Assembly: GCA_963805045.1 (NCBI GenBank)
Contig: CAWDTC010000025.1
Span: 42,372-106,371, forward strand
Length of the DNA: 64,000 bases
Reading direction: 5' to 3'
Origin: Candidatus Aminicenantes bacterium
GTDB lineage: Bacteria > Acidobacteriota > Aminicenantia > Aminicenantales > Saccharicenantaceae
The notes beneath the pieces were generated by a model that was not told the origin of the DNA, did not search any database, and saw only the letters and a program-made list of their open reading frames with translations. Positions within the stretch are counted from its first letter, which is position 1, and every line of letters starts with the position of its first letter. The translations under genes were made by a program, and so were the position numbers. Shown one piece after another: positions 1-64,000 of the stretch.

Positions 1-9
1 GGAGGCAAG

Positions 10-555
10 GTGCTTCCGGCCGGGCTGGCCAGGTCCATGCTGACGGCCGAGGCGGGCGACCGGGCGTTCGGCTTCGCCGTCGATGGCGCCGGCCAGGACG
101 TCCGCTTCCACCTCGAGGGGCGGACGTCCGGTTTCACGGCCGTCCTCGACGCCTATCCCTACAAAGGCCAGGGCGTCGCGATCCTGACCAACAGCGACAA
201 CGGCTTCCTCCTCACCGAGGAGATCCTCAGGGCCGTTTCGGCGGCCTACGAATGGCCCGACTGGAAGCCCCGGGAGCGCCCCCTCTTCCGGCTCGACCCC
301 TCGATCTACCGGCAGTACGTCGGCCGCTACGAGGTCACGCCGGATTACGCCCTCGACGTCACCACCGAGGACTATTACCTCGTCATCCGGCCGACCGGCC
401 AGGCTCCGACCAGGTTCTACGTCGAGAACCAGACCTTCTTCTTCTCCATCGACCCCTACGTGCGCATCCAGTTCGTGAGCGACGACAAGGGACGCGTGAC
501 GGGCCTCGTCCTCTGGCAGCAGGACTTCAAGCAGGAGGCGAGGAAGGTCGGCTGA
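10..555 (+). CDS. C-terminal fragment of a beta-lactamase/serine-hydrolase family protein (5' end lies outside the window)
   Basis: ORF is open at the window edge; the C-terminal region resembles class-C beta-lactamase-like hydrolases (VAILTNSDNG...); stop TGA at 553-555. Confidence 0.5.
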   Translation: MLPAGLARSMLTAEAGDRAFGFAVDGAGQDVRFHLEGRTSGFTAVLDAYPYKGQGVAILTNSDNGFLLTEEILRAVSAAYEWPDWKPRERPLFRLDPSIYRQYVGRYEVTPDYALDVTTEDYYLVIRPTGQAPTRFYVENQTFFFSIDPYVRIQFVSDDKGRVTGLVLWQQDFKQEARKVG

Positions 556-3145
556 GGCCGGCCGAGTCTTCAGGCCGGGCCGTCCGGCCCGGGCCCCTGC
601 CCCTCCCTGCTCCTGGACGAGGGACCCGCTGACCTCGAGGAAGTGCTCGACGACCTCCGGGTCGAACTGGGCCCCCGAGCAGCGGATGATCTCCTTGACC
701 GCGTAACGGTGGGACGACGCCTTGCGGTACGGCCGCTGCGAGGTGATCGAGTCGTAGGCGTCGGCTACGGCCATGATCCGGGCGCCGAGGGGGATCTCCC
801 GGCCCTTCAACCCGTCGGGATAGCCCGTGCCGTCGTAGTGCTCGTGGTGGGCCCGGACGACCTTGGCGATGTCCTTGAGCTCGATGACCGGGCGCAGGAT
901 GCTCTCGCCCCGCGCCGGGTGCTCCTTGATGAGGGCGAACTCCGCCTCCGTCAGCTTGCCCGGCTTGTTGAGGATGCTCTCCGGGACGGCGATCTTGCCG
1001 ACGTCGTGGAGGAGCGCGGCCAGCTCGAGGTCGCCCTTCTCCTTTTCGCTGAAGGCCATCCGGTCCGCGATCTTCAGCGAGAAGTCGGTCACCCGGGTCG
1101 AGTGGTGGCGGGTGTATTCGTCCTTCGCGTCGATGGCGGAGGCCAGGGACTTGACCGTGGACAGGAACAGCGAGCGCTGCTGATCGACAAGGTCGGAGGT
1201 CCGCATCTTGAGGTTCCGGTTGACCAGGGCCAGCTCGGATTCGACTGCGGCGGATCCGGAGGAGGGCCCGGATGCGGGCCTTGAGCTCGACCGAATCGAA
1301 GGGCTTGGAGATGTAGTCGTCCGCGCCGGCCTGCATGCCCTCGGCGAGCATCTCGGCGCCGGTCCGCGCGGTGACGAGGATGACGGGCATGTGCTTGAGG
1401 GCCGCGTCGGCCTTGACGGTCCGGCAGAAGGCGTGCCCGTCCATGCCGGGCATCATGACGTCGCAGAGGACGAGGTCGGGGCTCTTCTCCCGCATCAGGG
1501 CGAGCCCCTTCTCCGCCGAGGTCGCGACCTCGACGTCGAACTCGTCGCTGAGGAGCATCTTCATGAGCTTGAGGACCTCGGCGTTGTCGTCGATGGCCAG
1601 GATCAGGGCGTCGTGGGTCTTGGTAGCCTCGCCCGCCGGACCCTCGATGTCTACGTGCTCCAGGTCGACGAGCTGGAGTCGGTGGGCGTCGGCGACGATG
1701 TCCTGGACCCTCGGCTCCCCGGTGTCCGTCGTCCGCCGCTTTAGCCCGACGGGATGTTCTTCCTGGCGGCGGTCGAGGACGTCCTCCGGGAAGTGGCTCT
1801 CGCCCTTCAGCATGTCGACGATGAACCGGGAGCCCTTGCCGAGCTCGCTCTCGGCCCTGATCGCCCCACCGTGGACGCTGACGATCTCCCGGGCCAGCGA
1901 CAGCCCGATGCCCGTGCCTTCATGGGACCGCGACATCGACCCGTCGACCTGGGAGAACCGGTCGAAGATCGTTTCCAGCATGTTGGCAGGAATGCCGATC
2001 CCCGTGTCCTCGACGGCCAGGGTGACCGAACTGTCCTTGTCCTCGATGTAGACGGTGATCTTTCCCCCCTTGGGGGTGAACTTGAGGGCGTTCGAGAGGA
2101 GGTTGAGGATGACCTTCTCGAACTGGTCCGGGTCGACGACGAGCTCGACGTCGTGCGGCGGGTGCTGGAAATAGAGCTTGATCTGATTCTGGTCGGCCAG
2201 CGGCTTGACCGTCGACAGGAGGGAATTCGTGAACTCGACCAAATTTACTGGCTTGATCTTGAGCCGCATCTTCCCCTCCTCGAGCTTGGTCAGGTCGAGG
2301 AGGTTGTTGATGAGCTTGAGCAGCTTATAGCCGTTGCGCTGCATCGTCTCGAGGGTGTCCCTGAACTGGGCAGACAGCTTGCCCATCCTGTTCTCCAGGA
2401 TGGCCTTGAGAGGCGCGAGCATCAGGGTCAGGGGCGTCCGGAGCTCGTGGTTGACGTTGGCGAAGAACTGGGTCTTGAGCTCGTCGAGCGACTTGAGCTT
2501 GATGTTGGATTCCTGGAGCTTGGCCGTCGTCTCCTCGAGCTGGGTGCGGCTCCGGAGCTCGCGGCGGCGGGTGCTGTCCATCGAGTGCGACCCGACGGCG
2601 CCGACGATGATGATCGAGGTCAGGAAAAACAGGTTGTTGGTCACGAACCGCCACAGATCGAGGCTCTCGCCATTGAGGACGATGGGAGCCTGGCCGCCCG
2701 CGATCTTGAGAAAGCTCGGGACGGCATAAATGGCCCAGGTCAGGACATAAAGAAAGATGGCCTCGCGGAAGGCGAAGGGGATGACGACGATCATGCCCAT
2801 GACGATGATGTTCAAACCCTGGTAGTAGCTCGTGAGGAAACCACCCAGGATCTGGATCATGATGCCGATGCCGACGGCGTCCAGGATCACCATGGTCATG
2901 GCCAGGTTGAGAAAGCCGCGGTGGGTCTTGGTGCGTTTGGCGATGACAAGGAGCAGGAATTCCAGGGCGGCGACGGAAAAGCGGATGATGGCGAAGGTCT
3001 TGATATGCTGCGGCGTGTAGACCCAGTCCAGGAGCAGGAACGAGACGAACAGGATCATGCTGATGATGATGGCCAGCTTGACCCTGCCTTTCAGGTCGTA
3101 TTCCGTGTAAAGCCTTTCCTCGAACGGAGTGATGGTGTTAGGCAT
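527..3145 (-). CDS. Hybrid sensor histidine kinase: multi-TM sensor, HisKA/HATPase, REC receiver, C-terminal HD-GYP phosphodiesterase (frameshifted)
   Basis: ORF-track protein has an N-terminal polytopic membrane region, an H-box (ELRTPLT), HATPase (DTGIGIP...GTGIGL) and REC (ILAIDDN...DVMMPGMDG...KPF). Re-reading the minus strand at about 640-1250 in a -1 frame gives a clean HD-GYP domain (HDVGKIAVP...HHEHYDGTGYPDGL) that the listed frame replaces with Gly/Arg-rich junk. So there is a 1-nt frame break near 1250 and the 3' end is uncertain (stop at 527 or about 570). Confidence 0.7.
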   Translation of the reverse strand: MPNTITPFEERLYTEYDLKGRVKLAIIISMILFVSFLLLDWVYTPQHIKTFAIIRFSVAALEFLLLVIAKRTKTHRGFLNLAMTMVILDAVGIGIMIQILGGFLTSYYQGLNIIVMGMIVVIPFAFREAIFLYVLTWAIYAVPSFLKIAGGQAPIVLNGESLDLWRFVTNNLFFLTSIIIVGAVGSHSMDSTRRRELRSRTQLEETTAKLQESNIKLKSLDELKTQFFANVNHELRTPLTLMLAPLKAILENRMGKLSAQFRDTLETMQRNGYKLLKLINNLLDLTKLEEGKMRLKIKPVNLVEFTNSLLSTVKPLADQNQIKLYFQHPPHDVELVVDPDQFEKVILNLLSNALKFTPKGGKITVYIEDKDSSVTLAVEDTGIGIPANMLETIFDRFSQVDGSMSRSHEGTGIGLSLAREIVSVHGGAIRAESELGKGSRFIVDMLKGESHFPEDVLDRRQEEHPVGLKRRTTDTGEPRVQDIVADAHRLQLVDLEHVDIEGPAGEATKTHDALILAIDDNAEVLKLMKMLLSDEFDVEVATSAEKGLALMREKSPDLVLCDVMMPGMDGHAFCRTVKADAALKHMPVILVTARTGAEMLAEGMQAGADDYISKPFDSVELKARIRALLRIRRSRIRAGPGQPEPQDADLRPCRSAALAVPVHGQVPGLRHRREGRIHPPPLDPGDRLLAEDRGPDGLQRKGEGRPRAGRAPPRRRQDRRPGEHPQQAGQADGGGVRPHQGAPGAGREHPAPGHRAQGHRQGRPGPPRALRRHGLSRRVEGPGDPPRRPDHGRSRRLRLDHLAAAVPQGVVPPLRGQGDHPLLGGPVRPGGRRALPRGQRVPRPGAGRGRGPGRTARPEDSAGLSRPSSPPA

Positions 3146-6100
3146 GGGTGTTCCTCGCGCGAGCGACGACGACGTACCCCTGAGGGGGATCGCCGTAAGA
3201 CGGGATGATCCGCTCGATCTCCCAACCCGCTCCCTCCAGCAAGCCTTCGAGCTTCTCAGAATCGAAGAAGTCGAACGTCCCCGCCTCCTCTAGATCCACT
3301 AACGCCTGGGCGTCGTTGAGGAAGGAGCGGAGAGATTCGAGGAGAAGCGGCTTGGGCCAACTCGGCGGGAGGGCCTCCTCGGGCATGGTTTCTATCTTCT
3401 CGAGGAGCCGGGTGAATGGGCCGGAGGCGTCGGTATCGGGACGCATGCTCGACAAAACGAGCCTTCCTCCCGGCCTGATGATCCTCCTGACCTCGGCCAG
3501 GGTTTCGCCCGGATTGAAAATATAGGAGAGAACGAGGCTCATCAGGACCTTGTTGTACCAGCCCGCCCGGAGCGGGAGATGAAGGGTGCCCTCCAAGTAC
3601 CCGGGTAAGGCGAGTCTGCGGAGGGCGGGCTTCTTATTCGTCAGGCGCCGGACGTAGCGCGCGGCCAGGTTAAAATCGATGATCGTCCGGTACTCGTGGA
3701 GATCGAACTGCCTTTTCAACCATTCGTCGTACGCTGGGGAAATGGGCTCCCCCCTGAGGATTCTGTGGAGACGAGGCGAATAAGCTTTTTGGATCTTCAG
3801 GGCACTCTCTAGGGTCAGGTTCTCGATCTTGTCGGCCATCTCCTCGAAGGTCCCGACCTCGCCATCCAGAAATCGCTGGATAGGGAGGAAGCGGCTCAAC
3901 TCCATGTCGAGGCACAGGAGGTCGAGGCGGCCGGGCTCCTTGAGGGCGTCGTAACGGAAAACGAACTTCTGCCTGGCCTGCTCCATGGCATCCGGGATCA
4001 GATCGGCGACGGTGATCTGTGCGGGAAGCTCCCGGCCGCTCTCGAGGAGGTGTTCGACGAAATTGCCCGTCCCGCCGCCCAGATCGAGCAGCCGGTCCGA
4101 GGGCAGGAGCTCGAGGGCCAGGAGTTGGTCCTGCATCAGCTGCTGGTAATCGTCGGACATCGCCATGATGTCGAAGCCCAGGAGGTTGTTGTCGCCCACG
4201 AGATAGCGATGCCAGTAGGTCTGTCGGTTCTTGAGGTTCCGGGTCGGAAGCCTGTCTTTCTCGGCCCGGCGCATGGTCTCCATGTTCTTCCGGCTGGGCA
4301 GGACCGGCTGGATCATGGTCTTGTGAAGAAAACGATGGATCAGCGACGTGATCGTCCCGAACATCTGCAGGGCCTCCCTTGACGTCCGGGCATTGTGCCC
4401 GATGGGAACGGAGATCACCTCACGCGGGGCGTTGGCCTTGATGCTCATCACGTCGCGGATGAACTCGGCCCTGACCCAGTTGTCGTATTGTCCGTAGATC
4501 CAGGTTATCGGAATGTCGATATGGCGCATGTCCTCGCGGGCCTGCTCGAGCGTGGCCACGGAGTTCGCGACCCCGTCTCCGACATAGAAGTCGACATTGA
4601 CGAGGTTGCCCAGGACCGGCATGACGCCCAGTTTGATGCCGAGCTGGTAATGCTCCAGGAAATCCAAGCCGCAATTGATCCGGACCATGAGGTCGCGGAA
4701 TTCCGGCGTGCCCATGCAGGCGATCCAGTACTGGATGCGATGATGGTTCGCCTCGTCCCTGAGGACGATCCGAGCGTCCAGCGCCGAAAAAGAAAACGTC
4801 AGGAGGATGACCGAGCTGGCCCGGAGTTTGGGATTCAGGTCAAGCCAGTCCAGGATGGCGACGACGTCCGCGGCGCTCTGGGTGAAATTCGTATTGAGCA
4901 TCTCATATGGCGGCTCCGATGCCTCGGCGTCCTTGTGGCTTTCCCCCTTCTTGCGGATGCCGTCAAAACGGATGACCGCCAAGGGCTTTCCCAGACGGCG
5001 GAAGTTCTCGGTCAGGGTCAGGGCCAGCCCGAACAGAGTCTCCTTGGTCTTCCCGAAGGCCGGCGGGACGATGACAACCGGGACGGGCCTGTCGTCCAAG
5101 GGGAGCGATGAATTCAGAAGCCCGACGATCTCCTCACCCTGCCGGGTCTCGACCCGGAACACCTCCGGGGGCTTGAGAACCGGTTGGCCCGCTTCTGTCG
5201 CGGCAGGTCGGGTCGCCTGTCTCCCGGACGGTTCGTCGGGATGGAGCCCGTAATCAAGCTCGGGAGTCTGGACGGACTGAATGCTCATCCGGCCGATGCC
5301 GAATTGAACACCGTACTTCGCGGTGTAAAGGACTCCTTCTCCGGCCCGGGAAACGTAGCGGACTTCGCCACTCTCTTTCCAGAGGACCTGGTCGCCGTCC
5401 ATAATGGACACGGTGTCGAGGGGCGTCCCCTTCAGCAGGACCTGTGCGTGGGAGTCGGCGATGAAGCTGACCCCACCCGGACTGATGTCGGTGATGCGGC
5501 CGGTGATGCTGTTGTTGAAGGGCTCGGGGAGGGGGATCTCGACCCGGAGGTTGCCGTACGGACTGAGCCGCTTTTCGGTCCGCTTTTCCGAATAGAACAT
5601 GACCCGTGGGTAAAGGCAGGTCAGGTTCCGGCCATCCGGCGCGATTCGAGAGATCATCGTCTCGAAATTGTAAGTGGCGTAGCCGATCTGGAAGGAGACA
5701 AAGATGAGATCGGACGTCTTGAACCGGACGTTCAGGTCTTCCCCGGCGAAGACGCACGTCGACTGAGGCCGGACATCGCCGAACCTGAGGATCTCCGGGT
5801 TCCGGGATTGGGCCTGGACGACTGCGACCTCCGTCCCATTGCGCATGGCCTCGCGGATGAGGGACTCGATCTTGAAGGCGTCCGAGAACAGGACCATGTC
5901 CTCGGTCTTGAGGAACGGATACCGCGATTTGAGCCCGGAAAGGTCGCGGACCGTGACGTAATCCGAGAGGAAGTGAAGGAGAGAGCGGCGGCTCTCGTCA
6001 TCGATGGCCTTGAACTCGACGCCGACGCCTCCCTGGTCGACGTCGTGCCGGACAATCCGGCCCGTGACGGCATAATGGCGGCCATCGGGGAGGGTGATGT

Positions 6101-6674
6101 CGAGGGGCAGCGAGGCGCCTTCCGGAAAGAAGGACATGGTCCGGAGGAGCATCCCATTCTCGCTGAGGTTGACGACATGGGCTTCGTCGCTCCCGCCGGC
6201 CTCGATGCGGACATCCGGCAGCCCGTTGAGATCGACGCGCATCGAGGTCCGCTTCTCGCGCGACTTTTGGGCGATGAGGAAGCCGACCTTACGCCTGACT
6301 TCAGCGGGATCCTCGGGCTTTTCACAGATGGCATCGATCCGGCCGTAGCTGCCGAGTTCCGCGGCCGTGCCGTTCAGGGGGGAGTCCGCGAGGAGGACCT
6401 TGACGATTGAGTCCGATTTCCCGAGCATCTCATTGAGGAAACGGAAGAGCTCGGTGCCTTTCATCCGCGGGAGGTCTTCGTTGACGACGAGGGCGTCGAC
6501 CTCGGGGAGGGCCTTGATCAGCTTGATGGCTTCGATGCCGCTCGTCGCGGTGTGGACGGTATACTGTTCACGGAAAACCCGCTGGAGCTTTTCGAGGTAG
6601 CCCAGGTCGTCGTCGACGAGGAGAACAACGGGTTTTCCCGGACGTGCCTGTGTGCCTGCATCCGTCTGACTCAT
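3138..6674 (-). CDS. 1178-aa multidomain signalling protein: atypical REC - PilZ - PilZ - alpha/beta-hydrolase-like - class I SAM-dependent methyltransferase
   Basis: N-terminus is CheY-like (VVLLVDDD ... KP) but has Asn where the phospho-Asp is expected (ALVVNEDLPRMKG). Two PilZ signatures (RTSMR...NLSENG and DISPGG). A central alpha/beta-hydrolase-like segment with a nucleophile-elbow-like TFSFS, later GDG and GHN. C-terminal MTase motif I LLDLGGGTGNF and a post-I IIRPGGRLV. The stop overlaps the start of the downstream HK gene by 8 nt. RBS AAAGAGG is upstream of the ATG at 6674. Confidence 0.75.
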   Translation of the reverse strand: MSQTDAGTQARPGKPVVLLVDDDLGYLEKLQRVFREQYTVHTATSGIEAIKLIKALPEVDALVVNEDLPRMKGTELFRFLNEMLGKSDSIVKVLLADSPLNGTAAELGSYGRIDAICEKPEDPAEVRRKVGFLIAQKSREKRTSMRVDLNGLPDVRIEAGGSDEAHVVNLSENGMLLRTMSFFPEGASLPLDITLPDGRHYAVTGRIVRHDVDQGGVGVEFKAIDDESRRSLLHFLSDYVTVRDLSGLKSRYPFLKTEDMVLFSDAFKIESLIREAMRNGTEVAVVQAQSRNPEILRFGDVRPQSTCVFAGEDLNVRFKTSDLIFVSFQIGYATYNFETMISRIAPDGRNLTCLYPRVMFYSEKRTEKRLSPYGNLRVEIPLPEPFNNSITGRITDISPGGVSFIADSHAQVLLKGTPLDTVSIMDGDQVLWKESGEVRYVSRAGEGVLYTAKYGVQFGIGRMSIQSVQTPELDYGLHPDEPSGRQATRPAATEAGQPVLKPPEVFRVETRQGEEIVGLLNSSLPLDDRPVPVVIVPPAFGKTKETLFGLALTLTENFRRLGKPLAVIRFDGIRKKGESHKDAEASEPPYEMLNTNFTQSAADVVAILDWLDLNPKLRASSVILLTFSFSALDARIVLRDEANHHRIQYWIACMGTPEFRDLMVRINCGLDFLEHYQLGIKLGVMPVLGNLVNVDFYVGDGVANSVATLEQAREDMRHIDIPITWIYGQYDNWVRAEFIRDVMSIKANAPREVISVPIGHNARTSREALQMFGTITSLIHRFLHKTMIQPVLPSRKNMETMRRAEKDRLPTRNLKNRQTYWHRYLVGDNNLLGFDIMAMSDDYQQLMQDQLLALELLPSDRLLDLGGGTGNFVEHLLESGRELPAQITVADLIPDAMEQARQKFVFRYDALKEPGRLDLLCLDMELSRFLPIQRFLDGEVGTFEEMADKIENLTLESALKIQKAYSPRLHRILRGEPISPAYDEWLKRQFDLHEYRTIIDFNLAARYVRRLTNKKPALRRLALPGYLEGTLHLPLRAGWYNKVLMSLVLSYIFNPGETLAEVRRIIRPGGRLVLSSMRPDTDASGPFTRLLEKIETMPEEALPPSWPKPLLLESLRSFLNDAQALVDLEEAGTFDFFDSEKLEGLLEGAGWEIERIIPSYGDPPQGYVVVARARNTHA

Positions 6675-6856
6675 CGACCTCTTTTATCCAAGGCGTAGTC
6701 TGTCGTGTAACCCATTTAGTCGGGCGAGGACGGGGACGCTTGAAATCATCGGCGTGGTCGACATCCGGCATGGATCTGGGCTCTGAGCGCATGGCACTCC
6801 CCGCCAGCCCAAATAGGGACACCCATATTTATGTATATCCACAATAATCCACACAA

Positions 6857-6886
6857 AATGTAGTAGATTCCGCGCCCGACTGTCAA
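6857..6886 (-). promoter_or_regulatory. Candidate sigma70 promoter (TTGACA-18-TACATT) for the REC-PilZ-MTase/HK operon, with a roughly 175-nt leader
   Basis: Minus-strand reading gives TTGACA (6886-6881), an 18-nt spacer and TACATT (6862-6857), in the AT-richer gap between the esterase stop and the 6674 start. Confidence 0.3.
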
Positions 6887-6909
6887 GGAATAGTTCGGGG
6901 GAAGCCGGC

Positions 6910-7821
6910 CTAGCGGCGGAAGCTCTCGCCGATGAAGGCCAGCCCATCGACGATGCCCGACCGCCAGTAGCTCCAGGTATGGCTGCCGTCGCGGACCCGG
7001 AACTCATGAGGGATCTTGCGGTCGGTGAGGAGGAGGTGCAGGGCGCAGTTCCCCCGGATCAGGAAGTCCTTGTCGCCGCAGTCGAGATAGAGCCGGACCT
7101 TCTTCAGCGATTCCTCGGGCAGGGTCTTGGCGAGCTCGAGCGGGCTGTATTGACGGAAATGCGGCGTCAGGCGGGCCTTTTCCGAGAGGCCGGCGCCGAA
7201 GACGGGGCCGAGGACCTTGTCCCACATGTCCTGCTTCATGGCCAGGACGTCGTCGTCCGTCCAGACCGCGGCGCTGAAGGCGGCGGCTGCCGCGAAGAGC
7301 TCGGGATGGCGCATAGCGTAGACGAGCGTCCCCCAGCCGCCCATGGACAGGCCCGCCACGCCCCGGAACTCCCGGTCGGGGCGGGTCCGGAAGGTCGCGT
7401 CGATGTGGGGGATGAACTCCTTGACGAACATGTCCTCCCAGCGGACCTTGTTCTGATGATCGTTCACGTACCAGGCGACCCCGCCGTCGGGCATGACGAT
7501 GATCATCGGCGGGAGGACGCGGTCGGCGATGGCCCGGTCCGCGGCCGGGCCGATCTCGCCGAACTGGACCCAGCCCGATTCGTCGTCCGTGTAGCCGTGG
7601 AGCAGGTACACGACCGGGTAGCGGCGGGTCGAGGCGGCGTAGTCCGGCGGCAGGTAGACGGCGTAGGCGACGTCGCGGCCGAGGACGGCGCTCGCCATGT
7701 GGAGCCCCTCCCGGACCTGGGCCCGGGCGGGCGCCGCGAGCGTGAAGAGCAGCAGCCCCGCGGCGAGGACGACGGCCGCCGCGGCCGTCATTTTCAGGAA
7801 GGCCCTTCTTGTCGATGTCAT
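6910..7821 (-). CDS. Tat-signal secreted esterase (putative-esterase / S-formylglutathione-hydrolase-like family)
   Basis: Start is the internal Met of the longer ORF: MTSTRRAFLKMTAAA... has a twin-arginine motif (RRAFLK) and an ...ARA cleavage region. Esterase motifs follow (HGYTDDE, GLSMGGWG). The ATG at 7821 overlaps the upstream gene's stop (ATGA). Confidence 0.8.
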   Translation of the reverse strand: MTSTRRAFLKMTAAAAVVLAAGLLLFTLAAPARAQVREGLHMASAVLGRDVAYAVYLPPDYAASTRRYPVVYLLHGYTDDESGWVQFGEIGPAADRAIADRVLPPMIIVMPDGGVAWYVNDHQNKVRWEDMFVKEFIPHIDATFRTRPDREFRGVAGLSMGGWGTLVYAMRHPELFAAAAAFSAAVWTDDDVLAMKQDMWDKVLGPVFGAGLSEKARLTPHFRQYSPLELAKTLPEESLKKVRLYLDCGDKDFLIRGNCALHLLLTDRKIPHEFRVRDGSHTWSYWRSGIVDGLAFIGESFRR

Positions 7822-8513
7822 GTCCCGCTCCTTCCGGGCTTCGCGGATTTCCTGTAGGTCAGGGAGATCCCGCCGCTCGAGGCCGTGTCGACGACGGTCT
7901 CGAGGTCCGGCCGGCTCCGTGCGTATTCGAGGAAGTCCTTGATGCCCTGCATGAAGCCCAGGCTGACGACGTTGTGGACGGCGAAACAGCCGCCGGCGGC
8001 GAGCTTCGGCAGGAGGGCCTTGAAGTAGTTCAGGGTCCAGTTCTTGTCGGCGTCGATGAAGACGAAGTCGAACGGGCCGGGCAGCTCCTGGACGAGCTCG
8101 TGGGCGTCGGCCAGGCGGGCGTCGATCCGGTCGTCGAGGCCCGAGGCCTTGAAGTTCTGCACGGCCCGGAGGTGGCGGAACTCGTCGATCTCGACGGTCA
8201 CGAGCGACCCGCCGGTCTTGCTCAGGGCCCAGGCCTGCCAGATGCCCGAGCGCCCGGTGGAGGTGCCGATCTCCAGGGCCCGGGTGTAGCGATGCTTGAG
8301 GATAAGGTCGTAGAGAAAGCGGCCGTCCGCCTCGGTCACGTTCTCCTCGCGCCACTGGTCCTTTTGGGAGTCGAGGAAGCTCCGGACCCGGGCGTCGAGG
8401 GCCGCGGCGTCGGCGGCCTGCGGGGACTGCCGCGGCGGGGCGGGGTTCGCGATGCAGAGGACGGGGAGGGCGAGAAGAAGGGTCCGGAGGGCGGCCGTCG
8501 TCCTGGCTGTCAT
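7818..8513 (-). CDS. Class I SAM-dependent O-methyltransferase (caffeoyl-CoA/catechol OMT family 3) with an N-terminal signal/anchor
   Basis: LEIGTSTGRS, FDFVFIDADK and GGCFAVHNV motifs; N-terminus is hydrophobic (LLLALPVLCIA); 4-nt overlap with the esterase start. Confidence 0.8.
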   Translation of the reverse strand: MTARTTAALRTLLLALPVLCIANPAPPRQSPQAADAAALDARVRSFLDSQKDQWREENVTEADGRFLYDLILKHRYTRALEIGTSTGRSGIWQAWALSKTGGSLVTVEIDEFRHLRAVQNFKASGLDDRIDARLADAHELVQELPGPFDFVFIDADKNWTLNYFKALLPKLAAGGCFAVHNVVSLGFMQGIKDFLEYARSRPDLETVVDTASSGGISLTYRKSAKPGRSGT

Positions 8514-8582
8514 GTGTTCCTGCTTCGGCCGGGTGGGGTGGGCGAACGGTTCGAGAGAGCCGTCGTCCCCCGCGTCCCTCCC

Positions 8583-8611
8583 AATATACGGGAGCGCTCC
8601 GGGGAAGTCAA
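8583..8611 (-). promoter_or_regulatory. Candidate sigma70 promoter TTGACT-17-TATATT for the O-methyltransferase/esterase operon
   Basis: Minus strand: TTGACT (8611-8606), 17-nt spacer, TATATT (8588-8583), about 70 nt upstream of the ATG at 8513 and just downstream of the terminator-like hairpin that follows the TPR gene. Confidence 0.45.
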
Positions 8612-8688
8612 ACCGGGACGGAAGGCGGGCGGACAGGCTCTAAGTACGCAGGGCGTCCTTTACGGATGGCCTGTTCGGCGCAGGGAAA

Positions 8689-8722
8689 GGAGGGACAGCC
8701 CCGCCGACGGGACTGCCCCTCT
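8689..8722 (-). terminator. GC-rich imperfect hairpin (GGAGGGACAGCCCC...GGGACTGCCCCTC) directly after the TPR gene stop
   Basis: Inverted repeat that starts 8 nt downstream (minus strand) of the stop at 8730-8732; related to the GGGAC-N-GTCCC palindrome family; no clear U-tract. Confidence 0.3.
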
Positions 8723-8729
8723 TGTCTTC

Positions 8730-10307
8730 TTATTTCTTCGCGACGGCGTCCTTGATGTCCTTGACAAGCTTCTTGTACTTCTCGGTCGAGAATTCCTTGT
8801 GCGTCGCGGCCCAGGTGTCGACGAACTCGACCGCCTTCTCCGCGTAGGGCAAGGCCTCCTGATACTTCTTCAGCTTGTACAGAATATTGGCGAGCGTGTA
8901 ATTGTTGAAATAATCCGAGGTGAGCTCGACGGCCTTCCTGGCGGCCTCGGACGCGCTCTCGAGGTTCATCCCCGCTTGCTTCTCGCCCTGCCTGCTCCAG
9001 AAGGAAGCGTAGCTCGCGAGGACGGACTGGTCGGTCCCGTTCTTTTTGATGAACTCCGGCCCGTAGGCGGCCAGCGCCTTGTCGGGTTTCTTGAGCTTCA
9101 AGTAGATGCCGGCCGCGGTCTGAAGCGTGTACCACTGTTCGGGCGGGGCTATCTTGACGGCCAGGTCGGCCGCGGCCTCGACGCTCTCGAGGTTCTTTCC
9201 CTGCTCCAGCCAGAAATTCGCGTAGCCGGTCAGGGCGTAGACCGAGTTCGAGACGTAGCTGTCGAGGAAGTCCTTGCCGTATTCCTCGTCGGCCTTGGCC
9301 GCGTCGCCCTTGAGGAGGTAGAGCTGGGCCAGGTTTTGGGCGTACTCCGGGTTGGGCGGGTATCCCTGGATCTCCTTGACCTTCTCGGCCAGCTCGAGGC
9401 CTTTGTCGACGGGCCCCTTGTCCTTGACGATCTTGTCGACGTAGGAGTTGAGCACGGAGGCGTCGTTCGGGTACTTGGCGATGTAGGTCTCGTAGAACTT
9501 CGTCGCCTCGGCTTTGGTCGCCTCGTCCCCCGCGGCGTAGTACTGGTAATAACTCCCGAGCATGGCGTAGGCCTGCTTGAGCGAGGGGGCTCTGAGGGTG
9601 CTTGGCGATGAAGGCCTTCATCGGCGCCGCATCGGGCTTCCGGCTGAAGACAGTCGACTGGGCCAGCTCGAATTCGGCGGCCTCGGTGTAGGGAACGGTC
9701 GCCTTGATATATTCGAAGGTGTAGTTCCCGGCCTTTCCCTCGGGGTCGAGGGCGATGACTTTCTTGTAGAGCTCCTGCGATCTCGCCGTCAGGTCCTCCT
9801 TGTACCGGCTGCCGCACTTCTGGGCGAGCTTGAAGAGGACCTCGACGTTCGTCGGCTCCTTGGCGTAGCGGGCGTTCAGGGCCAAGAAAGTGTCTTCACC
9901 GGCAGGGCTTTCTTGAGCTTCTCCATGGTGCTTGTCGGCCGGCGGGCCGTAGCCGACGATCCAGTCGACCTCGTTGCCGTCCTTGTCGACGAGGAGATCG
10001 GTCGGCGTGGCATTGACATGCCGAACTTCTCGTAGATCGCGTCCCCGATCTTGTCGCCGCGGCTGGCGCGGTAGACGATGAAGTTGTTGTTGAGGAAATC
10101 GGCGTACTTGGGATTGTTGTAGAACTGCTGGACCAGCAGTTTACAGCCCCCTCAGCCACTCGAGTAGAAATCGATGAGGATGAGCTTGTTGTTCTTTTTC
10201 GCCTGGGCCAGCGCCTCGTCGAAGGGGCCGCTCAGGACCCGGGCCGTTTGGGCCGAGGCGAGCGAGGCGAGGAGGAGCAGGCCGGCGATCGGACTGAGTT
10301 TCTTCAT
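8730..10307 (-). CDS. Secreted thioredoxin-like (CxxC) / TPR-repeat protein, interrupted by frame breaks and one in-frame stop
   Basis: RBS GGAGG, then ATG at 10307 and a signal peptide (MKKLSPIAGLLLLASLASAQ). A thioredoxin-like block LILIDFYSS(G*G)GCK follows, where the expected WCGxC motif carries a stop. TPR-like repeats continue across ORFs 9896-10159, 8608-9885 and 8730-9563 in different frames. Confidence 0.6.
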
Positions 10308-11438
10308 GCGGGCCTCCTTGTCCTTCCGGACGGGCTCTCCGGGCCATCATACAATGAAAGGAAATGCCGTTGCAACCCAAAAACGATCCCGGGCGCAACG
10401 GAGCGCGACGGGGAAGCCCTCAACCTCAGTATCCCGTCCCCGTCCGTCCGGACCTTGCCCTTGAAGACCCGGTAGGCATAGATCGTGTACCAGACGACGA
10501 GCGGCATGCCGACCAGGGCGATGACGAGCATGACCTTGAGGGTCAGGGCGCTCGACGAGGCGTTGGTGATGGTCAGGCTCAGCGCCGGGTCCGTGGCCCG
10601 GACGAGATGGGGATAATGGACCGCACCGACGGTCCCCCATAGGCTCAGGAAGAAGGTCGAGGAAAAGAGGAAGGCCCGGCCGTCCTTCCCCTTCTTCAGC
10701 GCGGCCAGGATGAGGCCGAGCGAGGCCCAACCCAGCACGGCGAAGATCCAGGCCGGGACCCTCTTTACGGCGCCGGGGAGATAGGCCCAGACGGCGAGGT
10801 ACGAAACGAAGAAGGCGCCCATGGCCACGGCGACAAGGGCCTTGGCCGCCTTGCGGGTCCTCTCCTGGAGCTCGCCTTCCGTCTTGAGCGCGGCCCATGT
10901 CGCGCCGTGGAGGAGGAAGGCGGCCAGGCCGAGGAGCCCGAAGACGAGGGGCAGCGGCCGGAGCAGGGTGAAGAAGCTCGCCCGCGTACTCCATGCGCGC
11001 ATCGAGGGGCACGCCGCCGACGACGTTGCCGAGGGCGACGCCGAAGAGGAGCGCCGGCAGGAAGCTCGCGCCGACGAAGACCGCCTCCCAGAATTTCCTC
11101 CGCGGCGTGTCGTGGGCCCGGAACTCGAGCGAGACGGCCCGGAGGATGAGGGAGAAGAGGACGAGCATCAGGGCCAGGTAGAAGCCGCTGAAGACCGTGG
11201 CGTAGGCGTGCGGGAAGGCCGCGAAGAGGGCCCCGCCGCCGGTCAGGAGCCAGACCTCGTTCCCGTCCCAGACGGGGCCGATCGACCGGACGAGCGCCGT
11301 CTTCTCGCCCTCGTTCCTGGCCAGGAACGGCAGGAGGACGCCGACGCCGAGGTCGAAGCCGTCGAGGACCGAGTACCCGGCGAGGAGGACGCCGACGAGG
11401 ACGAACCAGATGTTGCGGAGAAGGTCCCAGGCGCCCAT
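10304..11438 (-). CDS. cydB: Cytochrome bd ubiquinol oxidase subunit II (frameshifted)
   Basis: N-terminus MGAWDLLRNIWFVLVGVLLAGYSVLDGFDLGVG (RBS AAGGAGG) in ORF 10347-12071; C-terminal part ...WYTIYAYRVFKGKV in ORF 10304-11002. One frame break lies at about 10900-11000. Confidence 0.75.
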
Positions 11439-12822
11439 CACAGCCCTCCTTGCGGTGAACCATGGGGGACAGTCCCCCCGGGAGGGGACTGTCCCTCTCT
11501 TTCTTCCGGGGGAGCGTCCGGACCCTGCCGGACCAGCCGGAGGATGACGGAGACGCCGGCCGCCGCGATGAGCGCGTAGACCGCGGCGAAGAGGACGAGC
11601 GAGAACAGGATCTGCCCCGCGGGCACGACGACGGAGACGGCGTCCGCCGTCCTGAGGACGCGGAAGACCGCCCAGGGCTGGCGGCCGACCTCGGCCGCGA
11701 ACCAGCCGAACTCGTTGGCGAGGTAGGGGAGAGGCACGGCCAGGACGAGGAGCCGGAGGTACCAGCGCGGGACGGCCTTCCCCTTCCGGGCGAGGAAGGC
11801 CGCGCCCGGGACGGCCATCACGATGAACAGCAGGCCGAGGAGGATCATCAGGTGGTATCCGGCGAAGGGCAGGAGGACGGGCGGCCGCTCGTTCTTGGGG
11901 AACTCCGAGAGCCCCCGGACCTCGGTGCCCGTGTCGAAACCGACGAGGAAGCTGAGAAGGCCTGGGATGCGGAACGGCGAGACGCGTCGTCTCGGCCTTC
12001 TCGTCGGGGATGCCGAAGACCGTGAACGGCGCCCCGGTCCGGGTCCGCCACAGGGCCTCGAAGGCGGCCATCTTCTCCGGCTGGGTCCGCGCGACCTGGA
12101 CCGAGTGGGCGTGGCCCGAGCCGAGCTGGAGGACCGACGCCGGCGACGAACACGGCCAGGGCCGTTCTCAGGAGGAGCCCGGCCTTGTTCCCGCGCCCTG
12201 TCCTTGAGGAGGAGCCAGGCGGCGATGGCCGCCGCGACGAGCGAGCCCGTGATCCAGCCGCCGAGGACGGTGTGGACGAAGCGGACGACGGTCGACGGGT
12301 TGAGGGCGGCCCGGCCGAAGTCCGTCAGGCAGGGCCCGGCCCGCCTCCATCCGGAAGCCCGCCGGCGTCTGCATCCAGGAGTTGGCGATGATGATCCAGA
12401 CCCCGGAGAGGTGGGAGGCGAAGAAGACGAGGAAGGCCGAGACCCAGTACATCTTCGGCGAGACGCGGCGCCGCCCGAAGACGAGGATGCCCAGGAAGAC
12501 GGATTCGAGGAAGAAGGAGAAGACGCCTTCGGCCGCGAGCGGCGCGCCGAAGATGTCGCCGACCGTCCGCGCATAGGCCGACCAGTTGTTGCCGAAGGCG
12601 AACTCGAGGGCGATCCCGGTGGCGACGCCCATGACGAAGACGACGCCCAGGATCCTGACGAGGAAGCTCGAGACGTCCCGGGCCAGTTCGTCCTTCTTCC
12701 GGAGAGAGCGGGATTCCAGGATGAGGATGACGAGCGTCAGGCCGAAGGTCGTCGGCGGGAAAGAGGAAGTGGAAACCGGCGGTCAGGCCGAACTGTAGCC
12801 GGGCCAGAAAGACCGGGTCCAT
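11438..12822 (-). CDS. cydA: Cytochrome bd ubiquinol oxidase subunit I (multiple frame breaks)
   Basis: N-terminus MDPVFLARLQFGLTAGFHFLFP (RBS AAGGAGG, ATG at 12822). Q-loop region GIALEFAFGNNWSAYARTVGDIFGAPLAAEG is in ORF 12168-12632. C-terminus is in ORF 11438-12574. The stop TGA overlaps the cydB ATG (ATGA). Confidence 0.75.
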
Positions 12823-12963
12823 GGGGCCCTCCTTCGCGCCGGCGGCCGGGATCAAGGGGGCCAGCCCCCGGGGGACCGACCTCTCCTGATTCCCCTTCCG
12901 GACGGCGAGGGAAATATAGACGAGGCCGCGCTCCGAATCAAGAGGGACGGTCCCCGCCCCGCG

Positions 12964-12991
12964 TTGCCCGACCCGACCGCTATGATAAAAT
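12964..12991 (+). promoter_or_regulatory. Candidate sigma70 promoter TTGCCC-16-TAAAAT for the CDF transporter gene
   Basis: Located in the divergent cydA/CDF intergenic region, about 30 nt upstream of the ATG at 13020. Confidence 0.3.
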
Positions 12992-13019
12992 AACAAACCT
13001 ACCGAGGTCGAAACCCCTC

Positions 13020-14450
13020 ATGCCCGAACGCCCGCCGCTCGAGGACGGCCTGTCCGTCAAGGAAAAGACGTCCGCCGCGGCGAACTCCGTCTTCGCCGCC
13101 CTCGCCCTGACCGGCATGAAGCCGCGGTCGGCCTCCTCTCCGGCTCTCTCGGCCTCCTGGCCGAAGCGGCCCACTCCGGCCTGGACCTCGTCGCCGCCGT
13201 CATCACCCTCCTCGCCGTCCGGGTCTCGGACCGCCCGGCCGACGAGGACCATCCCTACGGCCACGGCAAGGTCGAGAACTTCTCCGCCCTCGTCGAGACG
13301 CTCCTTCTCTTCGTCACGTGCGGCTGGATCCTCTACGAGGCCGTCCGCCGGCTCTTCTTCCGCGCCGTCGCGGTCACGCCCAGCGTGTGGGCCTTCCTCG
13401 TCGTCGTCGCGTCCATCGTCGTGAACATCTCGCGCTCCCGGATGCTCGGACCGCGCGGCGCGCCGGCACCGGAGCCAGGCCCTGGAGGCGGACGCCCTCC
13501 ACTTCTCGACCGACGTCTGGAGCTCGGCCGTCGTCCTCGCCGGGCTGGGCCTCGTCTGGCTCGGCCAGCACGCCCTGCCCGGCTATGGGCGCGTCCTCGA
13601 GAAGGCCGACGCCGCGGCCGCCATCGGCGTCGCCCTGATCATCCTCCTCGTCAGCTTCAAGCTGGGCAAGCGGACGGTCGACGTCCTCCTCGACTCGGCC
13701 CCGGACGGCCTTGCGGAGAGGATCGCCGAGGCGACGGCCGGGGTCGAGGGCGTCCTGCGGGCTGGCCAGGTCAGGGTCCGGCGCTCGGGCGCCCGGGTCT
13801 TCGTCGACATGAACGTCGAGGTCGACCGGAACCTCAGCTTCGAGCGGACCCATGCCATCGCCGACGCGGTCGAGGCCCGCGTCCGGTCCGTCACGCCCGG
13901 CGCCGACGTCGTCGTCCACACCGACCCGCGGGAGAGCGAGCGCGAGTCGATTGCCCGCCGCGTCCGGGCCGTGGCCGACCGCAACCTCGTCCCCGTCCAC
14001 AACATCAGCGTCCGCGAGGACGGGGGAGCCCTCTGTGTCGACCTCCACCTCGAAGTGGACGACCATCTCCTCCTCCACCAGGCCCACGAGCTGGCCAGCC
14101 GCATCGAGCAGGACCTCAAGGCCGACATCCCGGCCATCAAGAGCGTCAACACGCACATCGAGTCCCGGGGCACGGGTGTCGGCAGCGGCGTCGACGTGAC
14201 GGCCCAGGAGCCGGAGGTCGTCGCGACGGTCCGGCGGGTTGCCGACGCCGTCGTCGGCCGGCCCTGCTGTCACGACGTCATGGTCAGGCGGCAGGGCGGC
14301 CGGCTTTCCGTCTCGCTCCACTGCAGTTTCGACGCGGACCTGCCGGTCATCGAGGCCCACCGGATCTCGTCGCGGATCGAGGAGGCCCTGAAGGAGGAGG
14401 TCCCGGCCGTCGATTCCGTCCTGGTCCACACGGAGCCCGAGGGCCGTTGA
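13020..14450 (+). CDS. Cation diffusion facilitator (CDF) family metal efflux transporter with tandem C-terminal cytoplasmic domains (frameshifted)
   Basis: TM region (SAAANSVFAALALTG...HSGLDLVAAVITLLAV...DEDHPYGHGKVE) is recoverable across three frames in 13020-13800. ORF 13809-14450 encodes two cation-efflux C-terminal-domain repeats. Confidence 0.7.
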
Positions 14451-14484
14451 CCGGCCCTATGGTCCGGCCGGCAAGGGAGGGACG

Positions 14485-14970
14485 ATGACGAGCGACAGGA
14501 CGCCGATGACGCCGGCCGTGCGCGTCCTCAAGGACGCCGGCGTGGCCTTCAGCGAACATCCCTACCGTTACGTCGAGCGCGGCGGGACGGCGATCTTCGC
14601 CGCGGAGTCGGGCGTCGACGAGCATGCGGTCATCAAGACCCTCGTCATGGAGGACGACACGAAGCGGCCCTTCGTCGTCCTCATGCACGGCGACCGGGAG
14701 GTCTCGACCAGGGAAATGGCCCGCGTCCTGGGGGTCAAGACGGTCCGTCCGTGCGCGCCCGGGACGGCCCAGCGTCATTCGGGCTACATGGTCGGCGGCA
14801 CGTCGCCCTTCGGCCTGCGCAAGCCCATGCCGGTCTACGTCGAGGAGACGATTCTCGCTCTGCCGAAGATCTACATCAACGGGGGAAAGCGCGGCTTCCT
14901 CGTCGGCCTCGACCCGAAGGACCTGGCCCGTGTCCTCGGGCCGACCCCCGTCCGCGTCGCCACTGTTTAG
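14485..14970 (+). CDS. ybaK: Cys-tRNA(Pro)/Cys-tRNA(Cys) deacylase YbaK
   Basis: Intact 161-aa ORF typical of the YbaK/EbsC family (VLMHGDREVSTREMARVLG...GGTSPFG). Confidence 0.85.
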   Translation: MTSDRTPMTPAVRVLKDAGVAFSEHPYRYVERGGTAIFAAESGVDEHAVIKTLVMEDDTKRPFVVLMHGDREVSTREMARVLGVKTVRPCAPGTAQRHSGYMVGGTSPFGLRKPMPVYVEETILALPKIYINGGKRGFLVGLDPKDLARVLGPTPVRVATV

Positions 14971-14977
14971 AATCACG

Positions 14978-15210
14978 GAGGGACTGTCCCCGGCAGCGCC
15001 TGGGGGAGACTGAACCGCACATGACCTTCCGTCCAATCCCCGGGGCCGCTCAGGCTCTTAGGGTGGCGACGAGACCGTCCGAAAGCCCCCGTTTGGAGGG
15101 GGACCCGGCGGGATTTCCGACGGGGGAACCGGGACAGGTTCCCGGGGGCCGGGGGATAAGGACGGCCTTGGCGCCACCGCACCTGCTGACGCGGGGGACA
15201 GGACCTCTCC
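14978..15210. repeat. Copy 1 of a two-copy structured intergenic element (GGGAC-T-GTCCC palindrome, 27-nt module, hairpin-rich core of about 130 nt)
   Basis: Core 15057-15185 aligns with 45766-45907 (shared CCGTTTGGARGGGGACCCG, GGGGGAACCGGGACAGGTTCCCGGGG, CCGGGGGATAAGRACGGCCTTG and closing stem GTGGCGAC/GTCGCCAC with compensatory changes). Lies between the convergent ybaK and kdpD-N genes. Confidence 0.5.
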
Positions 15211-15221
15211 GACCGGGTTGG

Positions 15222-16913
15222 TCACCGCGCCGCTTCGCTGTCTTCCCAATCGCGGATCGTCCGTATGGCCTCCTCCGGGGTCCGGACCGACCTCAGGACC
15301 TGCATGAGTTGCCTGTTCTGGGCGGCCCGGCTGGCCAGGCCCAGCAGCTGGACCTGGGTCCCGGGGGTCTCGGCCGGGGACAGGAGGAGAAAGACGATCT
15401 CGATGGGCTTGTCCGTGGCCACGTCGATGACGCCCTCCTTCGTCAGCCCGAGGACGACGACCGGTTCCTTCAGTCCCTCCACCCGGACGTGGGGGAAGGC
15501 GACGCCCTCGTTGAAGAACGTCGAGCCCTGCGCCTCCCGCGCCATGATGGCCGCGAACAGGGCTTCGGCGTCCCCGCCGCCGGCCTCCGGTCCGACGGTC
15601 GCGGCCAGGGCGCACAGCACGCCTTCCCTCTCTGCGGCCGTCTCCCAGATGACGACCCGTGGGGAGGACAGCCACCGGCTGAGCCGGGGACGGTCCGCCG
15701 GCGCGGCGCCGGCGCCTCCGGCCGCAGCGACCCCCGCCGTTTCCTGCTCGGGGATCTCGGGCCGGGGCCGGACGGACTCCGGCAGGTCCTCGCACGTGTC
15801 GAGGACGATGACGGTGATCCCCCGGGCGTTCCTGATGAGAGCGTCGATGACGTTCCTGTTCCGGCCGAGCCGCTTCCAGAACGGCTTGGGCTGGGCCCGG
15901 CCGACGACGATGTGGCCGACCCGGTATTCCCGGGCGAAACGGAGGAGCGTGTCGGCGATGTCCTCCCCCTTGTAGGTGAAGACCATCGCCCCGAGCTGCT
16001 TGGCCAGGGTCAGGGAGTCCGAGAGATGGCGCTGGACTTCGGCGTCGATGACCGTGGCTTCCTCCGACGGCGTCTGGACATAGACGGCGTACCAGTTCCG
16101 GTTGAGCCTCCCCGCCAGCCGCGAGCCGTAGCGCAGGAGCTTCTCGCTGTTCGGGCCGTGCGAGCTCAGGCAGACCATGACCTGGTCGGACGAAGCGCCG
16201 GCCTCCGCCCCCTGCGCCTCCCGCCGCCGCAGGTCGATCTGCGAGGCCAGCTCCCGCAGGGTCAGCTCGCGGAGCTTCTCCAGGTTGGAGGGGGTGAAGA
16301 AATTGGCCAGGGCGGTCTCGATGCGTTCGGTCGGGTAGATCTTGCCGTCCTCCAGGCGCTGCCGCAGGTCCTCCGTGGCCAGGTCGACGTCGACGATCTC
16401 GTCGGCCTCGGCCAGGATCGAGTCGGGGATGCGCTCGCGGACCTTGACCCCGACGGCGTTCTCGACGATGTTGTAGAGGCTCTCGAGATGCTGGACGTTG
16501 AGCGTGGTGATGACGTGGATGCCGGCCGCCAGGATGTCCTGGACGTCCTCGTAGCGCTTGGCGTTCCGGCTGCCGGGGACGTTCGTGTGGGCCAGCTCGT
16601 CGATGAGGGCGACCTGGGGCTTGCGGGCCAGGATGGCGTCCACGTCCATCTCCTCGACGGCGATGCCGTGGTATTCCTGGGTGCGCCGCGGCACGACCTC
16701 GAGGCCCTGGGCGAGCCGGGCGATGTCCGCCCGGCCGTGCGTCTCGAGGAGGCCGATGACGACGTCGATGCCCTCGGCCTTGAGCCGGTGGCCCTCCTGG
16801 AGCATCTGGTAGGTCTTGCCGACGCCCGCGGAATAGCCGAGGTAGACCTTGAGCCGGCCCCGCTGGGCGCTGCGGATCATGCGGAGGAAGGCGTCGGCCT
16901 TATCGTCCGGCAC
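15222..16913 (-). CDS. Kinase-less KdpD sensor module: KdpD N-terminal domain + Usp domain fused to a PTS EIIA(Ntr)-like (EIIA type 2) domain
   Basis: KdpD-N signature LKVYLGYSAGVGKTYQML...ALIDELAHTN. A Usp-OKCHK-like region follows (VMVCLSSHGPNSEKLL...IVVG), then a Gly/Ala linker and an EIIA-2 fold with an active-site-like His (GVAFPHVR...IVFLLLSP). No HisKA/HATPase is present. Confidence 0.8.
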   Translation of the reverse strand: MPDDKADAFLRMIRSAQRGRLKVYLGYSAGVGKTYQMLQEGHRLKAEGIDVVIGLLETHGRADIARLAQGLEVVPRRTQEYHGIAVEEMDVDAILARKPQVALIDELAHTNVPGSRNAKRYEDVQDILAAGIHVITTLNVQHLESLYNIVENAVGVKVRERIPDSILAEADEIVDVDLATEDLRQRLEDGKIYPTERIETALANFFTPSNLEKLRELTLRELASQIDLRRREAQGAEAGASSDQVMVCLSSHGPNSEKLLRYGSRLAGRLNRNWYAVYVQTPSEEATVIDAEVQRHLSDSLTLAKQLGAMVFTYKGEDIADTLLRFAREYRVGHIVVGRAQPKPFWKRLGRNRNVIDALIRNARGITVIVLDTCEDLPESVRPRPEIPEQETAGVAAAGGAGAAPADRPRLSRWLSSPRVVIWETAAEREGVLCALAATVGPEAGGGDAEALFAAIMAREAQGSTFFNEGVAFPHVRVEGLKEPVVVLGLTKEGVIDVATDKPIEIVFLLLSPAETPGTQVQLLGLASRAAQNRQLMQVLRSVRTPEEAIRTIRDWEDSEAAR

Positions 16914-17493
16914 GGGGGACTCCGTCGAGCGCGAGGTTCAATTCAGGACGTTGACGCGGGGCTCGCCGAGGATGCCCAACGTCCGGCCCTCGGTCGTGGC
17001 CGCGACGAAGGCGAGGACATCCGACTCGGTCAGGCCGCGGGCCCGGGCGACGCGGCCGGCCTGGAGCCGGGCGTTCTCGGGGGAGATGTGGGGGTCGAGC
17101 CCGCTCCCCGAGGCGGTCACGGCGTCGGCCGGCACGGGCGTCCCCGGCGCGAGGCCGTTCTCCGCCCGGTATTCGGCGACCCGGCGCCGCACGGTCTCGA
17201 TCAGCTCCTTCGACAGCGGCCCGAGGTTTGACCCGCCGGAGGCCGTGGCGTCGTAGCCCTTCCCGGCCGCCGACGGACGCGGATGGAAATACCCCGGCCC
17301 GGCGAACCGCTGGCCGATGAGGTCCGAGCCGACGACGGCGCCGCTCCTCGCGACGAGCGAGCCGTTGGCCTCTGGCCGGGAAGAAGGCCTGAGCCAGGAC
17401 CCACGAGGCCAGCGGATAGAGGCCGCACAGAAGGACGGCCAGGGCGGCCACGGCCAGGAAGGACCGCCGGAGTTCCTCGAGCCAGCTCTTCAT
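16900..17493 (-). CDS. kdpC: K+-transporting ATPase subunit C (frameshifted)
   Basis: N-terminus [32 protein letters not shown] (ATG at 17493); C-terminus ...[13 protein letters not shown]...EPRVNVL/ELNLALD is split between ORFs 16938-17192 and 16900-17493. Confidence 0.75.
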
Positions 17494-17514
17494 CTCCGCG
17501 TTCCTTTCCCCATG

Positions 17515-19541
<2,027 letters not shown>

Positions 19542-19553
19542 CGTGCGACTCCC

Positions 19554-21408
19554 TTAGAACAGGACTCCCGAACCGGTCATCAGGAAGTGCTCGACGATCG
19601 GGCCGAGGGCCAGGGCGGGAAGGAACGTCAGGGCGCCGACGATGAGGACGGTCCCGACGAGGATGATGACGAACATCGGCCCGCTCACCGGGAAGCTCGC
19701 CTCGCCCGCCGGGACGAGCTTCTTCCGCGCCAGGCTCCCGGCCAGGGCCAGGACCGGCACGATCATGACGAAACGGCCGAAGAGCATGGCCAGGGCCAGG
19801 GTGACGTTGTACCAGGCGTGTTGCCGTTCAGCCCGGCGAAGGCGCTGCCGTTGTTGCCCGTGGCCGAGGAGAAGGCGTAGAGGATCTCGCTCAGGCCGTG
19901 GGGGCCGGCGTTGCCGAGGCCGGCCAGGCCCCAGCGGCTCGACCGACGGCCCAGGCGGCGAAGCCGAGGATGGAGAAGATGAGGATGAGGACGGCCAGGA
20001 CGGAGACCTTGACGTCGTAGGCCTCGATCTTCTTGCCGAGGTACTCGGGCGTCCGCCCGACCATCAGGCCGGTCAGGAAGACGGCCAGGACGACGAAGAC
20101 GAGCATCCCGTAGAGGCCCGAGCCGACGCCGCCGAAGACGACCTCGCCGAGCTGGATGTTGACGAGCGGGACGAGCCCGCCGAGCGGCGTGAACGAGTCG
20201 TGCATGGCGTTGACCGCGCCGCAGGAGGCGTCCGTCGTGACGGTGGCGAAGAGGGCGGAGTCGAAGACGCCGAAGCGGACCTCCTTGCCCTCCATGTTGC
20301 CGCCGCGCGGGTCGACGCCGAGGGCCTGCGAGCCGGGGATTGCCGGCGCTCTCGGCCCTCCAGCAGACGAGGACCGCGGCCAGGAAGAGGATGGCCATGG
20401 CCGTCCAGACGGCCCAGCCGTGCTTCTGGTTCTTGACCTTGCGGCCGAGGTAATAGGTGAGGCCGCTCGGGATGAGGAAGATCGAGAGCATCTGGATGAA
20501 GTTCGAGAGCGGCGTCGGGTTCTCGTAGGGATGGGCGGCGTTGGCGTTGAAGAAGCCGCCGCCGTTCGTGCCGAGCATCTTGATGGCCACCTGCGAGGCC
20601 GCCGGGCCCTGGGGGAGGGTCTGGGTCGTCCGGCCGCGTCCTTCCCGGGACCGGCCGTCGCCTCCGCGGTCGCCGCCCGGACGTAAGGCTTGAAGTTCTG
20701 GATGACGCCCTGGGACGATCAGGAAGAGCGGAGAAGACGAGCGAGAGCGGGAGCAGGAGGTAGAGGTTGACGCGGACGAGGTCGACCCAGAAGTTCCCGA
20801 TGGTCTTGGCCGAATGCCGGGCGATGCCCGCGGACCAGGGCCGCGGCGACGGCGATGCCGGCGGCGGCCGAGACGAAGTTGTGGAAGACGAGCCCGACCA
20901 TCTGCGAGAAATAGGACAGGGTCGATTCCCCGGCATAGTTCTGCCAGTTCGTGTTCGTGGTGAAGCTCGCCGCCGTGTTGAAGGCGAGGTCGGGGCGCGA
21001 CGCGGCCCGAACTCTGGGGGTTCAGGGGCAGGAGGTGCTGGAGGCGGAGGACGGCGTAGGTGAAGAGGAGCCCGACCAGGCTGAAGACGAGGAGGGAGAG
21101 GGTGTATTGCTGCCAGTCCTGCTCCTTCTTCCGGGTCGACGCCGAGGAGCCGGTAGAGGAGGCGCTCGACGGGCTTGAGCCGGCCGGTCCAGCCAGGTCC
21201 TGCCCTCGGGCTCGAGGACGCGGACGAGGTAGAGGCCGACCGGCTTCGTGAGGAGGAAGAGGACGCCGAGGAAGAGCGCGAGCTGGAGTCCAGCCGGAAG
21301 ATGTCCATCGCGATCATCGCCTCTCAAAACTTCTCCGGCCGGAGGACGCTCGAGCAAGAGATAGCCGATGAGCAGGAGCCCGACGATGAGCCCGATGATG
21401 TCGATCAT
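19554..21408 (-). CDS. kdpA: K+-transporting ATPase subunit A (several frame breaks)
   Basis: N-terminus [19 protein letters not shown] (ATG at 21408). Internal segments are in ORFs 20073-21317, 19891-20295 and 19763-20590; C-terminus in 19554-19787. Confidence 0.85.
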
Positions 21409-21410
21409 GG

Positions 21411-21495
21411 TCAGAGCCTCTCGCAGGCCCGGGCATACAGGGCGCAGAGCCCGAAGAAGACGCACGGCGATGAGCACGAAGAAGACGTCGCTCAT
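21411..21495 (-). CDS. kdpF: KdpF-like small membrane peptide (about 28 aa, one frame break)
   Basis: [12 protein letters not shown] then ATG at 21495. Peptide MSDVFFVLIAV...FFGLCALYARACERL read with a 1-nt shift. Its TGA lies immediately before the kdpA ATG. Its ATG overlaps the upstream HK stop (ATGA). Confidence 0.5.
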
Positions 21496-23349
21496 GACGC
21501 GGCTCCTCCTCGGCGCACCGCGTCGGCCCTCCTCAGCGTGAAGGAGAACGTCGCGCCCTGTCCCTCCCGGCTCTCGACGCCGACCGTTGCCGCCGTGGGC
21601 CTCGACGATCTCCTTGACGATGGCCAGCCCGAGCCCCGCGCCCCGGTCTCCGGCTCCTGCCCGGGAACGCGGAAGAACGGCTCGAAGATCCTGGCGAGGT
21701 ACTTCGCGGGGATGCCGGCGCCCGTATCGGCGACCGAGAAGCGGACCGACGTCCTCCTCTTCCTTGGCGCGACACGGTGATCCGCCCGCCGGGCGGCGTG
21801 TGCTTGAGGGCGTTCGAGAGCAGGTTGCCGAAGACGTGGCTGATCGGGTCGGTCGGCCAGGACCTCGGGCAGGTCTGCCGCGCACGTCGACGGCCAGCGT
21901 CACGCCCTGGTCCTGGGCCGCCCGGCGGAAGGGCTCGAGGGCGTCCATGACCAGCGTCTGCGGGCGAGATCGGCCTGGAAGTCCATGCTGGCCTTCCCCG
22001 ATTCCATGCGGCTGATGTCGAGGAGGTTGTTGAGGATGTCGTGGAGCCGGTCGCTGTCCTCCCGGGCCGCGACCAGGAGCTCGGCCTGCTTCTCGGTCAG
22101 GGCGCCGACCTTCTCCTCGAGAAGGAGGTGGATGGCCATGCGGATGGAGGTCAGGGGGGTCTTCAGCTGGTGGGAAACGGTCCGGATGACACTCCGCTTG
22201 ATCTCGTCCTGCTGCCGGAGCTGGGTGACGTCCTGGAGGACGAGGATGACGCCGGTCGGCTGCCGCTCGGCGTCCAGGATGGGGACGGCCTCCGGGCGGA
22301 AGAAGCGCTCCTCCCCGTCCACGAATGCTGGATGACCTTCTGCCGTTCGCGGGGCGGAACGGGCCGGCCCTCGCTGAGGGCCTCGTTGTAGAGATCGACG
22401 TCCAGTCCGAACGGCAGGTCGCGGATGGCGGACGCCCGGCCTCAGGCCGAAGACGGTCCTGGCCGGCTCCGTCGACGACCTCCACCTTTCCCTCGAGGTC
22501 GACGACGGCGACGGCGTCGGGCAGCTGTCGAAGGCCTGCTGTGTCGCCCGCTGGATGCGGAGGAGCTTGGCCTGGTCGGTCCGCCGGAACTCCCGCAGGC
22601 TGGCGGCCATGGCGTTGAACGCCTCGGCCAGGTGGCCGATCTCGTCGTGGGAATCGCTCGGGACGACGAGGTCGAGGTTGCCGCGCCGGATCTCGTCGGC
22701 GGACCGGATCAGGCGTTCGGATCGGGCCGGAGGATCCAGCGTCCGGGCGAAGACGATGAAGCGAGCGGCGACGAGCGTCCCCAGGCCGAGAAGGACGATA
22801 CATCTGCCGCCGGGCCGCGGCGGCGCTCTGCGCGGGCCCGGTCGTTGGCGTCGCTCATGTTCTGCTGGTTCATCTGGAGGATGTCGTCGGCCGTGGCCTT
22901 GATCTGCCCGAAGAGCGGGAGAAGGGCATGTGAAGTAGGCGTCCCGGCGGACGTCCGGCGGCCTGCGCCGGGTCGCTTGACCTTCTCCAGGGCCGCTGCG
23001 TACCGGCCGTAAAGATCCTTGAGCGCGCGGCCTTCTCGCCCTCGCCCGGCACGGTGATGTTGTTCAGCTCGACCTGGAGGGCCTTTTCGAAGACGCCTTC
23101 GTTCTTCAGGATGAGCTCCTCCCCCTGACGGGAGTCGCCGAGGAGGGTAAAGAGCAGGCCGCTGTCGATGCGCTCCAGGGCCTCCTTCATCTGCTGGCAG
23201 GCGATGACGCTCCGGTAGTTCTCGCGGAGGATGACGTCGATGGACTCGCCGAGCCGCGAGAGGTGGAGGATGCTCTGGCCGCCGATGACGAGGATGATGA
23301 CGAGCAGCCCGCCGAAGCCCAGGGAGATCTTCTGACGGAGTCCGAGCAT
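21492..23349 (-). CDS. Membrane sensor histidine kinase (non-KdpD type; periplasmic sensor domain, HisKA, HATPase), frameshifted
   Basis: RBS GGAAGGAGAGG then ATG at 23349: MLGLRQKISLGFGGLLVIILVIGG... (ORF 22870-23349). HisKA VSHQLKTPLTSIRMAIHLL (ORF 21900-22610). HATPase ...GLGLAIVKEIVEAHGG in a third frame; stop at 21492. Confidence 0.75.
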
Positions 23350-23373
23350 TGCCTCTCCTTCCGGCCTTCATAA

Positions 23374-23389
23374 TGCAAGAGCCATGCCA
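23374..23389 (-). promoter_or_regulatory. Sigma-54 (-24/-12) promoter CTGGCATGGCTCTTGCAT immediately upstream of the HK-kdpFABC operon
   Basis: Minus strand reads TGGCAT-N5-TTGCA. The GG-to-GC spacing is exactly as in the consensus TGGCAC-N5-TTGCA. The predicted start site falls at the RBS, about 14 nt before the ATG. Confidence 0.55.
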
Positions 23390-23481
23390 GAGTTGCGTGT
23401 CTTCATAAACTATTGAAAATGAATGTGTTGCATTTCGCCTGGCAAAGCGCGGCTTGCATTCGTCAAGGTGGACGGCGAATT

Positions 23482-23503
23482 GGCCATTGAAAAATGCAAT
23501 GCG
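23482..23503. promoter_or_regulatory. Candidate enhancer/UAS inverted repeat GGCCATTGAAAAATGCAATGCG, about 105 nt upstream of the sigma-54 -24 element
   Basis: Arms GCATTG/CAATGC. A near-identical motif (17/22) occurs at the same distance from a second sigma-54-like promoter at 27521-27542. Further TTGCAT repeats lie at 23427 and 23454. Confidence 0.4.
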
Positions 23504-23544
23504 ACCTGGAGGATCTTCGATCGGAGGCGACAGAGGCGCTTCAG

Positions 23545-24914
23545 CTAAAGGCCGTACTTCTTACGCCGCCGCCAGAGGGTGGCCTGGTCGATGCCGAGCA
23601 CGTCCGCCGCCTCCTGGAGGGAGTCGCGTCCTCGCCAGGACGCGCCGGATGTGCTGCTCCTCGATCTTGTCCAGGCTCACGCGGTCGCCGAGCCGGACCT
23701 CGGCGCCGCCGGGAACGACTCCCGCCGGCAGGCATTCGATGCCGACGCGGTCGTCGCGGCAGAGGATGGCGGCGCGCTCGACAGCGTTGCTCAGTTCGCG
23801 GACATTGCCCGGCCAGGCGTAGCCGGCCAGGGCGCGAAGGGCCTCGTCCGTGAAGCCCAGGTACGAGCGGTGGTTATTGCGGGCGTGAAAGGCCAGCAGC
23901 CGTTCCGCGAGCCCGGCAATGTCGCCCGGCCGCTCGCGGAGGGGAGGGATCTCGATCGGGATGACGTTCAGACGGTAATAAAGGTCCTCCCGGAAGCGGC
24001 CGTGCTTGACGGCGTCCTCGAGGCTCGTGTTCGTGGCCGCGATCAGCCGCACGTCCGCCTTCCGCGTGACCGTGTCGCCGACGCGCTCGTATTCCCGGTC
24101 CTGGACGAAGCGCAGGAGCTTCGGCTGGAGGGCGAGGGGCAGGTCGCCGATCTCGTCCAGGAAGAGCGTCCCGCCGTCGCTCGCGGCGATCCGGCCGGGG
24201 TTGTCGCGGACGGCGCCGGTGAAGGCGCCCTTGACGTGGCCGAAGAGCTCGCTTTCGAGCAGCTCCGGCGAGAAAGAGGGGCAGGAGATCAGGCTGAACG
24301 GCTTCCCCGCCCGGGGGCTCCAGGAATGGATGGCCCGCGCCAGGACCGTTTTGCCCGTGCCGCTCTCGCCGCGAAGGAGGAGCGTCGCCTCGGATGCCGC
24401 GGCCTGGCGGGCCAGGGCCGCCGCCCTCTGCATGGCCGGGTTCGAACTCGAAAAATCGACCTCCGGACGCTGGCGGCCCAGGTCCTCCTGTAGGGCGGCG
24501 ACCTTCTGCTCGAGCGTCCGGACCTCGAAGACCTTCCGGACGGCCAGGTTGATCTGGGCCGGCGTGAACGGCTTGGGGATGTAATCGGTCGCTCCCCGCC
24601 GCATGGCCTCGACGGCCGTATCGATGGAGGCGTAGGCGGTGATGACGATGATCTTGAGCCAGGGCGTCGCCGCGAGGAGGGGCGGGATGAGGTCGAGGCC
24701 GTCGTCGGTGCCCAGCCGGAGGTCGACGAAGGCCAGGTCGAAGGAACGGCGTGCGGCCTCGGCCAGGGCGTCCTGGAAATTGCTGACCGCCGATGACCTT
24801 GTGGCCTTCCGTCTCGAGACAGAGGGCCAGCGTCTTGCGGATGTTGAGCTCGTCGTCCACGACCAGGACATGGAGGGACGGGCTCACGGCCGGGATGCTC
24901 TTTTCGGGCCCCAT
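23545..24914 (-). CDS. Sigma-54-dependent (NtrC-family) response regulator: REC - AAA+ sigma54-activation domain (GAFTGA) - Fis-type HTH; frame breaks near both ends
   Basis: N-terminus MGPEKSIPAVSPSLHVLVVDDE (ATG at 24914). AAA+ with GESGTGKT and GAFTGA. C-terminal HTH ...EAADVLGIDQATLWRRRKKYGL* read in a shifted frame (stop at 23545). Confidence 0.8.
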
Positions 24915-24937
24915 GGGACGATCCGCTTCGGGCCCCA

Positions 24938-24966
24938 AGCATAGCGGACATCCGGGGGAAAAGCAA
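24938..24966 (-). promoter_or_regulatory. Candidate sigma70 promoter TTGCTT-17-TATGCT for the response-regulator gene
   Basis: Minus strand: TTGCTT (24966-24961), 17-nt spacer, TATGCT (24943-24938), about 25 nt upstream of the ATG at 24914. Confidence 0.35.
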
Positions 24967-25105
24967 CACGCAGCCAAGCGATGGACGGGGCATGTCCTCC
25001 CACGGCAGACAGGGCCTTCCTCGGGCTGGAAGGTTCCCATTTGCCGTGTTTCGGACTACAATAAGGGTGTCAAAGTCAGGACATGGGTAATCCCCCGGAG
25101 GCGTC

Positions 25106-25879
25106 ATGACACTCAAGAAGAAACTGACTTTGGGCCTGGGGTTCTTGTTCCTCATCATATTCTTTTTGGGGATTTTCTGCTCCTACCATATCGGCAGCCT
25201 CTCGCAGGACGCCGAGAACATCCTGAAAGACAATTACAAATCACTCGTCTACTCCAGGAACATGATCTCGGCCCTCGAGGACATGCGGACGGCCGTCAGC
25301 AGCATTATTTTCAACGTGCCCGAAGCTAAGGAGACATCAGACTACTACCTGAAGCTCTTTGAAGCCGGCCGGATCGAATTCGAAGCCAATCTCAAGTCCG
25401 AGAACGGCAACATCACCGAGATCCATGAAAGCGATTACGTGGCCGCGGTCAACCGGGATTATGTTCTGTACGCAAGCCTCTGCCAGCGCCTCGTCAAGGG
25501 GGAGGGCGGCCGCGCGCTCTATTTCAATGAATACCAACCCGCCTTTGAAAAACTCAGGCACGCCATCATCAGCATCAACGACGTTAACATGCAGGCCGTC
25601 GAGCGGAAAAATCAGATCGCAAAGCAGGATTCGGCCAGGACCATCAGCCTTATGGCCGGCATCGGGGCCTTTTGCCTGCTCCTGGCGTTCGGCTATTTTT
25701 GGTACTTCCCGGTTTACATCTCCAACTCGATCAGCTATCTTGCGGACAGGATGAAGACGCTCCTGAAGAAGTCCAACATCGTCCTCGATATCAGGACGGA
25801 CGACGAAGCCTTCATCGTCTTGCAGGGCATCAACCTGCTTGAGAACAAGCTGGACGTCAAAGACAATGGACAGGCCTAG
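25106..25879 (+). CDS. Orphan membrane-anchored sensor-domain protein (two TM segments, no output domain); paralog of the HK sensor domain
   Basis: MTLKKKLTLGLGFLFLIIFFLGIF...ENILKDNYKSLVYSRNMISALEDM aligns with the HK N-terminus ...DVILRENYRSVIACQQMKEALERI. A second TM is near the C-terminus. RBS GGAGG. The gene is visibly lower in GC than its flanks. Confidence 0.6.
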   Translation: MTLKKKLTLGLGFLFLIIFFLGIFCSYHIGSLSQDAENILKDNYKSLVYSRNMISALEDMRTAVSSIIFNVPEAKETSDYYLKLFEAGRIEFEANLKSENGNITEIHESDYVAAVNRDYVLYASLCQRLVKGEGGRALYFNEYQPAFEKLRHAIISINDVNMQAVERKNQIAKQDSARTISLMAGIGAFCLLLAFGYFWYFPVYISNSISYLADRMKTLLKKSNIVLDIRTDDEAFIVLQGINLLENKLDVKDNGQA

Positions 25880-25896
25880 AGGCCTGCGGATGGATT

Positions 25897-27201
25897 CTAA
25901 AAGGTGAAGAGGGCGTCCACGCTGAATGTCAACTGATCTTGATGGCCGCCGTCGAAGGCCGCGCGGTCAGAGTGGTCGTAGCGAACTTCAGGCCGGAACA
26001 GCACATGCGAGAGGATATGGTCTTTTGGGAACGGCTTGATCGCCATGCCCATGGTTGCCTCACGGTAGTCGGCGCTGACGGGCGCACCGGTGGAAAAGCC
26101 ATTGGCGGCGTCTTTGTACCACTCCAGCCGGGTGTTCAGTGTGAAGTGCGTATCGATCGCGAAGCTTACGTAGCCAGCCACGCCACCCCACTGCTTAACA
26201 CCGTCCGGTAAGCCCGGGATGTGCGGCGCGACGACGTAGTCAACGCCCAAGCCGAGGCTGAATTTGTCAGTGACCTTGTGGGTCATAACCAAGTCCAAGG
26301 CGGTCCACCAGTCGCTGTTGTCGCCCGGAGGCAGATTCGTTCCGACGCCCGCCGGGAACTCCGGGCCTTCCGTCATCACGAAAATGACGGAAGTCTTGTC
26401 GCTGGGCGTATAGATCACGCGGCCCAAGAAGTCCAGGGAATCGTTAGCGTCGCGCGTCGACTGGTTCCAGCCGCGCGTGAAGCCGGCGTCAAACGTCCAC
26501 TGGCGGTTAAGCACGACGGTGGCTAATACGCCCGTCTGCGTGCCAGACTCGGCATAGAGAAACTGATAACTGTAAGAATAAAGTGCCCTGGCCGGATCAC
26601 CGAAAGCCCCGTAGATGTTAGCGCTGAACTGCTCGAAACCGGCCAGCTCGATCCATTTGCCCACGCGGAGTCGAAGCGGCAAGCCCGGGAGGGTCACGTC
26701 CACATAAGCTTGGAGAAGGTCCCATTGATTGCGCCCGGTCTGCGTATCCATCATGCCGTTCGAGTGGATGAACGCCGCATCTGCGCCATAGATGCCTTCC
26801 CCGTGGAAACCCACGTTAAATGCCTTCTTGGTCGGATCGACCGTGCGCTCGATATTCAAACTGATCTTGTCAAGGATGACCGTGTTCTTGAAATTGTTAT
26901 ATCCGATGTAGGTCGGGCCGGGACTGTCAGGCGCGGAGAGGTCGTAAAAGTAACCGCCTTGAGCATAGCCGTAGATGTTGATCCTGGCCTTGTTCAAAGG
27001 CCCAGCTATTCCCCCCTCGGCCAAAGCCGTCATCAGCGGCCCCGGTGTCGGCACGGTCGTGGTCGGCGGACTTGCTTCCTGGATCTTTTCCTTGTCCGAT
27101 GTCGCTGCCGGTGCATTTTGGCCGGCGCGCAATGGGATATTGATCCAAGCGGCAAGGAGCGCACAGCTGACTGCGGCAATCCCGAATTTAACGACTTTCA
27201 T
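25897..27201 (-). CDS. Outer-membrane beta-barrel protein (porin-like), with a signal peptide
   Basis: RBS AAGGTGA then ATG at 27201: MKVVKFGIAAVSCALLAAWINIPLRAG. Alternating amphipathic strands; C-terminal ...SVDALFTF (terminal Phe). Confidence 0.6.
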   Translation of the reverse strand: MKVVKFGIAAVSCALLAAWINIPLRAGQNAPAATSDKEKIQEASPPTTTVPTPGPLMTALAEGGIAGPLNKARINIYGYAQGGYFYDLSAPDSPGPTYIGYNNFKNTVILDKISLNIERTVDPTKKAFNVGFHGEGIYGADAAFIHSNGMMDTQTGRNQWDLLQAYVDVTLPGLPLRLRVGKWIELAGFEQFSANIYGAFGDPARALYSYSYQFLYAESGTQTGVLATVVLNRQWTFDAGFTRGWNQSTRDANDSLDFLGRVIYTPSDKTSVIFVMTEGPEFPAGVGTNLPPGDNSDWWTALDLVMTHKVTDKFSLGLGVDYVVAPHIPGLPDGVKQWGGVAGYVSFAIDTHFTLNTRLEWYKDAANGFSTGAPVSADYREATMGMAIKPFPKDHILSHVLFRPEVRYDHSDRAAFDGGHQDQLTFSVDALFTF

Positions 27202-27413
27202 GGGTGTCACCTTGGTTAAAGGATGTGCGATCTCTTCCGGATTCGGTTGCGACGGTCGAGCGACTATCATCAATCCGCTGCACGATTTGCGAGAACTGAC
27301 GGTCGAGGATATGCACGACTGTATTTCCTATGGGACGGCTGGCTTTCTGGATGTTTGTTTTTGATTTCATGGATTTAAGGGGGCTTGGCGTTTTTTTCCG
27401 AGAGACCGGATAG

Positions 27414-27431
27414 TGCAAGATATATACCAAC
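27414..27431 (-). promoter_or_regulatory. Sigma-54-like promoter GTTGGTATATATCTTGCA (TGGTAT-N5-TTGCA) about 210 nt upstream of the OMP gene
   Basis: Exact GG-N10-GC spacing; a TGGTAT -24 variant is known from nif promoters; shares an upstream motif with the kdp sigma-54 promoter. Confidence 0.35.
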
Positions 27432-27520
27432 AGATCTTTACTGTATCTGATTAAAAATAAATGAGTTTTTCGAAGTTCGAGTTCCGGGCCTGGTTGCACT
27501 AATCAATTAAGGTCGCGAAT

Positions 27521-27542
27521 GGGCATTGAGAAATGCAACGGC
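27521..27542. promoter_or_regulatory. Second copy of the candidate UAS motif GGGCATTGAGAAATGCAACGGC, about 104 nt upstream of the -24 element
   Basis: 17/22 identity with 23482-23503, and the same distance to its promoter. Confidence 0.35.
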
Positions 27543-27594
27543 GGCGGCCTTCATCGCCGCCACGAGCTTACTTATTAAGCTTGTTTCGTTCGAA

Positions 27595-28392
27595 TTAGAC
27601 CGTAAGCTCGCCGCGGAGGAAGGTCACGGCCCGGCCGGCGATGCGGACCCGGTCGTCGTCGAGGCGGACGCGAAGGACGCCGCCTCGCGCCGAGGCCTGG
27701 AAGGCGGTCATCGAGGCCTTGCCCAGGCGCCGCGCCCAGTACGGCGTGAGGACGCAGTGCGACGAGCCCGTCACCGGGTCCTCGTCGACGCCGACGGCCG
27801 GGGCGAAGAAGCGCGAGATGAAATCGAATCGTGGGTCGCCCGACCGGCTGGTGACGATGACGCCGCGCGCCGGGAGGGTCCTGAGCGTCGCGATGTCGGG
27901 ATCGAGCGTTCGGACGGCCGCCTCGTCGGCGACCTCGACCAGGGCGTCCTCGGCGCTCAGGCCGATGAACGAGGGCTTGACGCCCAGGGCGCCGACGAGG
28001 GCGTCGGCCCAGTCCGGCACCCCCGGTTGGACGGGACGCGCCGGGAAGTTGAGCTCGATCCATTCGCCGTCGCGGCGGGCCGTGAGCAGTCCGCTCAGCG
28101 TCTGGAAGCGCGCCTCCCGGCCGGCGGCCAGGATCCCCTCTTCCCAGAGGATGTGGGCCGTGGCCAGGGTCGCGTGGCCGCACAGCTTGACCTCGACCTT
28201 GGGCGTGAACCAGCGCAGCCGGAAGCCGTCCCCCTCGGCCAGGGGGAAGGCCGTCTCGGCCAGGTTCATCTCGGCGGCGACGTCCTGCATCCAGGGGGCC
28301 TCGGCCGGGCCCTTGAGCAGGCAGACCCCGGCCGGGTTGCCCTTGAACGGCTCCGCCGCGAACGCGTCGACCTGGAAAATCGGGATGCCCAT
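27595..28392 (-). CDS. PhzF-family phenazine-biosynthesis-like isomerase
   Basis: MGIPIFQVDAFAAEPFKGNPAGVCLL...; RBS GGAGGA lies 5 nt before the internal ATG at 28392, so that start is preferred over the ATG at 28407. Confidence 0.8.
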   Translation of the reverse strand: MGIPIFQVDAFAAEPFKGNPAGVCLLKGPAEAPWMQDVAAEMNLAETAFPLAEGDGFRLRWFTPKVEVKLCGHATLATAHILWEEGILAAGREARFQTLSGLLTARRDGEWIELNFPARPVQPGVPDWADALVGALGVKPSFIGLSAEDALVEVADEAAVRTLDPDIATLRTLPARGVIVTSRSGDPRFDFISRFFAPAVGVDEDPVTGSSHCVLTPYWARRLGKASMTAFQASARGGVLRVRLDDDRVRIAGRAVTFLRGELTV

Positions 28393-28551
28393 GGTTTCCT
28401 CCGTCATTCGTCCCCGGCCGAGGAAAGAGCCGCCTCAATCATGGCGAGCCAAGCGAACCGTCGATGGACTTTCGTCCTCTCCTCCCTTCTTCTGACCGTC
28501 CCCGTGGGCTCCGTGTTCATCGGCGACTTCCCCTGAGACTGGAAGAAGGGC

Positions 28552-31506
28552 CTACTTCTTCGGTTCTTCGGCCTTCTTTTCTTCCGGCTTCCTGTAGAGC
28601 GCGTTGACGTCGCGCTTGCCGCGCTCGAGGTACGGGACGCCCTTGTCCATCCACTCCGGCCGCGGCTTTCCGAGCAGGTAGTGGTCGAAGAACTCGTCCA
28701 TGTGGACCGTCCAGTACTTCTGGTTCTCGCGCTCCCGCAGGCCGTGCTTCTCGCCGTTGAAGTCGAACATGTAGGCTTCCTTGCCCAGGTGGCGCATGGC
28801 CGAGAAGAACTCGATCCCCTGGTACCAGGGCACGGCATCGTCCTCGTCGTTGTGGATGGTGAGGTAGGGCGTCTTGACCCGCTCGACCCAGAAGACGGGC
28901 GAGTTCTCGATGAACTGGAGGGCCCGCGTCCAGAGCGGCGCGCCGATCCGGCTCTGCGTCTTCTCGTACTGGAAGGCCCGGGACATGCCCGTGCCCCAGC
29001 GGATGCCGCCGTAGGCGCTGGTCATGTTGGAGACCGAGGCGCCCGCCTCGACGGCGGCGAACATGTCCGTCTGGGTGATCATGTAGGTGATCTCGTAGCC
29101 GCCCCAGCTGTGGCCCTGGATGCCGATCCGCTTCGGGTCGATGAAGCCCATGCCCAGCGACCTTCTCCACGGCCGGGATGACGCACTTGAGGGCGCTCGA
29201 GCCCGGGTAGCCGACCTCGTAGACGATGTCGGGCATGAGGATGACGTAGCCGTTGCTGACGTAGCGCGTGAAGTTGATGTTCGTGCCGGGCGAAGGCGCG
29301 TAATAGCGGTTGAGCCCCTCGGCCATGGTCTCGTAGATGTAGACCATGAGCGGGTACTTCTTCGCCGGGTCGAAATCGTCGGGCTTGATGAGCACGGCCG
29401 GGAGGGTGACGCCGTCGGCGTTGAGGTAATCGATGCGCTCGGCCCTCCCCCAGCTGTACTCGGCCTGCTGCGGGTTGGCGTCGCTCACCTTGCGCGCCGC
29501 GGCGAAGTCGCCGTCGCTCACCCACAGGTTCGGGAACTCCTCGAAGGTCTGCCAGCGTGAAGGCGTAGACGTCCGCGTTCTTGGCCTTGCGGAGGCCGCC
29601 GAACTGCTTGTCGAGCATGACGACCTTCACGGGGTCGCCGGGCGTCGCCAGGTTCGCCCGGTAGGCGCCCGAGGCCCGGGTGACGTCGTTCGTCGCGAGC
29701 AGGATGACGGGCTCCTTGGCCGGCACGGTCTTTCGCTCGGGGTCGAGGCCGATGTAGCGGAAGACGACCTTGTCGCGCCGGCCGACGCCGTTCGTGACCA
29801 TGCGGGCCTTCGACCCGTCGGGCAGGACCTCCCAGATGTCGTAACGGTCGTAGATGAGGACCGAGGCGTCGCCGTCCGTCCAGCCGCCCGTGCCGTAGGG
29901 GCCGGGCTCGCCGGGCGTGTCCTAGGTCTCGTCGACGAGGCTGACGCCGAGCTTGGCCGTCAGGTTGAACGTCTTGCCGTCCAGGACGCGGTAGGCGTAG
30001 TAGTTTCGGTCGGCGTCGTTGAACCAGAGCAGGTACTTCCCGCCGGGCGAGATCGAGCGCGCCGTAGGGGCTCTTCTCGAGGACCTTCTTGCGCGAGCCG
30101 TCGGCCAGGCTGACGAGGTAGTTGTCCTCGTAGCTCCGGTCCCAGGAAACGAGCTGGCGGTAGGGGACATCGGAAGACGCCAAGGGCGAGCTTGGCGTCC
30201 TCCGAGAGCGTGACTTCCGGCATGTCGTCCGTGGCCAGCTGCACGAACTTCTTTTCCTTGGGTCCGAAGTGGACGACGCACATCAGGCTGCGCTTCTTGT
30301 CCTCTTCGGCCCGGACCTTCTGCATCGGCTGGAGGTAGGGGTCTTTCCAGCTCCAGATATCGACCTTGACCGGCTCGGGCGCGTCCTTCGGCTCGGGCTT
30401 GGGCGCCGGCGCGATGCCGAAGAAGAGCCGGCCGCCGTCCTTGGAGAAGACGAGCTTGCCGTTCTCGCTCACGGCCATCCCGGCGGGGAAGGTCTTCCAC
30501 GCGCCAGGCGCGAGCTCGACCGCCCCGCCAGCCCCGGCAGCGGCGGCTGGCTTGATCGCCGCCGGGGCCCAGTAATAGAGCTTCGAGGCGGACTTGTCGG
30601 CCTTATAATCATCGCGGTCGCTGGTGAAGGCGAGCTGCGCTCCCTTCTCGTCGAAGGCGAAGCCCTTGTAGTTCCCGAGCCCTTTGAGCAGCGCGACCGT
30701 CTTCCCCGTGGCCGTCTCCCGGGCGAAAGCGCCGTCGTTCTCCGGCGTCTTCGAGGAGACGCCATAGGCCAGCCAGGCGCCGTTCTTCGGCCAGGCGTAC
30801 TCGACGACCTCGGCGATCCGCGTCTCCTTGCCCGCGGCGAGCTCCCGGACGACGAGGTCCGTGCCGGGCTCCTTCTTTTTCTCCTCTTTCTTCTTTTCTT
30901 CGCGGCCCCTTCCTTCTTCGGCTCGCCGGGCTTCGGCTCGGGCTTCTCGGCTTCGGGCTCTTTCTTGACTTCCTCTTTCTTCGCCTCGTCCTTCTTCTCC
31001 TCGTCTTTCTTGGCGGGCGGCTCCATCAGGTAGGCCACGGCGATCCCCGATTCCTCGGGCACCTTGAAGCTCTTGACCCGCTCGACCGTCGTGACGTCGC
31101 CCGTGGCCAGGTCCATGATGCCCAGTCCGGCCTTGGGCTGCTCCTCGGGCTTCTTCTTGTCCTTCTTCGCCTTGTCCACCTCCGCCTTTAGCGGCGCGAC
31201 GGTGAAGACGACGAACTTGCCGTCGACGGTGATCGTCGGTTGCTTGCCGCGCGGCGACCGGTACTCCTTGTTCGTTTTCAGGTTGAGGGCGACGAGCTCG
31301 CCGTCGCCGTCCTGCGGGACAAGGGCGTAGACGAGCCATTGCCCGTCGCGGGAGAGCTGGGTGCCCTGGATCGAGCGCCAGCCGTCGTAGGCGTCGTAGG
31401 AGAGGGGTTTCTTCGCGGCGAGTCCGTGGCCCGCCGAGGCGGCGAGGGCGAGGACGCAAAGACCGATGACGAGAACGGACGGAATTCGGGCGAGACGACG
31501 GGACAT
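28552..31506 (-). CDS. Secreted S9 family peptidase (beta-propeller + prolyl-oligopeptidase catalytic domain), multiple frame breaks
   Basis: RBS GGAGGAAAA then ATG at 31506 and a signal peptide (MSRRLARIPSVLVIGLCVLALAASA). Lys/Glu/Pro-rich low-complexity insert. Catalytic domain GHSWGG ... in ORF 28552-29151. The pieces are spread over at least 5 frames. Confidence 0.75.
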
Positions 31507-31560
31507 GGGGTTTTCCTCCGGCGAGAATCGGTGAAGGCCTGCGGCCATGAGGTGTTGAAT

Positions 31561-31588
31561 ATTATAGGAGAAGCCGGTGCGCGGTCAA
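31561..31588 (-). promoter_or_regulatory. Candidate sigma70 promoter TTGACC-16-TATAAT for the S9 peptidase gene
   Basis: Minus strand: TTGACC (31588-31583), 16-nt spacer, TATAAT (31566-31561), about 55 nt upstream of the ATG at 31506. Confidence 0.45.
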
Positions 31589-31598
31589 CCGGCGCGAG

Positions 31599-32776
31599 CT
31601 ACCGCAGGAGAACGAGCAGGGCGTCGCTTACAGGCCGCTCGCCCGAGGCGTCGGAGGGCGAGTTCACGACCCGGCCCTTGACGACCATCGTCGTCGACCC
31701 GCCGCCGTCGAGGTTGACGGCTTCAACACAACCGAACTCGATCATCAGGGCCTCGAGCTCCGAGATCGTCATCCCGACGCTGATCAGAGGTTGGCGTCCG
31801 TCGACAGTCACCAGGACCAGAGTCCCGTCCAATCGGATGCCGGCGGCCGTCCGCGGGTGCCGTTTCATGGAGAACCCCTGGTCATAGGCCCCGGCGTCGG
31901 CGGCCGCCGCGGGCTTCCCGTCACGGACGAGGACCGGCCCACCCCCGATGATGAAGTCCGGCGTGAAGTTCGGCTCAGGGCTCGTGACGGCCGCGGTCTT
32001 GAGCGCGGCCCTTCGTCCGGCCCGGATATGCTCGCGCACCCATTGACCTGCCGCGCCCGAGGCCGAGAGCACGTACCCGCCCTCCGGGATCGCCGCGCTG
32101 CCCTCTCCCTCGCGGACCGCCGTGACCATGCCGTCGACGACGACGGCCTCGACCCCGCCCGGCCCGGTGAGCGTCGTCCGGTGGAACTCGGGGGTGAAGA
32201 GGATGAGCTCATCCGCCTCGCGGGGACGGTTGACGCCGTCGACCGTTCTCGTCGCTCCGTCGTCGGTCGTGACCTCCGCCCGGAAGTCTACGCCAACGAC
32301 GGCCGCCCGAACCGCACCGCTGGCGTTCACGATGGCCAGCCCGGGGCGCTTCCGCGACGGCTCGCTGAGCACCCGGCCCGAAACCTCGAGCAGCCCGGCC
32401 GGCTCCCCCCGATAGATCCCGGCCGTGCGGAAATAGCCGCCGTTCACCGCCGCCAGGGCTCCATGCCGAGCCGCGATCGAGCTCACCGGCTCGGTGCCGA
32501 CGCCTTCGTCCATGGCCCGGCCGAGTTCCAGCCTGACCCGCGACGGGTCGAGGACGAGGGCGTGGACCGTCCAACGGTCCGCCCCAAGCTTGTCCGAGAA
32601 GTCGCCGCGCTTGAGGGCGATATGTTCGACGCCCGGGCGCACGGTCTCGACGGTCCGCATCTCCGGCGGTTTTTCGGCGGGCTGCGGGGCTTGGGCCGAA
32701 CGAGCAAGCAGGGAGCGCGAAGACCGAGGAGGGGCGGAGCGAAAAAGAGAGCGAATCGCGGGCGCGAGCGTTTCAT
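31599..32776 (-). CDS. Secreted phosphodiester glycosidase family protein (NAGPA/DUF2233-like), one frame break near the N-terminus
   Basis: RBS GAGGGGGA then ATG at 32776 and a signal peptide (MKRSRPRFALFFAPPLLGLRAPCLL). Body in ORF 31599-32660 with a ...EAVNLDGGGSTTMVV motif. Confidence 0.7.
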
Positions 32777-32882
32777 CTCATCCCCCTCGAAGCCCTCCGC
32801 TCGGCGGCGCCGCCCATGCCTCACCTCCGGCCGGGCGCCTTCGGCGCGCCCCTCGACCGATGGGCCGCTGTCGCTCCCGGCC

Positions 32883-34706
<1,824 letters not shown>

Positions 34707-34880
34707 CCCCTTATTCACGGATCCATCCGGCGTCTCGCTCCAGGCGCGATGATCGTTAGGGAACTATATTTAATTGAGCCTAAAAAGTAAATCCCCGATT
34801 CTGAAAGAACTCGGGCTTTCCCCGGGAGGCACGTGATGCAGGATTGCCTAGGCTCGGCGGATGATGCTAGGCGGCTGCAG

Positions 34881-37633
34881 TCAGTCGTCCTCGGCATCGT
34901 CCGCGAGCGTCACGGCCCAGGCCGGGTAGGGGACCGCCGGGCCTCTTGACGGCGCGCCAGAGGATGCGGTTGAGGGCGTCCTCGGGGCAGGCGTCGGCCC
35001 TGCGGAGGTCGAAGCGCGCGGAACGGATCGCGTCCCGGCGGAGCGCGGCGTCGGCGATCGTTTTCGCCGGCGGGTTCATCGTGTCGAGGGGGACGTTGTT
35101 GGCCACGGCCTCGAACGGCCGGAAGTCCGGGCGTGTCGGTGAAGCAGTCGAACATGGGCGTCGCCGCGGCGTCGAACTGGTTCATCGGCGGCAGGCCGAG
35201 GATCTGCTCGATCGTCCGGAGCAGGCTCGTCGTGTTGTACTGCGTGCCGACGACCGCGCCGCGCTTCGTGTAGGGGCTGACGCAGTAGGCCGTCGTCCGG
35301 TAGCCGCTGACGTGGTCCCAGCCGTTCTGCGGGTCGTCCTCGATGCCGAAGATGACCGTCTCCTTCCAGAACCGGCTGTGGCTGAGGGCCTCGACGATCC
35401 GGCCGAAGGCGAGGTCGTTGTCGGCGGCCAAGGCCGCCGGCGTCGGCATGCCCTCGCTTCGTCCCGCTGGTGTGGTCGTCGGGCAGGCAGATGAGGACGA
35501 GCTGGGGCATGCGGCCCGTCGCGCTCCCAGGCCGCGAGCTGCTTCGACGATGTAGCCGCGCCCGCCAGACGTCCGGGACGTCCAGGTTCCAGCCGAGCGT
35601 GTCCGTGGGCGAGAACGGGCGCGATCGTCTCGATCGCCGGGGACGCTGCCGATGACGACCTCGCCCCGGCCGTGGAGGTATTCGTCCCAGTAGTCTTGCC
35701 ACGACGGGTCGCCCTTCCGGCGTCGGGTCCTTCCAGCCGCAGTCGTGCATGGTGAACTCGCCGAAGTTCCACATGGAGACGCCGTGCCGGAGGGCGTTGT
35801 CCCAGATGAAGCCGCTCGGGGCGTAGGCCAGGGCGTCGACTTCGTCCGGGCCCATGCCGTCGGGATAGCTCCGCGGCCAGCCGGCGAACGATTTCTCGAG
35901 GTAATCCGTGCCGAAGGCCGTCGTGGACCACTGGTGGCCGTCGGCGCTGAGGATGCCGCTGCAGTAGGTGTTGTCGAGGAGGGCGAACTCCCGGACCATC
36001 TTGTGCTGGTTGGGCGTCACGCGCTCGCCGAAGAGGACGAGCGACGGGTCGCCGTTGCCTGCCGCGACGTCGCCCAGGACCTGGTCGTAGGTCCGGTTCT
36101 CCTTGATGACGTAGACGACGTGCTTGAAGACGCTGGGCTCGCCGATCCGCTCGGGGACGGGCCGCGGCGGCTGGCCGCGGCCGCGGCTGGCGCAGGCGCC
36201 GCGGCGATCCGGTCGCGGTGATAATTCTCGTAGACCGCGGCCGTCAGCCGCTTGAGGTCGCGCGGCTTCGGGGACGGGGATGAGGGACACGCGAGCCGTG
36301 GTACTGGTGGGAATTGAAGCCCGTGCCCGCCCGTCGACTTGTCGACGCTTCGGCTCGACCGGCGAGGCCCTTGATGTTGGCCACGACGAGCGCGTTCCGC
36401 CGCGCGTCGAAGACGACCGCGCCCGGGAACCAGCCGGCCGGGATGAGGCCCGAGGAACTTCGACGGCGCGCCGGCCGGCTTGAAGTCGATGACGGCGACG
36501 GCGTTCTGGGTGCCGTTGGCGACGTAGAGCGTCCGGCCGTCCGGGGCGAAGGCCAGGGCGTTCGGGCGAGGCGCCGAAGAGGTCGGCCGGGCTCGCCTTG
36601 ACCCAGATCGTCTCGACGACCGCGTCGGTCGCGGTGTCGATGACGCTCAGGTTGTCGCTCGGCGGCGTTGGCGCAGACGAGGTACCGGCCGTCGGGCGAG
36701 AGGGCCAGGGCCGAGGAGTGGAGGTGGACGACGATGTCCTCGGCCGCGGCGCCGCCGGTCGAGGTCGATGACGCTGACCGAGCCCTCGCAGGCGATGCGC
36801 GTCGCGGCGTCGACCCTGACCTCGGTGCCGCGGCCGGCCGGGCCGGTGAGGTCGCCCGGCCCGGGCCGGCGGCCGCCCCAGTTGCTGACGTAGGCCTTGC
36901 TTCCGACCAGGACGACGTCGTAGGGGGCGACGCCCGACGTCGAAGGTCCGGAAGACGACGCCCGTCTCGGCGTCGAGCTCGAGCAGGCGGTTGGAGAGGT
37001 TGCCGCAGACGTAGAGCCTGCGGCCGTCGGCTGAGAAGGCCAGCCCGGCCGGGATCTCCTCGTCCCGGCGCGGGCGCGTCGGCCGCGGGCAGCGGGAGCG
37101 AGCGCCGCGGGCTGACGCCGCCGTCGAGCGTCGACGTCGAAGACCTTGATGCTGCCGTTGACGTTGCTGAGGTAGAGGCGGCGGCCGTCGGGCGAGAAGA
37201 CGAGCCCGGTGTAGCTCAGCTGGCCCTTGGTGTCCGGCTCGAGGATGTTCGGCGAGGCGGCCTCGGGGGCGCCTTCCGCGGGGCCTTCGGCCGGCAGCCC
37301 GACCCTCTGGAGGACGACGCCCGCCGCCGGGTCGATGATGACGAGCTCGCTCGTCTTTCCGGAAACGGCCAGCAGGCGGCCGTCCGGGGAGAGGGCGAGG
37401 GCCTGGGGACGGAGCCCGGGCAGCGGCACTTCATGTCCGGCCGGCGTCACGACCTGGTTCACGGGCACGGCCGTCCGGCCCGGCCCGGCTGGCCCGACCG
37501 GCCCGGTGTCCGGCGCCTCGCGGCCGCCGCAGGCGGTCCATCCCGCGGCAAGGAGGAGGATGGCCAGGACGGCCGGCCCGAAGGAGCTCGCTCCGCCGCG
37601 CTCAGCGGGCCTTCGGCTGCATCCCACTCTCAT
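34881..37633 (-). CDS. Bifunctional lipoprotein: YncE-type beta-propeller fused to a phosphoesterase (PLC/AcpA) family domain; frameshifted
   Basis: N-terminal lipobox/propeller (LSPDGRLLAVS, YLSNVNGSIKVFD, AFSADGRRLYV...). C-terminal phosphoesterase motif YVIKENRTYDQVLGD in ORF 35076-36290 and ...FGIEDDPQNGWDHVSGYRT in 34910-35449. The listed start overlaps the upstream lipoprotein gene by 32 nt, so the real start may be internal. Confidence 0.65.
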
Positions 37634-38894
37634 CCACCTTCGGCAGGACCATCGTTCGGACCGTGGCCGCGATCTTCTCGAAGCGGACGTCGCGGACGTT
37701 CTTCATGGCGACCGTCCGGGCCTGGGCGTCGGTCTGGACGGCGAGGAACGATTCGAAGCCCGTGCCGATCCCCGACCGCGATTCGAGCGCCCAGAAGCCG
37801 TTGTCGGCCAGGGCCTTCTCGACGGCGGCGAACTCGTCGTCGCCGACCCGGAAGTCCTTGTCGACGACCTCGCCGGCCCGGGATCTCTTGTGGAAGGCCC
37901 CGGTCCGGTTCATCCGCAGCTCGATCATGACCTGCCATTCCTCCGCGCCGACAGGCCCGTAGCCGTAGCGGAGGAAGACCTGGTCGGTCCGGCGCTCGAG
38001 GTCCTTCTGGGCATCCGTCTTGCCGAGCTCCTGCGGGTCGGACTGGACGTCGGCCCCGACGAGAACGTCGGAGTCCACGTAGAAGAAGCGGTAGGTCCAG
38101 CCGAAGTCCCCGGTGCCCTCGAGGTCGCAGACGATGGCCTGGTGCCCGGCCACGGTCGCCGCCGCGCCGCCGTTCTTGGCGCAGTCCGACCAGTCGCCGA
38201 GGAAATCCGTGGTCAGGCCCGAGGCGATCCGGGTCTTCTGGTCTTCGGTCAGCCGGGCGTACTGGAACTCGACCTGCTCGACGACCCGGCCGCCCCGGAC
38301 CTTCCGGTAGACCGACGAGCCCAGGGCGCTGTCGGCGGTCGGCTCGGTCTCCTCGGCCAGGCGCCACTCGGGCGGCAGGGAGGCGGGGACGGGCTTGAGG
38401 ACTCCGTGCACGTCGACGACCGGGGCGCTCGCGGCCACGGTCATGGCCTCGGTCTTCGTCGGGTGCCAGCGGTCGTTTTGAGGCAGAAGGTCCCAGAAAT
38501 TGTCCGTCCAGAGGACGGACCCGCCCCCTTCGACGGCGAGCTTCCAGTCGGGACGGGCCAGGGGGACGATGAACGTGTCGCCGGGCTCGAGCCGGGAGGC
38601 GTCGCGGCCGTCGGCGGTGAACCTGAGGGTCGGGACGTCGAAGCTCGAGGTCGGCGTCAGGACGCGGAGGCCGGCCTTGGCCGCGTCCGGGAGGGTGACC
38701 CTCTCGACGCGGACGACGGCGTCATAGTAGCGGGAGGCCGGGTCCTGGCGGAGCTCGAGGACCGTGCAGGCGAGCTCGGGCTTTGCCTTGGCGTGCGAGC
38801 AGCCGGCGAGGCCGGCGAGCGCGACGGCGAGGGCCGCGCCCGCGAAAACGGGCAGGCTCTCTTTCCCGGGGCGCGGGGAACCGATGGTGCGCAT
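37602..38894 (-). CDS. Hypothetical lipoprotein (430 aa)
   Basis: RBS AAGGAGAAG then ATG at 38894; lipobox LAGC at residues 28-31; no recognisable domain. Confidence 0.55.
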   Translation of the reverse strand: MRTIGSPRPGKESLPVFAGAALAVALAGLAGCSHAKAKPELACTVLELRQDPASRYYDAVVRVERVTLPDAAKAGLRVLTPTSSFDVPTLRFTADGRDASRLEPGDTFIVPLARPDWKLAVEGGGSVLWTDNFWDLLPQNDRWHPTKTEAMTVAASAPVVDVHGVLKPVPASLPPEWRLAEETEPTADSALGSSVYRKVRGGRVVEQVEFQYARLTEDQKTRIASGLTTDFLGDWSDCAKNGGAAATVAGHQAIVCDLEGTGDFGWTYRFFYVDSDVLVGADVQSDPQELGKTDAQKDLERRTDQVFLRYGYGPVGAEEWQVMIELRMNRTGAFHKRSRAGEVVDKDFRVGDDEFAAVEKALADNGFWALESRSGIGTGFESFLAVQTDAQARTVAMKNVRDVRFEKIAATVRTMVLPKVDESGMQPKAR

Positions 38895-39085
38895 GGTCTT
38901 CTCCTTGACCCGATGGCCGTGGAGGCGGCTCCTAGGATTATCACAGCCCTTTCCCCGCGGTCAAACGCCGCGCGGCCGCGTCCGCGGGGGTCGCGGCGGG
39001 GCACGCCTCCCGGCGATCATCTATTGGACGCCGGGGGCGGGATTTTCTTCTGTCCCTCGGCCGGCCTTCATGAACATTCGCGCGC

Positions 39086-39114
39086 TTGATGAGCCTTCGC
39101 GCGGGTGATAAGAT
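39086..39114 (+). promoter_or_regulatory. Candidate sigma70 promoter TTGATG-17-TAAGAT for the small Cys-rich ORF
   Basis: Upstream of a 40-nt leader that contains the palindrome CGGGATCCCG and the RBS GGGAGGAG. Confidence 0.35.
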
Positions 39115-39153
39115 GGATTCTCGGGATCCCGTTCCGGGAAGGGAGGAGTCGAG

Positions 39154-39357
39154 ATGAGCGACGTGACATATCATTGCTCGGTCTGCCAGAGGGAGATCAC
39201 GGTCGAGAAGGGCGCGGCGGTTCCCGTCTGCTGCGGCCGGGAGATGGGCCCGCTGCCGTTCTGCACGACGGCCCCCCACCCCGAGATGGCCCGCAATTAC
39301 GACGAAGACGAGCCCTGCGACCCCGGGACGCTGCCCCGCAAGCCCAAGGCGAAGTAA
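39154..39357 (+). CDS. Small (67 aa) cysteine-rich, zinc-ribbon-like protein
   Basis: MSDVTYHCSVCQREITVEKGAAVPVCCGREM...: a CxxC plus CC pair with a strong RBS (GGGAGGAG, 6 nt before the ATG). It overlaps the 3' end of the convergent gene 39297-40302 by about 60 nt. Confidence 0.5.
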   Translation: MSDVTYHCSVCQREITVEKGAAVPVCCGREMGPLPFCTTAPHPEMARNYDEDEPCDPGTLPRKPKAK

Positions 39358-40302
39358 GACCCGCCGGTCTTCCCGAACGCCTCGCGGCAGCGCGCCGCCG
39401 CGGCCTCGGAGAGCGCCTCGCAGCTCGGGCGGTCGGGCGATTCGAGGACGACGACAAGGCAGGGCCCGACGGAACGGGACGCGGCGAACTCGCCGTTCTC
39501 GAGCCTCTCCGTCACGGCGCCTCCGCGCTCGTCGACCCTGCCCTTGAAAAAGACCCGGCTGAAGGCGAGCCAGGCGCGGCGGGCGTCGGCCGCCGAACGG
39601 TAGCGGCAGACGAGGAGCATGGACTCGCCCCGCGCCTCCCGGTAACGGCCGAGGGCGGCCTCGGTCCCGTCGTTCAGGCCGAGGGCGTTCTCGTCGACGA
39701 GATAGTACTGGCTGTCGAGGGACGACTGCCTGTGGAAGTAGCGGACGCTCCGGGGCACCAGGCGCTCCGGGGGCAGGACGCCGATGAGCGCCGGCCGGGC
39801 GCCGGCCGCCGGGATGGCGGCGGCGATGGCGCGTCCGAGGTCCGTGAGAAGCCCCCGCGTCCCGGCCGTCTCCCTCTCGGCCCGGAGCCTGACGAAGTAT
39901 TCGCCCTTCCAGAACCTGAGGAGACCGGCGCCCGAGCGCGCCTCGTTCCCGACCGAGGCCTCGTCTCCCCTGGGGTCGTCGGCGAAAACGCCGAAAGCGT
40001 CGGACGCGGTCGTCATGTCGTAGACCTCGGCGGCGACCGACGCGCCGGCCGCGCTCCTGTAGTCCCGGACGAGAAGGCGCCGGAAACCGTAAGCGAGGTA
40101 GAGGTCGACGCCCTTGCCGAGATAGCCGGCGGCCGTCTCGCGGGTGAAGACGCGGTCCGGGCCCGCGGCCTTGCACCCGGCCGCCTGGCCGGGAAGCGCC
40201 ACGGCGAGGTCGTCGGCGGCGCGGGCGGGGACGCTCCGGGGAGCGGCCGAGAGCAGAGGGAAGGCGATGATGCATAGGAGGCAGCGGGCGACGGTTCTCA
40301 TG
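39297..40302 (-). CDS. Hypothetical secreted protein (about 335 aa)
   Basis: ATG at 40302 then MRTVARCLLCIIAFPLLSAAPRSVPARAADD (signal peptide). It is internal to the long antisense ORF 39297-41150, whose upstream part is a spurious antisense reading of pitA. Confidence 0.5.
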
Positions 40303-40357
40303 ACGCCCCGAATGTAACGGAAAGAGCGGCGGGAGTCAATCGCCCCGGCGGCGACCG

Positions 40358-41367
<1,010 letters not shown>

Positions 41368-41372
41368 GCGGC

Positions 41373-41999
41373 TCAGCTGGTCTTGACGATGATGCCCTCG
41401 ATGATGTTGGCCACGTCCTCGCAGCGGTCGGCGGCGATCTCCAGCCGGCCGTAGATCTCCTTGAGCTTGATGAGGTCCTTGAGCTGCTCGACCTTCTCCG
41501 TCTTCTCGAAGAGGTCGGCGATGGCCTCCCGGCAGACGACGTCGGCCTCGTACTCGAGGATGTTGATCTGCTTGCAGAAGGCGTCGACGCGGCCCAGGGA
41601 CTCGAAGTTCTCGATGGCCTCGGAGATCTGGTGGACGGCCTGGCTGATGATGTCGACGAGCTTCTTCATCTCGGGCGTCGGCCGCGGGACCTTGAAGTAG
41701 TTCATCCGGCTGGCCACCCCCTCGACGCAGTCCAGGACGTCGTCGAGGCCGCTGGCCAGGCCGTGGATGTCCTCGCGGTCGATGGGGGTGATGAAGGTCT
41801 CCCGGAGCTTGACGAAGATGTCGTGGGTGATCATGTCCCCCTGGTGCTCGATGTCCTTGATGTGCTGGTATTTCCTCTCGACGTCCTCGTAGTTCTCGAC
41901 GAGCTCCTGGAGGGCCTGGACGCCGAGCTTGAGGTTGGCCGCGTCCTGGCGGAAGAGGGCGAAGAACTTCTGGTCGCGCGGGAAGAAGTGGAATTTCAT
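41373..41999 (-). CDS. DUF47 (PhoU-like) phosphate-transport accessory protein
   Basis: Intact 208-aa ORF; typical of the TIGR00153/DUF47 partner found next to pit genes. Confidence 0.85.
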   Translation of the reverse strand: MKFHFFPRDQKFFALFRQDAANLKLGVQALQELVENYEDVERKYQHIKDIEHQGDMITHDIFVKLRETFITPIDREDIHGLASGLDDVLDCVEGVASRMNYFKVPRPTPEMKKLVDIISQAVHQISEAIENFESLGRVDAFCKQINILEYEADVVCREAIADLFEKTEKVEQLKDLIKLKEIYGRLEIAADRCEDVANIIEGIIVKTS

Positions 42000-42083
42000 G
42001 GGCGGGTCCTTCGCGCTGGAATATAGCCGACGGCTGCGGACTTGTCAAATGGCGGCGCCGGGACCGGTCCGGGCCCGGACCGC

Positions 42084-43361
42084 TCAGAGCTTGAGGATGA
42101 CCTTGGCCCGCGTCAGCAGGGTCGTAAGAAGGAGGACGAGCGCCGTCATGGCCGCGGCGTTGAGCATGCCGGGGAGCCCTCCCTTGTCCGCGAAGGGCCA
42201 GAAGACCCGCCAGAGATTGAAGGGGAGGAGGGCGCCGAGGAGGACGAGGACGTTGCCGATCTGTTCCGGCAGGAGGTAGGCGGCGAGCGGGTTCCGGCCG
42301 GCCGGGACGAGGAACGAGGCGGCCCGCCGGAGTCCGGCGACGTCGAGGACGAGGTAGAAGAGGAGGAACGCCAGGCAGCATATCCCGGCGGTGGCCAGCG
42401 TCCAGGACTCGGTCCCGGCGATCTTGCTGAAACCGTGGAGCGGCCGGAGGAGATAGCCCGAGATGGTCAGGAGAAGGCCGAGCACGGCCAGGAACCGGAC
42501 GCGGTCGCGCGGACGCGACACGTCCGAGCCGGGGAGGAAGATCGTCCCCGCGAGCATCCCGGCCGTGACGATGGCCGTGTGGGAGCCGAAGATGCTTCCG
42601 ACGCCGTGGCCCAGGAACGTGTTGACCGGGCCGAGGAAGTCGAGGGCGCCGTGGCGACCGCCGATGTAGAGGGCCGTCATGACGCCGATCGCGCCGGCCA
42701 GGACCGTCCGGTTCCCCTTCGAGAAGAGGAAGACGAGGGAGCCCGCGAGGTAGGTCCAGCCGATCATGCCCAGGATGCCCCACCAGGAATGCTGGAGCCA
42801 GGTCACCGCGCCGTCCTCGCCCTTGCCGCGGAAAACGGCGACGAGGACGATGAGCGCCACGGCCGCGGCGATCTTGAGGACGAGGCGGCGGCGCCTCGAG
42901 CGCGGGCCGGCCGTCTTCGGCACGGCGGCCCAAAGGACGAACACCGCCGCGAGGACGAGGAAGCTCCAGAGGGCGTGCCCGAGGCCCGTGTCGGCGGCGG
43001 AGAAGCGCTCGCCGTTGACCTCGATGACGCCGAGAAAGAGCAGGGCCAAGGTCCGAAGGAGGATGTGGCCGAGGAGGCGGGGGAGAGGCTCGCCGGCCTC
43101 GCGCCGCTTGGTCAGGGCCAGCGGGATGGCCACGCCGACCATGAACAGGAAGCCCGGAAAGACCGTGTCCGTCAGCGTGAACGTGTCCATGGTCGCGGGC
43201 GCGTGCCGGAGGATGAAGGGGATGCCGGACATGGCCGCGATGTAATTGACGAAGACCATGGTCAGGATGTCGAAGCCGCGGAAGGCGTCGAGCGCGGCCA
43301 AGCGCTCGCGGGCCGGCGGGTCCTTCGGCGGGGGAGAGGCCGGGACGGGCATTTCTTTCAT
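42084..43361 (-). CDS. Polytopic membrane acyltransferase-like protein (DUF5009/DUF1624, HGSNAT-like)
   Basis: Intact 425-aa ORF; LAALDAFRGFDILTMVFVNY motif and about 11 TM segments. Confidence 0.75.
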   Translation of the reverse strand: MKEMPVPASPPPKDPPARERLAALDAFRGFDILTMVFVNYIAAMSGIPFILRHAPATMDTFTLTDTVFPGFLFMVGVAIPLALTKRREAGEPLPRLLGHILLRTLALLFLGVIEVNGERFSAADTGLGHALWSFLVLAAVFVLWAAVPKTAGPRSRRRRLVLKIAAAVALIVLVAVFRGKGEDGAVTWLQHSWWGILGMIGWTYLAGSLVFLFSKGNRTVLAGAIGVMTALYIGGRHGALDFLGPVNTFLGHGVGSIFGSHTAIVTAGMLAGTIFLPGSDVSRPRDRVRFLAVLGLLLTISGYLLRPLHGFSKIAGTESWTLATAGICCLAFLLFYLVLDVAGLRRAASFLVPAGRNPLAAYLLPEQIGNVLVLLGALLPFNLWRVFWPFADKGGLPGMLNAAAMTALVLLLTTLLTRAKVILKL

Positions 43362-43370
43362 CGTTCGCTC

Positions 43371-44234
43371 CTAGAGGGTCGCGAGGACGCCGCGGACATA
43401 ACCGACCGATTCGGCCAGCCCCGCGAGAGGGTCCTTGCCGTCCTTCTCGTACTCGAAGGACGCCGTGCCCCGGTAGCCGAGCTTGAGCAGGGTGCGGAGG
43501 AAGCGGGGGAGGTCGAGGACCCCGCGGCCGGCCTCGACCGGGCCGCCGTCCGCCGAGGCCGCGGTCACGTCCTTGAGGTGCACGTCGAGGAGGCGCGCCC
43601 CGCAGGCCTCGGCCGCCTCGGACGGCTCGACTCCCGCCCGCAGGGAATGGCCGATGTCGAGGCAGAGGCCGACGCGCGCGTCCAGCCCCCCGATCCGTTC
43701 GAGGACCGAGGCCGGCGTCGGGTAGAGCGGGTCGCCCGGACCGTGGTTGTGGACGGCGAGCTTGAGGCCGGTCTCGCGGACCTTTTTCTCGACGAGGGGG
43801 AGCAGCCCATGGTCGGGCACGCCGATGATGACCTCCATCCCGCCGGCCTGGGCGTAGGCGAAGGCCCGCTCGACCTCGGCCGGCGTCTTCATGTAGACGA
43901 CGCCGCAGCCGTAGGGAACGACCCCGGCCCCGCGGACCTTCGCTACGGCGGCGGCGATCTCCGCGTCGCTGGCCGTGAGCGGGAGGTGGACGTCCTTGAG
44001 CGAGATCCGGGCGAGTCCGACCCGCCGGGCCATGGACAGTGTCTCGTCGAGGCCGAATTCGCGGCACGTGTACGAGGCTAGGCCGAGCGCGAACGGCACG
44101 CGCCGCGCCGGCCCCGCCGTGCGCGCGTCGCCCTCGCGGCCGAAGAGCCGGCCCGCGGCCGGAGTCGCGGCCAGGGCGGCCGCTCCGGCGAGAGCGCCCT
44201 TGAAGAAGTTCCGTCTCGAAGAGCGGTTGTCCAT
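43371..44234 (-). CDS. Tat-signal sugar phosphate isomerase/epimerase (xylose-isomerase-like TIM barrel)
   Basis: Intact ORF; N-terminal SRRNFFKGALAGAAALAA twin-arginine signal; TIM-barrel motifs. Confidence 0.85.
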   Translation of the reverse strand: MDNRSSRRNFFKGALAGAAALAATPAAGRLFGREGDARTAGPARRVPFALGLASYTCREFGLDETLSMARRVGLARISLKDVHLPLTASDAEIAAAVAKVRGAGVVPYGCGVVYMKTPAEVERAFAYAQAGGMEVIIGVPDHGLLPLVEKKVRETGLKLAVHNHGPGDPLYPTPASVLERIGGLDARVGLCLDIGHSLRAGVEPSEAAEACGARLLDVHLKDVTAASADGGPVEAGRGVLDLPRFLRTLLKLGYRGTASFEYEKDGKDPLAGLAESVGYVRGVLATL

Positions 44235-44249
44235 CGTCGTCTCTCTCCT

Positions 44250-45599
44250 CTAGGCCCGGGGCAGCTCCCACGGGCTCCGGTAGGCGCGGCCGACGAGGCG
44301 CTGGGCTTCGGCGTCGCCCGGGATCTCTTCCTTCTCCGCGTCCCAGGCGATACGGCGTCCGAGCCGGTATGAGATATTGGCCAGGTGGCTTGGGATGATG
44401 GAGAGATGGCCCGTCTCGACGTCGGCGGCCGGCTTCTCCCTCGATTTGACGCACGCGACGAAGTTCCGGACGTGGGCGAAATGGAAGTCCTCGGACGAGG
44501 CGCGTCGCGGCCTCCCCGTCATGCGGAAGACCCGGCCGGGCTGGGCGAAAGCGTCCGTCTCCGGGACGACCTCGTAGCCGCCGCGGTCGACGACGAGGAC
44601 GCCGTTCTGGCCGTGGAACTCGACGCCGTGCTCGCGCTGCCAGGGGCCGAGGCCGCAGCCGATCATGTGCTCCCAGAGGAGGGAATGGTCCTTGAACTCG
44701 ACCAGGGCCTTGGCCGTGTCCGGCGTTTCGTTGATATCGTCCGGATAGGCGAGTTTGCCGCCGGCGGCCGACGCCCCGAGCGGGGCCCCGCCCAGGGCCC
44801 AGAGGGCGACATCGATCATGTGCGCCCCCCAGTCGACTTGGAGACCGCCCGAGTAGTCCCAGAACCAGCGGAAATTGTGGTGGAAACGCATCGGGTTGAA
44901 CGGGCGGGCCGCCGCCGGCCCGAGCCAGAAGTCGTAGTCGACGTAGTCCGGCGCCTTGCGGTCGGCCGGTCTCCCGATCGAGCCCTTCCAGTCGAGGCAG
45001 GCCCATGCCCGGACGAAGCGAAGCCGGCCGAGCTCCCCCGAGCGGACGATGTCGACGGCCTCCCGGAAGTGCTCGGCGCTCCGCTGCTGGGTGCCGACCT
45101 GGACGACGCGGCCGTAGCGGCGCGCGGCCCGGACCATGGCCCGGCCCTCGGCGATCGAGGTCGCCAGCGGCTTCTCGACATAGACGTCCTTGCCCGCCTG
45201 GCAGGCCAGGACCGTGGCCAGGGCGTGCCAGTGGTCCGGGGTCGCCACGACGACGGCCTGGACGTCCTTGCGGTCGAGGATGCGCCGGAAATCGCGAAAC
45301 GTGTCGGGCTTGCGGCCGCGATCGTCGGCGACACTCTGGGCCGTTTCGTTGAGCCGGTGGTCGTCGACGTCGGCCAGGGCCGCACACTCGACCTCCGGCA
45401 GGCGGAGCAGGGCGCCGAGGTCGCCCCGGCCCTGGTCCCCGCAGCCGATGAGGGCGACCGTGACCCGGTCGCTGGCGCCGACCTTGGGCGCGGCCTCCTG
45501 GCCCGCGGCTGCCGGCGTCGCGGCCGCGGCCGCCAGGACCGCGGCGCCCGCCGCCTTGGCCGTGCCTCCCACGAACTCCCGTCGGCTGATCGTCTTCAT
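44250..45599 (-). CDS. Tat-signal Gfo/Idh/MocA family NAD(P)-dependent oxidoreductase
   Basis: Intact ORF; SRREFVGGTAKAAGAAVLAAAA Tat signal; Rossmann GxGxxG (IGCGDQG); EKP motif. Confidence 0.85.
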   Translation of the reverse strand: MKTISRREFVGGTAKAAGAAVLAAAAATPAAAGQEAAPKVGASDRVTVALIGCGDQGRGDLGALLRLPEVECAALADVDDHRLNETAQSVADDRGRKPDTFRDFRRILDRKDVQAVVVATPDHWHALATVLACQAGKDVYVEKPLATSIAEGRAMVRAARRYGRVVQVGTQQRSAEHFREAVDIVRSGELGRLRFVRAWACLDWKGSIGRPADRKAPDYVDYDFWLGPAAARPFNPMRFHHNFRWFWDYSGGLQVDWGAHMIDVALWALGGAPLGASAAGGKLAYPDDINETPDTAKALVEFKDHSLLWEHMIGCGLGPWQREHGVEFHGQNGVLVVDRGGYEVVPETDAFAQPGRVFRMTGRPRRASSEDFHFAHVRNFVACVKSREKPAADVETGHLSIIPSHLANISYRLGRRIAWDAEKEEIPGDAEAQRLVGRAYRSPWELPRA

Positions 45600-45667
45600 C
45601 GGCGTCCCTCTCGTCCGGCGTTCGATGACCTTACTATACGGATTTTCGCCCGCCGCATAAAGAGAAA

Positions 45668-45940
45668 AGAGGGACCGTCCCCTGCGGGGACGGTCCCTCT
45701 TGATCCAATGTCGGACGGGAGGAGAGCCGGAGGCCGAAGGGGAATGGCCGGAACGTCATGTGCGGCTTAGCGCAAGTGGCGACAAGGCCGCTCGAAAGAC
45801 CCCGTTTGGAAGGGGACCCGTCCCGTTCCGCCACGGAACGGGACGGGGGAACCGGGACAGGTTCCCGGGGCCGGGGGATAAGAACGGCCTTGTCGCCACT
45901 TCACCTGGACCCGCGCTAGGGCGGGAACGCTCGACCTCTT
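45668..45940. repeat. Copy 2 of the two-copy structured element, with a perfect 15-bp-stem palindrome at 45668-45700
   Basis: Stem AGAGGGACCGTCCCC / GGGGACGGTCCCTCT with loop TGC. The 27-nt module 45739-45765 is the reverse complement of 15015-15041. Core 45766-45907 aligns with 15057-15185. Confidence 0.5.
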
Positions 45941-45950
45941 GACCCGATGG

Positions 45951-45979
45951 TTGAACATCGCCGCGGAGTGCGCTAATAT
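45951..45979 (+). promoter_or_regulatory. Candidate sigma70 promoter TTGAAC-17-TAATAT for the NYN/LOTUS gene
   Basis: Followed by a 40-nt leader with a GGGGAGAAACCCC hairpin and a weak RBS before the ATG at 46021. Confidence 0.45.
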
Positions 45980-46020
45980 GAGGGGAGAAACCCCGAAGGC
46001 ACGGACGAAAGGACAGAACC

Positions 46021-46881
46021 ATGGTCGAGAACTTCATCGGCGAGAAGACGCGCAAGGTGGCCCTGCTCATCGACGGCGACAACGCCCAGCCGTCCCTCAT
46101 CCACCAGATCCTGACCGAGGCCGGCAAGTACGGCCTGGTGACCATCCGCCGCATCTACGGCGACTGGACGACGACGAGCATGGGCGGCTGGAAAGCGGCC
46201 CTCCACGACAGCGCCATCCAGCCCATCCAGCAGTTCCGCTACACGATCGGCAAGAACGCCACCGACAGCGCCATGATCATCGACGCCATGGACATCCTCC
46301 ACGACCACTTCGTCGACGGCTTCTGCATCGTTTCGAGCGACAGCGACTACACGCGCCTGGCGACGCGGATCCGGGAGGCCGGGTTCTTCGTCATGGGCAT
46401 CGGCAAGCGCTCGACGCCCAAGGCCTTCGTCAACGGCTGCAACGTCTTCATCTACACGGAGAACCTGGTGCCGCGGGAGCGGGAGACACGGCGGCGCGAC
46501 CGGGGCGGGGCGGCGAGGAAGGGCGGCGGCAAGGACGCCGGCAAGGACAGCGGGAAAGAGGCGCGGGAGGCGCGGGAGGCGCGCGAGGACCAGGAGGAGC
46601 GCGAGGAGAAGGGCCGAAAGTTCGACCCCGTGCCGCTCCTGCGGGCCGCCTTCGACATGGCCGTCCACGAGGACGGCTGGGCCAACCTGGGCGAGCTCGG
46701 CTTCTACCTCCGCCAGCTCGACCCCGGCTTCGACCCCCGCACGTACGGCTTCAAGCAGCTTTCCCAGCTCATCAAGAGCCAGCCCGCCCTGTTCGAGGTC
46801 CGGGCGCGCGACGAGGAGGGCGGCGGCTCGGCCGTCTACGCCCGGCTCAGGGAGGGCCGCGACGAGCCCGAGAAGGCCTAG
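46021..46881 (+). CDS. NYN-domain (LabA-like) nuclease with a C-terminal OST-HTH/LOTUS domain
   Basis: Intact 286-aa ORF; VALLIDGDNAQ...SSDSDYTRL core; Arg/Lys/Glu-rich linker; C-terminal LOTUS-like region (WANLGELGFYLRQL). Confidence 0.85.
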   Translation: MVENFIGEKTRKVALLIDGDNAQPSLIHQILTEAGKYGLVTIRRIYGDWTTTSMGGWKAALHDSAIQPIQQFRYTIGKNATDSAMIIDAMDILHDHFVDGFCIVSSDSDYTRLATRIREAGFFVMGIGKRSTPKAFVNGCNVFIYTENLVPRERETRRRDRGGAARKGGGKDAGKDSGKEAREAREAREDQEEREEKGRKFDPVPLLRAAFDMAVHEDGWANLGELGFYLRQLDPGFDPRTYGFKQLSQLIKSQPALFEVRARDEEGGGSAVYARLREGRDEPEKA

Positions 46882-48990
46882 AGCTTGACCCTGTAGCTGA
46901 GGACGAACGCCACCTTCATCCTCGCCCCGAAGTCCGGGTCCGAGGCGGCCCCGGCCCGGAGCGGGAAGAGGACCTTCAGTCCGAAATCGAGCTTCTCCAG
47001 CCAACCCGTCAGGTTATAGACGAGCGGCATCTCAAGCCCCGTCGTCAGGAAGGCCCGGCGGAGGTCCGTCCGCCCGGCCCAGTATTCGAAGCCGATCAGC
47101 CGTAGGGTCACGATGTTCGCCCGCGGCAGGTGGCACTCCAGCGTGAGCGGGGAGACCTCGACCGTCGCCGCCGCGGTCCGCGCCTCCGTGGCGTTCGCGG
47201 ACAGGTTGGTGCGGACGACGCCGAGGCTCACCGAGGGCCGCCAGTTGACGAAGTCCAGGAAGCGGTTGAATTTCTGCGCACTCCAGGCGCCCGGGCTGAA
47301 CTCGAGCGCGGCGCCGCCCGTGCCCGGCGCCCCGCCGTAGGACGCCGTCAGGGCCAGCTGCGGCTCCCATTTTTTCCCCGGCATGTCCTTCGGGTCGATG
47401 AAGCGCGGCGTGACGTCCTCGACCCGCCCGCCGCGGACGTGGACGAGGAGATAGTGGTGGCCGAAGCGGGCCGTGGCGTCCCGCACCTCGATGGACCTCC
47501 CGGCCGCCGGCCCGGTTTCGTTCTTGAGTTTCTCGTTGTAGAGGCTCTCCCGGAGCTTGATCGTTTTGTAGGTGATCGGACCCGCCTTGAAAGGCCCGCC
47601 CCCGCCGCCGGAGATCGTCCAGCGGAGGGAATGGTCCGGCTGCCCCGGCGCCCTCGCGACGATGGTGAAGTTCTCGTACCGGTGGACGCAGGCGCTGAAG
47701 AAGACGGGCGCGTCCGAAAAGAGGATCTCGTCCATGAGCGTCGGGTCGCCCTTCTCCTGCGGCGCCTGGGGCAGGCCGAGGCCGAGCCAGGAATTGTATT
47801 CGATCCCCAGGCTGTACGGGTTCCGGGCCGTATTGAAGAACGAGTGATGCATCATCGGGACGAGGGTCTCGCCGCGCTCCCGGGCGTAGGCCATGACGGC
47901 CTCGGCGAACGCTTCCTGGCCGTTGTAGGGGCTGAGGCTGTAGAGGTTCAGCCGGTGCTGGTCCTTCTTCGCCGGATAGATGGCCTGCTTGAGCCCGGCG
48001 AAGACCGGATAGTGCCAGCCGCGCGACATGGAGTCGAGGACGAGGTAGACGACGCCGCCCGTCTCGAACGCATAGCAGATCATGTTGTCGGAATTCAGGA
48101 CGGGAAGGGTGCCGTAGCCGGCGTTCCGGAAGACGAGGCGCCAGCTTCGCGGCCAGCCGGGCGCGGGCGGGCTCGAATTCCGCCGCGTCGAGGGACGGGC
48201 GGTCGTAGAGCTTGAGACGGTAGCGGCCGTCGTCGCCGAGACGATAGCTCTCCTCCAGGACGCCGCGGTCGGCCGGGTCCGAGAGCTTGCCGAGCACGGC
48301 GCGGAACGTCTCCGCCGCGAGGTCGGACGGGACGGGATAGAGGATGCGAGGGTCGGCGATCCACTCGTCCCAGCCGAAGAACCTCTTGAAATTGGCGATG
48401 CCGAGGGGGGAGTCGAAGAGGTCCTTGTAGCGGTCCTGGGGATGGAACCGGAAACTCAGGATCTCGTGATTGCCGAGGGCCGGGAAGATCGGCTTGTCCC
48501 GGACCAGGGCGGCGATGTTGGGATAGGACCGGCCGTCCGGGTCGCGGCCGGAGAAGGCCCGGGCCAGGGCCTCCCACTGCCTCCGGCCGGTCCCTTCCTC
48601 GACCATGTCGCCGAGGAGGATGACGAACCGGATCCGGTCGTAATAGCGCTTCCCGGTCTTCGGGTCGACGTCCTTCTCGATGTCCCCGGCGATGGCCTCG
48701 AAGACGTCGTGGCTCAGATTGCGGGGGCTGTTCTGGATGTCCCCGATGAGGACGAAATAGTAGTCGTCGAGCGCGCCGGGCGACGAGGCGCGGTCGAGGA
48801 AGCCGCGGACGCGCTCGAGGTTCCCGTCCCGGAACCGCGCCGCCTCGGCGGCGGCCGGCTCCCGGGGCGGCTCGCCCGGCCCGGCGGCGCGCGCCGCGGG
48901 CGCGAGGGCCAGCACTGCCGACAGGGCGACGACGAATGCGCCGAGGCCCGTCCTGAGGGAGTCGTTCTTTCGCGGCACGATGCCAACCAT
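46878..48990 (-). CDS. Secreted calcineurin-like metallophosphoesterase with a C-terminal beta-rich extension (one frame break near 48080)
   Basis: Signal peptide MVGIVPRKNDSL...LALAPAARAAG. GDxxD/GNHE motifs (VLIGDIQN, LLGDMVEEG, ALGNHEI) in ORF 47032-48990; C-terminal 400 aa in ORF 46878-48083. Confidence 0.7.
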
Positions 48991-49083
48991 TATACTCCGC
49001 CCGGTTTTCCGGCCGAAGTCGCGGGGCCGGCCGCGGGGGCTCCGGCCGTCCTCGGCGGGCCGTGAGGGTGCGTTCCGTCACCC

Positions 49084-49113
49084 TTGTCACTCCGGACGGA
49101 TTTTCCATATAAT
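49084..49113 (+). promoter_or_regulatory. Candidate sigma70 promoter TTGTCA-18-TATAAT for the alpha-galactosidase gene
   Basis: About 22 nt upstream of the RBS AGGAGG and the ATG at 49135. Confidence 0.5.
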
Positions 49114-49134
49114 CGGGGCCTCTAGGAGGCACAG

Positions 49135-50340
49135 ATGAAAACACATCGCAAGGCATCGATTGCCGCGGCCGCGGCGCTTCTGGCCGCGGCCCTCTTTTTC
49201 GGCCCGGGCACGCCGCCATCCGGGCCCTGCCGAACGGCCTGGCCCTGACCCCGCCCATGGGCTGGAACAGCTGGAACAAGTTCGGCTGCAACGTCAGCGA
49301 GAAGGCCGTCCGGGCCGCCGCCGACGCGATGGTCGCGAGCGGCATGCGCGACGCCGGCTACCAGTACGTCGTCATCGACGACTGCTGGCAGGTCGACCGC
49401 GACGCCAAGGGGAACATCATCGCCGACGCCAAAGCGCTTCCCCTCGGGCATCAAGGCCCTGGCCGACTACGTCCACTCCAAGGGCCTGAAGTTCGGCATC
49501 TACTCCGACGCCGGGACGAAGACCTGCGCCGGGCCGTCCCGGGAGCTGGGGCTACGAGTTCCAGGACGCCCGGCAGTACGCCGAGTGGGGCGTCGACTAC
49601 CTGAAGTACGACTGGTGCAACAACGGCGGCCAGAATTCCGCGGCCGCCTATTCCCGGATGCGCGACGCCCTGAGGGCCAGCGGCCGGCCGATCGTCTTCA
49701 GCATCTGCGAGTGGGGCAGCACCAAGCCCTGGCCCTGGGCCCAGGCCATCGGCAACCTGTGGCGCACGACCGGCGACATCCAGGACATCTGGGAGGTGCA
49801 AGAAGGAGCGACGGCGGGCTCGGCGTCGTCCAGATCCTCGACCTGCAGGTCGGGCTCGAGGCCTACGCCGGGCCCGGCCACTGGAACGACCCCGACATGC
49901 TCGAGGTCGGCAACGGCGGCATGACCGACAGCCGAGTACCGGGCCCACTTCAGCTTCTGGTGCCTGCTCGCGGCGCCGCTCATGGCCGGCAACGACCTCC
50001 GCGCATGACGCCCGCGATCGCGCGAGATCCTGACCAACCACGAGGTCATCGCCGTCGACCAGGACCCGCTCGGCAAGCAGGGGCGCAAGGTCCGCGACGA
50101 CGGCGACCTCGAGGTCTGGGCCAAGGCCGCTCGCCGACGGGAGCCGGGCGGTCATCCTCTTCAACCGGAGCGCGAAGCCGGCCGCCGTACCGCGTCAGCT
50201 GGACCGAGCTCGGCTACCCGAAGACGCTCGAGGCCAAGGTCCGCGACCTCTGGAAGCACAAGGACATGGGGGCGTTCAAGGGGGGCTTCCAGGCGACGGT
50301 CGCCCCGCACGGCGTCGTCATGGTCCGGATCACTCCCTGA
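49135..50340 (+). CDS. Secreted alpha-galactosidase (GH27), multiple frame breaks
   Basis: RBS AGGAGG then ATG at 49135 and a signal peptide. GH27 motifs [47 protein letters not shown] and the LEVGNGGMT region, spread across 4 frames. Confidence 0.8.
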
Positions 50341-50363
50341 GCCCGGGGCACGTGGACGGGGGT

Positions 50364-50387
50364 GCCGCCCGTCATTCGACGGGCGGC
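50364..50387 (+). terminator. Perfect 10-bp GC hairpin (GCCGCCCGTC attc GACGGGCGGC) 24 nt after the alpha-galactosidase stop
   Basis: Stem-loop seen in the sequence; no U-tract, which is common in GC-rich genomes. Confidence 0.35.
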
Positions 50388-50474
50388 GCGCGGGTCCGGG
50401 CCTCGGCAATACCTTCAGGGTTGCCCCCGGTCCTGCGCCGGTGGTAGACTGAAGGCCGACAAGGAGGGGATAAC

Positions 50475-50740
50475 ATGAGCGCTTGGAAAAAGTACGCCGC
50501 GGAATACGAGGCCCAGCCTTTCCGCCCATTCCGCTTGCACTTGGCTGATGGCCGGGAACTACAGGTGCTTTCTCGAGAGTTTCTTGGCGTTCTCCCCAGC
50601 GGCGCACGATCTTCATTTATCATCCGGACGAGTCGTTTGACATTGTTGACTTGCTCCTGGTCACGGACTTGGAGTTCGGCGTTCCGCCTGGAATGCGGGG
50701 TAAGCGGCGGCGTTCCCGCGGGTAGCCGACGGCCCTTGCG
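50475..50740 (+). CDS. Small hypothetical protein (about 85-90 aa after correcting one frame break)
   Basis: Strong RBS AAGGAGG 7 nt before the ATG. MSAWKKYAAEYEAQPFRPFRLHLADGRELQVLSREFLGV... then a frame break; the ORF-track tail is the antisense strand of an FG-GAP remnant. Confidence 0.35.
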
Positions 50741-50744
50741 GAAT

Positions 50745-50862
50745 CACCTTCCCGGCTGGCTGAGAAAGCGGAACGTCCCCTTCTTATTGCTGACGATCAC
50801 GTCAGGGATGCCGTCGCCGTTGAAATCGCCGACAAACGTGAGGAGGTTGTCGGAATACTGCG
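50745..50862 (-). pseudogene. Start-less remnant of an FG-GAP/VCBS-repeat protein
   Basis: Reads [39 protein letters not shown] immediately after the gap stop, with no start codon. Confidence 0.3.
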
Positions 50863-50863
50863 G

Positions 50864-51973
<1,110 letters not shown>

Positions 51974-52135
51974 TTAAGTCAAGCCGGCTGCCGCTCTGCG
52001 GCAGCCCGGAATTCAGGATTATACCGGCCGCGGACCCGCCGACAACGGGGGGACTTCCGCACGATCGCCTGCGGTTTCGCGCCCCCTACTCCAGTTGCTC
52101 CCGGCCTGTATTGTGGTAGAATAGTCCACGATGCG

Positions 52136-52702
52136 ATGGAGGATCGTGCCGTGAGCGTGGGAACTGTAACTCTGGTCACTGCCGACGAGCTTGGGCGGAT
52201 GCCCAACAGCCGCGCCTGCGAGTTGGTTGAAGGAGTGATAAAGAGAATGTCGCCAGCCGGTTGGAAGCACGGAGAGGTTAGCGCAGACTTTGTGAGGCGA
52301 TTGGCCCAACACGTGAAGGACCACGACTTGGGCAAGATGTTTTCCACGGAGACCGGCTTTACCATTGCCCGCGACCCCGACACGGTCCGGGCCCCGGACG
52401 CGGCGTTCATCCGCAAGGATCACCTTCCGGCCACGCCGCCGGAGGAGGCCTTCTGGCCCGGCCCGCCCGACTTGGCCGTCGAGGTGGTCTCGCCCGGCGA
52501 CACCACGGGGGAAATCGACGACAAGGTGAAGGCCTGGCTGGACGCCGGCTCGGCGATGGTGTGGGTCGTCAATCCCAAGTGGCGGAGCGTGACGGTCTAC
52601 CGCTCGGCAGCCGACATCAAGACCCTGACGGAAAACGACGAGCTGAGCGGCCAGGACGTGCTGCCGGGGTTCCGCTGCCGGCTGCGCGAGATCTTCGTGT
52701 AA
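52136..52702 (+). CDS. Uma2-family (DUF820) putative endonuclease
   Basis: MEDRAVSVGTVTLVTADELGRMPNSRACELVEGVI...PDAAFIRKDH...DLAVEVVSPGD is typical of Uma2. The ORF-track N-terminal extension is an antisense reading of gap. Confidence 0.75.
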   Translation: MEDRAVSVGTVTLVTADELGRMPNSRACELVEGVIKRMSPAGWKHGEVSADFVRRLAQHVKDHDLGKMFSTETGFTIARDPDTVRAPDAAFIRKDHLPATPPEEAFWPGPPDLAVEVVSPGDTTGEIDDKVKAWLDAGSAMVWVVNPKWRSVTVYRSAADIKTLTENDELSGQDVLPGFRCRLREIFV

Positions 52703-52720
52703 CGAGCATGTCTGCCGCGC

Positions 52721-53584
52721 TCAGCGATGCCGCGGCTCTACTTGGCGGCCGGTTCGGGCAGGCCCTCGTCCGGCTTGGGATGGCGGCGGCTTGGCTTCCG
52801 GCTTGGCCGCCTTCTTCTTGGGGCCGGTCAACGGTTCGGCCAATTCGATCTTCACTTCGCTGGCCAGGGCGACCGGTCCCGGCCGGTTCGGCGGCGTCAT
52901 TCCCTTGACCGAGACCTTGTCCCCATTGCGGACAAGGTTCAAGTCGGTCAGGTCGACGCTGATCTTCGGCTCGTCGGCCAACTCGAACTGGACGGTGGTG
53001 CGGCCGGCGCGGACCGAGAGTTTGCCGCCGCGGCCGACGATCAGTCCGCCGAGGATGCGGTAGGTGCCTGCGGCGGGGCCTTTGCCGCCGGCCGCCGCGG
53101 CGTGTTTGGCGTGTTTGCCGTCGGCGGCCCCGGCGTTGCCGCCCAACTCGCCTCCCTGGCCGCCGGAATCGCCCTGGCCGTCGCCGCGCCGCCGGCCGGG
53201 AAGAGCCCCAACTTTCTCCTTGCCGGGCGTGGTGACGGTCAGCTCGGCGACTTTCCCTTGCGCCACGCCGTGATTGTCGATCTCCGCCTGGAACTCCACC
53301 ACCAGTCCGGCGGTCCGAGCGGAGAAAGTCGGCCGAGGCCGTGCCGGTCACGTGGACGCGTGGCGCTGGCGGAACGGCGATTTGCCAGCTTTGATTCTTG
53401 TCGTCCAGCAGCAGGATGACGCCCCGCCCGACGCCCTCGAACAGTGCCCTGCACGGTCGACCGGTTTCGCTTGCGGGGCTGGTTGCCGGCCGGGTCCGCG
53501 GGGCATCATCTGCGCCGCGCAGCGCGCGCCGCCAAGCCCGAGCCGCCAACGCGCCGCGGCCAAGGAGAGGAAGCGGAACAACAT
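52721..53584 (-). CDS. Secreted protein with a repeated beta-rich domain of about 55 aa and a Lys/Pro/Ala-rich tail (paralog of the next gene; frameshifted)
   Basis: RBS AAGGAG then ATG at 53584 and a signal-like MLFRFLSLAAARWRLGLGGA. C-terminal KISVDLTDLNLVRNGDKVSVKG...IELAEPLTGPKKKAAKPEAKPPP. Confidence 0.45.
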
Positions 53585-53590
53585 GGCACG

Positions 53591-54839
53591 CTACTCCTTC
53601 TTCTCCGGTTTCTTCTCCGGCTGCTTTTCCGGTTTCGGCCAGCGAGTAATAACGCGCCGCGCCGGTCTCATCCACAAAGAACATGACGTTGCCGTAGAAC
53701 CAGAGCTGCCAGGCGAGCTGCGTCTTCTGGCCGTCGGGGCCCTCGCTGATGAGGTGGGGAATGGCGATATGGTCGGGCTGACCGAACTTGTCCACGATGT
53801 CCTTGGTCGGCTCGGGCCGGCAGGGGGTGAACTCCAGGGCGGCTGCCGTCCTTGGTAGCTCACTTTCATGCCGTGCTTGCCCACCAATTCGGCCGGGGGC
53901 AATTGCAGAAATTGCACGAGTTGCTGGGCCTTGTCCGGCTTGCCGGCCGGCGGGTTGGCCGCCCCGCCGGGCTGGGCCGTCTCCGCGGGCGACTTGGCCG
54001 TCTCTTCGCCCGGCTTGTCGGCGGGCCGCTTGGCGACCGGGTGCCTGCGCCTTCTTGGCCGACCCGGTCAACGGCGCCGCCAGGTCGATGCGGACCTCCA
54101 GGGCCTGGATCGTGCTCCCGCCGGCGCCGAACTGATTGCCGATCACTTCAATCGCGTCGCCGACCCTGGCAAGGGAGTAGTCGTTCAGATCGACGGCGAC
54201 CTTGGGGTTCTCGGCCAACTCGACCAGCAGCTTGCGCCTGGAAGTGCTGGGTGAGGACGTTGACCGTCATCTTTCCCGCCCGATTGCTGAGGATGCGGCC
54301 GTGGATCTCGAGTTTCTCGCGCGGCCTTTTTCCCCTTGCCCGCGCCCGGCAGGTCGCACCGGGCAGTCCGCCGCCGGACTCCGGCGCGCGCGGCGCGCCG
54401 CCGGTCCCGCCCCGGGGATGGGCATGGGTCCGTCCGTGTGCTCGCGGGGGGGAATGGTGCCGGGGGCGGGGGTCCGCGGGTCGGGAGGCGTCACTCCCAG
54501 TGTCCGATCCGGCGTCTGCCCCGGCGTAAACACCGTCAGCGCCCCGACCTTCTCCTGCACGTGCCCGCTTTATCCACCGTGCCGATGAAACGCACGTAGA
54601 CGCCCGGCACGAGGATGTCCGGATCGGCCATGCCCAGAAGCCGCGTCTCCGTCTTGGGAGTCATCCCCAACGTGCAGCTCTGCCCGGAGGAGGTCGTCAG
54701 CAGGATCTTTCCCTGCCCGATTGCGGTGATGCTCCCCCGGATGCCGATCCGCAAAGGCTTGGGGCCAGGCCTGCTGGGCCTGGAGCGACGGCAAAGCGGC
54801 CAACACCAGACACACGGCGAAGAGACTGCGGCAAGTCAC
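53591..54839 (-). CDS. Secreted protein with about three copies of the same roughly 55-aa domain and a PEKQPEKKPEKKE tail (frameshifted)
   Basis: Signal peptide MTCRSLFAVCLVLAALPSLQAQQ at 54839. Domain copies ITAIGQGKILLTTSSGQS..., VAVDLNDYSLARVGDAIEVIGNQ...IDLAAPLTGSAKKAQAP and others across 4 frames. Confidence 0.45.
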
Positions 54840-54981
54840 GGTGCCACTCCCATGATAGGATTGCGGGAGGAAAGAGAGTACAGTCCGCCCCCCTTAGGAT
54901 ACCCCCAAACGTTGTGTTTGACCAGTGATCCTGTAAAATAGATGCCTCCCCAACAGTGTAATTCTACAATTCCCCAGAACG

Positions 54982-55782
54982 ATGAATCCAGAAGATCCAC
55001 AAATCACGGTCCCGCAATTCACCGCCATGAAGTCCGCCGGGCGGAAGATCACGATGCTGACGGCCTACGACTATGCCCTGGCCGGGCTAGTCGATACGAC
55101 CGGCATCGAGGGGATTCTGGTCGGCGACAGCCTCTCGATGGTGGTCCAAGGTCACGCCACCACGCTGCCGGTCACCCTGGAGGAAATGGTCTATCATGCC
55201 GAGATGGTGGGCCGGGCGGTGCGGCACGCCCTGGTGGTCGTCGACATGCCCTTCCCCAGCTTCCACCTCGGCGTGTACAAGGCCATCGAGAACGCCGGCC
55301 GCATCCTCAAGGAGACCCGCTGCCAGGCGGTGAAGCTCGAAGGCGGCAGCGAGCAGGCCGAGGTGATCGCCGGGCTGGTCTCGGCGGGCATCCCGGTGAT
55401 GGCCCATTGCGGGCTGCGCCGCAGAGCATCCACCAGCTCGGCGGCTACCGCGTGCAGCGCGACGAGCGGCAACTGCTGGCCGACGCCCAGGCCGCCGAGC
55501 ACTCCGGCGCGTTCGCCATCGTCCTGGAGTGCATTCCCGCCGAGACGGCCGCCCGGATCACCGCCGCGGTGAAGATTCCCACCATCGGCATCGGCGCCGG
55601 GGCGGGCTGCGACGGGCAGATCCTCGTCCTCCACGATCTGCTCGGGCCTGAGCCCCGGCCACACGCCCCGGCACGTCAAGGCGTACGCCGATCTGAGCAA
55701 GACCATTATCGACGCCGTCACCCGCTACCGCGACGAAGTCCGCGAGGGGAAGTTTCCGGGAGAGGAACACGCATTTTCGTAA
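54982..55782 (+). CDS. panB: 3-methyl-2-oxobutanoate hydroxymethyltransferase (ketopantoate hydroxymethyltransferase), one frame break near 55410
   Basis: [24 protein letters not shown] and KLEGG motifs. C-terminal half (...[10 protein letters not shown]...[15 protein letters not shown]) in a shifted frame; stop at 55780-55782. Confidence 0.85.
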
Positions 55783-55797
55783 CACCGGGGTGATGGG

Positions 55798-56265
55798 ATG
55801 GAGAGCGCGATGATGCCAATGTTGATTGCCTGGCCTCTTCCGAATCTCAAGCCCGAGGCCGACTGGAGCGAATCCGACCGCGAGATGGTCGATTTCATGC
55901 GAACCGCCTACGCCGAGGGTTATCGGCCCCGGATTCAGGAAGGCGACGGGGCGATTGCGGCCGGGGAACTCACGGGGCGGTCTGTGTTTCTGATTTGTCG
56001 CGGCCGAAACGGCTGGGAACCCCTGCTTGGCGACGGGGAACACACGGTTCGCCTCGGTCCAAGTTTTGGGCTCGAGGACTATGCGTGCGTATGCGTCCGG
56101 CCGCCGTTCCGCGCTGCTCGGCATCTCGCGTTGGAGTGGTTGCGCGGCCGGCCGTTTGCAGAGTTATTGTCGGACTTCGAGTTCGTCGGGGGACGGCCCG
56201 CGGGCATCATCCTGCGGTCCACCACAGCCGCCTCGTCTGCGACCGTGGCGGGCTGTCGCGAGTGA
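55798..56265 (+). CDS. Hypothetical protein (155 aa)
   Basis: Intact ORF; no recognisable domain. Confidence 0.45.
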   Translation: MESAMMPMLIAWPLPNLKPEADWSESDREMVDFMRTAYAEGYRPRIQEGDGAIAAGELTGRSVFLICRGRNGWEPLLGDGEHTVRLGPSFGLEDYACVCVRPPFRAARHLALEWLRGRPFAELLSDFEFVGGRPAGIILRSTTAASSATVAGCRE

Positions 56266-56273
56266 CGATTCCG

Positions 56274-56826
56274 TAGTGGCCAATCCCGGCGCCTCTGCCG
56301 GGGCGAGCCCGGCGGGGGCGATACGATTCCCACCTCCGCCCCTAGTGGTCAATCCTGCTTTCCGCCGGGACAAGCCCGGCGGGGGCGAAACGATTCCCAC
56401 CGGCACCTGTAGTAGCCAATCCTGCTTTCCGCCGGGACAAGCCCGGCGGGGAGCAATCTTGCTCTTGGCAGCGCTGGGAAGCGCCTGCCACGCGCCCCCG
56501 CCGGGCCTGCCCCGGCGGAGCGAAGGATTGGCCGACTACGGCCCATTTCCACCAGTCTGTTCCTCGCCCCCGCCGGGCCTGCCCCGGCGGAGCGAAGGAT
56601 TGGCCCACTACGGCCCATTTCCACCAGTTTCTTCGCCCCCGCCGGGCCTGCCCCGGCGGAGCGAAGGATTGGCCCACTACGGCCCATTTCCACCAGTTGT
56701 CCCGCCCCCGCCGGGCCTGCCCCGGCGGAGCGAAGGATTGGCCCACTACGGCCCATTTCCACTCAGTTGTCGGCTCCCCCCGCCGGGCCTGCCCCGGCGG
56801 AGCGAGGATTGGCCCACTACGCGTGC
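56274..56826. repeat. Array of about 70-bp hairpin-containing repeats: 3 diverged units in one orientation, then 5 units (period 69-72 bp) in the opposite orientation; REP/BIME-like
   Basis: Unit CGCCCCCGCCGGGCCTGCCCCGGCGGAGCGAAGGATTGGCCCACTACGGCCCATTTCCACCAGTT, with an 8-bp palindrome CCGCCGGG/CCCGGCGG. It fills the whole interval between the hypothetical gene and the transposase stop. Confidence 0.7.
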
Positions 56827-57190
56827 GGAATCGCCCCTAGATCGTATTCCCCGAACGTGCCAACATAGTATCCGAACTTAAAGACCCATTTCATCCCTTC
56901 GCGATACGCCAGGTTGTTCAGGAAGCGAACCGCGATCTCACCGGGCGAGTGGTCGGGCCGGCCGCCCAGCGCCAGATGAAGGTGATCGGAGAGGATCCCG
57001 ACGCGCGACAGCAGATAGCCGTGCTTTTCGCTCGACGGCGAGAATGTCGCCTTGGCGGGCCGCGATCCGCTCTTCCGAGAAATCCCGGAAGCGTTCGGCG
57101 CGGACCAGCACAATGTGCAGGTTGTACCAGTAAAGGGCGTGGTCGCCCTGCCGCGGCTGGGCGAGGTCAACCTGCGCGCGGCACACCTGA
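56817..57190 (-). CDS. IS200/IS605-like Y1 (HUH) transposase, copy 2 (frameshifted)
   Basis: HUH motif ...HGYLLSRVGILSDHLHLAL and tyrosine motif WVFKFGYYVGTFGEYDL in ORF 56817-57170. N-terminal YNLHIVLVRAERFRDFSEERIAAR is in the other frame. The stop lies inside the first repeat unit. Confidence 0.55.
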
Positions 57191-57204
57191 TGCGGCTCGA
57201 AAAC

Positions 57205-57666
57205 CGCTTGTGCCCTGGAATCGGCCATCGGGTGGTGTCCCGTTTGGCGGTGAACGTAGTTCTCCACGTGCTCGCGCTTGGCCGAGCCGATGGTGCGCAG
57301 AAATAATTCCGCTGGAAGGCTTTGGGTTGCTGCTTCCCGAACGAGGTATTGAAGCCGTCCCTTGACCGAGCGGACCAGCGCGTGCGGCGACACGGGCGGC
57401 TTCGTGCTCAACAGCAATTGGCTTGTGCCCGGCTCCGAAAACCGATGGTTCAACACCCGCACACCGTCCGGCTCGGTCGCTTGCTTCAAGGCATCGAGCC
57501 AACCGTCGCCGACCGGCGGATCCCGCCAGAAGACCGAGAGGCTCCAGTTGAGTTGGTAGGCTGGGCAGCAGTTGTCCAGAGTGTAAATGGCGGCCGGAGC
57601 GGGCATGTCTTCGGTTTTCGATAAGAACTCGGCCATGAAGTTTCCCCAAAGCCAATTGCCTTCCAT
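57205..57666 (-). CDS. IS200/IS605-like Y1 (HUH) transposase, copy 1 (degenerate or frameshifted)
   Basis: YQLNWSLSVFWR, a (D)H.HLLLS-like SQLLLSTKPPVSPHALVRSVKGR, FLRTIGSAKREHVENYVHRQTGHH: the TnpA domain order is preserved, but the HUH His pair and catalytic Tyr are not intact in this frame. Confidence 0.45.
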
Positions 57667-57782
57667 TCTACACGGTGTGTGTGATCGTGCCAGAAGTCCC
57701 TTAACCCAGCGTGATCATTGCTAAGCCGCCTTGTGGCCTGGCCCTTGACAGACCGCGGCGGATACCCTGAAATAGGGCCATT

Positions 57783-58867
57783 ATGCGAGAACTCCACGAC
57801 GGCCGCGAAGACGGCCTGCAACCGCTGGAATCGCTGGACGTCCGCCGGGCGAGCCGGCTTTGCCGACCTGCTCCGCCGCATGGCCCGCACCGCCTTCGGC
57901 GGCCGCGAGTTGGGCGAGGCCTTGGAGGTGCTCTCGGCCATGGCCGCCGACCCCGATTGCACCATCGTGGTCACGGTTTCCGGGGCCATGACCGTCGCCC
58001 AGATGGGCCGCGTGCTGTGCGAAATGATCGAGGAAGGGCTGGCCCACCTGGTCGTCAGCACCGGCGCGATCATGGCCCACGGACTCTCCGCGGCCACCGG
58101 CGGGGTCCACTACAAGCACGACCCGAGCATCCCCGACCAGCGCCTCTACGAGTGGGGCTACAACCGGGTCTACGACACCGTGGAGATGGAGGCGAACCTG
58201 CTCCGCGGGCAGGACTTGATCGCCCAGGTCATCGGCGGCTGGGACCGCTCGAGGCCGATGTGCTCGTGGGAGTTGAACCGGGAGATCGGCCGGCGGCTTT
58301 CCGAGCAGGGGCAGATGCCCAGCATCCTCGGCTGCGCCTACCAGCGCGGGGTGCCGGTCTACGTGCCGGCCTTCACCGACTCGGACATCGGCCTGAGCGT
58401 GTCGAAGGCGGTGCTGGGGCGGGAAAGCCCGCCGGGCGGGGAAAAGGACCTGGCGGCGTTCTTCGCGCCGGTCCCCTCGTACAATCCGTTCCTCGATCTG
58501 CACGACTACGCCCGGCGGGTCATTTCGGCCAAGCGGCTGGGGATATTCACCGTCGGCGGGGGCGTGCCGCGGAACTGGGCCCAACAGATCGGCCCGCTGG
58601 CCGACATCCTGAACATGCGGCCGGGCGTGGAGCTGCCCTCGCCGCGGTTCCAATACGCCGTCCGCCTCTGCCCCGAGCCCGTCCACTGGGGCGGACTGAG
58701 CGGCTGCACCTACAGCGAAGGCGTCTCCTGGGGCAAGTTCCTCAGCCGCCAACAGGGGGGCCGCTTCGCCGAGGTCCACTGCGACGCCACCATCGCCTGG
58801 CCGCTGCTGGTAAGGGCGTGGATCGAAGAGAACGGAGCAGCGGAAAAAGAGGCCGACCGGCGAATAG
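57783..58867 (+). CDS. Deoxyhypusine-synthase-like (DHS family) protein; frame breaks near both ends
   Basis: ...DCTIVVTVSGAMTVAQMG...VVSTGAIMAHG...LRGQD... typical of DHS-like proteins. The listed ORFs have no stop here; a stop in a shifted frame at about 58865 is assumed. Confidence 0.7.
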
Positions 58868-58876
58868 ACTTGCTTG

Positions 58877-58897
58877 TTATACAACAAACTTGTATAA
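58877..58897 (+). promoter_or_regulatory. AT-rich palindrome TTATACAA-caaac-TTGTATAA overlapping a TATAAT box 4 nt before the toxin ATG (candidate TA operator/promoter)
   Basis: Perfect 8-bp arms in otherwise about 70% GC DNA; possible -35 TTGCTT at 58871-58876. Confidence 0.4.
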
Positions 58898-58902
58898 TAG
58901 TA

Positions 58903-59226
58903 ATGAAGCCGCTCGGATTCATCGGGCTCCAGCCGGATCGACCTCCGCAACTTCCCGGACGAGGCCCGCCGAGCGGCCGGGTTTCAACTCCGCGAAGTTC
59001 AACGCGGACTGGAGCCGTCCGATTGGAGGCCGATGAAGGCCGTCGGTCCCGGCGCGAGGGAGATCCGCATCCACGTGTCGGGCGAGTGGCGGGTAATCTA
59101 CGTGGCCGAGTTCCGCTGACGCGGTGTACGTGCTGCATTCGTTTCAGAAGAAGAGCCGAAAGACCGGCGCGCACGACATCGAGGTGGCCCGCCAACGGTA
59201 CAAGCGAGATCGGAGAACGGCCATGA
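58903..59226 (+). CDS. Type II toxin, RelE/ParE superfamily (HigB-like), one frame break near the N-terminus
   Basis: MKPLGFIG... then (shifted) ...LRNFPDEARRAAGFQLREVQRGLEPSDWRPMKAVGPGAREIRIHVSGEWRVIYVAEF...AVYVLHSFQKKSRKTGAHDIEVARQRYKR. A 1-nt shift near the end gives a TGA that overlaps the antitoxin ATG. Confidence 0.7.
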   Translation: MKPLGFIGLQPDRPPQLPGRGPPSGRVSTPRSSTRTGAVRLEADEGRRSRREGDPHPRVGRVAGNLRGRVPLTRCTCCIRFRRRAERPARTTSRWPANGTSEIGERP

Positions 59227-59507
59227 GAGAGAAAATCATCGAATCCTGCGGCAACGTGTTCGTCGATCTGGGCTTCCCTCCGGAGGAGGCCGCAATCCTG
59301 CAAATGCGGGCCGACCTGATGATCGATCTGCGGAAATTGATCAAGGCCAAGAGGCTCACTCAGGTCAAGGCCGCCAAGCTCCTCGGCATCAGCCAGCCCA
59401 GGGTGTCGGACTTGATCCAGGGAAAATGGGAGCGGTTCAGCCTGGAGATGCTGATCACGCTGGCCACTAGGGCGGGCATCCGCGTCCGCATCGAGACGGC
59501 GGCATAG
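59223..59507 (+). CDS. HigA-like antitoxin with an XRE-type helix-turn-helix
   Basis: MREKIIESCGNVFVDLGFPPEEAAILQMRADLMIDLRKLIKAKRLTQVKAAKLLGISQPRVSDLIQGKWERFSLEMLITLATRAGIRVRIE. Confidence 0.75.
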   Translation: MREKIIESCGNVFVDLGFPPEEAAILQMRADLMIDLRKLIKAKRLTQVKAAKLLGISQPRVSDLIQGKWERFSLEMLITLATRAGIRVRIETAA

Positions 59508-59555
59508 ACCTTGGCGAAGGAGGACGGAGGAGGATTTCCGGCATCAAGCGTCGCC

Positions 59556-60679
59556 ATGATGGAAAACGTCTTACCCCGAAAACCTCCGTCCGTGGCCCCA
59601 CCCAGTTCCTCGGCCTTCCGTCGCCCGGCTTGGAAAACGCCGACGCGCTCCTGCTGCCGCTGCCGGTCGAGAAAACCGTGTGCTATGGCCGCGGCACGGC
59701 CGGCGGGCCGCGGGCGATCATCGCGGCCAGCCCCCAGATCGAGACCTTCGACGAAGAGACGCTGGTGGAGTTCGCCCAGTCGCCGCGACTCCATACCCTG
59801 CCGCCGCTGCCGGCCGAGGGCGAGATCGAGGACTGCCTGGCGGCGATCGAGGATTACGTCCGGTCGTTGCCGGAGAAGTTCCTGCTGGCCCTCGGCGGGG
59901 AGCATACCGTGACCTACGGCGTGGTCGCCGGGCTGGTCGCGCCCACAAAGCCGCGACCGGCGGTCGCGCCCAGCTGGCAGCAACTGCCGCGCCAACCGGT
60001 TCAACTGCCACCCCAACGCGACGATCTGGCCGGCGTGACGGTGGTGCAGATCGACGCCCACGCCGATCTGGCGGACCGGTTGCACGGCCGGCGTTGGTCG
60101 CACGGCACGGTGATGCGGCGGCTCTGGGAGCGGGGCTGCCGGCTCCTTCAGATCGGCGTCCGCAGCCTCAGCCGGGAGGAATATCGAACTGGCCTCCGCC
60201 GGGCCGCGGATCACCACCTACTACGCCCATCGCCTGGAGGAGCAGTGGGCCGAAATCCTGGAGACGCTCCGCGGCCTGGAAGGGAAAGTCTACCTGACGC
60301 ATCGACGTGGACGGTCTGGATCCGTCGATCATTCCCAGCACGGGCACGCCGCTGCCCGGCGGGCTCGGCGTGGCGGCAGATGATGGAGATCATCCGCGTG
60401 CTCTGCACGGAGTCCCGCGGCCGGCTGATCGGGGCCGACATTGTCGAGTTCGTCCCCTCGCCGGTCCCGCCCGGCTGCGATCCGACGGTCGCCCGGCTGG
60501 CGACGAAGCTGCTGGCGTGGTGGTGGAAGGGGCACGGTGCCGTCGCCGGCCGCTCTCTGTCGCAGGGAGAGTGGCTTACGCTGGTACGAAGATTGCGCTT
60601 CGGACAGCCTCTTCGAGCGTTGGGCGGCGTTGACCGCATCCGAGGACGGCCTTGCACGGGGAAGATTAGCCGATACTGA
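59556..60679 (+). CDS. Agmatinase/arginase-family ureohydrolase (several frame breaks)
   Basis: ALGGEHTVTYGVV, VVQIDAHADL and IDVDGLDPSIIPSTGTPLPGGL motifs spread across ORFs 59630-60679 and 59680-60297; the 3' end is uncertain. Confidence 0.7.
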
Positions 60680-60784
60680 TGTCGCCCATATTGCATTCTG
60701 AAGTGATATTCATTATGATTGAAGGAGCATTTCAGGGGAGCTATACGTGCGTCTGAGCAAAGCAAGAAAAGCTGCGTCACGGCC

Positions 60785-61362
60785 ATGATGCGGGACACGA
60801 TCTTCGAGGCCGCCAGTTCGGTGTTCGACCAGCACGGCGCCAACGGGCTGACGATGGACCGGGTGGCATCGACGATGGGGATGGCGGCCGGAAGATCTGT
60901 ACAACTACTTCCGGGACAAGAACGGCGCTGCTTCGCAAGTTCTTCTACGCTCGATTGGTGGAGCCGTTCTTCCAACCGATCGAGGAGATAGCCAAGTCGG
61001 AGTTGTCCGCGGGCGCCGAGAAATTGGAGAAGATTGCCCGCGCGGCCCGGGAACACGGCGTCAAGTGCAAGGGCCTCATCCGGTTCTTCCGGGAAACGCC
61101 TCAACGCGCCGAGATACAAAGAGACACTCGTCCGCGCTTCTTGCGGATTCTTACCGCGGTTTTCGAGCAGGGCATCGGGGAGGGTTCGTTCCGGGCGGAC
61201 AATCCCGCGCCTCATGGGCCGCATGTTTCAAGGCTGTTTGTCGGAGATCTTCGAAGATGCAGTTGGCCGGCGCATCGGACGAGGAGGTCAACGGAGTACG
61301 TCGCAATGCTGGTCGACGCGGCTGGCAATGGGTTTCCCATTCTTGCGCGAGAAGAGTCCTGA
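60785..61362 (+). CDS. TetR/AcrR-family transcriptional regulator (frame break near 60900)
   Basis: N-terminal HTH ...RDTIFEAASSVFDQHGANGLTMDRVASTMGMA; C-terminal part in ORF 60955-61362. The start is uncertain (ATG 60785 or GTG 60747). Confidence 0.6.
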
Positions 61363-61879
61363 GCCGCCGAGCACGCCCGATAGCGGCCAGAGGGGAGACG
61401 CAGGATTGTCGCTACGGGCATAGAGATGTCCAAGCCGCGCGGGGGCAGGAGAGGAGGCGGTTTTGTCGGTACGGCGAATCGTGTTGTTGGTTTGCTTGCT
61501 GGTTGCAGCGGATATCGGTCTGCTCGTGCCGGTCTGCCTACTGGCTCGGGTGGAGGCTCCCGCTGGCAGAGGCGTTGCTCTCGGCAGTGGCCGGCCGTGC
61601 TGGTGATCGGCTACTATGAGTGGCGATGGTCAACCCTGGTCGCACGACTATCTCACAGCGGAGGTGCCGGGGGTGCACGGCGAATCGTTGTGTCGAGAAG
61701 ATCCTGCCTGCTAGTCGCCGGCGCATCTCCTGATTTTGCCGGGTTTTTTGAGCACCGCGGTTGGTCTTGTCCTGCTACTGCCGTGGGTCCGCCGCCTGAT
61801 CGCGAAGCCAGCGGCACAACCGGGTGTGAAAGGAAAAGACGGGGGGGCCGAAACGGGCGACCCGGCCGCGTGACGGCTT

Positions 61880-62851
61880 TCAGAGCATCAGCAGGGCGAC
61901 GCCGGCCACCGCCAGCACGGCGCCGCCGACGGCCCGCAGGCCGATCCGCTCGTGATAGACGAGGATGCTCAGCGGCAGGATCAGGACCGGCATGGTGGCG
62001 GTGATGGTGGTCACCACGCCGGCGGAGGAATGTTCCAGGGCGACCATAATCAGCACGGCCCCGGCGAACGGCCCGACGATCGAGCCGACCGTCAGCGCGG
62101 TCATCGCGCGGCGGGTCGCGGAGCGCGGCGAGCATGGCCGGCCAGCGGCGCCAGGCGGTGATCAGGATGACGTAGCCCGGCAAGGCGGCCAGGACGCGGA
62201 TCAGCGTGGCCCCCGCCGCGTCGGGATAGGTCCGCATCACGTCCCTGGAAAAGACCATTCCCGATGGCGCTGGTGGCGGCGGCGAACAGCGCCAGGGCGA
62301 CTCCCCGCCGGTGGGCGGCGGAAAAGTGGGTCCCGCTTGCCGAGCCGGACTTTGCGGTCTGTGCCGCCTAGAGCGGTCCCGCTCGGCAAGCGGGACCTAC
62401 TTCTTCGCCCAGGTCGGGCCGTTCGAGCACGACCCAGGCCACGCCGGCCAAGGTGATTCCCATCGCCACCCAACCCCGCAGGGTCAAGACGTCGCCGATC
62501 AGCAGCGAGACCAGGGCCGTAATCGGCGGGGTCAAGGAGAAGACCAGCAGCACCCGCCGCGGCCCGATCAACAACATGGCCTTGAACAGACAGACGTCGC
62601 AGAGGAAGAAGCCCAGAAAGCCGGAGATTCCCAGCAGGAGCCAGGTCCGCGGGCTGGCGTCGGTCGGCAGCCACCGCCCGCCGGCCAGCGGCGCGTAGGC
62701 CATCAGCAGCCCGCAGGCAATCACCAGGCGGAGAAAGCTGACGGCCAGCGAGCCGGTGCGTTTTCCGGCCGCGGTCAAGAAGAGCGACGGAGAGCGTCCA
62801 CAGGATCGCGGTCCCCAGCGCCGCCAATTCGCCGACGTTCGAGTCAGGCCA

Positions 62852-62852
<1 letters not shown>
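61880..62852 (-). CDS. EamA/DMT-family transporter (10-TM), frameshifted
   Basis: Two EamA halves in ORFs 62368-62778 and 61653-62258 / 61880-62104. The ATG at 62850-62852 overlaps the purH stop (TAATG). Confidence 0.7.

Positions 62853-64000
<1,148 letters not shown>

Follow-up and report, generated by a model that had tools for sequence, protein, structure and literature searches.

A candidate c-di-GMP signalling gene pair of Aminicenantes, with a sensor kinase/HD-GYP protein and a PilZ-hydrolase-methyltransferase fusion

What might a protein with two PilZ domains, a hydrolase and a methyltransferase do when its gene is joined to that of a sensor kinase? The question was raised by a 64,000-nucleotide stretch of Candidatus Aminicenantes DNA (the whole of which is called the window below), in which an earlier note described two adjacent genes as a phosphorelay and c-di-GMP circuit with a methylation/demethylation output. 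Aminicenantes are a widespread uncultured sediment lineage. For these genes, called gene A and gene B here, we computed domain content, motif conservation, fold assignments, conservation of the gene pair, the superfamily and its gene contexts. The features of the locus are listed in Table 1.

Table 1. Features of the gene A/gene B locus (positions in the window)
Feature	Position	Strand	Basis
Gene B in-frame part: ~6-TM membrane sensor, HisKA 2273-2476, HATPase_c 1814-2134, receiver with Asp 1268-1603	1246..3145	-	Pfam
Gene B ORF as called, 872 aa	527..3145	-	ORF listing of window
Gene B 3' tail: G/C-run region, several indels vs L002, HD-GYP frame without stop	556..651	-	alignment to L002
HD-GYP c-di-GMP phosphodiesterase domain, in another frame than the kinase	652..1146	-	PF13487 HD_5, E 2.7e-44
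Frame break: uncompensated 1-nt insertion vs L002, window CGCAGTCGAATCC vs CGCA-TGGAATCC	1236..1250	-	pairwise alignment + three-frame translation
Gene A/gene B start/stop overlap, 8 nt, ATGCCTAA	3138..3145	-	sequence
Gene A, 1178 aa: pseudo-receiver / PilZ / unassigned segment / PilZ / LuxD-like hydrolase / SAM methyltransferase fusion	3138..6674	-	ORF listing of window + homologues
Class I SAM methyltransferase, aa ~841-1178, ~120-aa helical insertion after motif I before rest of fold	3141..4154	-	
LuxD-like alpha/beta hydrolase, aa ~506-790, triad Ser628 (TFSFS)/Asp731/His760	4305..5159	-	
PilZ domain 2, aa ~361-465: R365xxxR369, D396xS398xxG401	5280..5594	-	Pfam PilZ
Conserved segment, aa ~241-360, invariant GYATYNFETM, between PilZ domains	5595..5954	-	conservation
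PilZ domain 1, aa ~138-240: R142xxxR146, N169xS171xxG174	5955..6263	-	Pfam PilZ
Receiver-like domain, aa ~15-130, Asn65 at phospho-acceptor position	6285..6632	-	Pfam Response_reg
Promoter-like site TTGACA-18-TACATT in AT-rich 235-nt region upstream of gene A	6857..6886	-	pattern match only

The gene pair and the integrity of gene B

The reported overlap between the gene A stop and the gene B start was confirmed, and a GAGGAA Shine-Dalgarno-like motif lies 5 nt upstream of the gene B ATG. Across orthologous loci the commonest junctions are also overlapping ones: 25 loci overlap by 8 nt, 11 by 14 nt, and 3 by 4 nt. The 8-nt overlap indicates translational coupling, and the neighbourhood check across these loci supported a co-conserved, translationally coupled pair, whose identity within Aminicenantes is 48-96%. 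We lean slightly towards regarding the locus as an Aminicenantes operon whose two genes, conserved together, make up a self-contained c-di-GMP signalling system. The promoter-like site, a pattern match, agrees with the consensus at 10 of 12 positions and is the best of its region, where a consensus scan found 3 sites against 0.7 expected. No c-di-GMP riboswitch or other RNA element in the window was matched in Rfam, and no homologue was found on annotated plasmids.

Upstream, the neighbours are cydAB, a 51-aa ORF, and genes for TPR, Methyltransf_3, esterase, and HpcH proteins. This synteny is kept only in the subclade of >=64% identity and not family-wide, and was therefore counted as neighbourhood rather than as part of the module. 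A downstream 286-aa gene in L003 and L004, considered as an alternative partner, is just the kinase membrane domain; since the same species in L053 has a full kinase, it was put down to a strain-level truncation.

Gene B had been read as a hybrid kinase with its own receiver and an HD-GYP domain. All of these domains are present, but in the window the HD-GYP domain lies outside the called 872-aa frame. Pfam scores of 60 bits for HisKA, 102 bits for HATPase_c, and 98 bits for Response_reg identify the in-frame part as a hybrid sensor kinase, and the His of HELRTP, the Asp of DVMMP, and the Lys of KPF are found in 63/63 orthologues. The sensor is an all-membrane domain of about six transmembrane segments with no large periplasmic part. 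MASE8 (PF20968) was not listed for the window copy at E<=0.1; precomputed matches marked as weak occur in orthologues and outgroup kinases, with one unmarked match in L088, and the kinase membrane regions align at 30-36% identity (BLASTP).

In the called ORF, the C-terminal ~240 residues come from Arg/Pro/Gly-rich out-of-frame translation, and the other frame holds the HD-GYP motifs LHDVGK and HHEHYDGTGYP. Gene B of L002, a 96%-identical relative, is one intact ORF of 857 aa. Beyond the divergent G/C-run tail (~560-610) the HD-GYP frame has no stop codon before window position 1; a convergent beta-lactamase/DUF3471 gene ends at 555. The HD, HHE, and GYP motifs are kept in frame in 61-63 of 63 orthologues. 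A programmed frameshift or a separate HD-GYP gene appears unlikely, given that gene B is a single intact ORF in 63/65 orthologues, that its HD-GYP frame has no stop, and that several other genes of the window are also frame-broken. The frameshift in the window most likely arose through faulty assembly.

Those frame-broken genes, gene B among them, also lend some weight to the thought that the architecture itself arose by fusion of neighbours in an indel-rich contig, whether in the five-module gene A or in the kinase/HD-GYP combination. Independent assemblies from many studies speak against it: they give gene A as the same full-length protein, a single ORF of 1165-1203 aa, and gene B as a single ORF of 820-980 aa. 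An artefactual fusion was thus refuted for gene A, and the domain fusion in gene B is real in relatives, with only the window copy broken. As an explanation of the whole, assembly error is scarcely credible.

Regulatory and catalytic modules of gene A

Five modules had been proposed for gene A. All five were matched, but a sixth conserved segment sits between the PilZ domains. The Pfam profile search recovered Response_reg, two PilZ domains, and several class I methyltransferase models, and the LuxD-type Acyl_transf_2 model (PF02273) matched residues 539-745 below threshold (18.7 bits against a cut-off of 20.3). Full-length homologues of gene A make up more than 120 clusters, with identities of 63-96%, and conservation was counted in 72 full-length orthologues extracted from genome loci. 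The motifs are invariant or nearly so in these 72 proteins, which argues against a chance pattern.

The N-terminal domain gave a Response_reg score of 32 bits in the whole protein and 37 bits as an isolated segment. Its acceptor column holds Asn in 46 orthologues, Asp in 13, and other residues in 13; the window protein has Asn65 and Ala96, and the complete acceptor pocket occurs in 1/72. The match to a receiver is retained at the level of fold, not as a canonical phosphorylatable domain, and the idea of a phosphorelay running into gene A was dropped on these counts. The pseudo-receiver cannot take up phosphate and is more likely a docking or dimerisation module, possibly one that docks onto the partner kinase.

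The PilZ model (PF07238) scored 69.1 bits over two stretches (cut-off 22.5), and the isolated second domain 27.5 bits. [quoted passage not shown] In the first domain R142, R146, and G174 occur in 72/72 orthologues, as does N/D at 169, and S171 in 69/72; in the second, R365, R369, D396, and G401 are found in 72/72. Judging from these motifs, gene A would bind c-di-GMP through its PilZ domains. The segment between them, with a mean identity of 63% among the 72 orthologues, occupies the place of the PilZN/xPilZ domain in YcgR-like proteins and is also found in a separate PilZ protein of L092. It had no Pfam match at E<=10, and its hhalign probability against PilZ1, PilZ2, and the receiver was below 1%, compared to 67% for the PilZ1/PilZ2 control, so it was rejected as a divergent PilZ or PilZN domain.

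A Ser-Asp-His arrangement had been suggested for the hydrolase, and the structure check upheld it with a different acid. By two independent methods the closest structure was LuxD (PDB 1THT), an acyl-ACP thioesterase/acyltransferase specific to myristoyl-ACP. The two align over 269 of 293 residues at 15-16% identity, with the triad in register and a similar nucleophile elbow (xxSxSA). The catalytic acid is most likely Asp731 (GQYDNW), aligned with LuxD Asp211, rather than Asp700 of the GDG motif; both residues are invariant among gene A orthologues. Some gene A homologues carry a precomputed PF02273 match, and the NCBIfam LuxD model (NF052253) scored 19.9 bits on gene A (cut-off 420). Because the profile scores fall below the cut-offs, we regard the hydrolase as LuxD-like in fold and not as a LuxD orthologue. 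It also differs from LuxD in being embedded in a 1178-aa signalling protein, with no luxCABE genes seen. Its predicted activity is that of a LuxD-type acyl hydrolase/acyltransferase.

The methyltransferase has motif I (DxGxGxG), an acidic residue after beta-2, and a Rossmann-like fold, and resembles small-molecule enzymes of the UbiE/Coq5 type rather than CheR. All NCBIfam matches to the DVU_1556, BioC, UbiE, and LuxD models were sub-threshold, and a PDB profile search with gene A returned only receiver domains, generic methyltransferases, and 1THT.

These assignments set gene A apart from enzymes already known to be fused to or gated by PilZ, such as the cellulose synthase BcsA and Alg44, and from the PilZ-PilZ-acetyltransferase PixB of Myxococcus. 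On the one hand, its output would be a LuxD-like acyl hydrolase and a SAM methyltransferase, not a glycosyltransferase or an acetyltransferase. On the other hand, it combines two PilZ domains with the extra unassigned segment and the pseudo-receiver, in a cytosolic protein that is not part of a secretion machine. In a PilZ survey, a methyltransferase is mentioned only in connection with MapZ-CheR1 of Pseudomonas aeruginosa, where a PilZ adaptor puts a SAM-dependent methyltransferase under c-di-GMP in trans (PMC12564702; bioRxiv 10.1101/814665). Gene A would share with this pair the control of such an enzyme by PilZ-read c-di-GMP. However, MapZ stands alone as a single-domain protein and the methyltransferase CheR1 acts on chemoreceptors, whereas the PilZ domains of gene A are fused in cis to a methyltransferase of small-molecule type that is joined to a hydrolase.

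Gene contexts and the chemistry of the family

Gene A belongs to a superfamily of ~777 members and at least 322 clusters at 50% identity, found in Acidobacteriota/Aminicenantes, Planctomycetota, Myxococcota, and Spirochaetia, whose members carry only generic automatic names. Some homologues are labelled Nannocystis and other Myxococcota. The hydrolase and methyltransferase centres are intact and always fused, and in nearly every case a membrane kinase of a single type accompanies the enzyme. Distant members adjoin MMPL lipid exporters, a CMAS-type methyltransferase, or a set of acyl-AMP ligase, ACP, and radical-SAM genes; neither MMPL nor CMAS genes were found near the Aminicenantes pair or elsewhere in the window. 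The literature search, which covered PilZ with methyltransferase or hydrolase, Aminicenantes with c-di-GMP, and PilZ with LuxD or MMPL, found nothing relevant. No description of this architecture thus turned up in the searchable literature. Gene A is no one-off, however, but represents a single branch within a large superfamily that spans several phyla.

Does the enzyme write and erase a methyl ester? A reversible switch in the style of CheR/CheB or LCMT-1/PME-1 would have the methyltransferase convert a carboxyl group of a protein or metabolite into its methyl ester, which the hydrolase would remove again, with the two PilZ domains setting the balance. Both catalytic centres are intact and joined as such a switch would need, alpha/beta hydrolases can be methylesterases (e.g., BioH and PME-1), the folds ranking second to LuxD belong to feruloyl/cinnamoyl esterases, whose substrates are methyl and ethyl esters, and two PilZ domains could permit reciprocal gating. 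Yet the minimal family members of ~830 aa have a single PilZ domain, so reciprocal gating is not ancestral, and neither CheB_methylest nor CheR was matched by Pfam in gene A. The best hydrolase match is an acyl-ACP thioesterase, the nearest methyltransferases are small-molecule enzymes, and the gene contexts are lipid-related rather than related to chemotaxis or protein modification. We consider this switch unlikely, and the specific methylation/demethylation output of the earlier note was not sustained, the hydrolase being LuxD-like and not CheB-like.

In biotin synthesis, an alpha/beta hydrolase (BioH) and a class I SAM methyltransferase (BioC) act on the same acyl carrier-bound carboxylate, and fusions of an esterase to BioC (BioG-BioC) occur. 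By the same logic, the free carboxylate of a dicarboxyl-ACP would be methylated as a protecting group for fatty-acid elongation and the ester later hydrolysed to give a dicarboxylic acid, with c-di-GMP gating the flux. Besides those fusions, weak NCBIfam matches to BioC (29.8 bits) and BioH (13.3 bits) and the JGI automatic name 'pimeloyl-ACP methyl ester carboxylesterase' on distant members point this way. However, both scores are far below the equivalog cut-offs of 185 and 207 bits, so that gene A is assigned to neither family, and no biotin genes were present in any neighbourhood examined. PilZ domains and an obligate sensor kinase would be unexpected for a cofactor pathway; c-di-GMP and two-component control are not known for biotin synthesis. 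A protecting-group role is thus very improbable.

The constancy of the kinase partner brings in a further reading, in which the co-encoded kinase senses a lipid methyl ester, either diffusible or resident in the membrane, that the enzyme produces. The precedent is Ralstonia Phc, where the methyltransferase PhcB produces 3-OH fatty acid methyl esters, the kinase PhcS senses them, and one operon encodes both proteins (PMC8578825, PMC11960443). By description, the Phc genes (PhcB, PhcS, and PhcR/PhcQ) likewise place a methyltransferase beside a membrane sensor kinase and receiver proteins, and outgroup loci of the gene A family carry proteins of receiver-ATPase type beside the kinase. For PhcB, no domain other than the methyltransferase is described (PMC6989110), and gating by PilZ or c-di-GMP is not described in the Phc literature cited here. 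Enzyme and kinase adjoin in four phyla, even where the kinase is without HD-GYP, the all-membrane sensor would suit hydrophobic ligands since it has no large periplasmic part, and in the ~830-aa class the enzyme gene is separated from the kinase gene by MMPL exporters. Nevertheless, the adjacency is equally explained by a kinase that regulates the enzyme, and no exporter adjoins the Aminicenantes pair. A signal loop of this kind, with feedback via c-di-GMP from the Aminicenantes HD-GYP, is in our judgement rather improbable. Equally speculative is its extension to the whole family, by analogy, as an ancient multi-phylum loop of lipid signalling or homeostasis: the product would be a methyl-ester signal or an envelope lipid, the MASE8-type kinase its receptor, and c-di-GMP would gate synthesis. 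In Aminicenantes the HD-GYP domain of the receptor kinase itself would then complete the loop directly.

A proposed c-di-GMP module and its significance

The preferred reading is the c-di-GMP circuit already recognised in the pair, and it held: gene B as a kinase-controlled HD-GYP phosphodiesterase and gene A as a dual-PilZ effector with an enzymatic output. We are fairly confident that the two form a module of kinase/HD-GYP and PilZ-gated enzyme. Within it, we infer c-di-GMP binding, phospho-activation of the HD-GYP domain, the sign of regulation, and the substrate.

By analogy with Xanthomonas RpfC/RpfG (for RpfG-type regulation see bioRxiv 10.1101/2021.11.05.467447), a signal would cause the membrane-embedded hybrid kinase of gene B to autophosphorylate and pass phosphate to its own receiver, and this would switch on the C-terminal HD-GYP domain and the hydrolysis of c-di-GMP. 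The likeness lies in the order of histidine kinase, receiver phosphorylation, and HD-GYP phosphodiesterase, of which gene B conserves the H-box, the receiver Asp, and the HD/HHE/GYP motifs. Unlike RpfC/RpfG, gene B holds kinase, receiver, and HD-GYP in one polypeptide, has a possibly MASE8-like multi-TM sensor, and is coupled in translation to a PilZ enzyme that would be its dedicated effector. Gene A would be that effector, with a catalytic unit predicted to consist of the Ser-Asp-His acyl hydrolase/acyltransferase and the methyltransferase. Its likeliest chemistry would be on a fatty-acyl or lipid carboxylate; in one scheme, an acyl chain would be off-loaded from an ACP/CoA thioester or an ester and the product then methylated, e.g., to a methyl ester. 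An acyl-thioester or lipid substrate with methyl-ester formation is a tentative assignment, to which we give somewhat less than an even chance.

Among the enzymatic outputs of c-di-GMP known so far, polysaccharide synthases, motility brakes, and transcription factors predominate. An acyl hydrolase/methyltransferase gated by PilZ would extend these outputs to the modification of small molecules or lipids. With a predicted eraser and a predicted reader of c-di-GMP in one operon, the pair offers a compact model for local c-di-GMP signalling. Given the generic names and the near-constant kinase partner, one biochemical characterisation would annotate many genes, and the homologues labelled Nannocystis or Myxococcota suggest that culturable hosts may exist for experiments. 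The wide distribution of this unstudied family suggests that c-di-GMP controls previously unrecognised, probably lipid-related chemistry.

The fusion protein and its partner kinase

Both ORFs described in the earlier note were recovered: gene A, a fusion of pseudo-receiver, PilZ, mid segment, PilZ, LuxD-like hydrolase and SAM methyltransferase, and gene B, a membrane hybrid sensor kinase. Their 8-nt overlap was seen in the junction sequence (GAGGAAcacccATGCCTAA), where the TAA stop of gene A overlaps the ATG of gene B, preceded by a Shine-Dalgarno-like motif. The AT-rich spacer 5' of gene A holds the best promoter-like match of the region, and no Rfam elements were found in a search across the window.

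Pfam searches of gene A recovered three of the proposed domains, namely a weak receiver, PilZ (two stretches, 69 bits) and several class I methyltransferase models (N-terminal motif-I part at residues 863-908, distal part at 1002-1078), while the proposed hydrolase was matched below threshold by Acyl_transf_2 (LuxD-type, 539-745). Curated NCBIfam models gave only sub-threshold matches (DVU_1556, BioC, UbiE, LuxD). More than 120 clusters of full-length homologues that share the Pfam set of gene A (1165-1203 aa, 63-96% identity) were present in a large protein collection, and nearly all of the named ones derived from Candidatus Aminicenantes. Species-representative genomes were scanned as well; 103 contained relatives, and 80 loci were obtained. 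Among 72 full-length orthologues (identity down to 48%), invariant or nearly invariant residues comprised R142xxxR146 and N/D169xS171xxG174 in the first PilZ domain, R365xxxR369 and D396xS398xxG401 in the second, S628, D700, D731 and H760 in the hydrolase, and D864/G866/G868/G870, D891 and D923/E925 in the methyltransferase. Conservation was highest in the catalytic domains (mean identity 75% and 71%) and lower in the regulatory domains (54-60%), and the fusion in gene A is real and strongly conserved. The segment at residues 241-360 (GYATYNFETM) was conserved as well, matched no Pfam family and resembled neither PilZ nor REC in profile comparisons. Since S628 and D731 align with Ser114 and Asp211 of LuxD, the hydrolase triad is most likely S628/D731/H760, with D731 as the acid rather than Asp700 of the "GDG" motif, which was originally proposed.

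With the intact kinase of L002, the closest relative, as tblastn query, a full-length gene B orthologue (51-80% identity, residues ~8-847) was found directly 3' of gene A at every locus with enough downstream DNA; the two genes are co-conserved. These orthologues were single ORFs of 800-1000 aa in 63 of the 65 extracted, and the H-box His, receiver Asp and Lys, and HD, HHE and GYP motifs were conserved in 61-63 of the 63. The most frequent junctions were overlaps of 8, 14 or 4 nt. The exception was L003/L004, where the downstream gene encodes only 286 aa, the kinase membrane domain alone; a different genome of the same species (L053) carries the full kinase-receiver-HD-GYP gene between flanking genes that are 100% identical. 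Two MAGs each carried two distinct gene A copies on different contigs (L027 and L029 in MFD05942.bin.2.296; L044 and L050 in CSMAG_2559), which could reflect paralogy or within-bin strain mixing.

Frame break of the kinase gene and surroundings of the pair

Pfam matched the gene B ORF to HisKA, HATPase_c and a strong receiver. The HD-GYP domain attributed to this kinase was not found in the 872-aa ORF, whose final ~240 residues are Arg/Pro/Gly-rich and without domain match. Three-frame translation placed the motifs LHDVGK and HHEHYDGTGYP in another minus-strand frame, which matches PF13487 HD_5 (E 2.7e-44); thus, the domain is present, but outside the frame of the called ORF. In L002 (gene A 96% identical, DNA about 92% identical), the kinase is a single intact 857-aa protein (MASE8-HisKA-HATPase_c-REC-HD_5). 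Relative to L002, the window has one uncompensated 1-nt insertion at ~1245 and several indels in a G/C-run tail (~560-610), because of which the HD-GYP frame runs without a stop to the window edge.

The most economical reading of this break is residual assembly indels. A real mutation is possible at 1245, since this site is not a homopolymer. The TPR, cydB and cydA genes are also frame-broken, each matching its orthologues as two pieces in different frames; together with the PHO4 fragment in the 1437-aa ORF, this suggests a contig with many indel errors, and widespread pseudogenes are less likely. Relatives represented by long-read 'MFD' MAGs had comparable breaks in several cases.

Synteny 5' of gene A (cydAB, 51-aa ORF, TPR gene, Methyltransf_3 protein, esterase and/or HpcH aldolase) was restricted to the subclade of at least 64% identity. 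Immediately upstream, the esterase and O-methyltransferase form a second esterase and methyltransferase pairing that adjoins the fused one; it was kept only in this subclade, sometimes with an HpcH/HpaI aldolase, and the orthologues in L001 and L002 have signal-peptide-like N-termini. So does the 51-aa ORF between cydB and the TPR gene, which was 65-100% identical over many Aminicenantes loci and had no Pfam match.

Features of the window and of homologous loci (L numbers)
Locus	Feature	Position	Strand	Remarks
Window	Gene B	527-3145	minus	ORF, 872 aa
Window	Gene A	3138-6674	minus	ORF, 1178 aa
Window	Gene A/gene B region	2001-6000		GC ~0.60, lower than flanks
Window	Esterase and O-methyltransferase	6913-7725; 7848-8462	minus	PF00756; Methyltransf_3
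Window	TPR gene	8718-9792	minus	frame-broken
Window	51-aa ORF	10155-10307	minus	
Window	cydB	10433-11426	minus	frame-broken
Window	cydA	11516-12761	minus	frame-broken
Window	Sigma-54-activator response regulator	23561-24871		overlaps start of low-GC stretch
Window	Low-GC stretch	24001-28000		GC 0.59-0.62; window ~0.68
Window	OmpL-like beta-barrel porin	25897-27273		inside low-GC stretch
Window	1437-aa ORF	41074-45387	minus	only a 46-residue PHO4 fragment, at ORF end
Window	Deoxyhypusine synthase ORF	57718-59226	plus	PF01916, E 5.6e-66
L003	51-aa ORF	6731-6886		
L003/L004	286-aa membrane domain	13536-14396		
L053	Full kinase	8719-11280		
L085	Extra receiver protein	14553-16235		
L086	Extra receiver protein	15617-16493		
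L090	Extra receiver protein	1379-3776		
L092	Extra receiver protein	4709-5782		
L092	Split system	6147-11775		

Distant relatives and their gene contexts

When the hydrolase and methyltransferase module (residues 500-1178) served as query in an exhaustive HMMER search, 777 representative proteins passed E<=1e-3, of which 322 also passed E<=1e-30. Many were just 31-41% identical, with the module C-terminal, and named members came from Planctomycetota, Myxococcota (MAGs labelled Nannocystis; Bradymonadales) and Spirochaetia. By their N-terminal regions, these proteins fall into three nested size classes: the shortest (~830 aa) comprise a portion of the mid segment followed by PilZ, hydrolase and methyltransferase; those of ~1030-1080 aa have the first PilZ domain in addition; and at ~1150-1200 aa some also have a receiver. 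The RxxxR...[D/N]xSxxG signature was retained in 105 of 109 proteins of the shortest class.

In three loci of that class (L085, L086, L087), the gene lies with an MMPL/RND lipid exporter and a hybrid kinase (membrane domain-HisKA-HATPase_c-REC-HATPase_c), and in L087 with a CMAS-type methyltransferase as well. The same kinase type occurs 1 nt downstream in L088 (P0134, 1034 aa) and L090 (P0223, 1199 aa), and a homologous one 4 nt downstream in L091 (P0131, 1067 aa). L092 is a split system, with a separate 282-aa PilZ1-mid-PilZ2 protein (aligning to gene A residues 216-416) 6 nt upstream of a 733-aa hydrolase-methyltransferase (P0189), followed by an overlapping MASE8 hybrid kinase. The outgroup kinases were 30-36% identical to gene B across 430-720 residues, membrane domain included. 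The deep conserved unit is thus PilZ, hydrolase-methyltransferase and MASE8-type hybrid kinase. HD-GYP output is specific to Aminicenantes, whereas the other classes have a second HATPase_c-type domain at that place. Extra receiver-GAF-kinase or receiver-ATPase proteins recur by the outgroup kinases. Elsewhere, an acyl-AMP ligase, an acyl carrier protein and a B12 radical-SAM enzyme lie directly downstream of P0145 (1199 aa) in L089, and KAS III, a type III PKS, an acyl-CoA dehydrogenase and a GDSL lipase near P0127 (1151 aa). No MMPL or CMAS gene was found near the Aminicenantes pair or within the window.

Proposed circuit and substrate

The best-supported model is a c-di-GMP circuit between the two proteins. 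Gene B would sense a membrane-associated cue, autophosphorylate and pass the phosphate to its own receiver, which may control its HD-GYP domain by analogy with RpfG-type regulators, where this domain is controlled via receiver phosphorylation (bioRxiv 10.1101/2021.11.05.467447). The PilZ domains of gene A would then read the resulting c-di-GMP level and alter hydrolase-methyltransferase activity. The phosphorelay into gene A that had also been suggested was not supported: the acceptor position of its receiver is Asn in 46 and Asp in 13 of the 72 orthologues, and the acceptor pocket is complete in only one. As a degenerate pseudo-receiver, the domain cannot serve as the target of a phosphorelay; it might tether gene A to the kinase or help it to dimerise.

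A fatty-acyl or lipid substrate is favoured on three grounds: the hydrolase fold is LuxD-like, the methyltransferase is of the small-molecule type, and distant relatives occur in lipid and acyl carrier protein contexts. A plausible reaction order would be acyl off-loading followed by carboxyl methylation. Rival readings see the same enzyme pair as a writer/eraser switch for methyl esters, as a protecting-group cycle of the BioC/BioH type or as a Phc-like signal-synthase/receptor loop.

The single parts of the circuit are already known, as enzyme-fused PilZ effectors, hybrid kinases, REC-HD-GYP phosphodiesterases, LuxD-like hydrolases and class I methyltransferases. The earlier note knew of no described system with this architecture, and the searchable literature likewise gave no account of a hydrolase/methyltransferase gated by PilZ or of such an enzyme paired with MASE8 kinases; the architecture is nevertheless one branch of the 777-protein superfamily. 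Public records carry automatic names only (e.g., 'PilZ domain-containing protein', 'UbiE/CheY-like'). The family is large, spread over several phyla and consistent in its partner, and it may represent a class of c-di-GMP output not recognised before, with a fatty-acyl or lipid compound as candidate substrate.

Follow-up and report, generated by a model that had tools for sequence, protein, structure and literature searches.

A new family of structured, mosaic and probably mobile intergenic repeats in Aminicenantes bacteria

Background

The closest described relatives in kind of the element reported here are the small non-coding repeats known as MITEs, REPINs, ERIC, BOX, RUP, SPRITE and Correia elements, and the PATEs derived from IS200/IS605. 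Descriptions of MITEs expect a target-site duplication of 2-10 bp (PMC11602168). REPINs, REP doublets that form hairpins and are mobilised by RAYT transposases, are intergenic, non-coding units of about 100 nt that occur in tens to hundreds of copies and show compensatory changes in hairpins predicted to form in single-stranded DNA or mRNA (PMC3116915); the present element resembles them in all these respects, and decayed singlets and clusters arise from both. The ERIC or IRU sequences of enterobacteria are MITE-like imperfect palindromes of 127 nt which, like the present element, are strictly intergenic, similar in size, open to internal insertions at fixed sites, present or absent at orthologous sites and preserved in structure (PMC3184786, PMC10969869). 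The BOX, RUP and SPRITE repeats of Streptococcus pneumoniae and the Correia elements of Neisseria are likewise modular, mosaic, non-coding and intergenic, with stable folds and a module content that differs between copies (PMC3049150). Clear terminal repeats and target duplications mark Correia and RUP, for which candidate transposases have also been identified. PATEs derived from IS200/IS605 share with the present element a structural constraint on one strand and the lack of a consistent target duplication. Transposition of single-stranded DNA by HUH transposases, with insertion 3' of a fixed short sequence, is established for IS608 and ISDra2.

Aminicenantes are abundant, uncultured bacteria of sediment and peat, whose mobile DNA and non-coding RNA are, to our knowledge, essentially uncharted; our literature search found no paper connecting them with MITEs or RNA motifs. 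Here we analyse a stretch of 64,000 nt from a Candidatus Aminicenantes bacterium (GCA_963805045.1, CAWDTC010000025.1:42372-106371; hereafter the window), in which an earlier, sequence-only reading had pointed out a structured intergenic element in two copies, with an internal 27-nt module in opposite orientations. The label of a two-copy element proved too narrow: there are only two copies in the window but more than 140 of the family overall in Aminicenantes bacteria. Both loci are to be reclassified as members of a new family of structured, mosaic, probably mobile intergenic repeats in Aminicenantes.

Results

Two related intergenic loci

The two similar intergenic stretches are present where they had been placed, as a MAFFT alignment of 14960-15230 with 45660-45960 contains long identical blocks. 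The 64-kb window contains the 24-mer GGGGGAACCGGGACAGGTTCCCGG at two places and no more, 15122 and 45845, on the + strand in each case, and 100 of 100 shuffles lack it. A ybaK-like gene (14485-14970, +) and a kdpD-like gene (15222-16913, -) converge with their 3' ends on copy 1, whose core spans 15062-15178; copy 2, with its core at 45774-45901, lies between the 5' ends of the genes for a Gfo/Idh/MocA oxidoreductase (44250-45599, -) and an NYN-domain protein (46021-46881, +). Reverse-complemented, 45739-45765 agrees with the 27-mer at 15015-15041 in 24 of 27 positions, just as had been described, and shuffles give 0 such matches. The peptides shared by the open reading frames of both loci had been called artefacts of the shared DNA, and we agree: the copies differ by indels of 1-3 nt in a G run and by 10 nt in the length of one hairpin (P3, see below), and coding potential was rejected on the basis of these frame-breaking indels and of compensatory changes between the copies.

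Family size and distribution

An 18-nt core pattern, CCCGTTTGGANGGGGACCC, was scanned in one genome per species across 185,579 species and returned 37 loci, 34 of them true copies, all from three MAGs. Two of these are labelled Candidatus Aminicenantes and the third Terriglobales, the loci of the latter being about 90% identical to loci of one Aminicenantes MAG. JGI metagenome records were scanned with another pattern, GGGACAGGTTCCCN{4,14}GGGGAYRAG, which shares no position with the first, and yielded 98 stretches with the prefixes Ga0187770-78, Ga0335069-71, Ga0153915, Ga0315282 and Ga0187854; going by these project identifiers, we take them to be peat and wetland samples. Neither pattern matches in viral contigs, which gives no sign of a phage origin. 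R1, a covariance model built from the 34 copies, finds 41 copies in the MAG loci plus the window, and the first 80 metagenome loci contribute another 84, with further copies in the remainder; within the window it reports the two known copies only. The proteins encoded in the window share 94-97% identity with metagenome proteins and 80-90% with proteins annotated as Aminicenantes or Aminicenantales, and this assigns the organism to the group. Exact-match look-ups of the window's YbaK and NYN proteins returned no entry, so the collection consulted lacks the source genome. The family is previously undescribed and lies outside every Rfam family, since Rfam 15 gave no match at the gathering score over the whole window and, at E values up to 10, only chance-level matches around both copies and one full-length element.

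A folded core closed by a covarying stem

The core of about 120 nt consists of a 19-bp closing stem (P1) that encloses a near-invariant interior of about 80 nt with three hairpins. Read 5' to 3' on the + strand, its order is the 5' strand of P1, GAAAG, P2, a single A, P3, P4, a G-rich joiner and the 3' strand of P1. P2 is built from CCCC and GGGG around a GUUUGGAR loop, P4 from GGGAACC and GGUUCCC around a GGGACA loop, and the joiner reads GGGG(n)CCGGGGGAUAA. P3 comes in three alleles or more: GGCGGGAUUUCCGAC with 5 bp, GUGCCGUUCCG-UUG-CGGAACGGUAC with 11-14 bp, and a third, GUCGGCCUUGCGAC.

In copy 1, with all parts on the + strand, the P1 strands GGTGGCGACGAGACCGTCC (15062-15080) and GGACGGCCTTGGCGCCACC (15160-15178) pair around an interior (15081-15159) that starts with GAAAG and continues with P2, CCCC-GUUUGGAG-GGGG (15087-15102), the short P3 allele (15107-15121), P4 (15124-15143) and the joiner GGGGGCCGGGGGAUAA (15144-15159). 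The P1 strands of copy 2 (45774-45793 and 45882-45901, +) pair over 20 nt at 95%, and alignment and pairing place its interior at 45794-45881 (+), with GAAAG, P2 (45800-45815), P3 (45817-45847), P4 (45847-45866) and the joiner GGGGCCGGGGGAUAA (45867-45881). The hairpin found in copy 2 alone by the sequence-only reading is this P3, a long allele with 14 perfect base pairs.

The compensatory differences noticed between the outer stems of the two copies are genuine and extend to the whole family. Among the 34 copies of the MAG set, both-sided changes occur in 16 of the 19 P1 pairs and 93% of the cells are paired, a share that drops to 35-56% once the partner strand is displaced by 1-3 columns; the independent metagenome set of 84 copies has double changes in 17 of the 19 pairs and also at all three pairs of the P3 base. 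P2 and P4 are near-invariant, and their departures from the commonest pair are about half one-sided and wobble-compatible on the + strand and about half pair-breaking. With one-sided and pair-breaking changes only, P2 and P4 are plausible but unproven helices. A hammerhead-like reading of GAAAG ... GAUAAG was rejected on inspection and by our own reasoning, as the conserved junction nucleotides do not fit it.

On those stretches that the search patterns leave free, P4 plus the joiner reaches a mean pairwise identity of 0.94 (MAG set) and GAAAG-P2 one of 0.91 (metagenome set); the P1 arms reach 0.67-0.73 and P3 reaches 0.50. REPINs are arranged the other way round: their arms (the REPs) are conserved and their spacer is variable, whereas here the arms drift and an asymmetric centre is held at 0.91-0.94. 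The modules of BOX, RUP, SPRITE and Correia elements differ in that they are unrelated in sequence to those described here, and in none of them does a covarying stem of 19 bp enclose an invariant interior with several hairpins.

The constraint acts on one strand

With R1, the copies score 100-136 bits on the + strand and 15-35 bits on the reverse strand. In the P1 stems of 88 copies with distinct P1 there are 131 G·U against 59 A·C combinations (binomial p = 2e-7), and by gene context the G·U:A·C ratio is 17:5 for tandem-sense, 27:13 for tandem-antisense, 21:8 for convergent and 21:10 for divergent copies. A decaying double-stranded palindrome would show a ratio of about 1:1, and a constraint on host mRNA would flip the ratio in antisense copies; from this we infer that the constraint falls on the + strand of the element itself, either in single-stranded DNA or in an element transcript, independently of host transcription. 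The inconsistent target duplication (see below) and the independence of the constrained strand from host transcription set the present element apart from REPIN-type repeats.

An alternative is that the core works as a structured RNA, for instance as a small RNA in many copies, a self-cleaving ribozyme or an RNA that binds protein, and that it was spread by a repeat or became embedded in one, with intact copies under selection. Much of the core would suit such an RNA: a closing stem that covaries around an invariant interior, a marked preference of the model for the + strand, a strong one-strand excess of G·U over A·C, and changes in P2 and P4 that are mostly wobble-compatible on the + strand (about half of them in the metagenome set). 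Both cores also fold as RNA more stably than shuffled sequence (z = -3.1 and -8.2), as they likewise do when folded as DNA. On the other hand, Rfam 15 offers no relative even at E = 10, the interior helices have no compensatory support, and a scan for sigma-70-like promoters and intrinsic terminators found none belonging to the element. The genomic behaviour of the copies, described below, adds to these objections, and we consider a functional RNA of this kind unlikely.

Architecture of the whole element

Flanks were compared by all-against-all BLAST, fuzzy motif searches and an end-module HMM. A complete element is made up of a left terminal inverted repeat (TIR), a hairpin termed U, a linker, the 120-nt core and a right TIR. 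Elements span 230-600 nt, and many copies are truncated or rearranged, or carry an insertion of a second palindromic element, MITE-B. The left terminal repeat, GGAGCGGACGGGTCCTGTCCGTGTGCGTCCCCG, is found 58-165 nt or more upstream of the core, and the right one, its reverse complement, 4 nt past it. The ends of one copy (L112) are complementary at 79% over 34 nt. The end-module HMM gave 58 matches in 51 loci, and most copies lack the terminal repeats or have degenerate ones, as copy 2 of the window does at its left end. REPINs differ from the present element in having no such outer inverted repeats and modules. ERIC also differs: it shows no sequence relationship to the element, belongs to another phylum and has neither modular outer repeats nor an invertible-looking hairpin.

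The left TIR of copy 1, GAGGGACTGTCCCCGGC (14978-14994, +), is homologous to the left-end module GGAGCGGACGGGTCCTGTCC... of other copies and pairs over 17 nt at 82% with 15191-15207, within the right terminal module GCACCTGCTGACGCGGGGGACAGGACCTCTCCGACC (15179-15214, +), the right inverted repeat, which in many copies follows 4 nt after the core. Between left TIR and core lie the 3' arm of U, with the 27-mer in forward orientation, and the linker GGGGCCGCTCAGGC (15013-15055, +), 43 nt that are 91% identical to the U-long/linker consensus. In copy 2 the left end is degenerate (45702-45738, +), consisting of GATCC, a remnant of the left TIR, TGTCGGACGGG (45709-45719), and a spacer, and it resembles the left ends of L008 and L112. 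It is followed by an inverted U arm, the 27-mer at 45739-45765 (-), which is truncated and fused to the core at TTAGCGCAAG; the likeness of this fusion to the normal pre-core sequence CTAGCGCAG suggests that the fusion may have arisen by deletion between short homologies. Copy 2 ends with its right terminal module, CACCTGGACCCGCGCTAGGGCGGGAACGCTCGA (45902-45934, +). Comparison of the filled site (window and L141) with an empty orthologous site (L144) sets the limits of copy 2 at about 45702-45934 and assigns the hairpin at 45667-45701 to the host.

This comparison also bears on two motifs that the sequence-only reading had recorded on either side of the copies. The palindrome GGGAC-N-GTCCC does precede both, but it is not a homologous part of the element in both: in copy 1 it belongs to the left TIR (as GGGAC-T-GTCCC), whereas in copy 2 it sits in the host's terminator-like hairpin (45667-45701), which is retained at the empty site L144, and as a part of the element it was rejected there for that reason. 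It occurs six times in the window against 0.3 expected, also in unrelated terminator-like hairpins at 11464-11497 and 12944-12960. The motif CACCTG...GACCTCT, described as following both copies, can now be assigned by flank comparison and the end-module HMM to the element itself, as its right terminal module.

The U hairpin and the 27-nt module

U is a long imperfect hairpin, GGGGCCUC GGGGAUUGGCC UCCACUCCAGA GUGCGG ... CCGCAC AUGACGUUCC GGCCAAUCCCC GAGGCCCC, and the 27-mer is the 3' arm of this imperfect palindrome of about 65 nt. It is bounded by inverted repeats of 11-19 bp, its base stem, and the linker that separates it from the core ends in ...CUAGCGCAG. Upstream of the core, U is forward in 24 copies, as in copy 1, and inverted in six, as in copy 2, while L112 carries one U on each side of the core. 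Since the linker after U keeps its orientation in both classes, it is U and not the core that is turned between the base-stem repeats. The apical loop of U may hold an extra 260 nt (L005, L025, L035) or a whole element (L112).

Inverted repeats around U (GGGGCCTCGGGGATTGGCC / GGCCAATCCCCGAGGCCCC) and the occurrence of both orientations across copies would be expected if the 27-nt module lay in a phase-variable segment, inverted by a site-specific recombinase so as to switch a neighbouring gene, one of three identities offered by the sequence-only reading. The orientation of U is nevertheless fixed per paralogue, and in the assemblies it is constant within all four orthologous groups compared (L031/L064/L125, L051/L129, L005/L025 and L002/L135). 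The closest relative of copy 2, at 97%, has no U and carries other modules instead, no promoter-like site was seen in or near U, and no recombinase gene recurs beside the elements; the neighbours of the window loci, a ybaK-like, a kdpD-like, an oxidoreductase and an NYN gene, include no invertase. A phase-variable switch is thus highly improbable. The opposite orientations of the 27-mer in the window probably follow from U being a palindromic module itself, and not from a switch at one locus; such a module, with its 11-19-bp inverted repeats, would have become fixed in either orientation in different paralogous lineages.

MITE-B and target sites

In about ten metagenome copies GAAAGCCCCCGUUUGG is replaced by an insert of about 200 nt, and the 5' strand of P1 is displaced 200 nt upstream. 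This insert, MITE-B, has long inverted ends of its own, GGCAGGGAACGGAGUCUUCGGAGUGACC ... GGUCGCUCGCAAGGCUUCGCUCCCUGCCGG, and is found also at the P3 position (L116, L043) and directly behind either terminal repeat, in every case preceded by CCGTCC. Neither MITE-B nor other modules of the family occur elsewhere in the 64-kb window. A target-site duplication, TTAG on both sides, is seen at L002, and none is seen at L010, L067, L082, L112 and L129, copies with both ends; at the site of copy 2, CCTCTT is already present twice in the empty site (L144). ERIC and the present element differ in this respect, as ERIC is reported to duplicate a TA target and no consistent duplication is found here.

The insertion of MITE-B just 3' of a fixed CCGTCC resembles the rule followed by single-strand HUH transposases and, in this, the PATEs; together with the lack of consistent target duplications it may serve as a lead towards HUH transposition. 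The comparison with IS200/IS605 has its limits, in that those elements have short subterminal hairpin ends and no TIRs, whereas the present repeat combines a 120-nt four-helix module with TIRs, and no TnpA or TnpB was seen among the ORFs of the loci.

Genomic setting and orientation

Copies are intergenic without exception and point, effectively at random, in any direction with respect to the genes around them (26 divergent, 24 tandem-antisense, 22 tandem-sense and 17 convergent). When 624 ORFs from the loci were clustered, only orthologous groups emerged, with no transposase-like paralogue family and no recurrent neighbour gene; the genes beside different copies are unrelated to each other. 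A riboswitch or leader was rejected, as position and orientation vary, the four gene arrangements are about equally frequent and the neighbours are unrelated.

The same setting could suit a REP/BIME-like punctuation recruited by the host, in which the copies would serve as sites for nucleoid or topology proteins, as transcription insulators or as mRNA-stabilising hairpins. Copies are strictly intergenic, occupy all four gene arrangements and often adjoin terminator-like hairpins, and in L008 the P1 stem is followed by a U run in the manner of a terminator. A double-stranded site or a simple hairpin would, however, produce no one-strand G·U excess that is independent of gene direction and would have no need of an asymmetric, invariant interior of 80 nt, and the presence of the element varies among orthologous loci. 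We regard a role of this kind as improbable.

Where a contig carries more than one copy, the copies share one direction in 11 of 12 independent cases, among them the window pair, which lie 30.7 kb apart. Element orientation gave no signal against GC skew (mean 0.001 +/- 0.004) or against gene strand (share of coding bases on the element's strand 0.465 +/- 0.029). Local spread that preserves orientation is one possibility.

Presence, absence and decay at orthologous sites

The element is polymorphic between relatives. L016 holds an element of 358 nt where L020 has 8 nt, and at another locus a full element (L091) is matched by a remnant of 66 nt (L006). Downstream of kdpD, copy 1 is missing from five relatives (L136-L140) whose KdpD-like proteins are 84-94% identical; the 94% relative has another gene 3 nt past kdpD, and the 87% relative a spacer of 82 nt. 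At the locus of copy 2, the 97% relative (L141) has the same core, preceded by half of MITE-B and a normal linker, with no U; in the 90% relatives (L142, L143) the core has decayed, with mismatches in P1 and many substitutions in the interior; in the 88% relative (L144) the site is cleanly empty, with the terminator-like hairpin, 15 nt and the NYN promoter TTGAAC-17-TAAGAT; and in the 86% relatives there is half of MITE-B only. Decay in L142 and L143 and the existence of deleted or interrupted copies indicate that not every copy is protected.

For a functional RNA these are difficult findings: random orientation leaves about half of the copies without sense read-through transcription, copies are decayed, deleted or split by insertions without being lost, and copy 1 is missing in five of five close relatives. 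Of the three identities first proposed for the window loci, a small structured RNA is therefore borne out in part, by a real fold with one favoured strand, but not by an Rfam match, a promoter or terminator of its own or a preferred orientation to genes, and some copies decay. The MITE-like element is the best supported of the three, as the family is multi-copy, strictly intergenic and found in any orientation, with TIRs, nested insertions and filled as well as empty sites, these last at both window loci too; the invertible segment is unsupported.

Sequence change at orthologous loci

Across 23 pairs of same-locus copies from different genomes, identity is 93% in the interior, 80% in P1 and 40% in P3. 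P3 alleles with aligned lengths of 15 and 25 nt replace one another at orthologous loci (for example L002/L013, L036/L085 and L037/L087). Copy 2 of the window and its counterpart in L141, where the NYN protein is 97% identical, are separated by a double change from U-A to C-G in P1, and by five differences in P3 against one in the rest of the interior. Better conservation of the interior than of P1 at orthologous loci is a point in favour of a functional RNA and, looking like purifying selection in place, a point against a purely selfish element. Gene conversion, suggested by the P3 allele swaps at orthologous loci, is an alternative to such selection. Selection at each locus on pairing and interior fits the pattern, and so does frequent gene conversion among copies, because conversion would move both arms of the helix together and keep the interior homogeneous.

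Discussion

We think it rather probable that both window loci are copies of a non-autonomous mosaic repeat, mobile or recently mobile and specific to a clade within Aminicenantes (Acidobacteriota), whose core acts in cis as a folded module. This reading draws on the many intergenic copies in any orientation, the TIRs, the mosaicism and nested insertions, the filled, empty and decayed sites, and the lack of a partner gene nearby. The size of 230-600 nt, the non-coding nature, the dispersed copies, the TIRs of at least 10-15 bp and the insertion polymorphism between relatives are those by which MITEs are recognised. Several findings weigh against it: target-site duplication is not consistent, the ORFs of the loci include no transposase or partner gene, few copies have intact terminal repeats, and the interior is better conserved than P1 at orthologous loci. 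Some of the sites scored as empty could, moreover, reflect deletion and not insertion.

Under the mobile-repeat reading, mobility would be the cause of the insertion/absence polymorphism and the core would have a part in propagation. It would be recognised on one specific strand by a putative trans-acting enzyme, and the intermediate carrying that strand may be single-stranded DNA or an element-derived RNA. The closing stem changes in sequence but keeps its pairing, around an interior that hardly varies.

More speculatively, the 120-nt core might represent a new class of strand-specific functional nucleic acid, either a recognition or processing module for an as yet undescribed system of single-strand transposition or retro-mobilisation in Acidobacteriota or a catalytic or protein-binding RNA borne by a mobile element; we give this only a small chance. 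If it were true, the G-rich interior and the closing stem would be kept by function and not by recent copying.

Conclusion

The repeat family supplies a well-defined marker for Aminicenantes, in the form of a covariance model together with more than 140 aligned copies. For annotation, it means that the shared peptides and the apparent switch at the two window loci are artefacts of repeat DNA. Shuffling of modules, insertion and loss are rapid between genomes whose neighbouring proteins are 88-97% identical. The puzzle that the family poses is a constraint on one strand, blind to the direction of host transcription, which guards an asymmetric interior of 80 nt. The enzyme or RNA function behind this constraint, once identified, would extend what is known of persistent structured repeats such as REPIN, ERIC and BOX.

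Genomic context of copy 1

The kdpD-like gene that flanks copy 1 of the structured repeat (window 15222-16913, minus strand) encodes a KdpD N-terminal domain (PF02702) fused to a PTS EIIA-2 domain (PF00359), an architecture common to thousands of homologues; its product has no histidine-kinase domain. At four of the related loci fetched from other genomes and metagenomes (L136 and L138-L140), a 262-residue gene for which no Pfam match was obtained lies between kdpD and ybaK. This gene is missing from the same interval in the window (14971-15221) and in a fifth locus, L137, and in the window its place is occupied by the repeat element.

Other repeats in the window and at related loci

Terminator-like hairpins whose arms are formed by the palindrome GGGGACnGTCCCC were located at window positions 11464-11497, 12944-12960 and 45667-45701, and the motif GGGACNGTCCC occurs six times in the window vs 0.3 expected. 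The hairpin at 45667-45701 (minus strand) has no gene upstream on its own strand and is nevertheless kept at the empty site of one relative.

A second palindromic repeat of about 200 nt, here termed MITE-B, is present in L095 (~1122-1330, minus strand), L112 (4732-4917), L090, L104, L116 and L043, the L112 copy consisting of two 90-nt halves that are 73% complementary to each other. In all cases it is inserted within or next to a core element, immediately 3' of CCGTCC, and L141, L145 and L146 carry isolated half-copies 5' of their NYN genes.

The window also carries five tandem units of about 70 nt each (56493-56821), 89-100% identical and each including CCCCCGCCGGGCCTGCCCCGGCGGAGCGAAGGATTGGCC, together with inverted partial copies of the unit at 56293-56389. 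This array is unrelated to the core-element family and has no counterpart in any fetched locus. A further inverted repeat of 34 nt, with arms 88% complementary and a 25-nt spacer, was observed at 62317-62409.

Orientation and allele exchange among copies

Of 12 independent cases in which a contig carries more than one core-element copy, 11 show the copies in the same orientation, with no association with GC skew or gene-strand bias; the loci concerned include the window (15060-15180 and 45773-45902), L002, L013, L021/L033, L025, L043, L050, L066 and L076. The variable-length hairpin of the core, helix P3, occurs as short, long and third alleles. These are swapped between same-locus copies of closely related genomes (L002/L013, L036/L085, L037/L087 and window/L141), which suggests gene conversion among core-element copies.

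Follow-up and report, generated by a model that had tools for sequence, protein, structure and literature searches.

We have identified a gene family that fuses the N-terminal and Usp domains of KdpD to an EIIA(Ntr)-like domain at the end of a kdp operon. The KdpD-EIIA fusion is an uncharacterized variant of the known short KdpD type and is apparently new to the literature searched, in which we found no description of such a fusion or of a sigma-54-controlled kdp operon. On balance, we are inclined to regard the protein as a short serine-kinase KdpD that is regulated by its tethered EIIA(Ntr) domain instead of by c-di-AMP. Judged from sequence, the genomes that carry the fusion appear to have an EIIA(Ntr) module wired to a KdpD capable only of serine-kinase action. 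The fusion most likely ties the potassium pump's serine-kinase brake to the carbon/nitrogen phosphorylation state, and it raises the hypothesis of a third input to the brake on KdpB, beside K+ and c-di-AMP. The same loci also show that kdp belongs to a conserved sigma-54 regulon whose enhancer motif can be defined.

The gene occupies positions 15222..16913 on the minus strand of the window, which is the whole 64-kb stretch of Aminicenantes DNA that was analyzed. It is intact and encodes 563 amino acids (aa) plus a stop, in the order KdpD_N, Usp, linker and EIIA(Ntr)-like domain. The open reading frame begins with a GTG preceded by GGAG, ends with a TGA, has a third-position GC of 0.94 and keeps a single coding phase from end to end. 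As first proposed, it is the last gene of the kdp operon and shares 14 nt with kdpC, which is encoded on the same strand; a search for an intrinsic terminator 3' of it gave none. An exact look-up in public assemblies returned no record of the window protein itself. The domain architecture of the original prediction was also borne out, with PF02702 and PF00359 above their Pfam cut-offs and the Usp domain backed by its predicted fold. No DUF4118, GAF, HisKA or HATPase_c domain was detected in the protein with Pfam. The match to canonical KdpD (NF007793) is limited to profile positions 10-381 of 895 and, at 363 bits, falls short of the cut-off of 1123, while the model of KdpD-like non-kinase potassium sensors (NF038185) matches aa 7-370 with 367.5 bits against 550. 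The fusion protein is therefore a relative of the latter family that falls below its membership cut-off.

The N-terminal domain (aa 17-226; 16236..16865, minus strand) matches PF02702 over the full length of the profile (1-210) with 309 bits (E 1.6e-92, cut-off 26.1) and PDB 2R8R with 223 bits. In KdpD this domain acts as an atypical serine kinase (ASK): it phosphorylates Ser162 of KdpB and thereby inhibits the pump. Its catalytic set, comprising Walker A, Walker B, an arginine and an aromatic residue, was defined by Silberberg et al. 2024 (PMC11018627). This function was discovered only in 2023-24 (PMC11018627 and its preprint). The window protein has the corresponding residues: Walker A G30-V-G-K33-T34, Tyr35, Walker B D105/E106 and Arg186. 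Residue conservation was counted over 251 fusions, and the Walker A GVGK, the Walker B D105/E106 and Arg186 were each found in 251/251. Position 35 is aromatic in 248 of them and is Tyr here where E. coli has Trp (the W39/R190 pair). Because the catalytic residues are invariant, the domain is read as an enzyme and not as a passive sensor. The original description of a kinase-less sensor module thus stands insofar as there is no KdpD-type histidine kinase, but not for the N-terminal domain, which is a predicted atypical serine kinase with conserved catalytic residues. The KdpB of the window carries a TGES motif with the target serine at 19072-19083, and ITGESAPV also occurs in the KdpB of relatives (loci L001 and L003); the N-terminal domain of the fusion would be expected to phosphorylate this serine. 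Short KdpD/Usp proteins are found in species without KdpE, where they act only post-translationally (PMC11018627).

The Usp domain (aa 245-363; 15825..16181, minus strand) scores 18.8 bits with PF00582, below the Pfam cut-off of 24, and its predicted fold matches the KdpD USP structure 7JI4 with a TM of 0.81. It carries the motif RYGSR-X8-WYAVY at aa 261-278. This is of the E. coli type, RXXXR-X8-WXAVY, which is found in 214 of the 251 fusions. The motif of c-di-AMP-binding KdpD Usp domains, SXS-X20-FTAXY (Moscoso et al. 2015, PMC4686210), occurs in none of the 251, and c-di-AMP control through the Usp domain was rejected because of its absence. No c-di-AMP or other riboswitch was found between positions 14000 and 26000. 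The Usp and EIIA domains are separated by a linker of about 30 residues that is predicted by AF2 to be disordered; its variable part (aa 381-406; 15696..15773, minus strand) has a pLDDT of ~30 and poorly conserved alignment columns.

The C-terminal domain (aa 410-563; 15225..15686, minus strand) was assigned from Pfam, PDB and Foldseek matches. Its Pfam core (aa 435-554) matches PTS_EIIA_2 (PF00359) with 59.8 bits (cut-off 27), so the C-terminal segment does belong to the profile originally named for it. Its best sequence matches in PDB are 1A6J, 2A0J, 3URR and 4GQX (E 6e-11 to 2e-9), the next EIIA following at 4e-3. The AF2 model, with a pLDDT of ~88-95 over the domain, superposes on these same four PtsN structures in Foldseek with a TM of 0.82-0.86 and an rmsd of 2.1-2.6 A; apart from matches to the KdpD N-terminal domain, PtsN structures rank best, with sugar EIIAs behind. 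The PtsN equivalog models are missed (TIGR01419, 42.9 bits against 138.7; NF008145, 41.9 against 221), and the fruA EIIA model, at 44.2, scores about level with TIGR01419. The domain is PtsN-like, PtsN being nearest by both sequence and predicted fold, and lies below the PtsN equivalog cut-offs.

The EIIA type-2 fold had been predicted together with an active-site-like histidine, and conservation agrees. In an alignment with E. coli PtsN, the putative phospho-acceptor His475 (codon 15489..15491, minus strand), which lies within the motif GVAFPHVR, falls on His73, the residue phosphorylated there, and Arg459 falls on Arg57. His475 is present in 250 of the 251 fusions, one family member having Cys in its place, and Arg459, Glu460 and Thr465 are present in 251/251. 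Across phyla, and at an overall identity of 40-55%, these residues and Pro474 hardly vary, a pattern that a live active site would be expected to show. His475 is presumably phosphorylated, and its phospho-form would determine activation or inhibition.

We propose that the ASK domain would phosphorylate the conserved serine in the TGES loop of KdpB and so switch off the KdpFABC K+ pump post-translationally. The PtsN-type EIIA, on its flexible tether of ~30 residues, would stand where the two known inputs of the ASK would otherwise be. Phosphate would pass from PEP through EI and HPr/NPr to His475, and the phospho-state of His475 would set ASK activity in cis, so that pump activity would be coupled to carbon, nitrogen and energy status. 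Like free PtsN in E. coli, the EIIA might also make contact with a DHp domain, namely that of the histidine kinase encoded in the same operon. Transcription would be a separate matter, with a HAMP-PAS histidine kinase and an NtrC-type activator acting through two TTGCA-N3-TGCAA sites and a sigma-54 promoter placed before the genes from the histidine kinase through kdpFABC to the fusion. In the full-length AF2 model the packing of the domains is not confident (pTM 0.35), and the model gives no support for regulation of the ASK in cis. An EIIA-type-2 domain (Mtl/Fru/Ntr superfamily) serves as an in-cis PTS-controlled switch in the PRD-containing regulators MtlR, LicR and LevR, which are DNA- or RNA-binding regulators under sugar-PTS components. 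In the fusion, by contrast, the module controlled is a predicted serine kinase for a P-type ATPase.

Among known proteins, the short KdpD of Deinococcus geothermalis and other KdpE-less species (PMC11018627) is similar in having the ASK residues followed by a Usp domain, in lacking transmembrane, GAF, HisKA and HATPase parts, and in occurring with kdpFABC and a KdpB that has the TGES motif. The fusion differs from it in adding an EIIA(Ntr)-like domain, attached at the C-terminus by a disordered tether, in having a Usp motif that is E. coli-type and not c-di-AMP-binding, in falling below the NF038185 cut-off and in always sitting within a sigma-54/two-component cassette. In Proteobacteria, PtsN is firmly connected with Kdp function, and some kdp operons there even contain ptsN2 genes (PMC9239096, PMC13104625). 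The PtsN proteins of E. coli, Rhizobium, Sinorhizobium and Pseudomonas have the same Arg/His pair and are likewise attached to Kdp (Luttmann 2009; Mork-Morkenstein 2017; PMC9239096; PMC13104625). However, each of these PtsN proteins is a free protein of ~160 aa that binds the HisKA/transmitter or GAF domain of full-length KdpD and changes KdpE-dependent transcription, whereas the EIIA of the fusion is covalently attached to a KdpD without HisKA/transmitter and GAF parts, and transcription runs through sigma-54. Typical PtsN is encoded near rpoN; the EIIA described here instead forms the C-terminal part of a 563-aa protein encoded by the kdp operon. The ptsN2 genes, which about 10% of alpha-proteobacteria have inside their kdpABCDE operons (PMC13104625), resemble the fusion as EIIA(Ntr) paralogues that are dedicated to, and co-transcribed with, kdp. 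Each is nevertheless a separate gene beside canonical KdpD/KdpE, while the fusion occurs without KdpE and in non-proteobacterial or deltaproteobacterial hosts.

The cassette consists, in order, of a sigma-54 response regulator (RR), a HAMP histidine kinase (HK), kdpFABC and the fusion gene. All lie on the minus strand in the window: the NtrC/AtoC-family sigma-54 enhancer-binding RR at 23545..24914 (two frameshifts); the membrane HAMP-PAS-HisKA-HATPase HK, the first gene of the operon, at 21490..23349 (3' end approximate, multiple frameshifts); kdpF at 21323..21408 (ends approximate, one 1-nt insertion); kdpA at 19554..21317 (multiple frameshifts); kdpB at 17515..19541 (at least four frameshifts); and kdpC at 16900..17493 (two frameshifts). 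Together these genes contain more than 20 frameshifts in the form of 1-nt indels, which are probably sequencing errors; if they were real, the kdp system would be dead in the Aminicenantes source organism. Receiver, Sigma54_activat AAA+ and HTH_8 domains were found with Pfam in the RR of six related loci (L001, L003, L005, L007, L008 and L010), and the frameshifted window copy is 82% identical. The HK transmitter is of the PhoR/WalK HisKA type and the RR is similar to AtoC/NtrC, both being generic, family-level resemblances; neither protein scored above an equivalog cut-off in NCBIfam.

No KdpE or KdpD-type histidine kinase is encoded at the locus or adjacent to it, in agreement with the original prediction that the KdpD kinase/KdpE output is absent. 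Its further suggestion, that an unrelated HK and a sigma-54 activator had replaced KdpDE, is right in that both lie upstream, but the exchange is not tied to the EIIA, as EIIA-less siblings share the cassette. These siblings, from Victivallis, Ca. Electronema and a deltaproteobacterial MAG, have the same gene order, RR and HK types and Usp subfamily, with KdpD parts that are 55-57% identical, and differ in a terminal gene that ends after the Usp domain (384-394 aa). Because short KdpDs without EIIA occupy the same sigma-54 cassette, the EIIA is regarded as an add-on to an existing cassette, and because they function there, as dispensable for its core function.

The main alternative is the one favored originally, in which the tethered EIIA binds the DHp/transmitter of the neighboring HK and tunes sigma-54-dependent kdp transcription, with KdpD_N and Usp serving as sensor or scaffold. 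In 60 related loci with enough upstream sequence, the fusion co-occurs with the HK, the sigma-54 activator or both in all 60, and both are upstream in 52, which speaks for such an input, as does a flexible tether that would permit action in trans. The operon HK also has a transmitter of the type found in PhoR, to which free PtsN binds in E. coli. On KdpD itself, the domain contacted by PtsN is the HisKA/transmitter in E. coli, and in S. fredii it is the GAF domain (PMC9239096). That precedent favors a transmitter as target, and it also qualifies the earlier view of two partners fused: an EIIA is indeed joined to KdpD, but the parts of KdpD that PtsN contacts are missing here. Given that the same cassette works with the EIIA-less KdpDs of the three lineages above, and that the invariant catalytic residues speak for an enzyme, we think this alternative rather unlikely as an account of the fusion. 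It is compatible with the serine-kinase reading, and the two are not mutually exclusive.

In a second alternative, the EIIA has left the phosphorelay, as might happen where a host lacks EI/HPr, and retains its fold as a ligand- or protein-binding or dimerization module. The phosphodonor genes were sought by tblastn, using E. coli and B. subtilis proteins as probes, and by Pfam on the ORFs of the first ~38 kb of the window; neither the 64-kb window nor the cassette-flanking loci L001-L090 yielded an EI, HPr/NPr or HprK gene. This is as the second alternative would have it, as are the published view that PTS(Ntr) is chiefly proteobacterial, the single member with Cys for His and the TIGR01419 score far under its cut-off. 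The near-universal His475 and the essentially invariant Arg459, Glu460, Thr465 and Pro474 argue the other way, as does the putative mannose PTS that has been reported from one or more Aminicenantes MAGs (PMC4897734), and we regard loss of the phosphorelay as improbable. A 2026 review describes a wide distribution of PTS(Ntr) systems in Proteobacteria, mentions no KdpD-EIIA fusion and notes discrepant models in a debated link between PTS(Ntr) and potassium homeostasis (PMC13104625). The PTS(Ntr) input that was originally suggested for the fusion protein is a presumed one.

The fusion was found widely in other genomes, where the original prediction had suggested looking for it. Over 240 homologues, 545-570 aa long and drawn from independent assemblies, have PF02702 and PF00359 in one ORF and a common end point. 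A scan with the Usp+EIIA alignment placed the Usp-EIIA part in at least 564 species genomes from about ten phyla or candidate phyla, and 80 genome loci span Usp and EIIA continuously, complete chromosomes and one cultured isolate among them. The lineages include Acidobacteriota/Aminicenantes, Thermodesulfobacteriota, Spirochaetota, Chlorobi-type bacteria, Dadabacteria, Krumholzibacteriia, Hydrogenedentes and Kiritimatiellales. Most hosts are uncultured; the few cultured ones include Syntrophorhabdus aromaticivorans UI (NZ_KI867150.1) and Leptospira sp. 96542 (GCA_029310945.1), and complete genomes include the Aminicenantes chromosomes OY969586.1, OY970261.1 and OY969762.1. Two further Aminicenantes chromosomes, OY970122.1 and OY969696.1, also carry the fusion. 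A downstream HisKA/HATPase continuation, which had been named as a possible refutation, is excluded together with any hidden frameshift because the homologues all end alike and the 80 loci are continuous. That an indel joined a short kdpD to a ptsN-like gene, or truncated a longer KdpD, might be suspected from the dozens of 1-nt indels in the neighboring operon genes, but the independent homologues with both domains in one ORF, the continuous loci and the single coding phase rule out such an artefact with near certainty.

A broader suggestion, possible though somewhat doubtful, is that the serine-kinase brake on KdpB is the ancient target of EIIA(Ntr) in Kdp, also for free PtsN and full-length KdpD, and that the cassette is self-contained. 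If so, PTS(Ntr) would control K+ pump activity post-translationally, beyond kdp transcription, and in E. coli and other Proteobacteria this control would likewise connect free PtsN with the N-terminal domain of full-length KdpD. The sigma-54 RR/HK-kdpFABC-ASK-EIIA(-porin) arrangement would then be a self-contained K+ acquisition cassette across its ten or so phyla or candidate phyla.

A sigma-54 promoter, TGGCATGGCTCTTGCA, lies at 23374..23389 on the minus strand and ends 24 nt before the ATG of the HK gene (23349). It matches exactly the -24/-12 consensus used (GG-N10-GC, TGGCAC-N5-TTGCW); with up to two mismatches allowed in relatives, a site was found in 49 of the 60 related loci, mostly 24-31 nt before the HK start. 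Upstream of the promoter are two enhancer-like TTGCA-N3-TGCAA palindromes, 33 nt apart, at 23487-23499 (one mismatch) and 23454-23466 (two mismatches), also on the minus strand. This palindrome is present in 42 of 49 RR-HK spacers against 0.25 expected, with pairs spaced 30-33 bp. The form TTGCA-N5-TGCAA occurred in 11 of 48 regions, a signal that is weak beside the mean of 3.9 and the maximum of 10 obtained after shuffling, and the N3 form was preferred. No rpoN was seen by Pfam scan in window positions 1-~38,000, nor among the remaining window ORFs, which were read by eye. An intact BBP2/OmpL-like porin gene at 25897-27273 on the minus strand has its own sigma-54-like promoter (27414-27429) and a pair of upstream sites (27494-27506 and 27526-27538) with the same geometry as at the kdp promoter, and is a probable member of the kdp sigma-54 regulon.

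The original prediction proposed HMM confirmation of KdpD, Usp and PTS_EIIA_2 domains in the product of the open reading frame at 15222-16913 (-). This frame is uninterrupted and encodes 563 aa, from a GTG start (16913) that follows a GGAG to a TGA stop at 15222-15224, with a third-position GC (GC3) of 0.94 in one phase from end to end. Pfam searches identified the KdpD N-terminal domain (PF02702, aa 17-226, 309 bits) and the EIIA domain (PF00359, aa 435-554, 59.8 bits against a cut-off of 27), while the Usp domain (aa 245-363) scored a sub-threshold 18.8 bits; no TM/DUF4118, GAF, HisKA or HATPase_c domain was found. Among NCBIfam models, full-length KdpD and 'KdpD-like non-kinase' matched over the first ~380 positions only, and the C-terminus gave weak matches to PtsN and fructose-EIIA models. 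An AlphaFold2 model using 64 homologues was moderate overall (pLDDT 69.6, pTM 0.35), with a confidently modelled EIIA domain (aa 410-563, pLDDT about 88-95) and a disordered linker (aa 381-406, pLDDT about 30). Foldseek comparison of this model with the PDB recovered the three expected modules. The KdpD N-terminal domain matched 2R8R, the Usp domain matched the KdpD USP domain 7JI4 (TM 0.81), and the EIIA domain matched the EIIA(Ntr)/PtsN structures 3URR, 2A0J, 1A6J and 4GQX (TM 0.82-0.86, rmsd 2.1-2.6 Å), with the sugar-type EIIAs 3OXP, 2OQ3 and 3BJV ranking below them. The same four PtsN structures were the only strong PDB matches of the C-terminal domain by sequence (E 6e-11 to 2e-9), and alignment paired His475 (in GVAFPH) and Arg459 with the phosphorylated His73 and with Arg57 of E. 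coli PtsN. The domain searches, fold matches and His/Arg alignment therefore uphold every descriptive point of the prediction, namely a KdpD N-terminal domain lacking a histidine kinase, a Usp domain, and a C-terminal EIIA type-2 fold with an active-site-like His.

It was important to determine whether the fusion is an assembly artefact, because the rest of the operon in the window is riddled with frameshifts. Compared by tblastn and GC3 phase plots with locus L001 from a related, intact genome, the genes for the NtrC-type sigma-54 response regulator (RR), the HAMP-PAS histidine kinase (HK), kdpF, kdpA, kdpB and kdpC (16940-24914) switch frame repeatedly. There are dozens of switches, mostly single-base insertions and also outside homopolymers, and GC3 is near 1.0 inside each fragment. 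Window parts at about 9.6-13.3, 28.5-31.5, 32.9-37.6 and 53-57 kb are equally fragmented, and those at 3.1-6.7 and 37.6-48.5 kb are clean. This patchy, insertion-biased pattern resembles unpolished long-read error more than gene decay; the former is the probable cause, with pseudogenisation as the alternative. The neighbouring 8 kb contain roughly one frame switch per 300-400 bp, and the 1.7-kb fusion gene has none against about 4-6 expected, which is unexplained unless polishing was patchy.

The fusion is a large family. A protein search gave more than 120 clusters sharing 75-94% identity, each carrying PF02702 and PF00359 and, apart from one of 606 aa, 552-568 aa long; their named sources are mostly Aminicenantes/Acidobacteriota MAGs, and they are named 'PTS sugar transporter subunit IIA' (NCBI) or 'KdpD' (JGI). 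Among representatives clustered at 50% identity there are at least 12 full-length fusion clusters, with identity down to 38%, including a Thermoanaerobaculia MAG and Leptospira sp. 96542. The Leptospira protein, used as a query, retrieved ~120 further fusions with named sources in Desulfobacterium/Desulfobacterales, Thermodesulfobacteriota, Chlorobiaceae and Ca. Dadabacteria, and later searches added Hydrogenedentes and Kiritimatiellales. The search of other genomes suggested with the prediction was carried out on one genome per GTDB species, with the Usp+EIIA alignment as query, and relatives were encoded in at least 564 genomes. In all of the best 80, Usp and EIIA were covered continuously; these hosts include five complete Aminicenantes chromosomes, Krumholzibacteriia, Syntrophales, Desulfomonilaceae and the cultured Syntrophorhabdus aromaticivorans UI. 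An artefact of this assembly is ruled out by the clusters containing both domains and by these continuous loci.

The gene order in L001 is RR (455 aa), HK (614 aa; HAMP-PAS-HisKA-HATPase), kdpF, kdpA, kdpB, kdpC and the fusion gene, which overlaps kdpC by 14 nt. This order is repeated with other flanking genes in further Acidobacteriota MAGs, Leptospira, an uncultured Desulfobacterium, a Chlorobiaceae MAG and a Dadabacteria MAG. Of the fetched loci, 60 extend at least 8.5 kb upstream; RR and HK both precede the fusion in 52 of these and one of the two in eight, and no locus lacks both. The RR is generic AtoC/NtrC-like and the HK generic WalK/PhoR-transmitter-like, neither reaching an NCBIfam equivalog cut-off, which bears out the proposal that an unrelated HK plus a sigma-54 activator serve the operon. 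The accompanying claim that KdpE output is absent holds for the locus, in that no KdpE-type regulator adjoins the cassette. Beside the cassette, in varying positions, recurs a protein of 257-262 aa that matches 4HB_MCP_1 weakly (window 25106-25879 (+); L001 11703-12491 (-); L005, a relative's locus, 1034-1807 (-)). It shares ~25% identity with the N-terminal sensor region of the operon HK and may serve as an accessory sensor or a decoy.

An exact-consensus sigma-54 promoter, TGGCATGGCTCTTGCA (23374-23389), ends 24 nt upstream of the HK ATG. Allowing up to two mismatches with intact GG/GC cores, such a site was present in 49/60 loci, nearly always 24-31 nt before the HK start. The enhancer-like palindrome (UAS) TTGCA-N3-TGCAA occurred with at most one mismatch in 42 of 49 RR-HK spacers, against 0.25 expected from shuffles, and 14 spacers carry two copies 30-33 bp apart. 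In the window, copies with one and two mismatches lie at 23487-23499 and 23454-23466, respectively. Cassette synteny and promoter/enhancer conservation thus make the HK and sigma-54 activator a conserved, dedicated regulatory module. No Rfam riboswitch was detected within 14000-26000. In Leptospira sp. 96542 (locus L007), a second perfect sigma-54 promoter, TGGCACGACTTTTGCA (5541-5556), lies inside the HK 3' end directly upstream of kdpF/kdpA, in addition to the pre-HK promoter.

An intact BBP2/OmpL-like porin gene (25897-27273 (-), with its upstream region to 27538; 458 aa, 165 bits) has its own pair of degenerate UAS copies, 32 nt apart, and a sigma-54-like promoter, TGGTATATATCTTGCA. The geometry is that of the kdp promoter: 32-33 nt separate the two UAS copies, and 77 nt lie between the second copy and the promoter. 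In three relatives' loci (L026, L074 and L040), a homologous porin gene is inserted between RR and HK and again has a UAS pair and a promoter to itself. The shared geometry and the porins inside related cassettes make it probable that this porin and kdp belong to one K+ regulon, which would then include an outer-membrane channel.

Silberberg et al. (bioRxiv 10.1101/2023.11.09.566405; Nat Commun 2024, PMC11018627) identified the KdpD domain as an atypical serine kinase (ASK). By phosphorylating Ser162 in the TGES loop of KdpB it inhibits KdpFABC, an activity that depends on the Walker A motif, on D109/E110 of Walker B and on the W39/R190 pair (PMC11018627). The fusion protein carries the complete residue set, so 'kinase-less', as the gene had been described, appears true of the histidine kinase only. 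Across 251 aligned fusions, Walker A GVGK, Walker B Asp105/Glu106 and Arg186 show no variation, and 248 have an aromatic residue at position 35 (E. coli Trp39); in EIIA, Arg459, Glu460 and Thr465 are invariant, with Pro474 in 248 and His475 in 250. This conservation points to activity at both ends. In P0177, a distant representative outside the 251, Cys (FPCV) replaces the phospho-acceptor His, which suggests occasional loss or alteration of phosphorylation. The TGES-loop target motif of KdpB is kept in the window (19072-19083) and in relatives.

KdpD versions that consist of the KdpD and Usp domains alone are found in species lacking KdpE and work solely at the post-translational level, and the short KdpD of D. 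geothermalis is stimulated by c-di-AMP (PMC11018627). The E. coli-type Usp motif RXXXR-X8-WXAVY is distinguished from the c-di-AMP-binding SXS-X20-FTAXY (Moscoso et al., PMC4686210). The window Usp is of the E. coli type (RYGSR-LAGRLNRN-WYAVY), as are 214 of the 251 fusions; the c-di-AMP-binding motif was found in none of the 251. Both known serine-kinase inputs, TM/GAF K+ sensing and c-di-AMP, are missing from the fusion, which makes its EIIA domain the obvious candidate for this role. Neither version of Silberberg et al. mentions PTS or EIIA.

In E. coli, R. leguminosarum and S. fredii, it is the unphosphorylated form of PtsN that binds KdpD and raises kdp expression; the active form in P. 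putida is the phosphorylated one. The contact lies on the HisKA/transmitter domain in E. coli and on the GAF domain in S. fredii (PMC9239096), and about 10% of alpha-proteobacteria have a second ptsN inside the kdp operon (PMC13104625). The fusion joins KdpD and a PtsN-like EIIA in one chain but has neither contacted domain, so it is not simply 'two partners fused', as had been proposed. Close relatives of 384-394 aa (55-57% identical, same Usp subtype) end after Usp and occupy the same sigma-54 RR/HAMP-HK/kdpFABC cassette in Victivallis sp. (L091, where a transposase splits the RR gene), a deltaproteobacterial MAG (L092) and Ca. Electronema (L093). These relatives indicate that the sigma-54 two-component system works without EIIA, and argue that an ASK-Usp protein acquired EIIA as an accessory input.

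In the most economical model, His475 would be phosphorylated along a putative PEP -> EI -> HPr/NPr chain and would modulate the tethered serine kinase in cis. No EI or HPr/NPr genes were found in the window or the flanks of the relatives' loci L001-L090, and the only hint from the literature is a mannose PTS, described as putative, in one Aminicenantes MAG (PMC4897734). A second model, by analogy with E. coli and non-exclusive of cis modulation, is that EIIA may act in trans on the operon HK.

By its domains, the fusion protein is assigned to the KdpD-domain/ASK family and to the EIIA type-2 superfamily. Its EIIA is PtsN-like but fails PtsN equivalog cut-offs and is not free-standing; the protein differs from canonical KdpD and scores below the cut-off of the curated 'non-kinase KdpD' family. 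Neither a KdpD-EIIA fusion nor a sigma-54-controlled kdp operon was found described in full-text literature searches, the 2024 KdpD-architecture census (PMC11018627) or the 2026 PTS(Ntr) review (PMC13104625). The sequences are already public under generic names, and the fusion is not categorically new. For the K+/PTS(Ntr) field, it suggests that EIIA(Ntr) controls the serine-kinase brake on KdpB, and it carries the connection between PtsN and Kdp far outside Proteobacteria.

A further, unreported KdpD-domain architecture consists of two tandem KdpD_N+Usp modules in proteins of ~740-780 aa (P0129, P0135, P0139-P0146 and others; Pfam-confirmed in P0129 and P0135). Elsewhere in the window, an HD-GYP-type (HD_5) protein and a hybrid HisKA-HATPase-receiver kinase (562-2725 (-)) and a large PilZ/receiver/methyltransferase protein (3138-6683) are signalling genes unconnected with the fusion.

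What the first reader, a model, noticed from the sequence alone, without database searches (positions are those of the whole stretch)
15222..24914. A kdpFABC operon controlled by a sigma-54 two-component system instead of KdpDE
Order on the minus strand: NtrC-type RR (GAFTGA), then UAS, then a -24/-12 promoter, then a sensor HK (non-KdpD), then kdpF, kdpA, kdpB, kdpC, then KdpD-N/Usp/EIIA. The HK stop overlaps the kdpF start (ATGA) and the kdpF stop abuts the kdpA ATG, so the kinase is co-translated with the pump. No OmpR-type KdpE is present. I am not aware of sigma-54-dependent kdp regulation being described.
Basis: partly seen in the sequence, partly recalled or inferred. Interest (0 to 1): 0.7.

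Follow-up and report, generated by a model that had tools for sequence, protein, structure and literature searches.

The report
Sigma-54 two-component control of Kdp pump
This is a potassium-pump (kdp) operon switched on by an NtrC-type, sigma-54-dependent two-component system; the arrangement is real and shared by hundreds of anaerobe genomes, but it was already described in Desulfovibrio vulgaris, and the copy in this window is riddled with probably technical frameshifts.

Summary
It runs NtrC-type regulator (GAFTGA), two palindromic upstream sites, a -24/-12 promoter, a non-KdpD histidine kinase, kdpFABC, then a KdpD-N/Usp/EIIA protein.

Two corrections apply:
- The regulator, the kinase, kdpA, kdpB, kdpC and both small ORFs are broken by single-base frameshifts. 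These occur across the window and are mostly +1, so they are probably assembly errors.
- The ORF overlapping the kinase stop is not kdpF. It is a separate conserved 27-aa peptide (ORF-X), and kdpF follows it.

Comparative evidence for sigma-54 control is strong. The kinase family occurs in at least 226 species genomes, with the same synteny in nearly all loci inspected. A positioned -24/-12 element occurs in 67 of 83 loci (0.5 expected), and paired TTGCA-N3-TGCAA sites in 58 of 83.

The novelty claim fails. The sigma-54 regulator DVU3334 of D. vulgaris binds a similar palindrome before kdpFABC (Rajeev 2011; Kazakov 2015), and its S. fumaroxidans orthologue has this same layout.

The last gene is best read as a short KdpD serine kinase acting on KdpB. 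Its fused EIIA-Ntr domain, ORF-X and a sensor-only paralogue appear undescribed.

Verdict: new member of a known kind, of modest interest.

The parts
23545..24914 (-). NtrC-type response regulator (REC, sigma-54 AAA+ domain with GAFTGA, Fis-type HTH). It is broken by two +1 frameshifts, near 24794 and 23623.
   Evidence: Pfam hits. GAFTGA found. It is 80% identical to the intact 455-aa orthologue in L002, with frame junctions shown. The C-terminal HTH and stop are read directly.
23487..23499 (-). Upstream activator site 1, TTGCATTTTTCAA (family consensus TTGCA-N3-TGCAA).
   Evidence: Paired sites occur in 58 of 83 related loci against 1.55 in controls, and 54 pairs are spaced 31-33 bp apart. 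The site resembles the DVU3334 site CGTTACATTTTGTAACG.
23454..23466 (-). Upstream activator site 2, TTGACGAATGCAA, 33 bp downstream of site 1.
23406..23418 (-). AT-rich IHF-like site TTTCAATAGTTTA, one mismatch from WATCAANNNNTTR. This is weak evidence.
   Evidence: The exact consensus lies at this position in 10 of 67 related loci, against 0.14-0.36 expected. The sequence is read.
23374..23389 (-). Sigma-54 type -24/-12 promoter TGGCATGGCTCTTGCA, ending 24 nt before the kinase ATG.
   Evidence: An element with at most 2 mismatches lies 15-60 nt (most at 22-36 nt) upstream of the kinase start in 67 of 83 loci, against 0.5 in random segments.
21492..23349 (-). Sensor histidine kinase, about 613 aa in intact orthologues. 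It has a TM segment, a periplasmic 4HB_MCP-like sensor, a second TM segment, then HAMP, PAS, HisKA and HATPase_c. It has no KdpD-N, Usp or GAF domains. It carries several frameshifts here.
   Evidence: Pfam hits. Thousands of homologues of 610-615 aa. Frame hops.
21411..21495 (-). ORF-X, a conserved 26-28 aa hydrophobic peptide (MSDVFFVLIAV/FFGLCALYARACERL). Its ATG overlaps the kinase stop (ATGA). It is 85 nt here, that is one extra base.
   Evidence: An HMM finds 56 hits among 14,944 small ORFs: 53 directly after the kinase and 2 directly before kdpF in the variant gene order. The 4-nt overlap with the kinase stop occurs in 34 of 53 loci. No Pfam or NCBIfam family matches.
21324..21408 (-). 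kdpF ([27 protein letters not shown]). It is 85 nt here, that is one extra base.
   Evidence: The clean orthologue matches TIGR02115 and Pfam Potass_KdpF above their cut-offs.
19554..21317 (-). kdpA, with at least 7 frame junctions.
   Evidence: Pfam KdpA. tblastn against the L002 KdpA.
17515..19541 (-). kdpB (P-type ATPase subunit; the TGES motif is present), with four +1 frameshifts.
   Evidence: The fragments are 70-95% identical to the L002 KdpB.
16938..17493 (-). kdpC, with one +1 frameshift.
   Evidence: Pfam KdpC. Junction.
15222..16913 (-). Short KdpD without a histidine-kinase part. It has a KdpD N-terminal domain (Walker A GYSAGVGK33T, Walker B D106-E107), a Usp domain and a C-terminal EIIA-Ntr-like domain (His475). 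It is an intact 563-aa ORF.
   Evidence: Pfam hits. NCBIfam KdpD_non_kinase aligns over residues 7-370 but scores below its cut-off. The best solved-structure matches of the C-terminus are all PtsN/EIIA-Ntr, with the active-site His aligned. The catalytic residues and the His are invariant in 58 of 58 family members.
25106..25879 (+). Sens2, a 257-aa sensor-only paralogue of the kinase's periplasmic domain (4HB_MCP-like plus TM segments, no transmitter). It is divergent from the regulator gene and has low GC (0.53).
   Evidence: Orthologues 60-79% identical lie directly after the short kdpD gene in L007, L008, L011, L064 and L076, and beside the kinase gene in L032 and L067. A remnant is present in L002 and L003.

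Best explanation
The locus is a member of a widespread kdp regulatory module. The module couples a sigma-54-dependent two-component system for transcription with a short KdpD for post-translational control of the pump.

Proposed mechanism:
1. The membrane kinase senses a signal through its strongly conserved periplasmic four-helix-bundle domain and/or its cytoplasmic PAS domain. The signal is presumably low K+ or osmotic stress. This step is inferred.
2. The kinase phosphorylates the NtrC-type regulator encoded just upstream. This step is inferred.
3. The regulator binds two TTGCA-N3-TGCAA palindromes about 65-125 nt upstream of the -24 element. The sites are shown by conservation, and binding of a related palindrome is shown for the D. 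vulgaris orthologue.
4. By ATP hydrolysis and GAFTGA contact, the regulator opens the sigma-54 holoenzyme at TGGCAT-N5-TTGCA. This follows from the known properties of the family.
5. One transcript then carries the kinase, ORF-X, kdpF, kdpA, kdpB, kdpC and the short kdpD. This rests on overlapping or closely spaced genes and the absence of internal promoter or terminator signals. The kinase is thereby positively autoregulated and translationally coupled to ORF-X.
6. The last gene product is the atypical serine kinase chain of KdpD. By analogy with E. coli and Deinococcus KdpD, it phosphorylates KdpB Ser in TGES to shut the pump off. This step is inferred.
7. Its Usp domain and its fused EIIA-Ntr domain (invariant His475) are the likely inputs, for example the phosphorylation state of a PTS-Ntr-like relay. 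This step is inferred.

The frameshifts in this particular copy are most likely insertion-biased assembly errors.
For: - Domain content.
- Promoter and upstream sites in the window.
- Family size: the kinase family has at least 226 species-level genome hits in Aminicenantes, Thermodesulfobacteriota (Syntrophobacter, Desulfomonile, Smithella, Syntrophorhabdaceae), Nitrospirales, Deferrimicrobium and Hydrogenedentota.
- Synteny: the order regulator-kinase-kdpA-B-C-short kdpD holds in nearly all loci with enough flank, and in 14 of 16 metagenome loci.
- Promoter: a -24/-12 element lies at a fixed distance in 67 of 83 loci, against 0.5 expected.
- Upstream sites: two palindromes spaced 31-33 bp apart occur in 58 of 83 loci, against 1.55 expected.
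- Variant gene order: where the kinase lies after kdpC (L059, L061, L062), the upstream sites and the promoter stay in front of ORF-X-kdpF-kdpA.
- Experimental precedent: DVU3334 (sigma-54 regulator) binds CGTTACATTTTGTAACG at -149 of kdpF (DVU3339.1). It is co-operonic with a PAS kinase and a KdpD-N/Usp protein (PMC3333781). Its S. fumaroxidans orthologue Sfum_2622 has the motif upstream of the neighbouring kinase gene. Kazakov 2015 lists it under potassium uptake.
- Serine-kinase reading: Silberberg 2024 (PMC11018627). The Walker A and B motifs and the Arg are invariant in 58 of 58 members, and TGES is present in KdpB.
- EIIA domain: the best matches are PtsN structures, with the His aligned, and the His is invariant.
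- Frameshifts: they are window-wide and 19 of 24 are +1. The correctly framed fragments remain 70-95% identical to orthologues.
Against: - No experiment exists for this lineage.
- rpoN could not be found in the 64-kb window or in the flanks of related loci. Its presence is inferred only from the conserved activator and the -24/-12 elements.
- The rest of the genome could hold a canonical KdpDE.
- The signal sensed by the kinase is unknown.
- I could not align the D. vulgaris proteins directly, so orthology to DVU3334 rests on the paper's own orthologue table and on motif similarity.
- The D. vulgaris palindrome (TTACA-N3-TGTAA) differs from the one here at one position per half-site.
- No near-identical clean contig was found (best 84% aa). 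Real pseudogenisation in this organism is therefore not excluded.
- Serine-kinase activity and any role of the EIIA domain are extrapolated from E. coli and Deinococcus.
Confidence: 0.8

Rival explanations
1. The frameshifts are real. In this organism the whole kdp module, along with several neighbouring genes, is a decaying set of pseudogenes and nothing here is expressed as a functional system.
For: At least 20 frame junctions break the regulator, kinase, kdpA, kdpB, kdpC, ORF-X and kdpF. No near-identical intact contig was found to prove that they are errors.
Against: - The junctions are spread over at least 8 genes in 23 kb, including unrelated housekeeping-type genes: the S9 peptidase, the CDF transporter and cydA.
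- Nineteen of 24 are +1 and 15 are exactly one extra base. Natural decay gives a mix dominated by deletions, plus nonsense mutations.
- The correctly framed fragments stay 70-95% identical to orthologues.
Confidence: 0.12
2. The two-component system only autoregulates the kinase, or serves some other target. The pump genes are controlled by something else, such as a canonical KdpDE elsewhere in the genome or an internal promoter.
For: The genome outside the window is unseen. In D. vulgaris two further regulators (DVU0596 and DVU3305) also bind the kdp promoter, so extra inputs are plausible.
Against: - The kinase stop overlaps the ORF-X start in 34 of 53 loci.
- ORF-X, kdpF, kdpA, kdpB, kdpC and kdpD are separated by 2-25 nt or overlap.
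- No convincing internal sigma-70 promoter or terminator was found.
- In the variant gene order the sigma-54 promoter sits directly before ORF-X-kdpF-kdpA without the kinase in between.
- The kinase-kdp linkage holds across several phyla.
- No OmpR-type regulator is present in the window.
Confidence: 0.07
3. The KdpD-N/Usp/EIIA protein is not mainly a serine kinase for KdpB. Instead it is the cytoplasmic sensing half of a split KdpD that docks on the kinase and modulates its kinase/phosphatase balance. Its fused EIIA domain would play the part that free EIIA-Ntr plays on E. coli KdpD. This is compatible with the main explanation and differs only in the target of the last gene product.
For: - Rajeev et al. 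read the D. vulgaris pair DVU3336/DVU3335 as a kinase split into two ORFs.
- From established knowledge of the E. coli and Rhizobium systems, unphosphorylated EIIA-Ntr binds KdpD and stimulates its kinase.
- Some loci keep the kinase and the short KdpD adjacent without pump genes between them (L025, L048; L116).
Against: - The kinase here lacks the TM/GAF part of KdpD and belongs to a different sensor class.
- The Walker A and B catalytic residues needed for serine-kinase activity are invariant in 58 of 58 members.
- Short KdpD retained downstream of the pump is explained by the serine-kinase role in Silberberg 2024.
Confidence: 0.3

Closest known systems
Desulfovibrio vulgaris Hildenborough DVU3334-DVU3339.1 (sigma-54-dependent regulator DVU3334, PAS kinase DVU3335, KdpD-N/Usp protein DVU3336, kdpFABC), with the orthologous pair Sfum_2622/Sfum_2621 in Syntrophobacter fumaroxidans
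   Same: - An NtrC-family regulator with GAFTGA.
- A separate non-KdpD kinase.
- A KdpD-N/Usp protein without a kinase part, encoded after kdpC.
- A palindromic site of the form TTRCA-N3-TGYAA about 150 nt upstream of the first gene of the operon. It is at -149 in D. vulgaris and about -150 here.
- S. fumaroxidans has the same regulator, then site, then kinase layout, and a Syntrophobacter sp. genome (L040) belongs to the family found here.
   Different: - Gene order differs. D. vulgaris has kdpFABC, KdpD-N/Usp, kinase, regulator in one operon. Here the regulator is upstream on its own and the kinase is the first gene of the pump operon.
- The half-site differs by one base.
- The EIIA domain, ORF-X and Sens2 are not mentioned for D. 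vulgaris.
- I could not obtain the D. vulgaris sequences to check whether it has them.
Escherichia coli KdpDE-kdpFABC
   Same: The same pump (KdpF, A, B, C), the same KdpD N-terminal and Usp module, and two-component control of transcription.
   Different: - E. coli uses an OmpR-type KdpE at a sigma-70 promoter, and a single KdpD chain carrying KdpD-N, Usp, 4 TM segments, GAF and DHp/CA.
- Here the regulator is an AAA+ activator of sigma-54.
- The kinase has a periplasmic four-helix-bundle, HAMP and PAS domains.
- The KdpD-N/Usp module is a separate protein.
Short KdpD (KdpD-N/Usp atypical serine kinase) retained downstream of the pump with a separate two-component system, as in Deinococcus, Anabaena and Alicyclobacillus (Silberberg et al. 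2024)
   Same: A kinase-less KdpD chain is encoded after kdpC. The Walker A (G-X5-GKT), Walker B (DE) and Arg residues are conserved, and the histidine kinase is on another chain.
   Different: - A C-terminal EIIA-Ntr-like domain is fused here. This version is not among the KdpD versions described in that paper.
- The accompanying two-component system is sigma-54-dependent.
- The Deinococcus enzyme is regulated by c-di-AMP, which is untested here.
EIIA-Ntr (PtsN) interaction with KdpD in E. coli and Rhizobium
   Same: The C-terminal domain matches PtsN structures best (1A6J, 2A0J, 3URR, 4GQX), with the phosphorylatable His aligned and invariant. In those organisms free PtsN binds KdpD and modulates kdp expression (established knowledge).
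   Different: Here the domain is covalently fused to the KdpD-N/Usp chain. It scores below the PtsN equivalog cut-offs. No NPr/HPr or EI gene lies in the window or the flanks.

Membership tests
Sigma-54-dependent promoter with bacterial enhancer-binding protein | A -24 GG and -12 GC element with fixed 10-nt spacing (TGGCAC-N5-TTGCW) in front of the regulated gene | tested here: met
   TGGCATGGCTCTTGCA lies at 23389..23374. An element occupies the same position in 67 of 83 related loci, against 0.5 in controls.
Sigma-54-dependent promoter with bacterial enhancer-binding protein | An activator with a Sigma54_activat AAA+ domain carrying GAFTGA, plus a DNA-binding HTH and upstream binding sites | tested here: met
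   Pfam PF00158 at 1.2e-64, AAA_lid_14 and REC. GAFTGA is present. HTH_8 is present in orthologues. Paired palindromes are conserved.
Sigma-54-dependent promoter with bacterial enhancer-binding protein | rpoN present in the genome | not testable with these tools
   No RpoN-box peptide occurs in the 64-kb window or in 160 related loci. The rest of the genome is not available.
KdpFABC P-type K+ pump | KdpA, KdpB, KdpC and KdpF genes together | tested here: met
   Pfam KdpA and KdpC. KdpB fragments are 70-95% identical to the L002 KdpB. The kdpF orthologue scores above the TIGR02115 and PF09604 cut-offs.
KdpFABC P-type K+ pump | Intact reading frames in this window | tested here: not met
   There are at least 7 frame junctions in kdpA, 4 in kdpB and 1 each in kdpC and kdpF. 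They are probably technical.
Canonical KdpD/KdpE two-component system | A single KdpD chain with KdpD-N, Usp, TM/GAF and DHp/CA domains, plus an OmpR-type KdpE | tested here: not met
   The KdpD-N/Usp protein has no TM, GAF or kinase part. The kinase has no KdpD-N, Usp or GAF domains. No winged-helix regulator is in the window (the query was KdpE recalled from memory). The genome outside the window was not tested.
KdpD-like non-kinase potassium sensor (NCBIfam NF038185), the short KdpD serine kinase | Full-length match above the curated cut-off | tested here: not met
   The score is 367.5 bits against a cut-off of 550, although the alignment covers residues 7-370 of the protein and 7-369 of the 373-position profile.
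KdpD-like non-kinase potassium sensor (NCBIfam NF038185), the short KdpD serine kinase | Walker A G-X5-GKT, Walker B D-E and the adenine-coordinating Arg of the atypical serine kinase site | tested here: met
   GYSAGVGK33T, D106-E107 and the R of DLRQRL are invariant in 58 of 58 family members. The residues are defined in PMC11018627. Enzymatic activity was not tested.
EIIA-Ntr (PtsN) | PTS_EIIA_2 fold with a phosphorylatable His | tested here: met
   PF00359 scores 59.8 bits against a cut-off of 27. His475 aligns with the active-site His of PtsN 1A6J and is invariant in 58 of 58 members.
EIIA-Ntr (PtsN) | PtsN equivalog score (TIGR01419 / NF008145) | tested here: not met
   Scores are 42.9 and 41.9 bits against cut-offs of 138.7 and 221. 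It is a related domain, not a PtsN orthologue.
KinB/AlgB (label given by JGI/KEGG to kinase homologues) | Orthology to the P. aeruginosa KinB-AlgB alginate regulators | not tested
   Only an automatic source label supports this. The constant linkage to kdp genes argues that the label is generic.

The most novel reading that the evidence does not exclude
This reading goes beyond the already known sigma-54 control. The module would carry three undescribed parts.
1. A short KdpD serine kinase with a covalently fused EIIA-Ntr domain, whose invariant His475 is phosphorylated by a PTS-Ntr-like relay. This would wire nitrogen/carbon status directly to post-translational shut-off of the K+ pump, a Rosetta-stone fusion of the PtsN-KdpD interaction known from E. 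coli.
2. ORF-X, a conserved 27-aa membrane peptide translationally coupled to the kinase and always placed directly before kdpF. It would be a fifth subunit or assembly/regulatory peptide of the pump.
3. Sens2, a sensor-only paralogue of the kinase's periplasmic domain that modulates signalling.
Probability: 0.4. Interest if true: 0.55.

Novelty: new member of a known kind. Interest (0 to 1): 0.35.

Why it matters
Textbook kdp regulation is KdpDE acting at a sigma-70 promoter. This locus belongs to a module found in at least 226 species-level genomes of uncultured or hard-to-grow anaerobes, including Aminicenantes, syntrophic Thermodesulfobacteriota, Nitrospirales and Hydrogenedentota. In this module the pump is instead placed under sigma-54 and an NtrC-type activator. 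So far only one laboratory model (D. vulgaris) documents this.

The comparative data define the module's promoter, its binding-site pair and its parts. That makes the regulon predictable in metagenome-assembled genomes.

The fused EIIA-Ntr domain on the serine-kinase chain offers a direct, testable link between the PTS-Ntr and the recently discovered post-translational control of KdpB. ORF-X is a candidate unannotated small membrane protein of a well-studied pump.

For genome scanning, the case is also a warning. High-GC windows with insertion-rich assembly errors produce long false ORFs and hide short real ones.

Tried and rejected
1. I looked for a near-identical, cleanly assembled contig to decide between assembly error and pseudogene, using a metagenome scan with the intact KdpD-N protein. 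The best hit is only 84% identical, so the test failed. I fell back on the direction and spread of the frame junctions.
2. I mapped frameshifts by GC3 phase. The result was too noisy in this GC-rich sequence to be useful. The sequence context of the junctions shows short C/G runs but no clear homopolymer rule.
3. I searched for rpoN (RpoN box), HPr/NPr and diadenylate cyclase motifs in the window and in 160 related loci. Nothing was found, so these questions stay open.
4. I searched the plasmid collection with the kinase to find annotated cultured examples. Only generic WalK/PnpS-like kinases at 26-31% identity came up, which is irrelevant.
5. Simple sigma-70 promoter and terminator scans inside the operon gave nothing convincing. 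This is weak negative evidence only.
6. An IHF site between the upstream sites and the promoter is present as an exact consensus in only 10 of 67 loci. I kept it as a minor feature.
7. I could not obtain the D. vulgaris DVU3334-3336 sequences with the available collections. Orthology is therefore argued through the paper's orthologue table.
8. I considered and rejected the JGI label 'KinB' as a functional assignment.
9. Structure prediction was not run. The tools return no coordinates or inter-domain error, so it could not test domain docking.

Full report
**Observation.**
- First comes a response regulator with REC, Sigma54_activat and AAA_lid domains. GAFTGA is at about 24229, and the protein ends in a Fis-type HTH (...LGIDQATLWRRRKKYGL*).
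- A 195-nt, 51% GC intergenic region follows.
- Next is a histidine kinase with a weak 4HB_MCP-like periplasmic domain, HAMP, PAS, HisKA and HATPase_c.
- Then come kdpA, kdpB and kdpC.
- Last is an intact 563-aa protein with KdpD N-terminal, Usp and PTS_EIIA_2 domains.

The intergenic region carries TGGCATGGCTCTTGCA at 23389..23374, ending 24 nt before the kinase ATG at 23349. There are only three matches with at most one mismatch in the whole window, against 0.8 expected.

**Two corrections.**
First, the window does not contain intact genes for most of these proteins.
- I used the proteins of a clean syntenic contig (L002) as guides. It shares the same neighbours: S9 peptidase, PhzF, porin, YbaK-like gene, CDF transporter and cydAB.
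- tblastn then shows the reading frame hopping repeatedly. There are 2 junctions in the regulator, several in the kinase, at least 7 in kdpA, 4 in kdpB and 1 in kdpC.
- Outside the locus there are also 5 in the S9 peptidase, 2 in the CDF transporter and 2 in cydA.
- Of 24 junctions, 19 are +1 (mod 3) and 15 are exactly one extra base. The correctly framed pieces remain 70-95% identical to the orthologues.
- A window-wide, insertion-biased pattern points to assembly or sequencing error rather than decay of this locus.
- I could not prove this, because the closest public relative of the intact KdpD-N protein is only 84% identical.

Second, the ORF whose ATG overlaps the kinase stop (ATGA) is not kdpF.
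- In clean relatives the kinase is followed by two small ORFs. The first is a 27-aa peptide, MIDLLFILLAFLFFGLCDLYARACERL, which I call ORF-X. The second is the real kdp[28 protein letters not shown].
- The second matches TIGR02115 and Pfam Potass_KdpF above their cut-offs. ORF-X matches nothing.
- In the window both are 85 nt, that is 84 plus one inserted base.

**How widespread the arrangement is.**
- The kinase has thousands of homologues of 610-615 aa.
- A scan of one genome per species found at least 226 species with a relative. The best 80 come from Aminicenantes, Thermodesulfobacteriota (Syntrophobacter, Desulfomonile, Smithella, Syntrophorhabdaceae), Nitrospirales, Deferrimicrobium, Hydrogenedentota and others.
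- In nearly every locus with enough flank the order is regulator, kinase, kdpA, kdpB, kdpC, KdpD-N/Usp/EIIA. The same holds in 14 of 16 metagenome loci found with the KdpD-N protein.

**Promoter and upstream sites.**
- A -24/-12 element with at most two mismatches to TGGCAC-N5-TTGCW lies 15-60 nt (most at 22-36 nt) upstream of the kinase start in 67 of 83 loci. Random segments of the same loci give 0.5 on average and at most 3.
- Aligning the regions on the promoter reveals two copies of the palindrome TTGCA-N3-TGCAA.
- At least two sites occur in 58 of 83 loci, against 1.55 in controls. Fifty-four of the pairs are spaced 31-33 bp apart, about three helical turns.
- In the window the sites are TTGCATTTTTCAA (23499..23487) and TTGACGAATGCAA (23466..23454).
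- An exact IHF consensus lies between the sites and the promoter in 10 of 67 loci, against 0.14-0.36 expected. The window has a one-mismatch version.
- In three loci with a different gene order (regulator, then ORF-X-kdpF-A-B-C, then the kinase, then short KdpD), the palindromes and TGGCACGCTCGTTGCT stay in front of ORF-X and the pump genes. The promoter therefore belongs to the pump operon, not merely to the kinase.

**Operon structure.**
- The kinase stop overlaps the ORF-X start by 4 nt in 34 of 53 loci.
- The following genes are 2-25 nt apart or overlap.
- Simple scans find no convincing internal promoter or terminator.
- One transcript running from the kinase through the short kdpD is the natural reading.

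**Prior art.**
- Rajeev et al. 2011 (PMC3333781) mapped the targets of all D. vulgaris response regulators. [quoted passage not shown] - The DVU3334 site is CGTTACATTTTGTAACG at -149 of DVU3339.1. This is TTACA-N3-TGTAA, the same architecture as the palindrome found here and at about the same distance. Site 1 in the window starts 150 nt before the kinase ATG.
- Their orthologue table lists Sfum_2622 of S. fumaroxidans (46% identical to DVU3334). [quoted passage not shown]
- That is the regulator, then site, then kinase layout of the present family, which includes a Syntrophobacter sp. genome (L040).
- Kazakov et al. 2015 (PMC4641369) list DVU3334 (GAFTGA) with targets DVU3339.1-DVU3337 under 'Potassium uptake'.

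**The last gene.**
- Silberberg et al. [quoted passage not shown]
- They also showed that short KdpD-N/Usp chains are kept downstream of the pump in species where a separate two-component system controls transcription, and that the Deinococcus enzyme responds to c-di-AMP.
- The window protein has Walker A GYSAGVGK33T, Walker B D106-E107 and the conserved Arg. All are invariant in 58 of 58 full-length family members. KdpB keeps TGES.
- What that paper does not describe is the C-terminal domain present here. Its best solved-structure matches are all PtsN/EIIA-Ntr proteins, with the phosphorylatable His aligned. That His (His475) is invariant in 58 of 58 members.
- A search of cluster representatives finds roughly a dozen 50%-identity clusters with the full KdpD-N/Usp/EIIA architecture.
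- Free EIIA-Ntr is known to bind KdpD in E. coli and Rhizobium (established knowledge). The fusion therefore looks like a hard-wired version of that contact.
- Literature searches for such a fusion found nothing.

**ORF-X and Sens2.**
- An HMM built from ORF-X sequences hits 56 of 14,944 small ORFs in all loci. Fifty-three lie directly after the kinase, and two lie directly before kdpF in the variant order where the kinase is elsewhere.
- ORF-X therefore travels with the pump genes. It may be an unannotated small membrane component or regulator of the pump.
- Divergent from the regulator gene, the window encodes a 257-aa protein (25106..25879). It resembles the kinase's periplasmic sensor (25% identity) but has no transmitter, and its GC is 0.53 against 0.69 for its neighbours.
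- Orthologues 60-79% identical sit directly after the short kdpD gene or beside the kinase gene in seven other Aminicenantes loci. L002 and L003 keep a remnant.

**What could not be settled.**
- No RpoN box, NPr/HPr or diadenylate cyclase motif was found in the window or the flanks of related loci.
- No OmpR-type regulator is in the window.
- The rest of the genome is unseen.
- The signal sensed by the kinase is unknown.

**Verdict.**
The genes, promoter and upstream sites are real. The reading frames are broken and kdpF was mis-assigned.
- The interpretation of sigma-54-dependent control is well supported by conservation and by an experimental precedent.
- That same precedent removes the claimed novelty.
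- The locus is a new member, in Aminicenantes, of a known kind of kdp regulatory module.
- The EIIA-Ntr fusion on the short KdpD, ORF-X and Sens2 are modestly interesting features that appear undescribed.

Noticed in passing
window 11,500-31,500 (measured); probably the whole window: Single-base frameshifts break many genes, including the S9 peptidase, CDF transporter, cydA, kdpA, kdpB, kdpC, the kinase and the regulator. Nineteen of 24 frame junctions are +1. This looks like insertion-biased assembly error, and it produces long false ORFs on both strands of this 68% GC sequence.
   Followed up: partly
window 21411-21495 (-); L002 11839-11922: ORF-X is a conserved, unannotated 26-28 aa hydrophobic peptide (consensus M-x-D-...-FFGLCxLYxxACERL). 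It lies directly before kdpF in 55 loci from several phyla and is usually translationally coupled to the kinase stop. It matches no Pfam or NCBIfam family.
   Followed up: yes
window 25106-25879 (+): Sens2 is a sensor-only paralogue of the kinase's periplasmic four-helix-bundle domain, 257 aa with GC 0.53 against 0.69 around it. It recurs at kdp loci of seven other Aminicenantes genomes, in varying positions. L002 and L003 keep only a 34-aa remnant.
   Followed up: partly
window 15222-15740 (-), residues about 400-563 of the short KdpD: An EIIA-Ntr-like domain with an invariant active-site His (His475) is fused to the KdpD-N/Usp serine-kinase chain. About a dozen 50%-identity clusters share this architecture. 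It was not found in the literature searched.
   Followed up: yes
representative proteins P0129, P0135, P0139-P0146: Proteins of about 750 aa match the KdpD-N/Usp query in two stretches, the better one at residues about 400-750. They look like tandem double KdpD-N/Usp chains, another KdpD variant.
   Followed up: no
L025, L048 and L116: In some loci the kinase and the short KdpD/EIIA gene are directly adjacent, with no pump genes between them or with a divergent kdpA type (38-41% identity) elsewhere in the locus. This hints at a functional link between the kinase and the short KdpD.
   Followed up: no
window 527-6674 (-): A hybrid histidine kinase (HisKA, HATPase_c, REC) lies next to a 1178-aa REC-PilZ-methyltransferase protein. 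This is another signalling pair unrelated to kdp.
   Followed up: no
window 59979-59994 (-) and 61564-61579 (+): Two further one-mismatch matches to the -24/-12 consensus occur (TGGCGCGGCAGTTGCT and TGGCAGAGGCGTTGCT). No second GAFTGA activator is in the window, and their context was not examined.
   Followed up: no

Follow-up and report, generated by a model that had tools for sequence, protein, structure and literature searches.

A sigma-54-type promoter with paired upstream palindromes ahead of a kinase–kdpFABC operon in a Candidatus Aminicenantes bacterium

The window, i.e., the whole stretch of 64,000 nucleotides from a Candidatus Aminicenantes bacterium that we analyzed (contig CAWDTC010000025.1; position 1 is its first letter), carries on its minus strand a cluster with the gene order regulator, promoter, kinase, kdpF, kdpA, kdpB, kdpC and KdpD-like sensor. 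The regulator gene (23545..24914) codes for an NtrC-family response regulator with REC, AAA+ and HTH_8 domains, in which the AAA+ module (PF00158, Sigma54_activat, 1.2e-64, plus AAA lid) bears a GAFTGA motif encoded at 24229..24212. This gene is interrupted by one +1 insertion near 24790 and another near 23631, and in the assembly the C-terminal Fis-type HTH, which ends in SLQEAADVLGIDQATLWRRRKKYGL directly before the stop codon, is in a different frame from the AAA+ domain. When reconstructed, the protein has very many relatives of 455 aa with 80–87% identity, several of which are annotated as Candidatus Aminicenantes. It falls far below the cutoffs of AtoC, NtrC, LuxO, ZraR and the other named NCBIfam regulator families (for ntrC, for instance, the score is 357 bits and the cutoff 559). 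In the JGI database its relatives carry the name 'AlgB', which is a database label alone and not to be relied on.

The first gene downstream of the promoter codes for a sensor histidine kinase (21495..23349, the end being approximate). In this assembly it lies in at least five pieces, and its domains were read from an intact 614-aa ortholog in locus L001, which displays a 4HB-like sensor region followed by HAMP, PAS, HisKA and HATPase domains. It is followed by kdpF (21325..21408, end approximate), kdpA (19557..21317, limits approximate), kdpB (17515..19541) and kdpC (16900..17493). The last gene (15222..16913) is intact and specifies a 563-aa fusion of the KdpD N-terminal domain (PF02702, 1.6e-92), a Usp region and a PtsN-like PTS EIIA-2 domain (PF00359, 3.9e-16, along with PtsN-like matches); it scores 367 bits with the KdpD_non_kinase model, below the cutoff of 550. 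This KdpD-like/EIIA fusion recurs in about 30 related loci and is absent from those of the Desulfobaccales/Syntrophobacteraceae type; our literature search for such a fusion found no report of it. On the other side of the regulator, and on the same strand, lies a gene for a BBP2/OmpL-like β-barrel porin (25897..27201; PF07642, 3e-48).

The entire stretch from 16900 to 24914 is broken by about 17 single-base frame changes in about 8 kb—two in the regulator, at least five each in the kinase and kdpA, four in kdpB and one in kdpC. The KdpD-like gene (1.7 kb) and the porin gene (1.3 kb) on either side contain no such breaks. This uneven distribution could be read as a sign that the promoter region described below, though real in the lineage, is here a non-functional relic in front of a decaying regulator–kinase–kdpABC pseudogene cluster; if the frameshifts were real, the regulator–kinase–kdp circuit would be dead in this organism. 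Several observations speak against such decay. First, the two breaks in the regulator that were examined in detail are both single-base insertions relative to its relatives. Second, the frame pieces remain highly identical to their relatives (up to 90–95% in kdpA and kdpB, with some kinase pieces at 36–55%), and a search for stop codons within the reconstructed pieces of the regulator saw none. Third, pairs of overlapping ORFs on the same strand in other parts of the window hint that the cluster is not the only region with such breaks. Fourth, P0121 (on L115), a regulator of the same 90%-identity cluster, is intact; its contig comes from short reads and has kept the spacer. Finally, the promoter and enhancer motifs are all intact. 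The insertions, the identity, the lack of stops, the ORF pairs and P0121 together make assembly errors in the form of long-read indels the most likely source of the frameshifts, and we regard a decayed cluster as improbable, though the least improbable of the alternatives considered here.

The regulator and kinase genes are separated by a spacer of 195 bp, from the TAG at 23547..23545 to the ATG at 23349, with a GC content of 51% in a context of 67–69%. The kinase start is preceded by a −24/−12 element, TGGCATGGCTCTTGCA (23374..23389, minus strand), with its GG at 23388–23387 and its GC at 23376–23375; the minus strand at 23390..23373 reads cTGGCATGGCTCTTGCAt. It matches 10 of the 11 positions of TGGCAC-N5-TTGCA with the exact GG-N10-GC spacing. 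An earlier note, made from the letters of this stretch, had proposed a sigma-54 promoter here on the strength of that consensus and spacing, and our scan bears this out: the pattern TGGCAYNNNNNTTGCW (TGGCAY-N5-TTGCW) has a single exact match across both strands of the 64 kb window, where 0.02 would be expected and only 2 of 100 shuffles yield one. The distance to the kinase start, previously given as 25 nt, comes to 24 nt between the end of TTGCA at 23374 and the ATG. Between the two lies an AAGGAG within a purine-rich Shine–Dalgarno block (AAGGAGAGG, 23352..23360, minus strand) that is kept in the alignment of Aminicenantes sequences. The usual spacing from a −12 GC to +1 predicts a transcription start at about 23363 (23361..23365, minus strand), which would put some 14 nt of leader ahead of the ATG.

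To place these elements in a wider context, we drew on a genome scan for related clusters that recovered 80 loci from Aminicenantes, Thermodesulfobacteriota (including the cultured Syntrophorhabdus aromaticivorans UI), Desulfobacterales, Chlorobiaceae, Phycisphaerales, Gemmatimonadales, Opitutaceae, Zixibacteria and Thermoanaerobaculia. Their commonest gene order is regulator, kinase, kdpA/B and KdpD-like sensor, with differing orders in L015, L030, L059 and L077. A −24/−12 element that agrees with the consensus at 8 or more of 11 positions stands within 70 nt upstream of the kinase start in 48 of the 64 orthologous loci, compared to 0.9% of shuffles, and the loci compared come from at least eight phyla. 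The position of the element is likewise constrained: in 37 of 44 loci it ends 22–30 nt before the start codon. The −24/−12 element is real, and it is in all likelihood a sigma-54 promoter whose activity in vivo would be expected to depend on sigma-54. A search of the ORFs of the 64 kb window for the RpoN-box peptide found none; rpoN is not encoded in the window and the presence of sigma-54 in the host is hence assumed.

Anchoring the sequences from the related loci on the −24/−12 element revealed two 13-bp palindromes of the type TTGCA-N3-TGCAA further upstream, with the consensus cCTTGCAtttTGCAAgg derived from 44 loci. In the window these are the distal site TTGCATTTTTCAA (23487..23499, minus strand) and the proximal site TTGACGAATGCAA (23454..23466, minus strand), which lie 33 bp apart. 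Their centers are 104 and 71 nt upstream of the T of TGGCA, which corresponds to about −130 and about −97 when counted from the predicted start, and each has one imperfect half (TTCAA and TTGAC). The arrangement is strongly conserved: the two palindromes are 31–33 bp apart in 39 of 50 loci, and the center of the proximal one falls into discrete classes of −58 to −62, −69 to −71 and −81/−82 relative to TGGCA, with one helical turn between classes. From Aminicenantes to Chlorobiaceae and Phycisphaerales the enhancer/promoter layout is kept, and across phyla the upstream dyads retain their sequence, number, spacing and helical phase. Being three helical turns apart, the two sites would present themselves on the same face of the DNA. 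A variation on the theme is seen in L053, L055 and L078 of the Phycisphaerales/Tepidisphaerales, which have a palindrome with a spacer of 4 rather than 3 nt (TTGCA-N4-TGCAA) along with a divergent HTH in the regulator.

The paired geometry has a familiar counterpart. NtrC, an activator with the REC–AAA+–HTH architecture that works in its phosphorylated form, acts at glnAp2 from two dyads about 32 bp apart, roughly 100–140 bp upstream of the −24/−12 element. The two-site layout in the window resembles this arrangement, but the recognition sequence (TGCACC-N5-GGTGCA for NtrC), the signal and the regulon differ.

The distal palindrome forms the core of the inverted repeat to which the earlier note had drawn attention. 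The position it gave for that repeat is correct: its center is found 104 nt before TGGCA and some 44 nt past the regulator TAG. The regulator stop and the kinase from which the note measured belong to the broken reading frames described above, which it did not mention. The sequence, quoted as GCATTGaaaaatgCAATGC, was off by one base; the plus strand reads GCCATTGAAAAATGCAATGC and hence the perfect arms are 5 bp long (CATTG-N7-CAATG, 23501..23485) rather than 6 bp. The literal GCATTG...CAATGC repeat is absent from the sequence. The extra TTGCAT half-sites claimed between the repeat and the promoter are present on the plus strand, at 23454 and 23428, but only the former belongs to a conserved element, namely the second palindrome. 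The TGCAA at 23432..23428 is not kept in L115, L050, L060 or L009, and accordingly it is not counted as an enhancer site. The enhancer is therefore best described as a pair of 13-bp TTGCA-N3-TGCAA palindromes, as read from the aligned loci, and not as a single GCATTG/CAATGC repeat with scattered half-sites.

Taken individually, the repeat motifs in this spacer are unremarkable. The inverted repeat on its own is within chance expectation (TTGCANNNTGCAA with up to one mismatch has 1 match against 0.33 expected, and with up to two mismatches 9 against 7.5), single palindromes with one or two mismatches are no rarer than chance, and the spacer is AT-rich relative to its surroundings. These facts might suggest that the promoter/enhancer match is a fortuitous one, which we consider next to impossible. 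Positional conservation across phyla excludes it. Moreover, the window contains two instances of the composite in which a sigma-54-like element is accompanied, at the appropriate offset, by two palindromes spaced 31–33 bp, against a mean of 0.005 in block-shuffled windows, and none of 200 such windows has two or more.

A repeat lying about 44 nt past a stop codon, with a possible 5-bp stem, might alternatively be a transcription terminator or an RNA hairpin. We consider this very unlikely, for a scan of the spacer on either strand found no terminator-like site, and the fold is no better than that of shuffled versions (z = +1.41, with 188 of 200 shuffles folding equally well or better). Furthermore, what is conserved are DNA half-sites in two phased copies, and in L050 and L060 the first site lies within about 10 nt of the regulator stop, leaving little room for a separate terminator. 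At gathering scores no Rfam family was found in the window, and relaxing the threshold to E-values up to 1 over 23300..27700, which includes the porin leader of about 200 nt, brought up nothing relevant. A scan of the spacer for a sigma-70-like promoter also found none.

Between the enhancer and the promoter, at about −49, is an AT-rich IHF-like site, TTTCAATAGTTTA (23406..23418, minus strand), with one mismatch to WATCAANNNNTTR. Perfect matches to WATCAANNNNTTR are present in 9 of 50 loci compared to 0.5% of shuffles, and matches with up to one mismatch in 23 of 50 compared to 8.6%; they cluster 19–25 nt upstream of TGGCA. At IHF-assisted sigma-54 promoters such as nifH, the DNA is bent between enhancer and promoter, and IHF may bind and play a comparable role in the spacer described here.

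The palindromes had been proposed to serve as an enhancer for the adjacent NtrC-family activator, and this proposal is supported by the domains of that activator, by the conserved dyads, and by DAP-chip data from Desulfovibrio vulgaris (see below). Across the loci, regulators with DQATLWRR in the HTH go with TTGCA or TTGAA half-sites, those with DSVTLWRK with TTTCA, and those with DQATLWHK with TTGTN, while the Phycisphaerales HTH goes with the N4 spacer. This pattern is confounded with phylogeny, so that it does not amount to independent evidence; it is consistent with the adjacent regulator as the putative binder. A competing possibility is that another sigma-54 activator with matching specificity occupies the palindromes, for example a stress regulator like DVU3305 or a protein akin to LuxO, with the adjacent regulator acting elsewhere. 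In D. vulgaris a DVU3305 site (of the GTTGCNNNNNGCAAC class) indeed overlaps the DVU3334 site at kdp, and TTGCA-N3-TGCAA is recognized by LuxO. We nevertheless judge this rather unlikely, somewhat more so than a decayed cluster: the sites accompany the regulator gene across 50 loci, including those with divergent and regulator-last orders, the half-site variants track the HTH of the adjacent regulator, and that regulator obtains just 332 bits with the LuxO equivalog model, whose cutoff is 800.

The sequence relationship to LuxO sites is nonetheless close. The LuxO motif upstream of the sigma-54 promoters of the Vibrio qrr genes is TTGCA-N3-TGCAA (PMC3352281, PMC10328515). The motif at the kdp loci is identical to this consensus, and the Vibrio cholerae qrr3 site ttgcattttgcaa equals the sites of L042 and L046. 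The systems differ in other respects: LuxO controls small RNA targets in quorum sensing and receives its phosphate from LuxU, whereas the regulator described here belongs to a kdp cluster and is not a LuxO equivalog.

The second composite in the window lies about 4 kb away from the first, upstream of the porin gene. It consists of the palindromes TTGCATTTCTCAA (27538..27526) and TTGATTAGTGCAA (27506..27494), 32 bp apart within 27494..27538 on the minus strand, and a second sigma-54-type element, TGGTATATATCTTGCA (27414..27429, minus strand), for which the proximal site sits at −71 just as in the kdp promoter. Both promoter and enhancer are kept in the porin orthologs of L071, L083, L084, L085 and L105; in L099 the composite is found directly after the regulator stop codon, and the start of the porin gene there is uncertain. 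Judging from these shared elements, the porin gene is probably a second target of the same regulator. In other lineages porin orthologs occur inside the kdp clusters themselves, suggesting that the porin belongs to the K+ uptake regulon and forms its outer-membrane part. Its leader in the window (27202..27413, minus strand) measures about 200 nt as against 23–76 nt in close relatives, with roughly 140 nt apparently extra.

Taken together, we hold it highly probable that the spacer constitutes a complete enhancer-dependent sigma-54 promoter for the kinase–kdpFABC–kdpD(N)/EIIA operon. In the mechanism that we propose, sigma-54 RNA polymerase would be held as a closed complex at TGGCAT-N5-TTGCA, with dimers of the adjacent NtrC-type regulator occupying the two palindromes. 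The membrane kinase, presumably at limiting K+ and with input from the soluble KdpD-like/EIIA sensor, would phosphorylate the regulator and thereby lead to assembly of its ATPase ring. A bend at the IHF-like site would carry the ring to the polymerase, where the GAFTGA loop may remodel sigma-54 and cause the promoter to open, with transcription starting near 23363. The same regulator probably drives the porin gene through the identical enhancer–promoter layout there. As the kinase and the soluble sensor are part of the activated unit, the circuit would feature positive feedback, with the regulator gene itself standing outside the unit. Further, with no terminator between the regulator and the kinase, read-through may supply a basal level of the kinase.

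The closest precedent for this organization is the DVU3334/DVU3335/DVU3336 kdp system of D. vulgaris Hildenborough. Its sigma-54-dependent regulator, DVU3334, gave a DAP-chip peak upstream of its own kdpFABC operon, a split KdpD being noted there (Rajeev 2011, PMC3333781), and it is listed under potassium uptake by Kazakov et al. 2015 (PMC4641369). The former study predicted the motif CGTTACATTTTGTAACG for D. vulgaris and CGTTTCATTTTGAAATGT for S. fumaroxidans, where it precedes a kinase gene adjacent to that of the regulator; it terms the kdp sites 'putative' (PMC3333781). The DVU3334 motif does not figure among the EMSA substrates covered, nor is there a 3334 entry in the part of Table S6 covered; its four appearances in the supplement all fall within Tables S7 and S9 (PMC3333781). 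The S. fumaroxidans motif is identical to sites of L054, L061, L072 and L074, and both motif and arrangement are those of the Syntrophobacteraceae loci. The D. vulgaris system and the one in the window are thus linked indirectly, by way of gene context and these Syntrophobacteraceae loci.

The two systems have in common a GAFTGA-bearing NtrC-type regulator, a KdpD-N/Usp protein with a PAS kinase, and a kdpFABC regulon under sigma-54 control, which is predicted in the case of the window. They also share the 13-bp dyad (GTTACAtttTGTAAC, or TTTCAttttGAAA in S. fumaroxidans) of the form TTnCA-N3-TGnAA, 100–250 bp upstream of the first gene. However, there are clear differences. In D. vulgaris the order is kdpFABC–sensor–kinase–regulator with the promoter before kdpF; in the window the unit begins with the kinase, and the regulator gene precedes it without belonging to it. 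The half-site is TTGCA in place of the TTACA of D. vulgaris, and there are two phased sites with an IHF-like site compared to the one site reported for that organism. Finally, the sensor has an extra EIIA domain, and there is a second target in the form of the porin.

The Escherichia coli KdpD/KdpE system has the same kdpFABC output and the same KdpD N-terminal/Usp module, and its link between EIIA-Ntr and KdpD appears here as a domain fusion. In contrast to the locus in the window, with its NtrC-type regulator and no sigma-70-like promoter in the spacer, it uses the OmpR-type KdpE, a sigma-70 promoter, a single-polypeptide KdpD and a separate PtsN. A 2025 survey of sigma-54 regulons (PMC12316311) makes no mention of kdp, potassium or porins.

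The regulatory type itself is already described in Desulfovibrio, and nothing known is overturned by our observations. What is new is the range of phyla in which it occurs, the paired and phased sites along with an IHF-like site, the gene order that starts with the regulator, the porin target and the EIIA fusion. Our observations extend a design known from one Desulfovibrio study to the Aminicenantes, which are uncultured, and to seven or more further phyla, and define it as a phased pair of TTGCA-N3-TGCAA sites, a bend site of the IHF-like kind, a −24/−12 element and a short leader. This combination offers a usable annotation signature for sigma-54-dependent kdp operons and targets for EMSA and reporter assays. 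The porin and the KdpD–EIIA fusion also bear on the coupling of K+ homeostasis to cell physiology. On a more speculative note, and with the odds in our estimate leaning somewhat against it, Kdp control outside the Proteobacteria might mostly take the form of a sigma-54 'three-component' circuit of a 4HB–HAMP–PAS kinase, an NtrC/LuxO-like activator and a soluble KdpD-like non-kinase sensor, inclusive of the EIIA hard-wiring and the porin regulon. If this were true, the fusion of the sensor to an EIIA-Ntr-like domain would build the phosphorylation state of PTS-Ntr directly into K+ sensing, and the inclusion of a dedicated BBP2 porin in the Aminicenantes regulon would point to regulated passage of K+ across the outer membrane.

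Some further features of the window and of the related loci are worth recording. Two other sigma-54-like elements with one mismatch, TGGCGCGGCAGTTGCT (59979..59994, minus strand) and TGGCAGAGGCGTTGCT (61564..61579, plus strand), are present in the window, neither with a kdp-type enhancer. Divergent from the regulator gene, a 257-aa ORF (25106..25879, plus strand) in a stretch with a GC content of about 0.59–0.62 codes for a stand-alone 4HB_MCP-like membrane sensor that is about 25% identical to the N-terminal 230 residues of the kinase. A homolog of this sensor lies between the regulator and the kinase in L019, which is one of nine loci (with L010, L022, L029, L047, L052, L070, L073 and L080) that have an extra gene at this position. 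In the Chlorobiaceae the extra gene codes for a transporter of the amino-acid-permease family of about 676 aa, and in several 'delta' MAGs for a protein of some 200 aa that has a hydrophobic segment at its N-terminus. The composite promoter stands in front of the extra gene in L022, L070 and L080.
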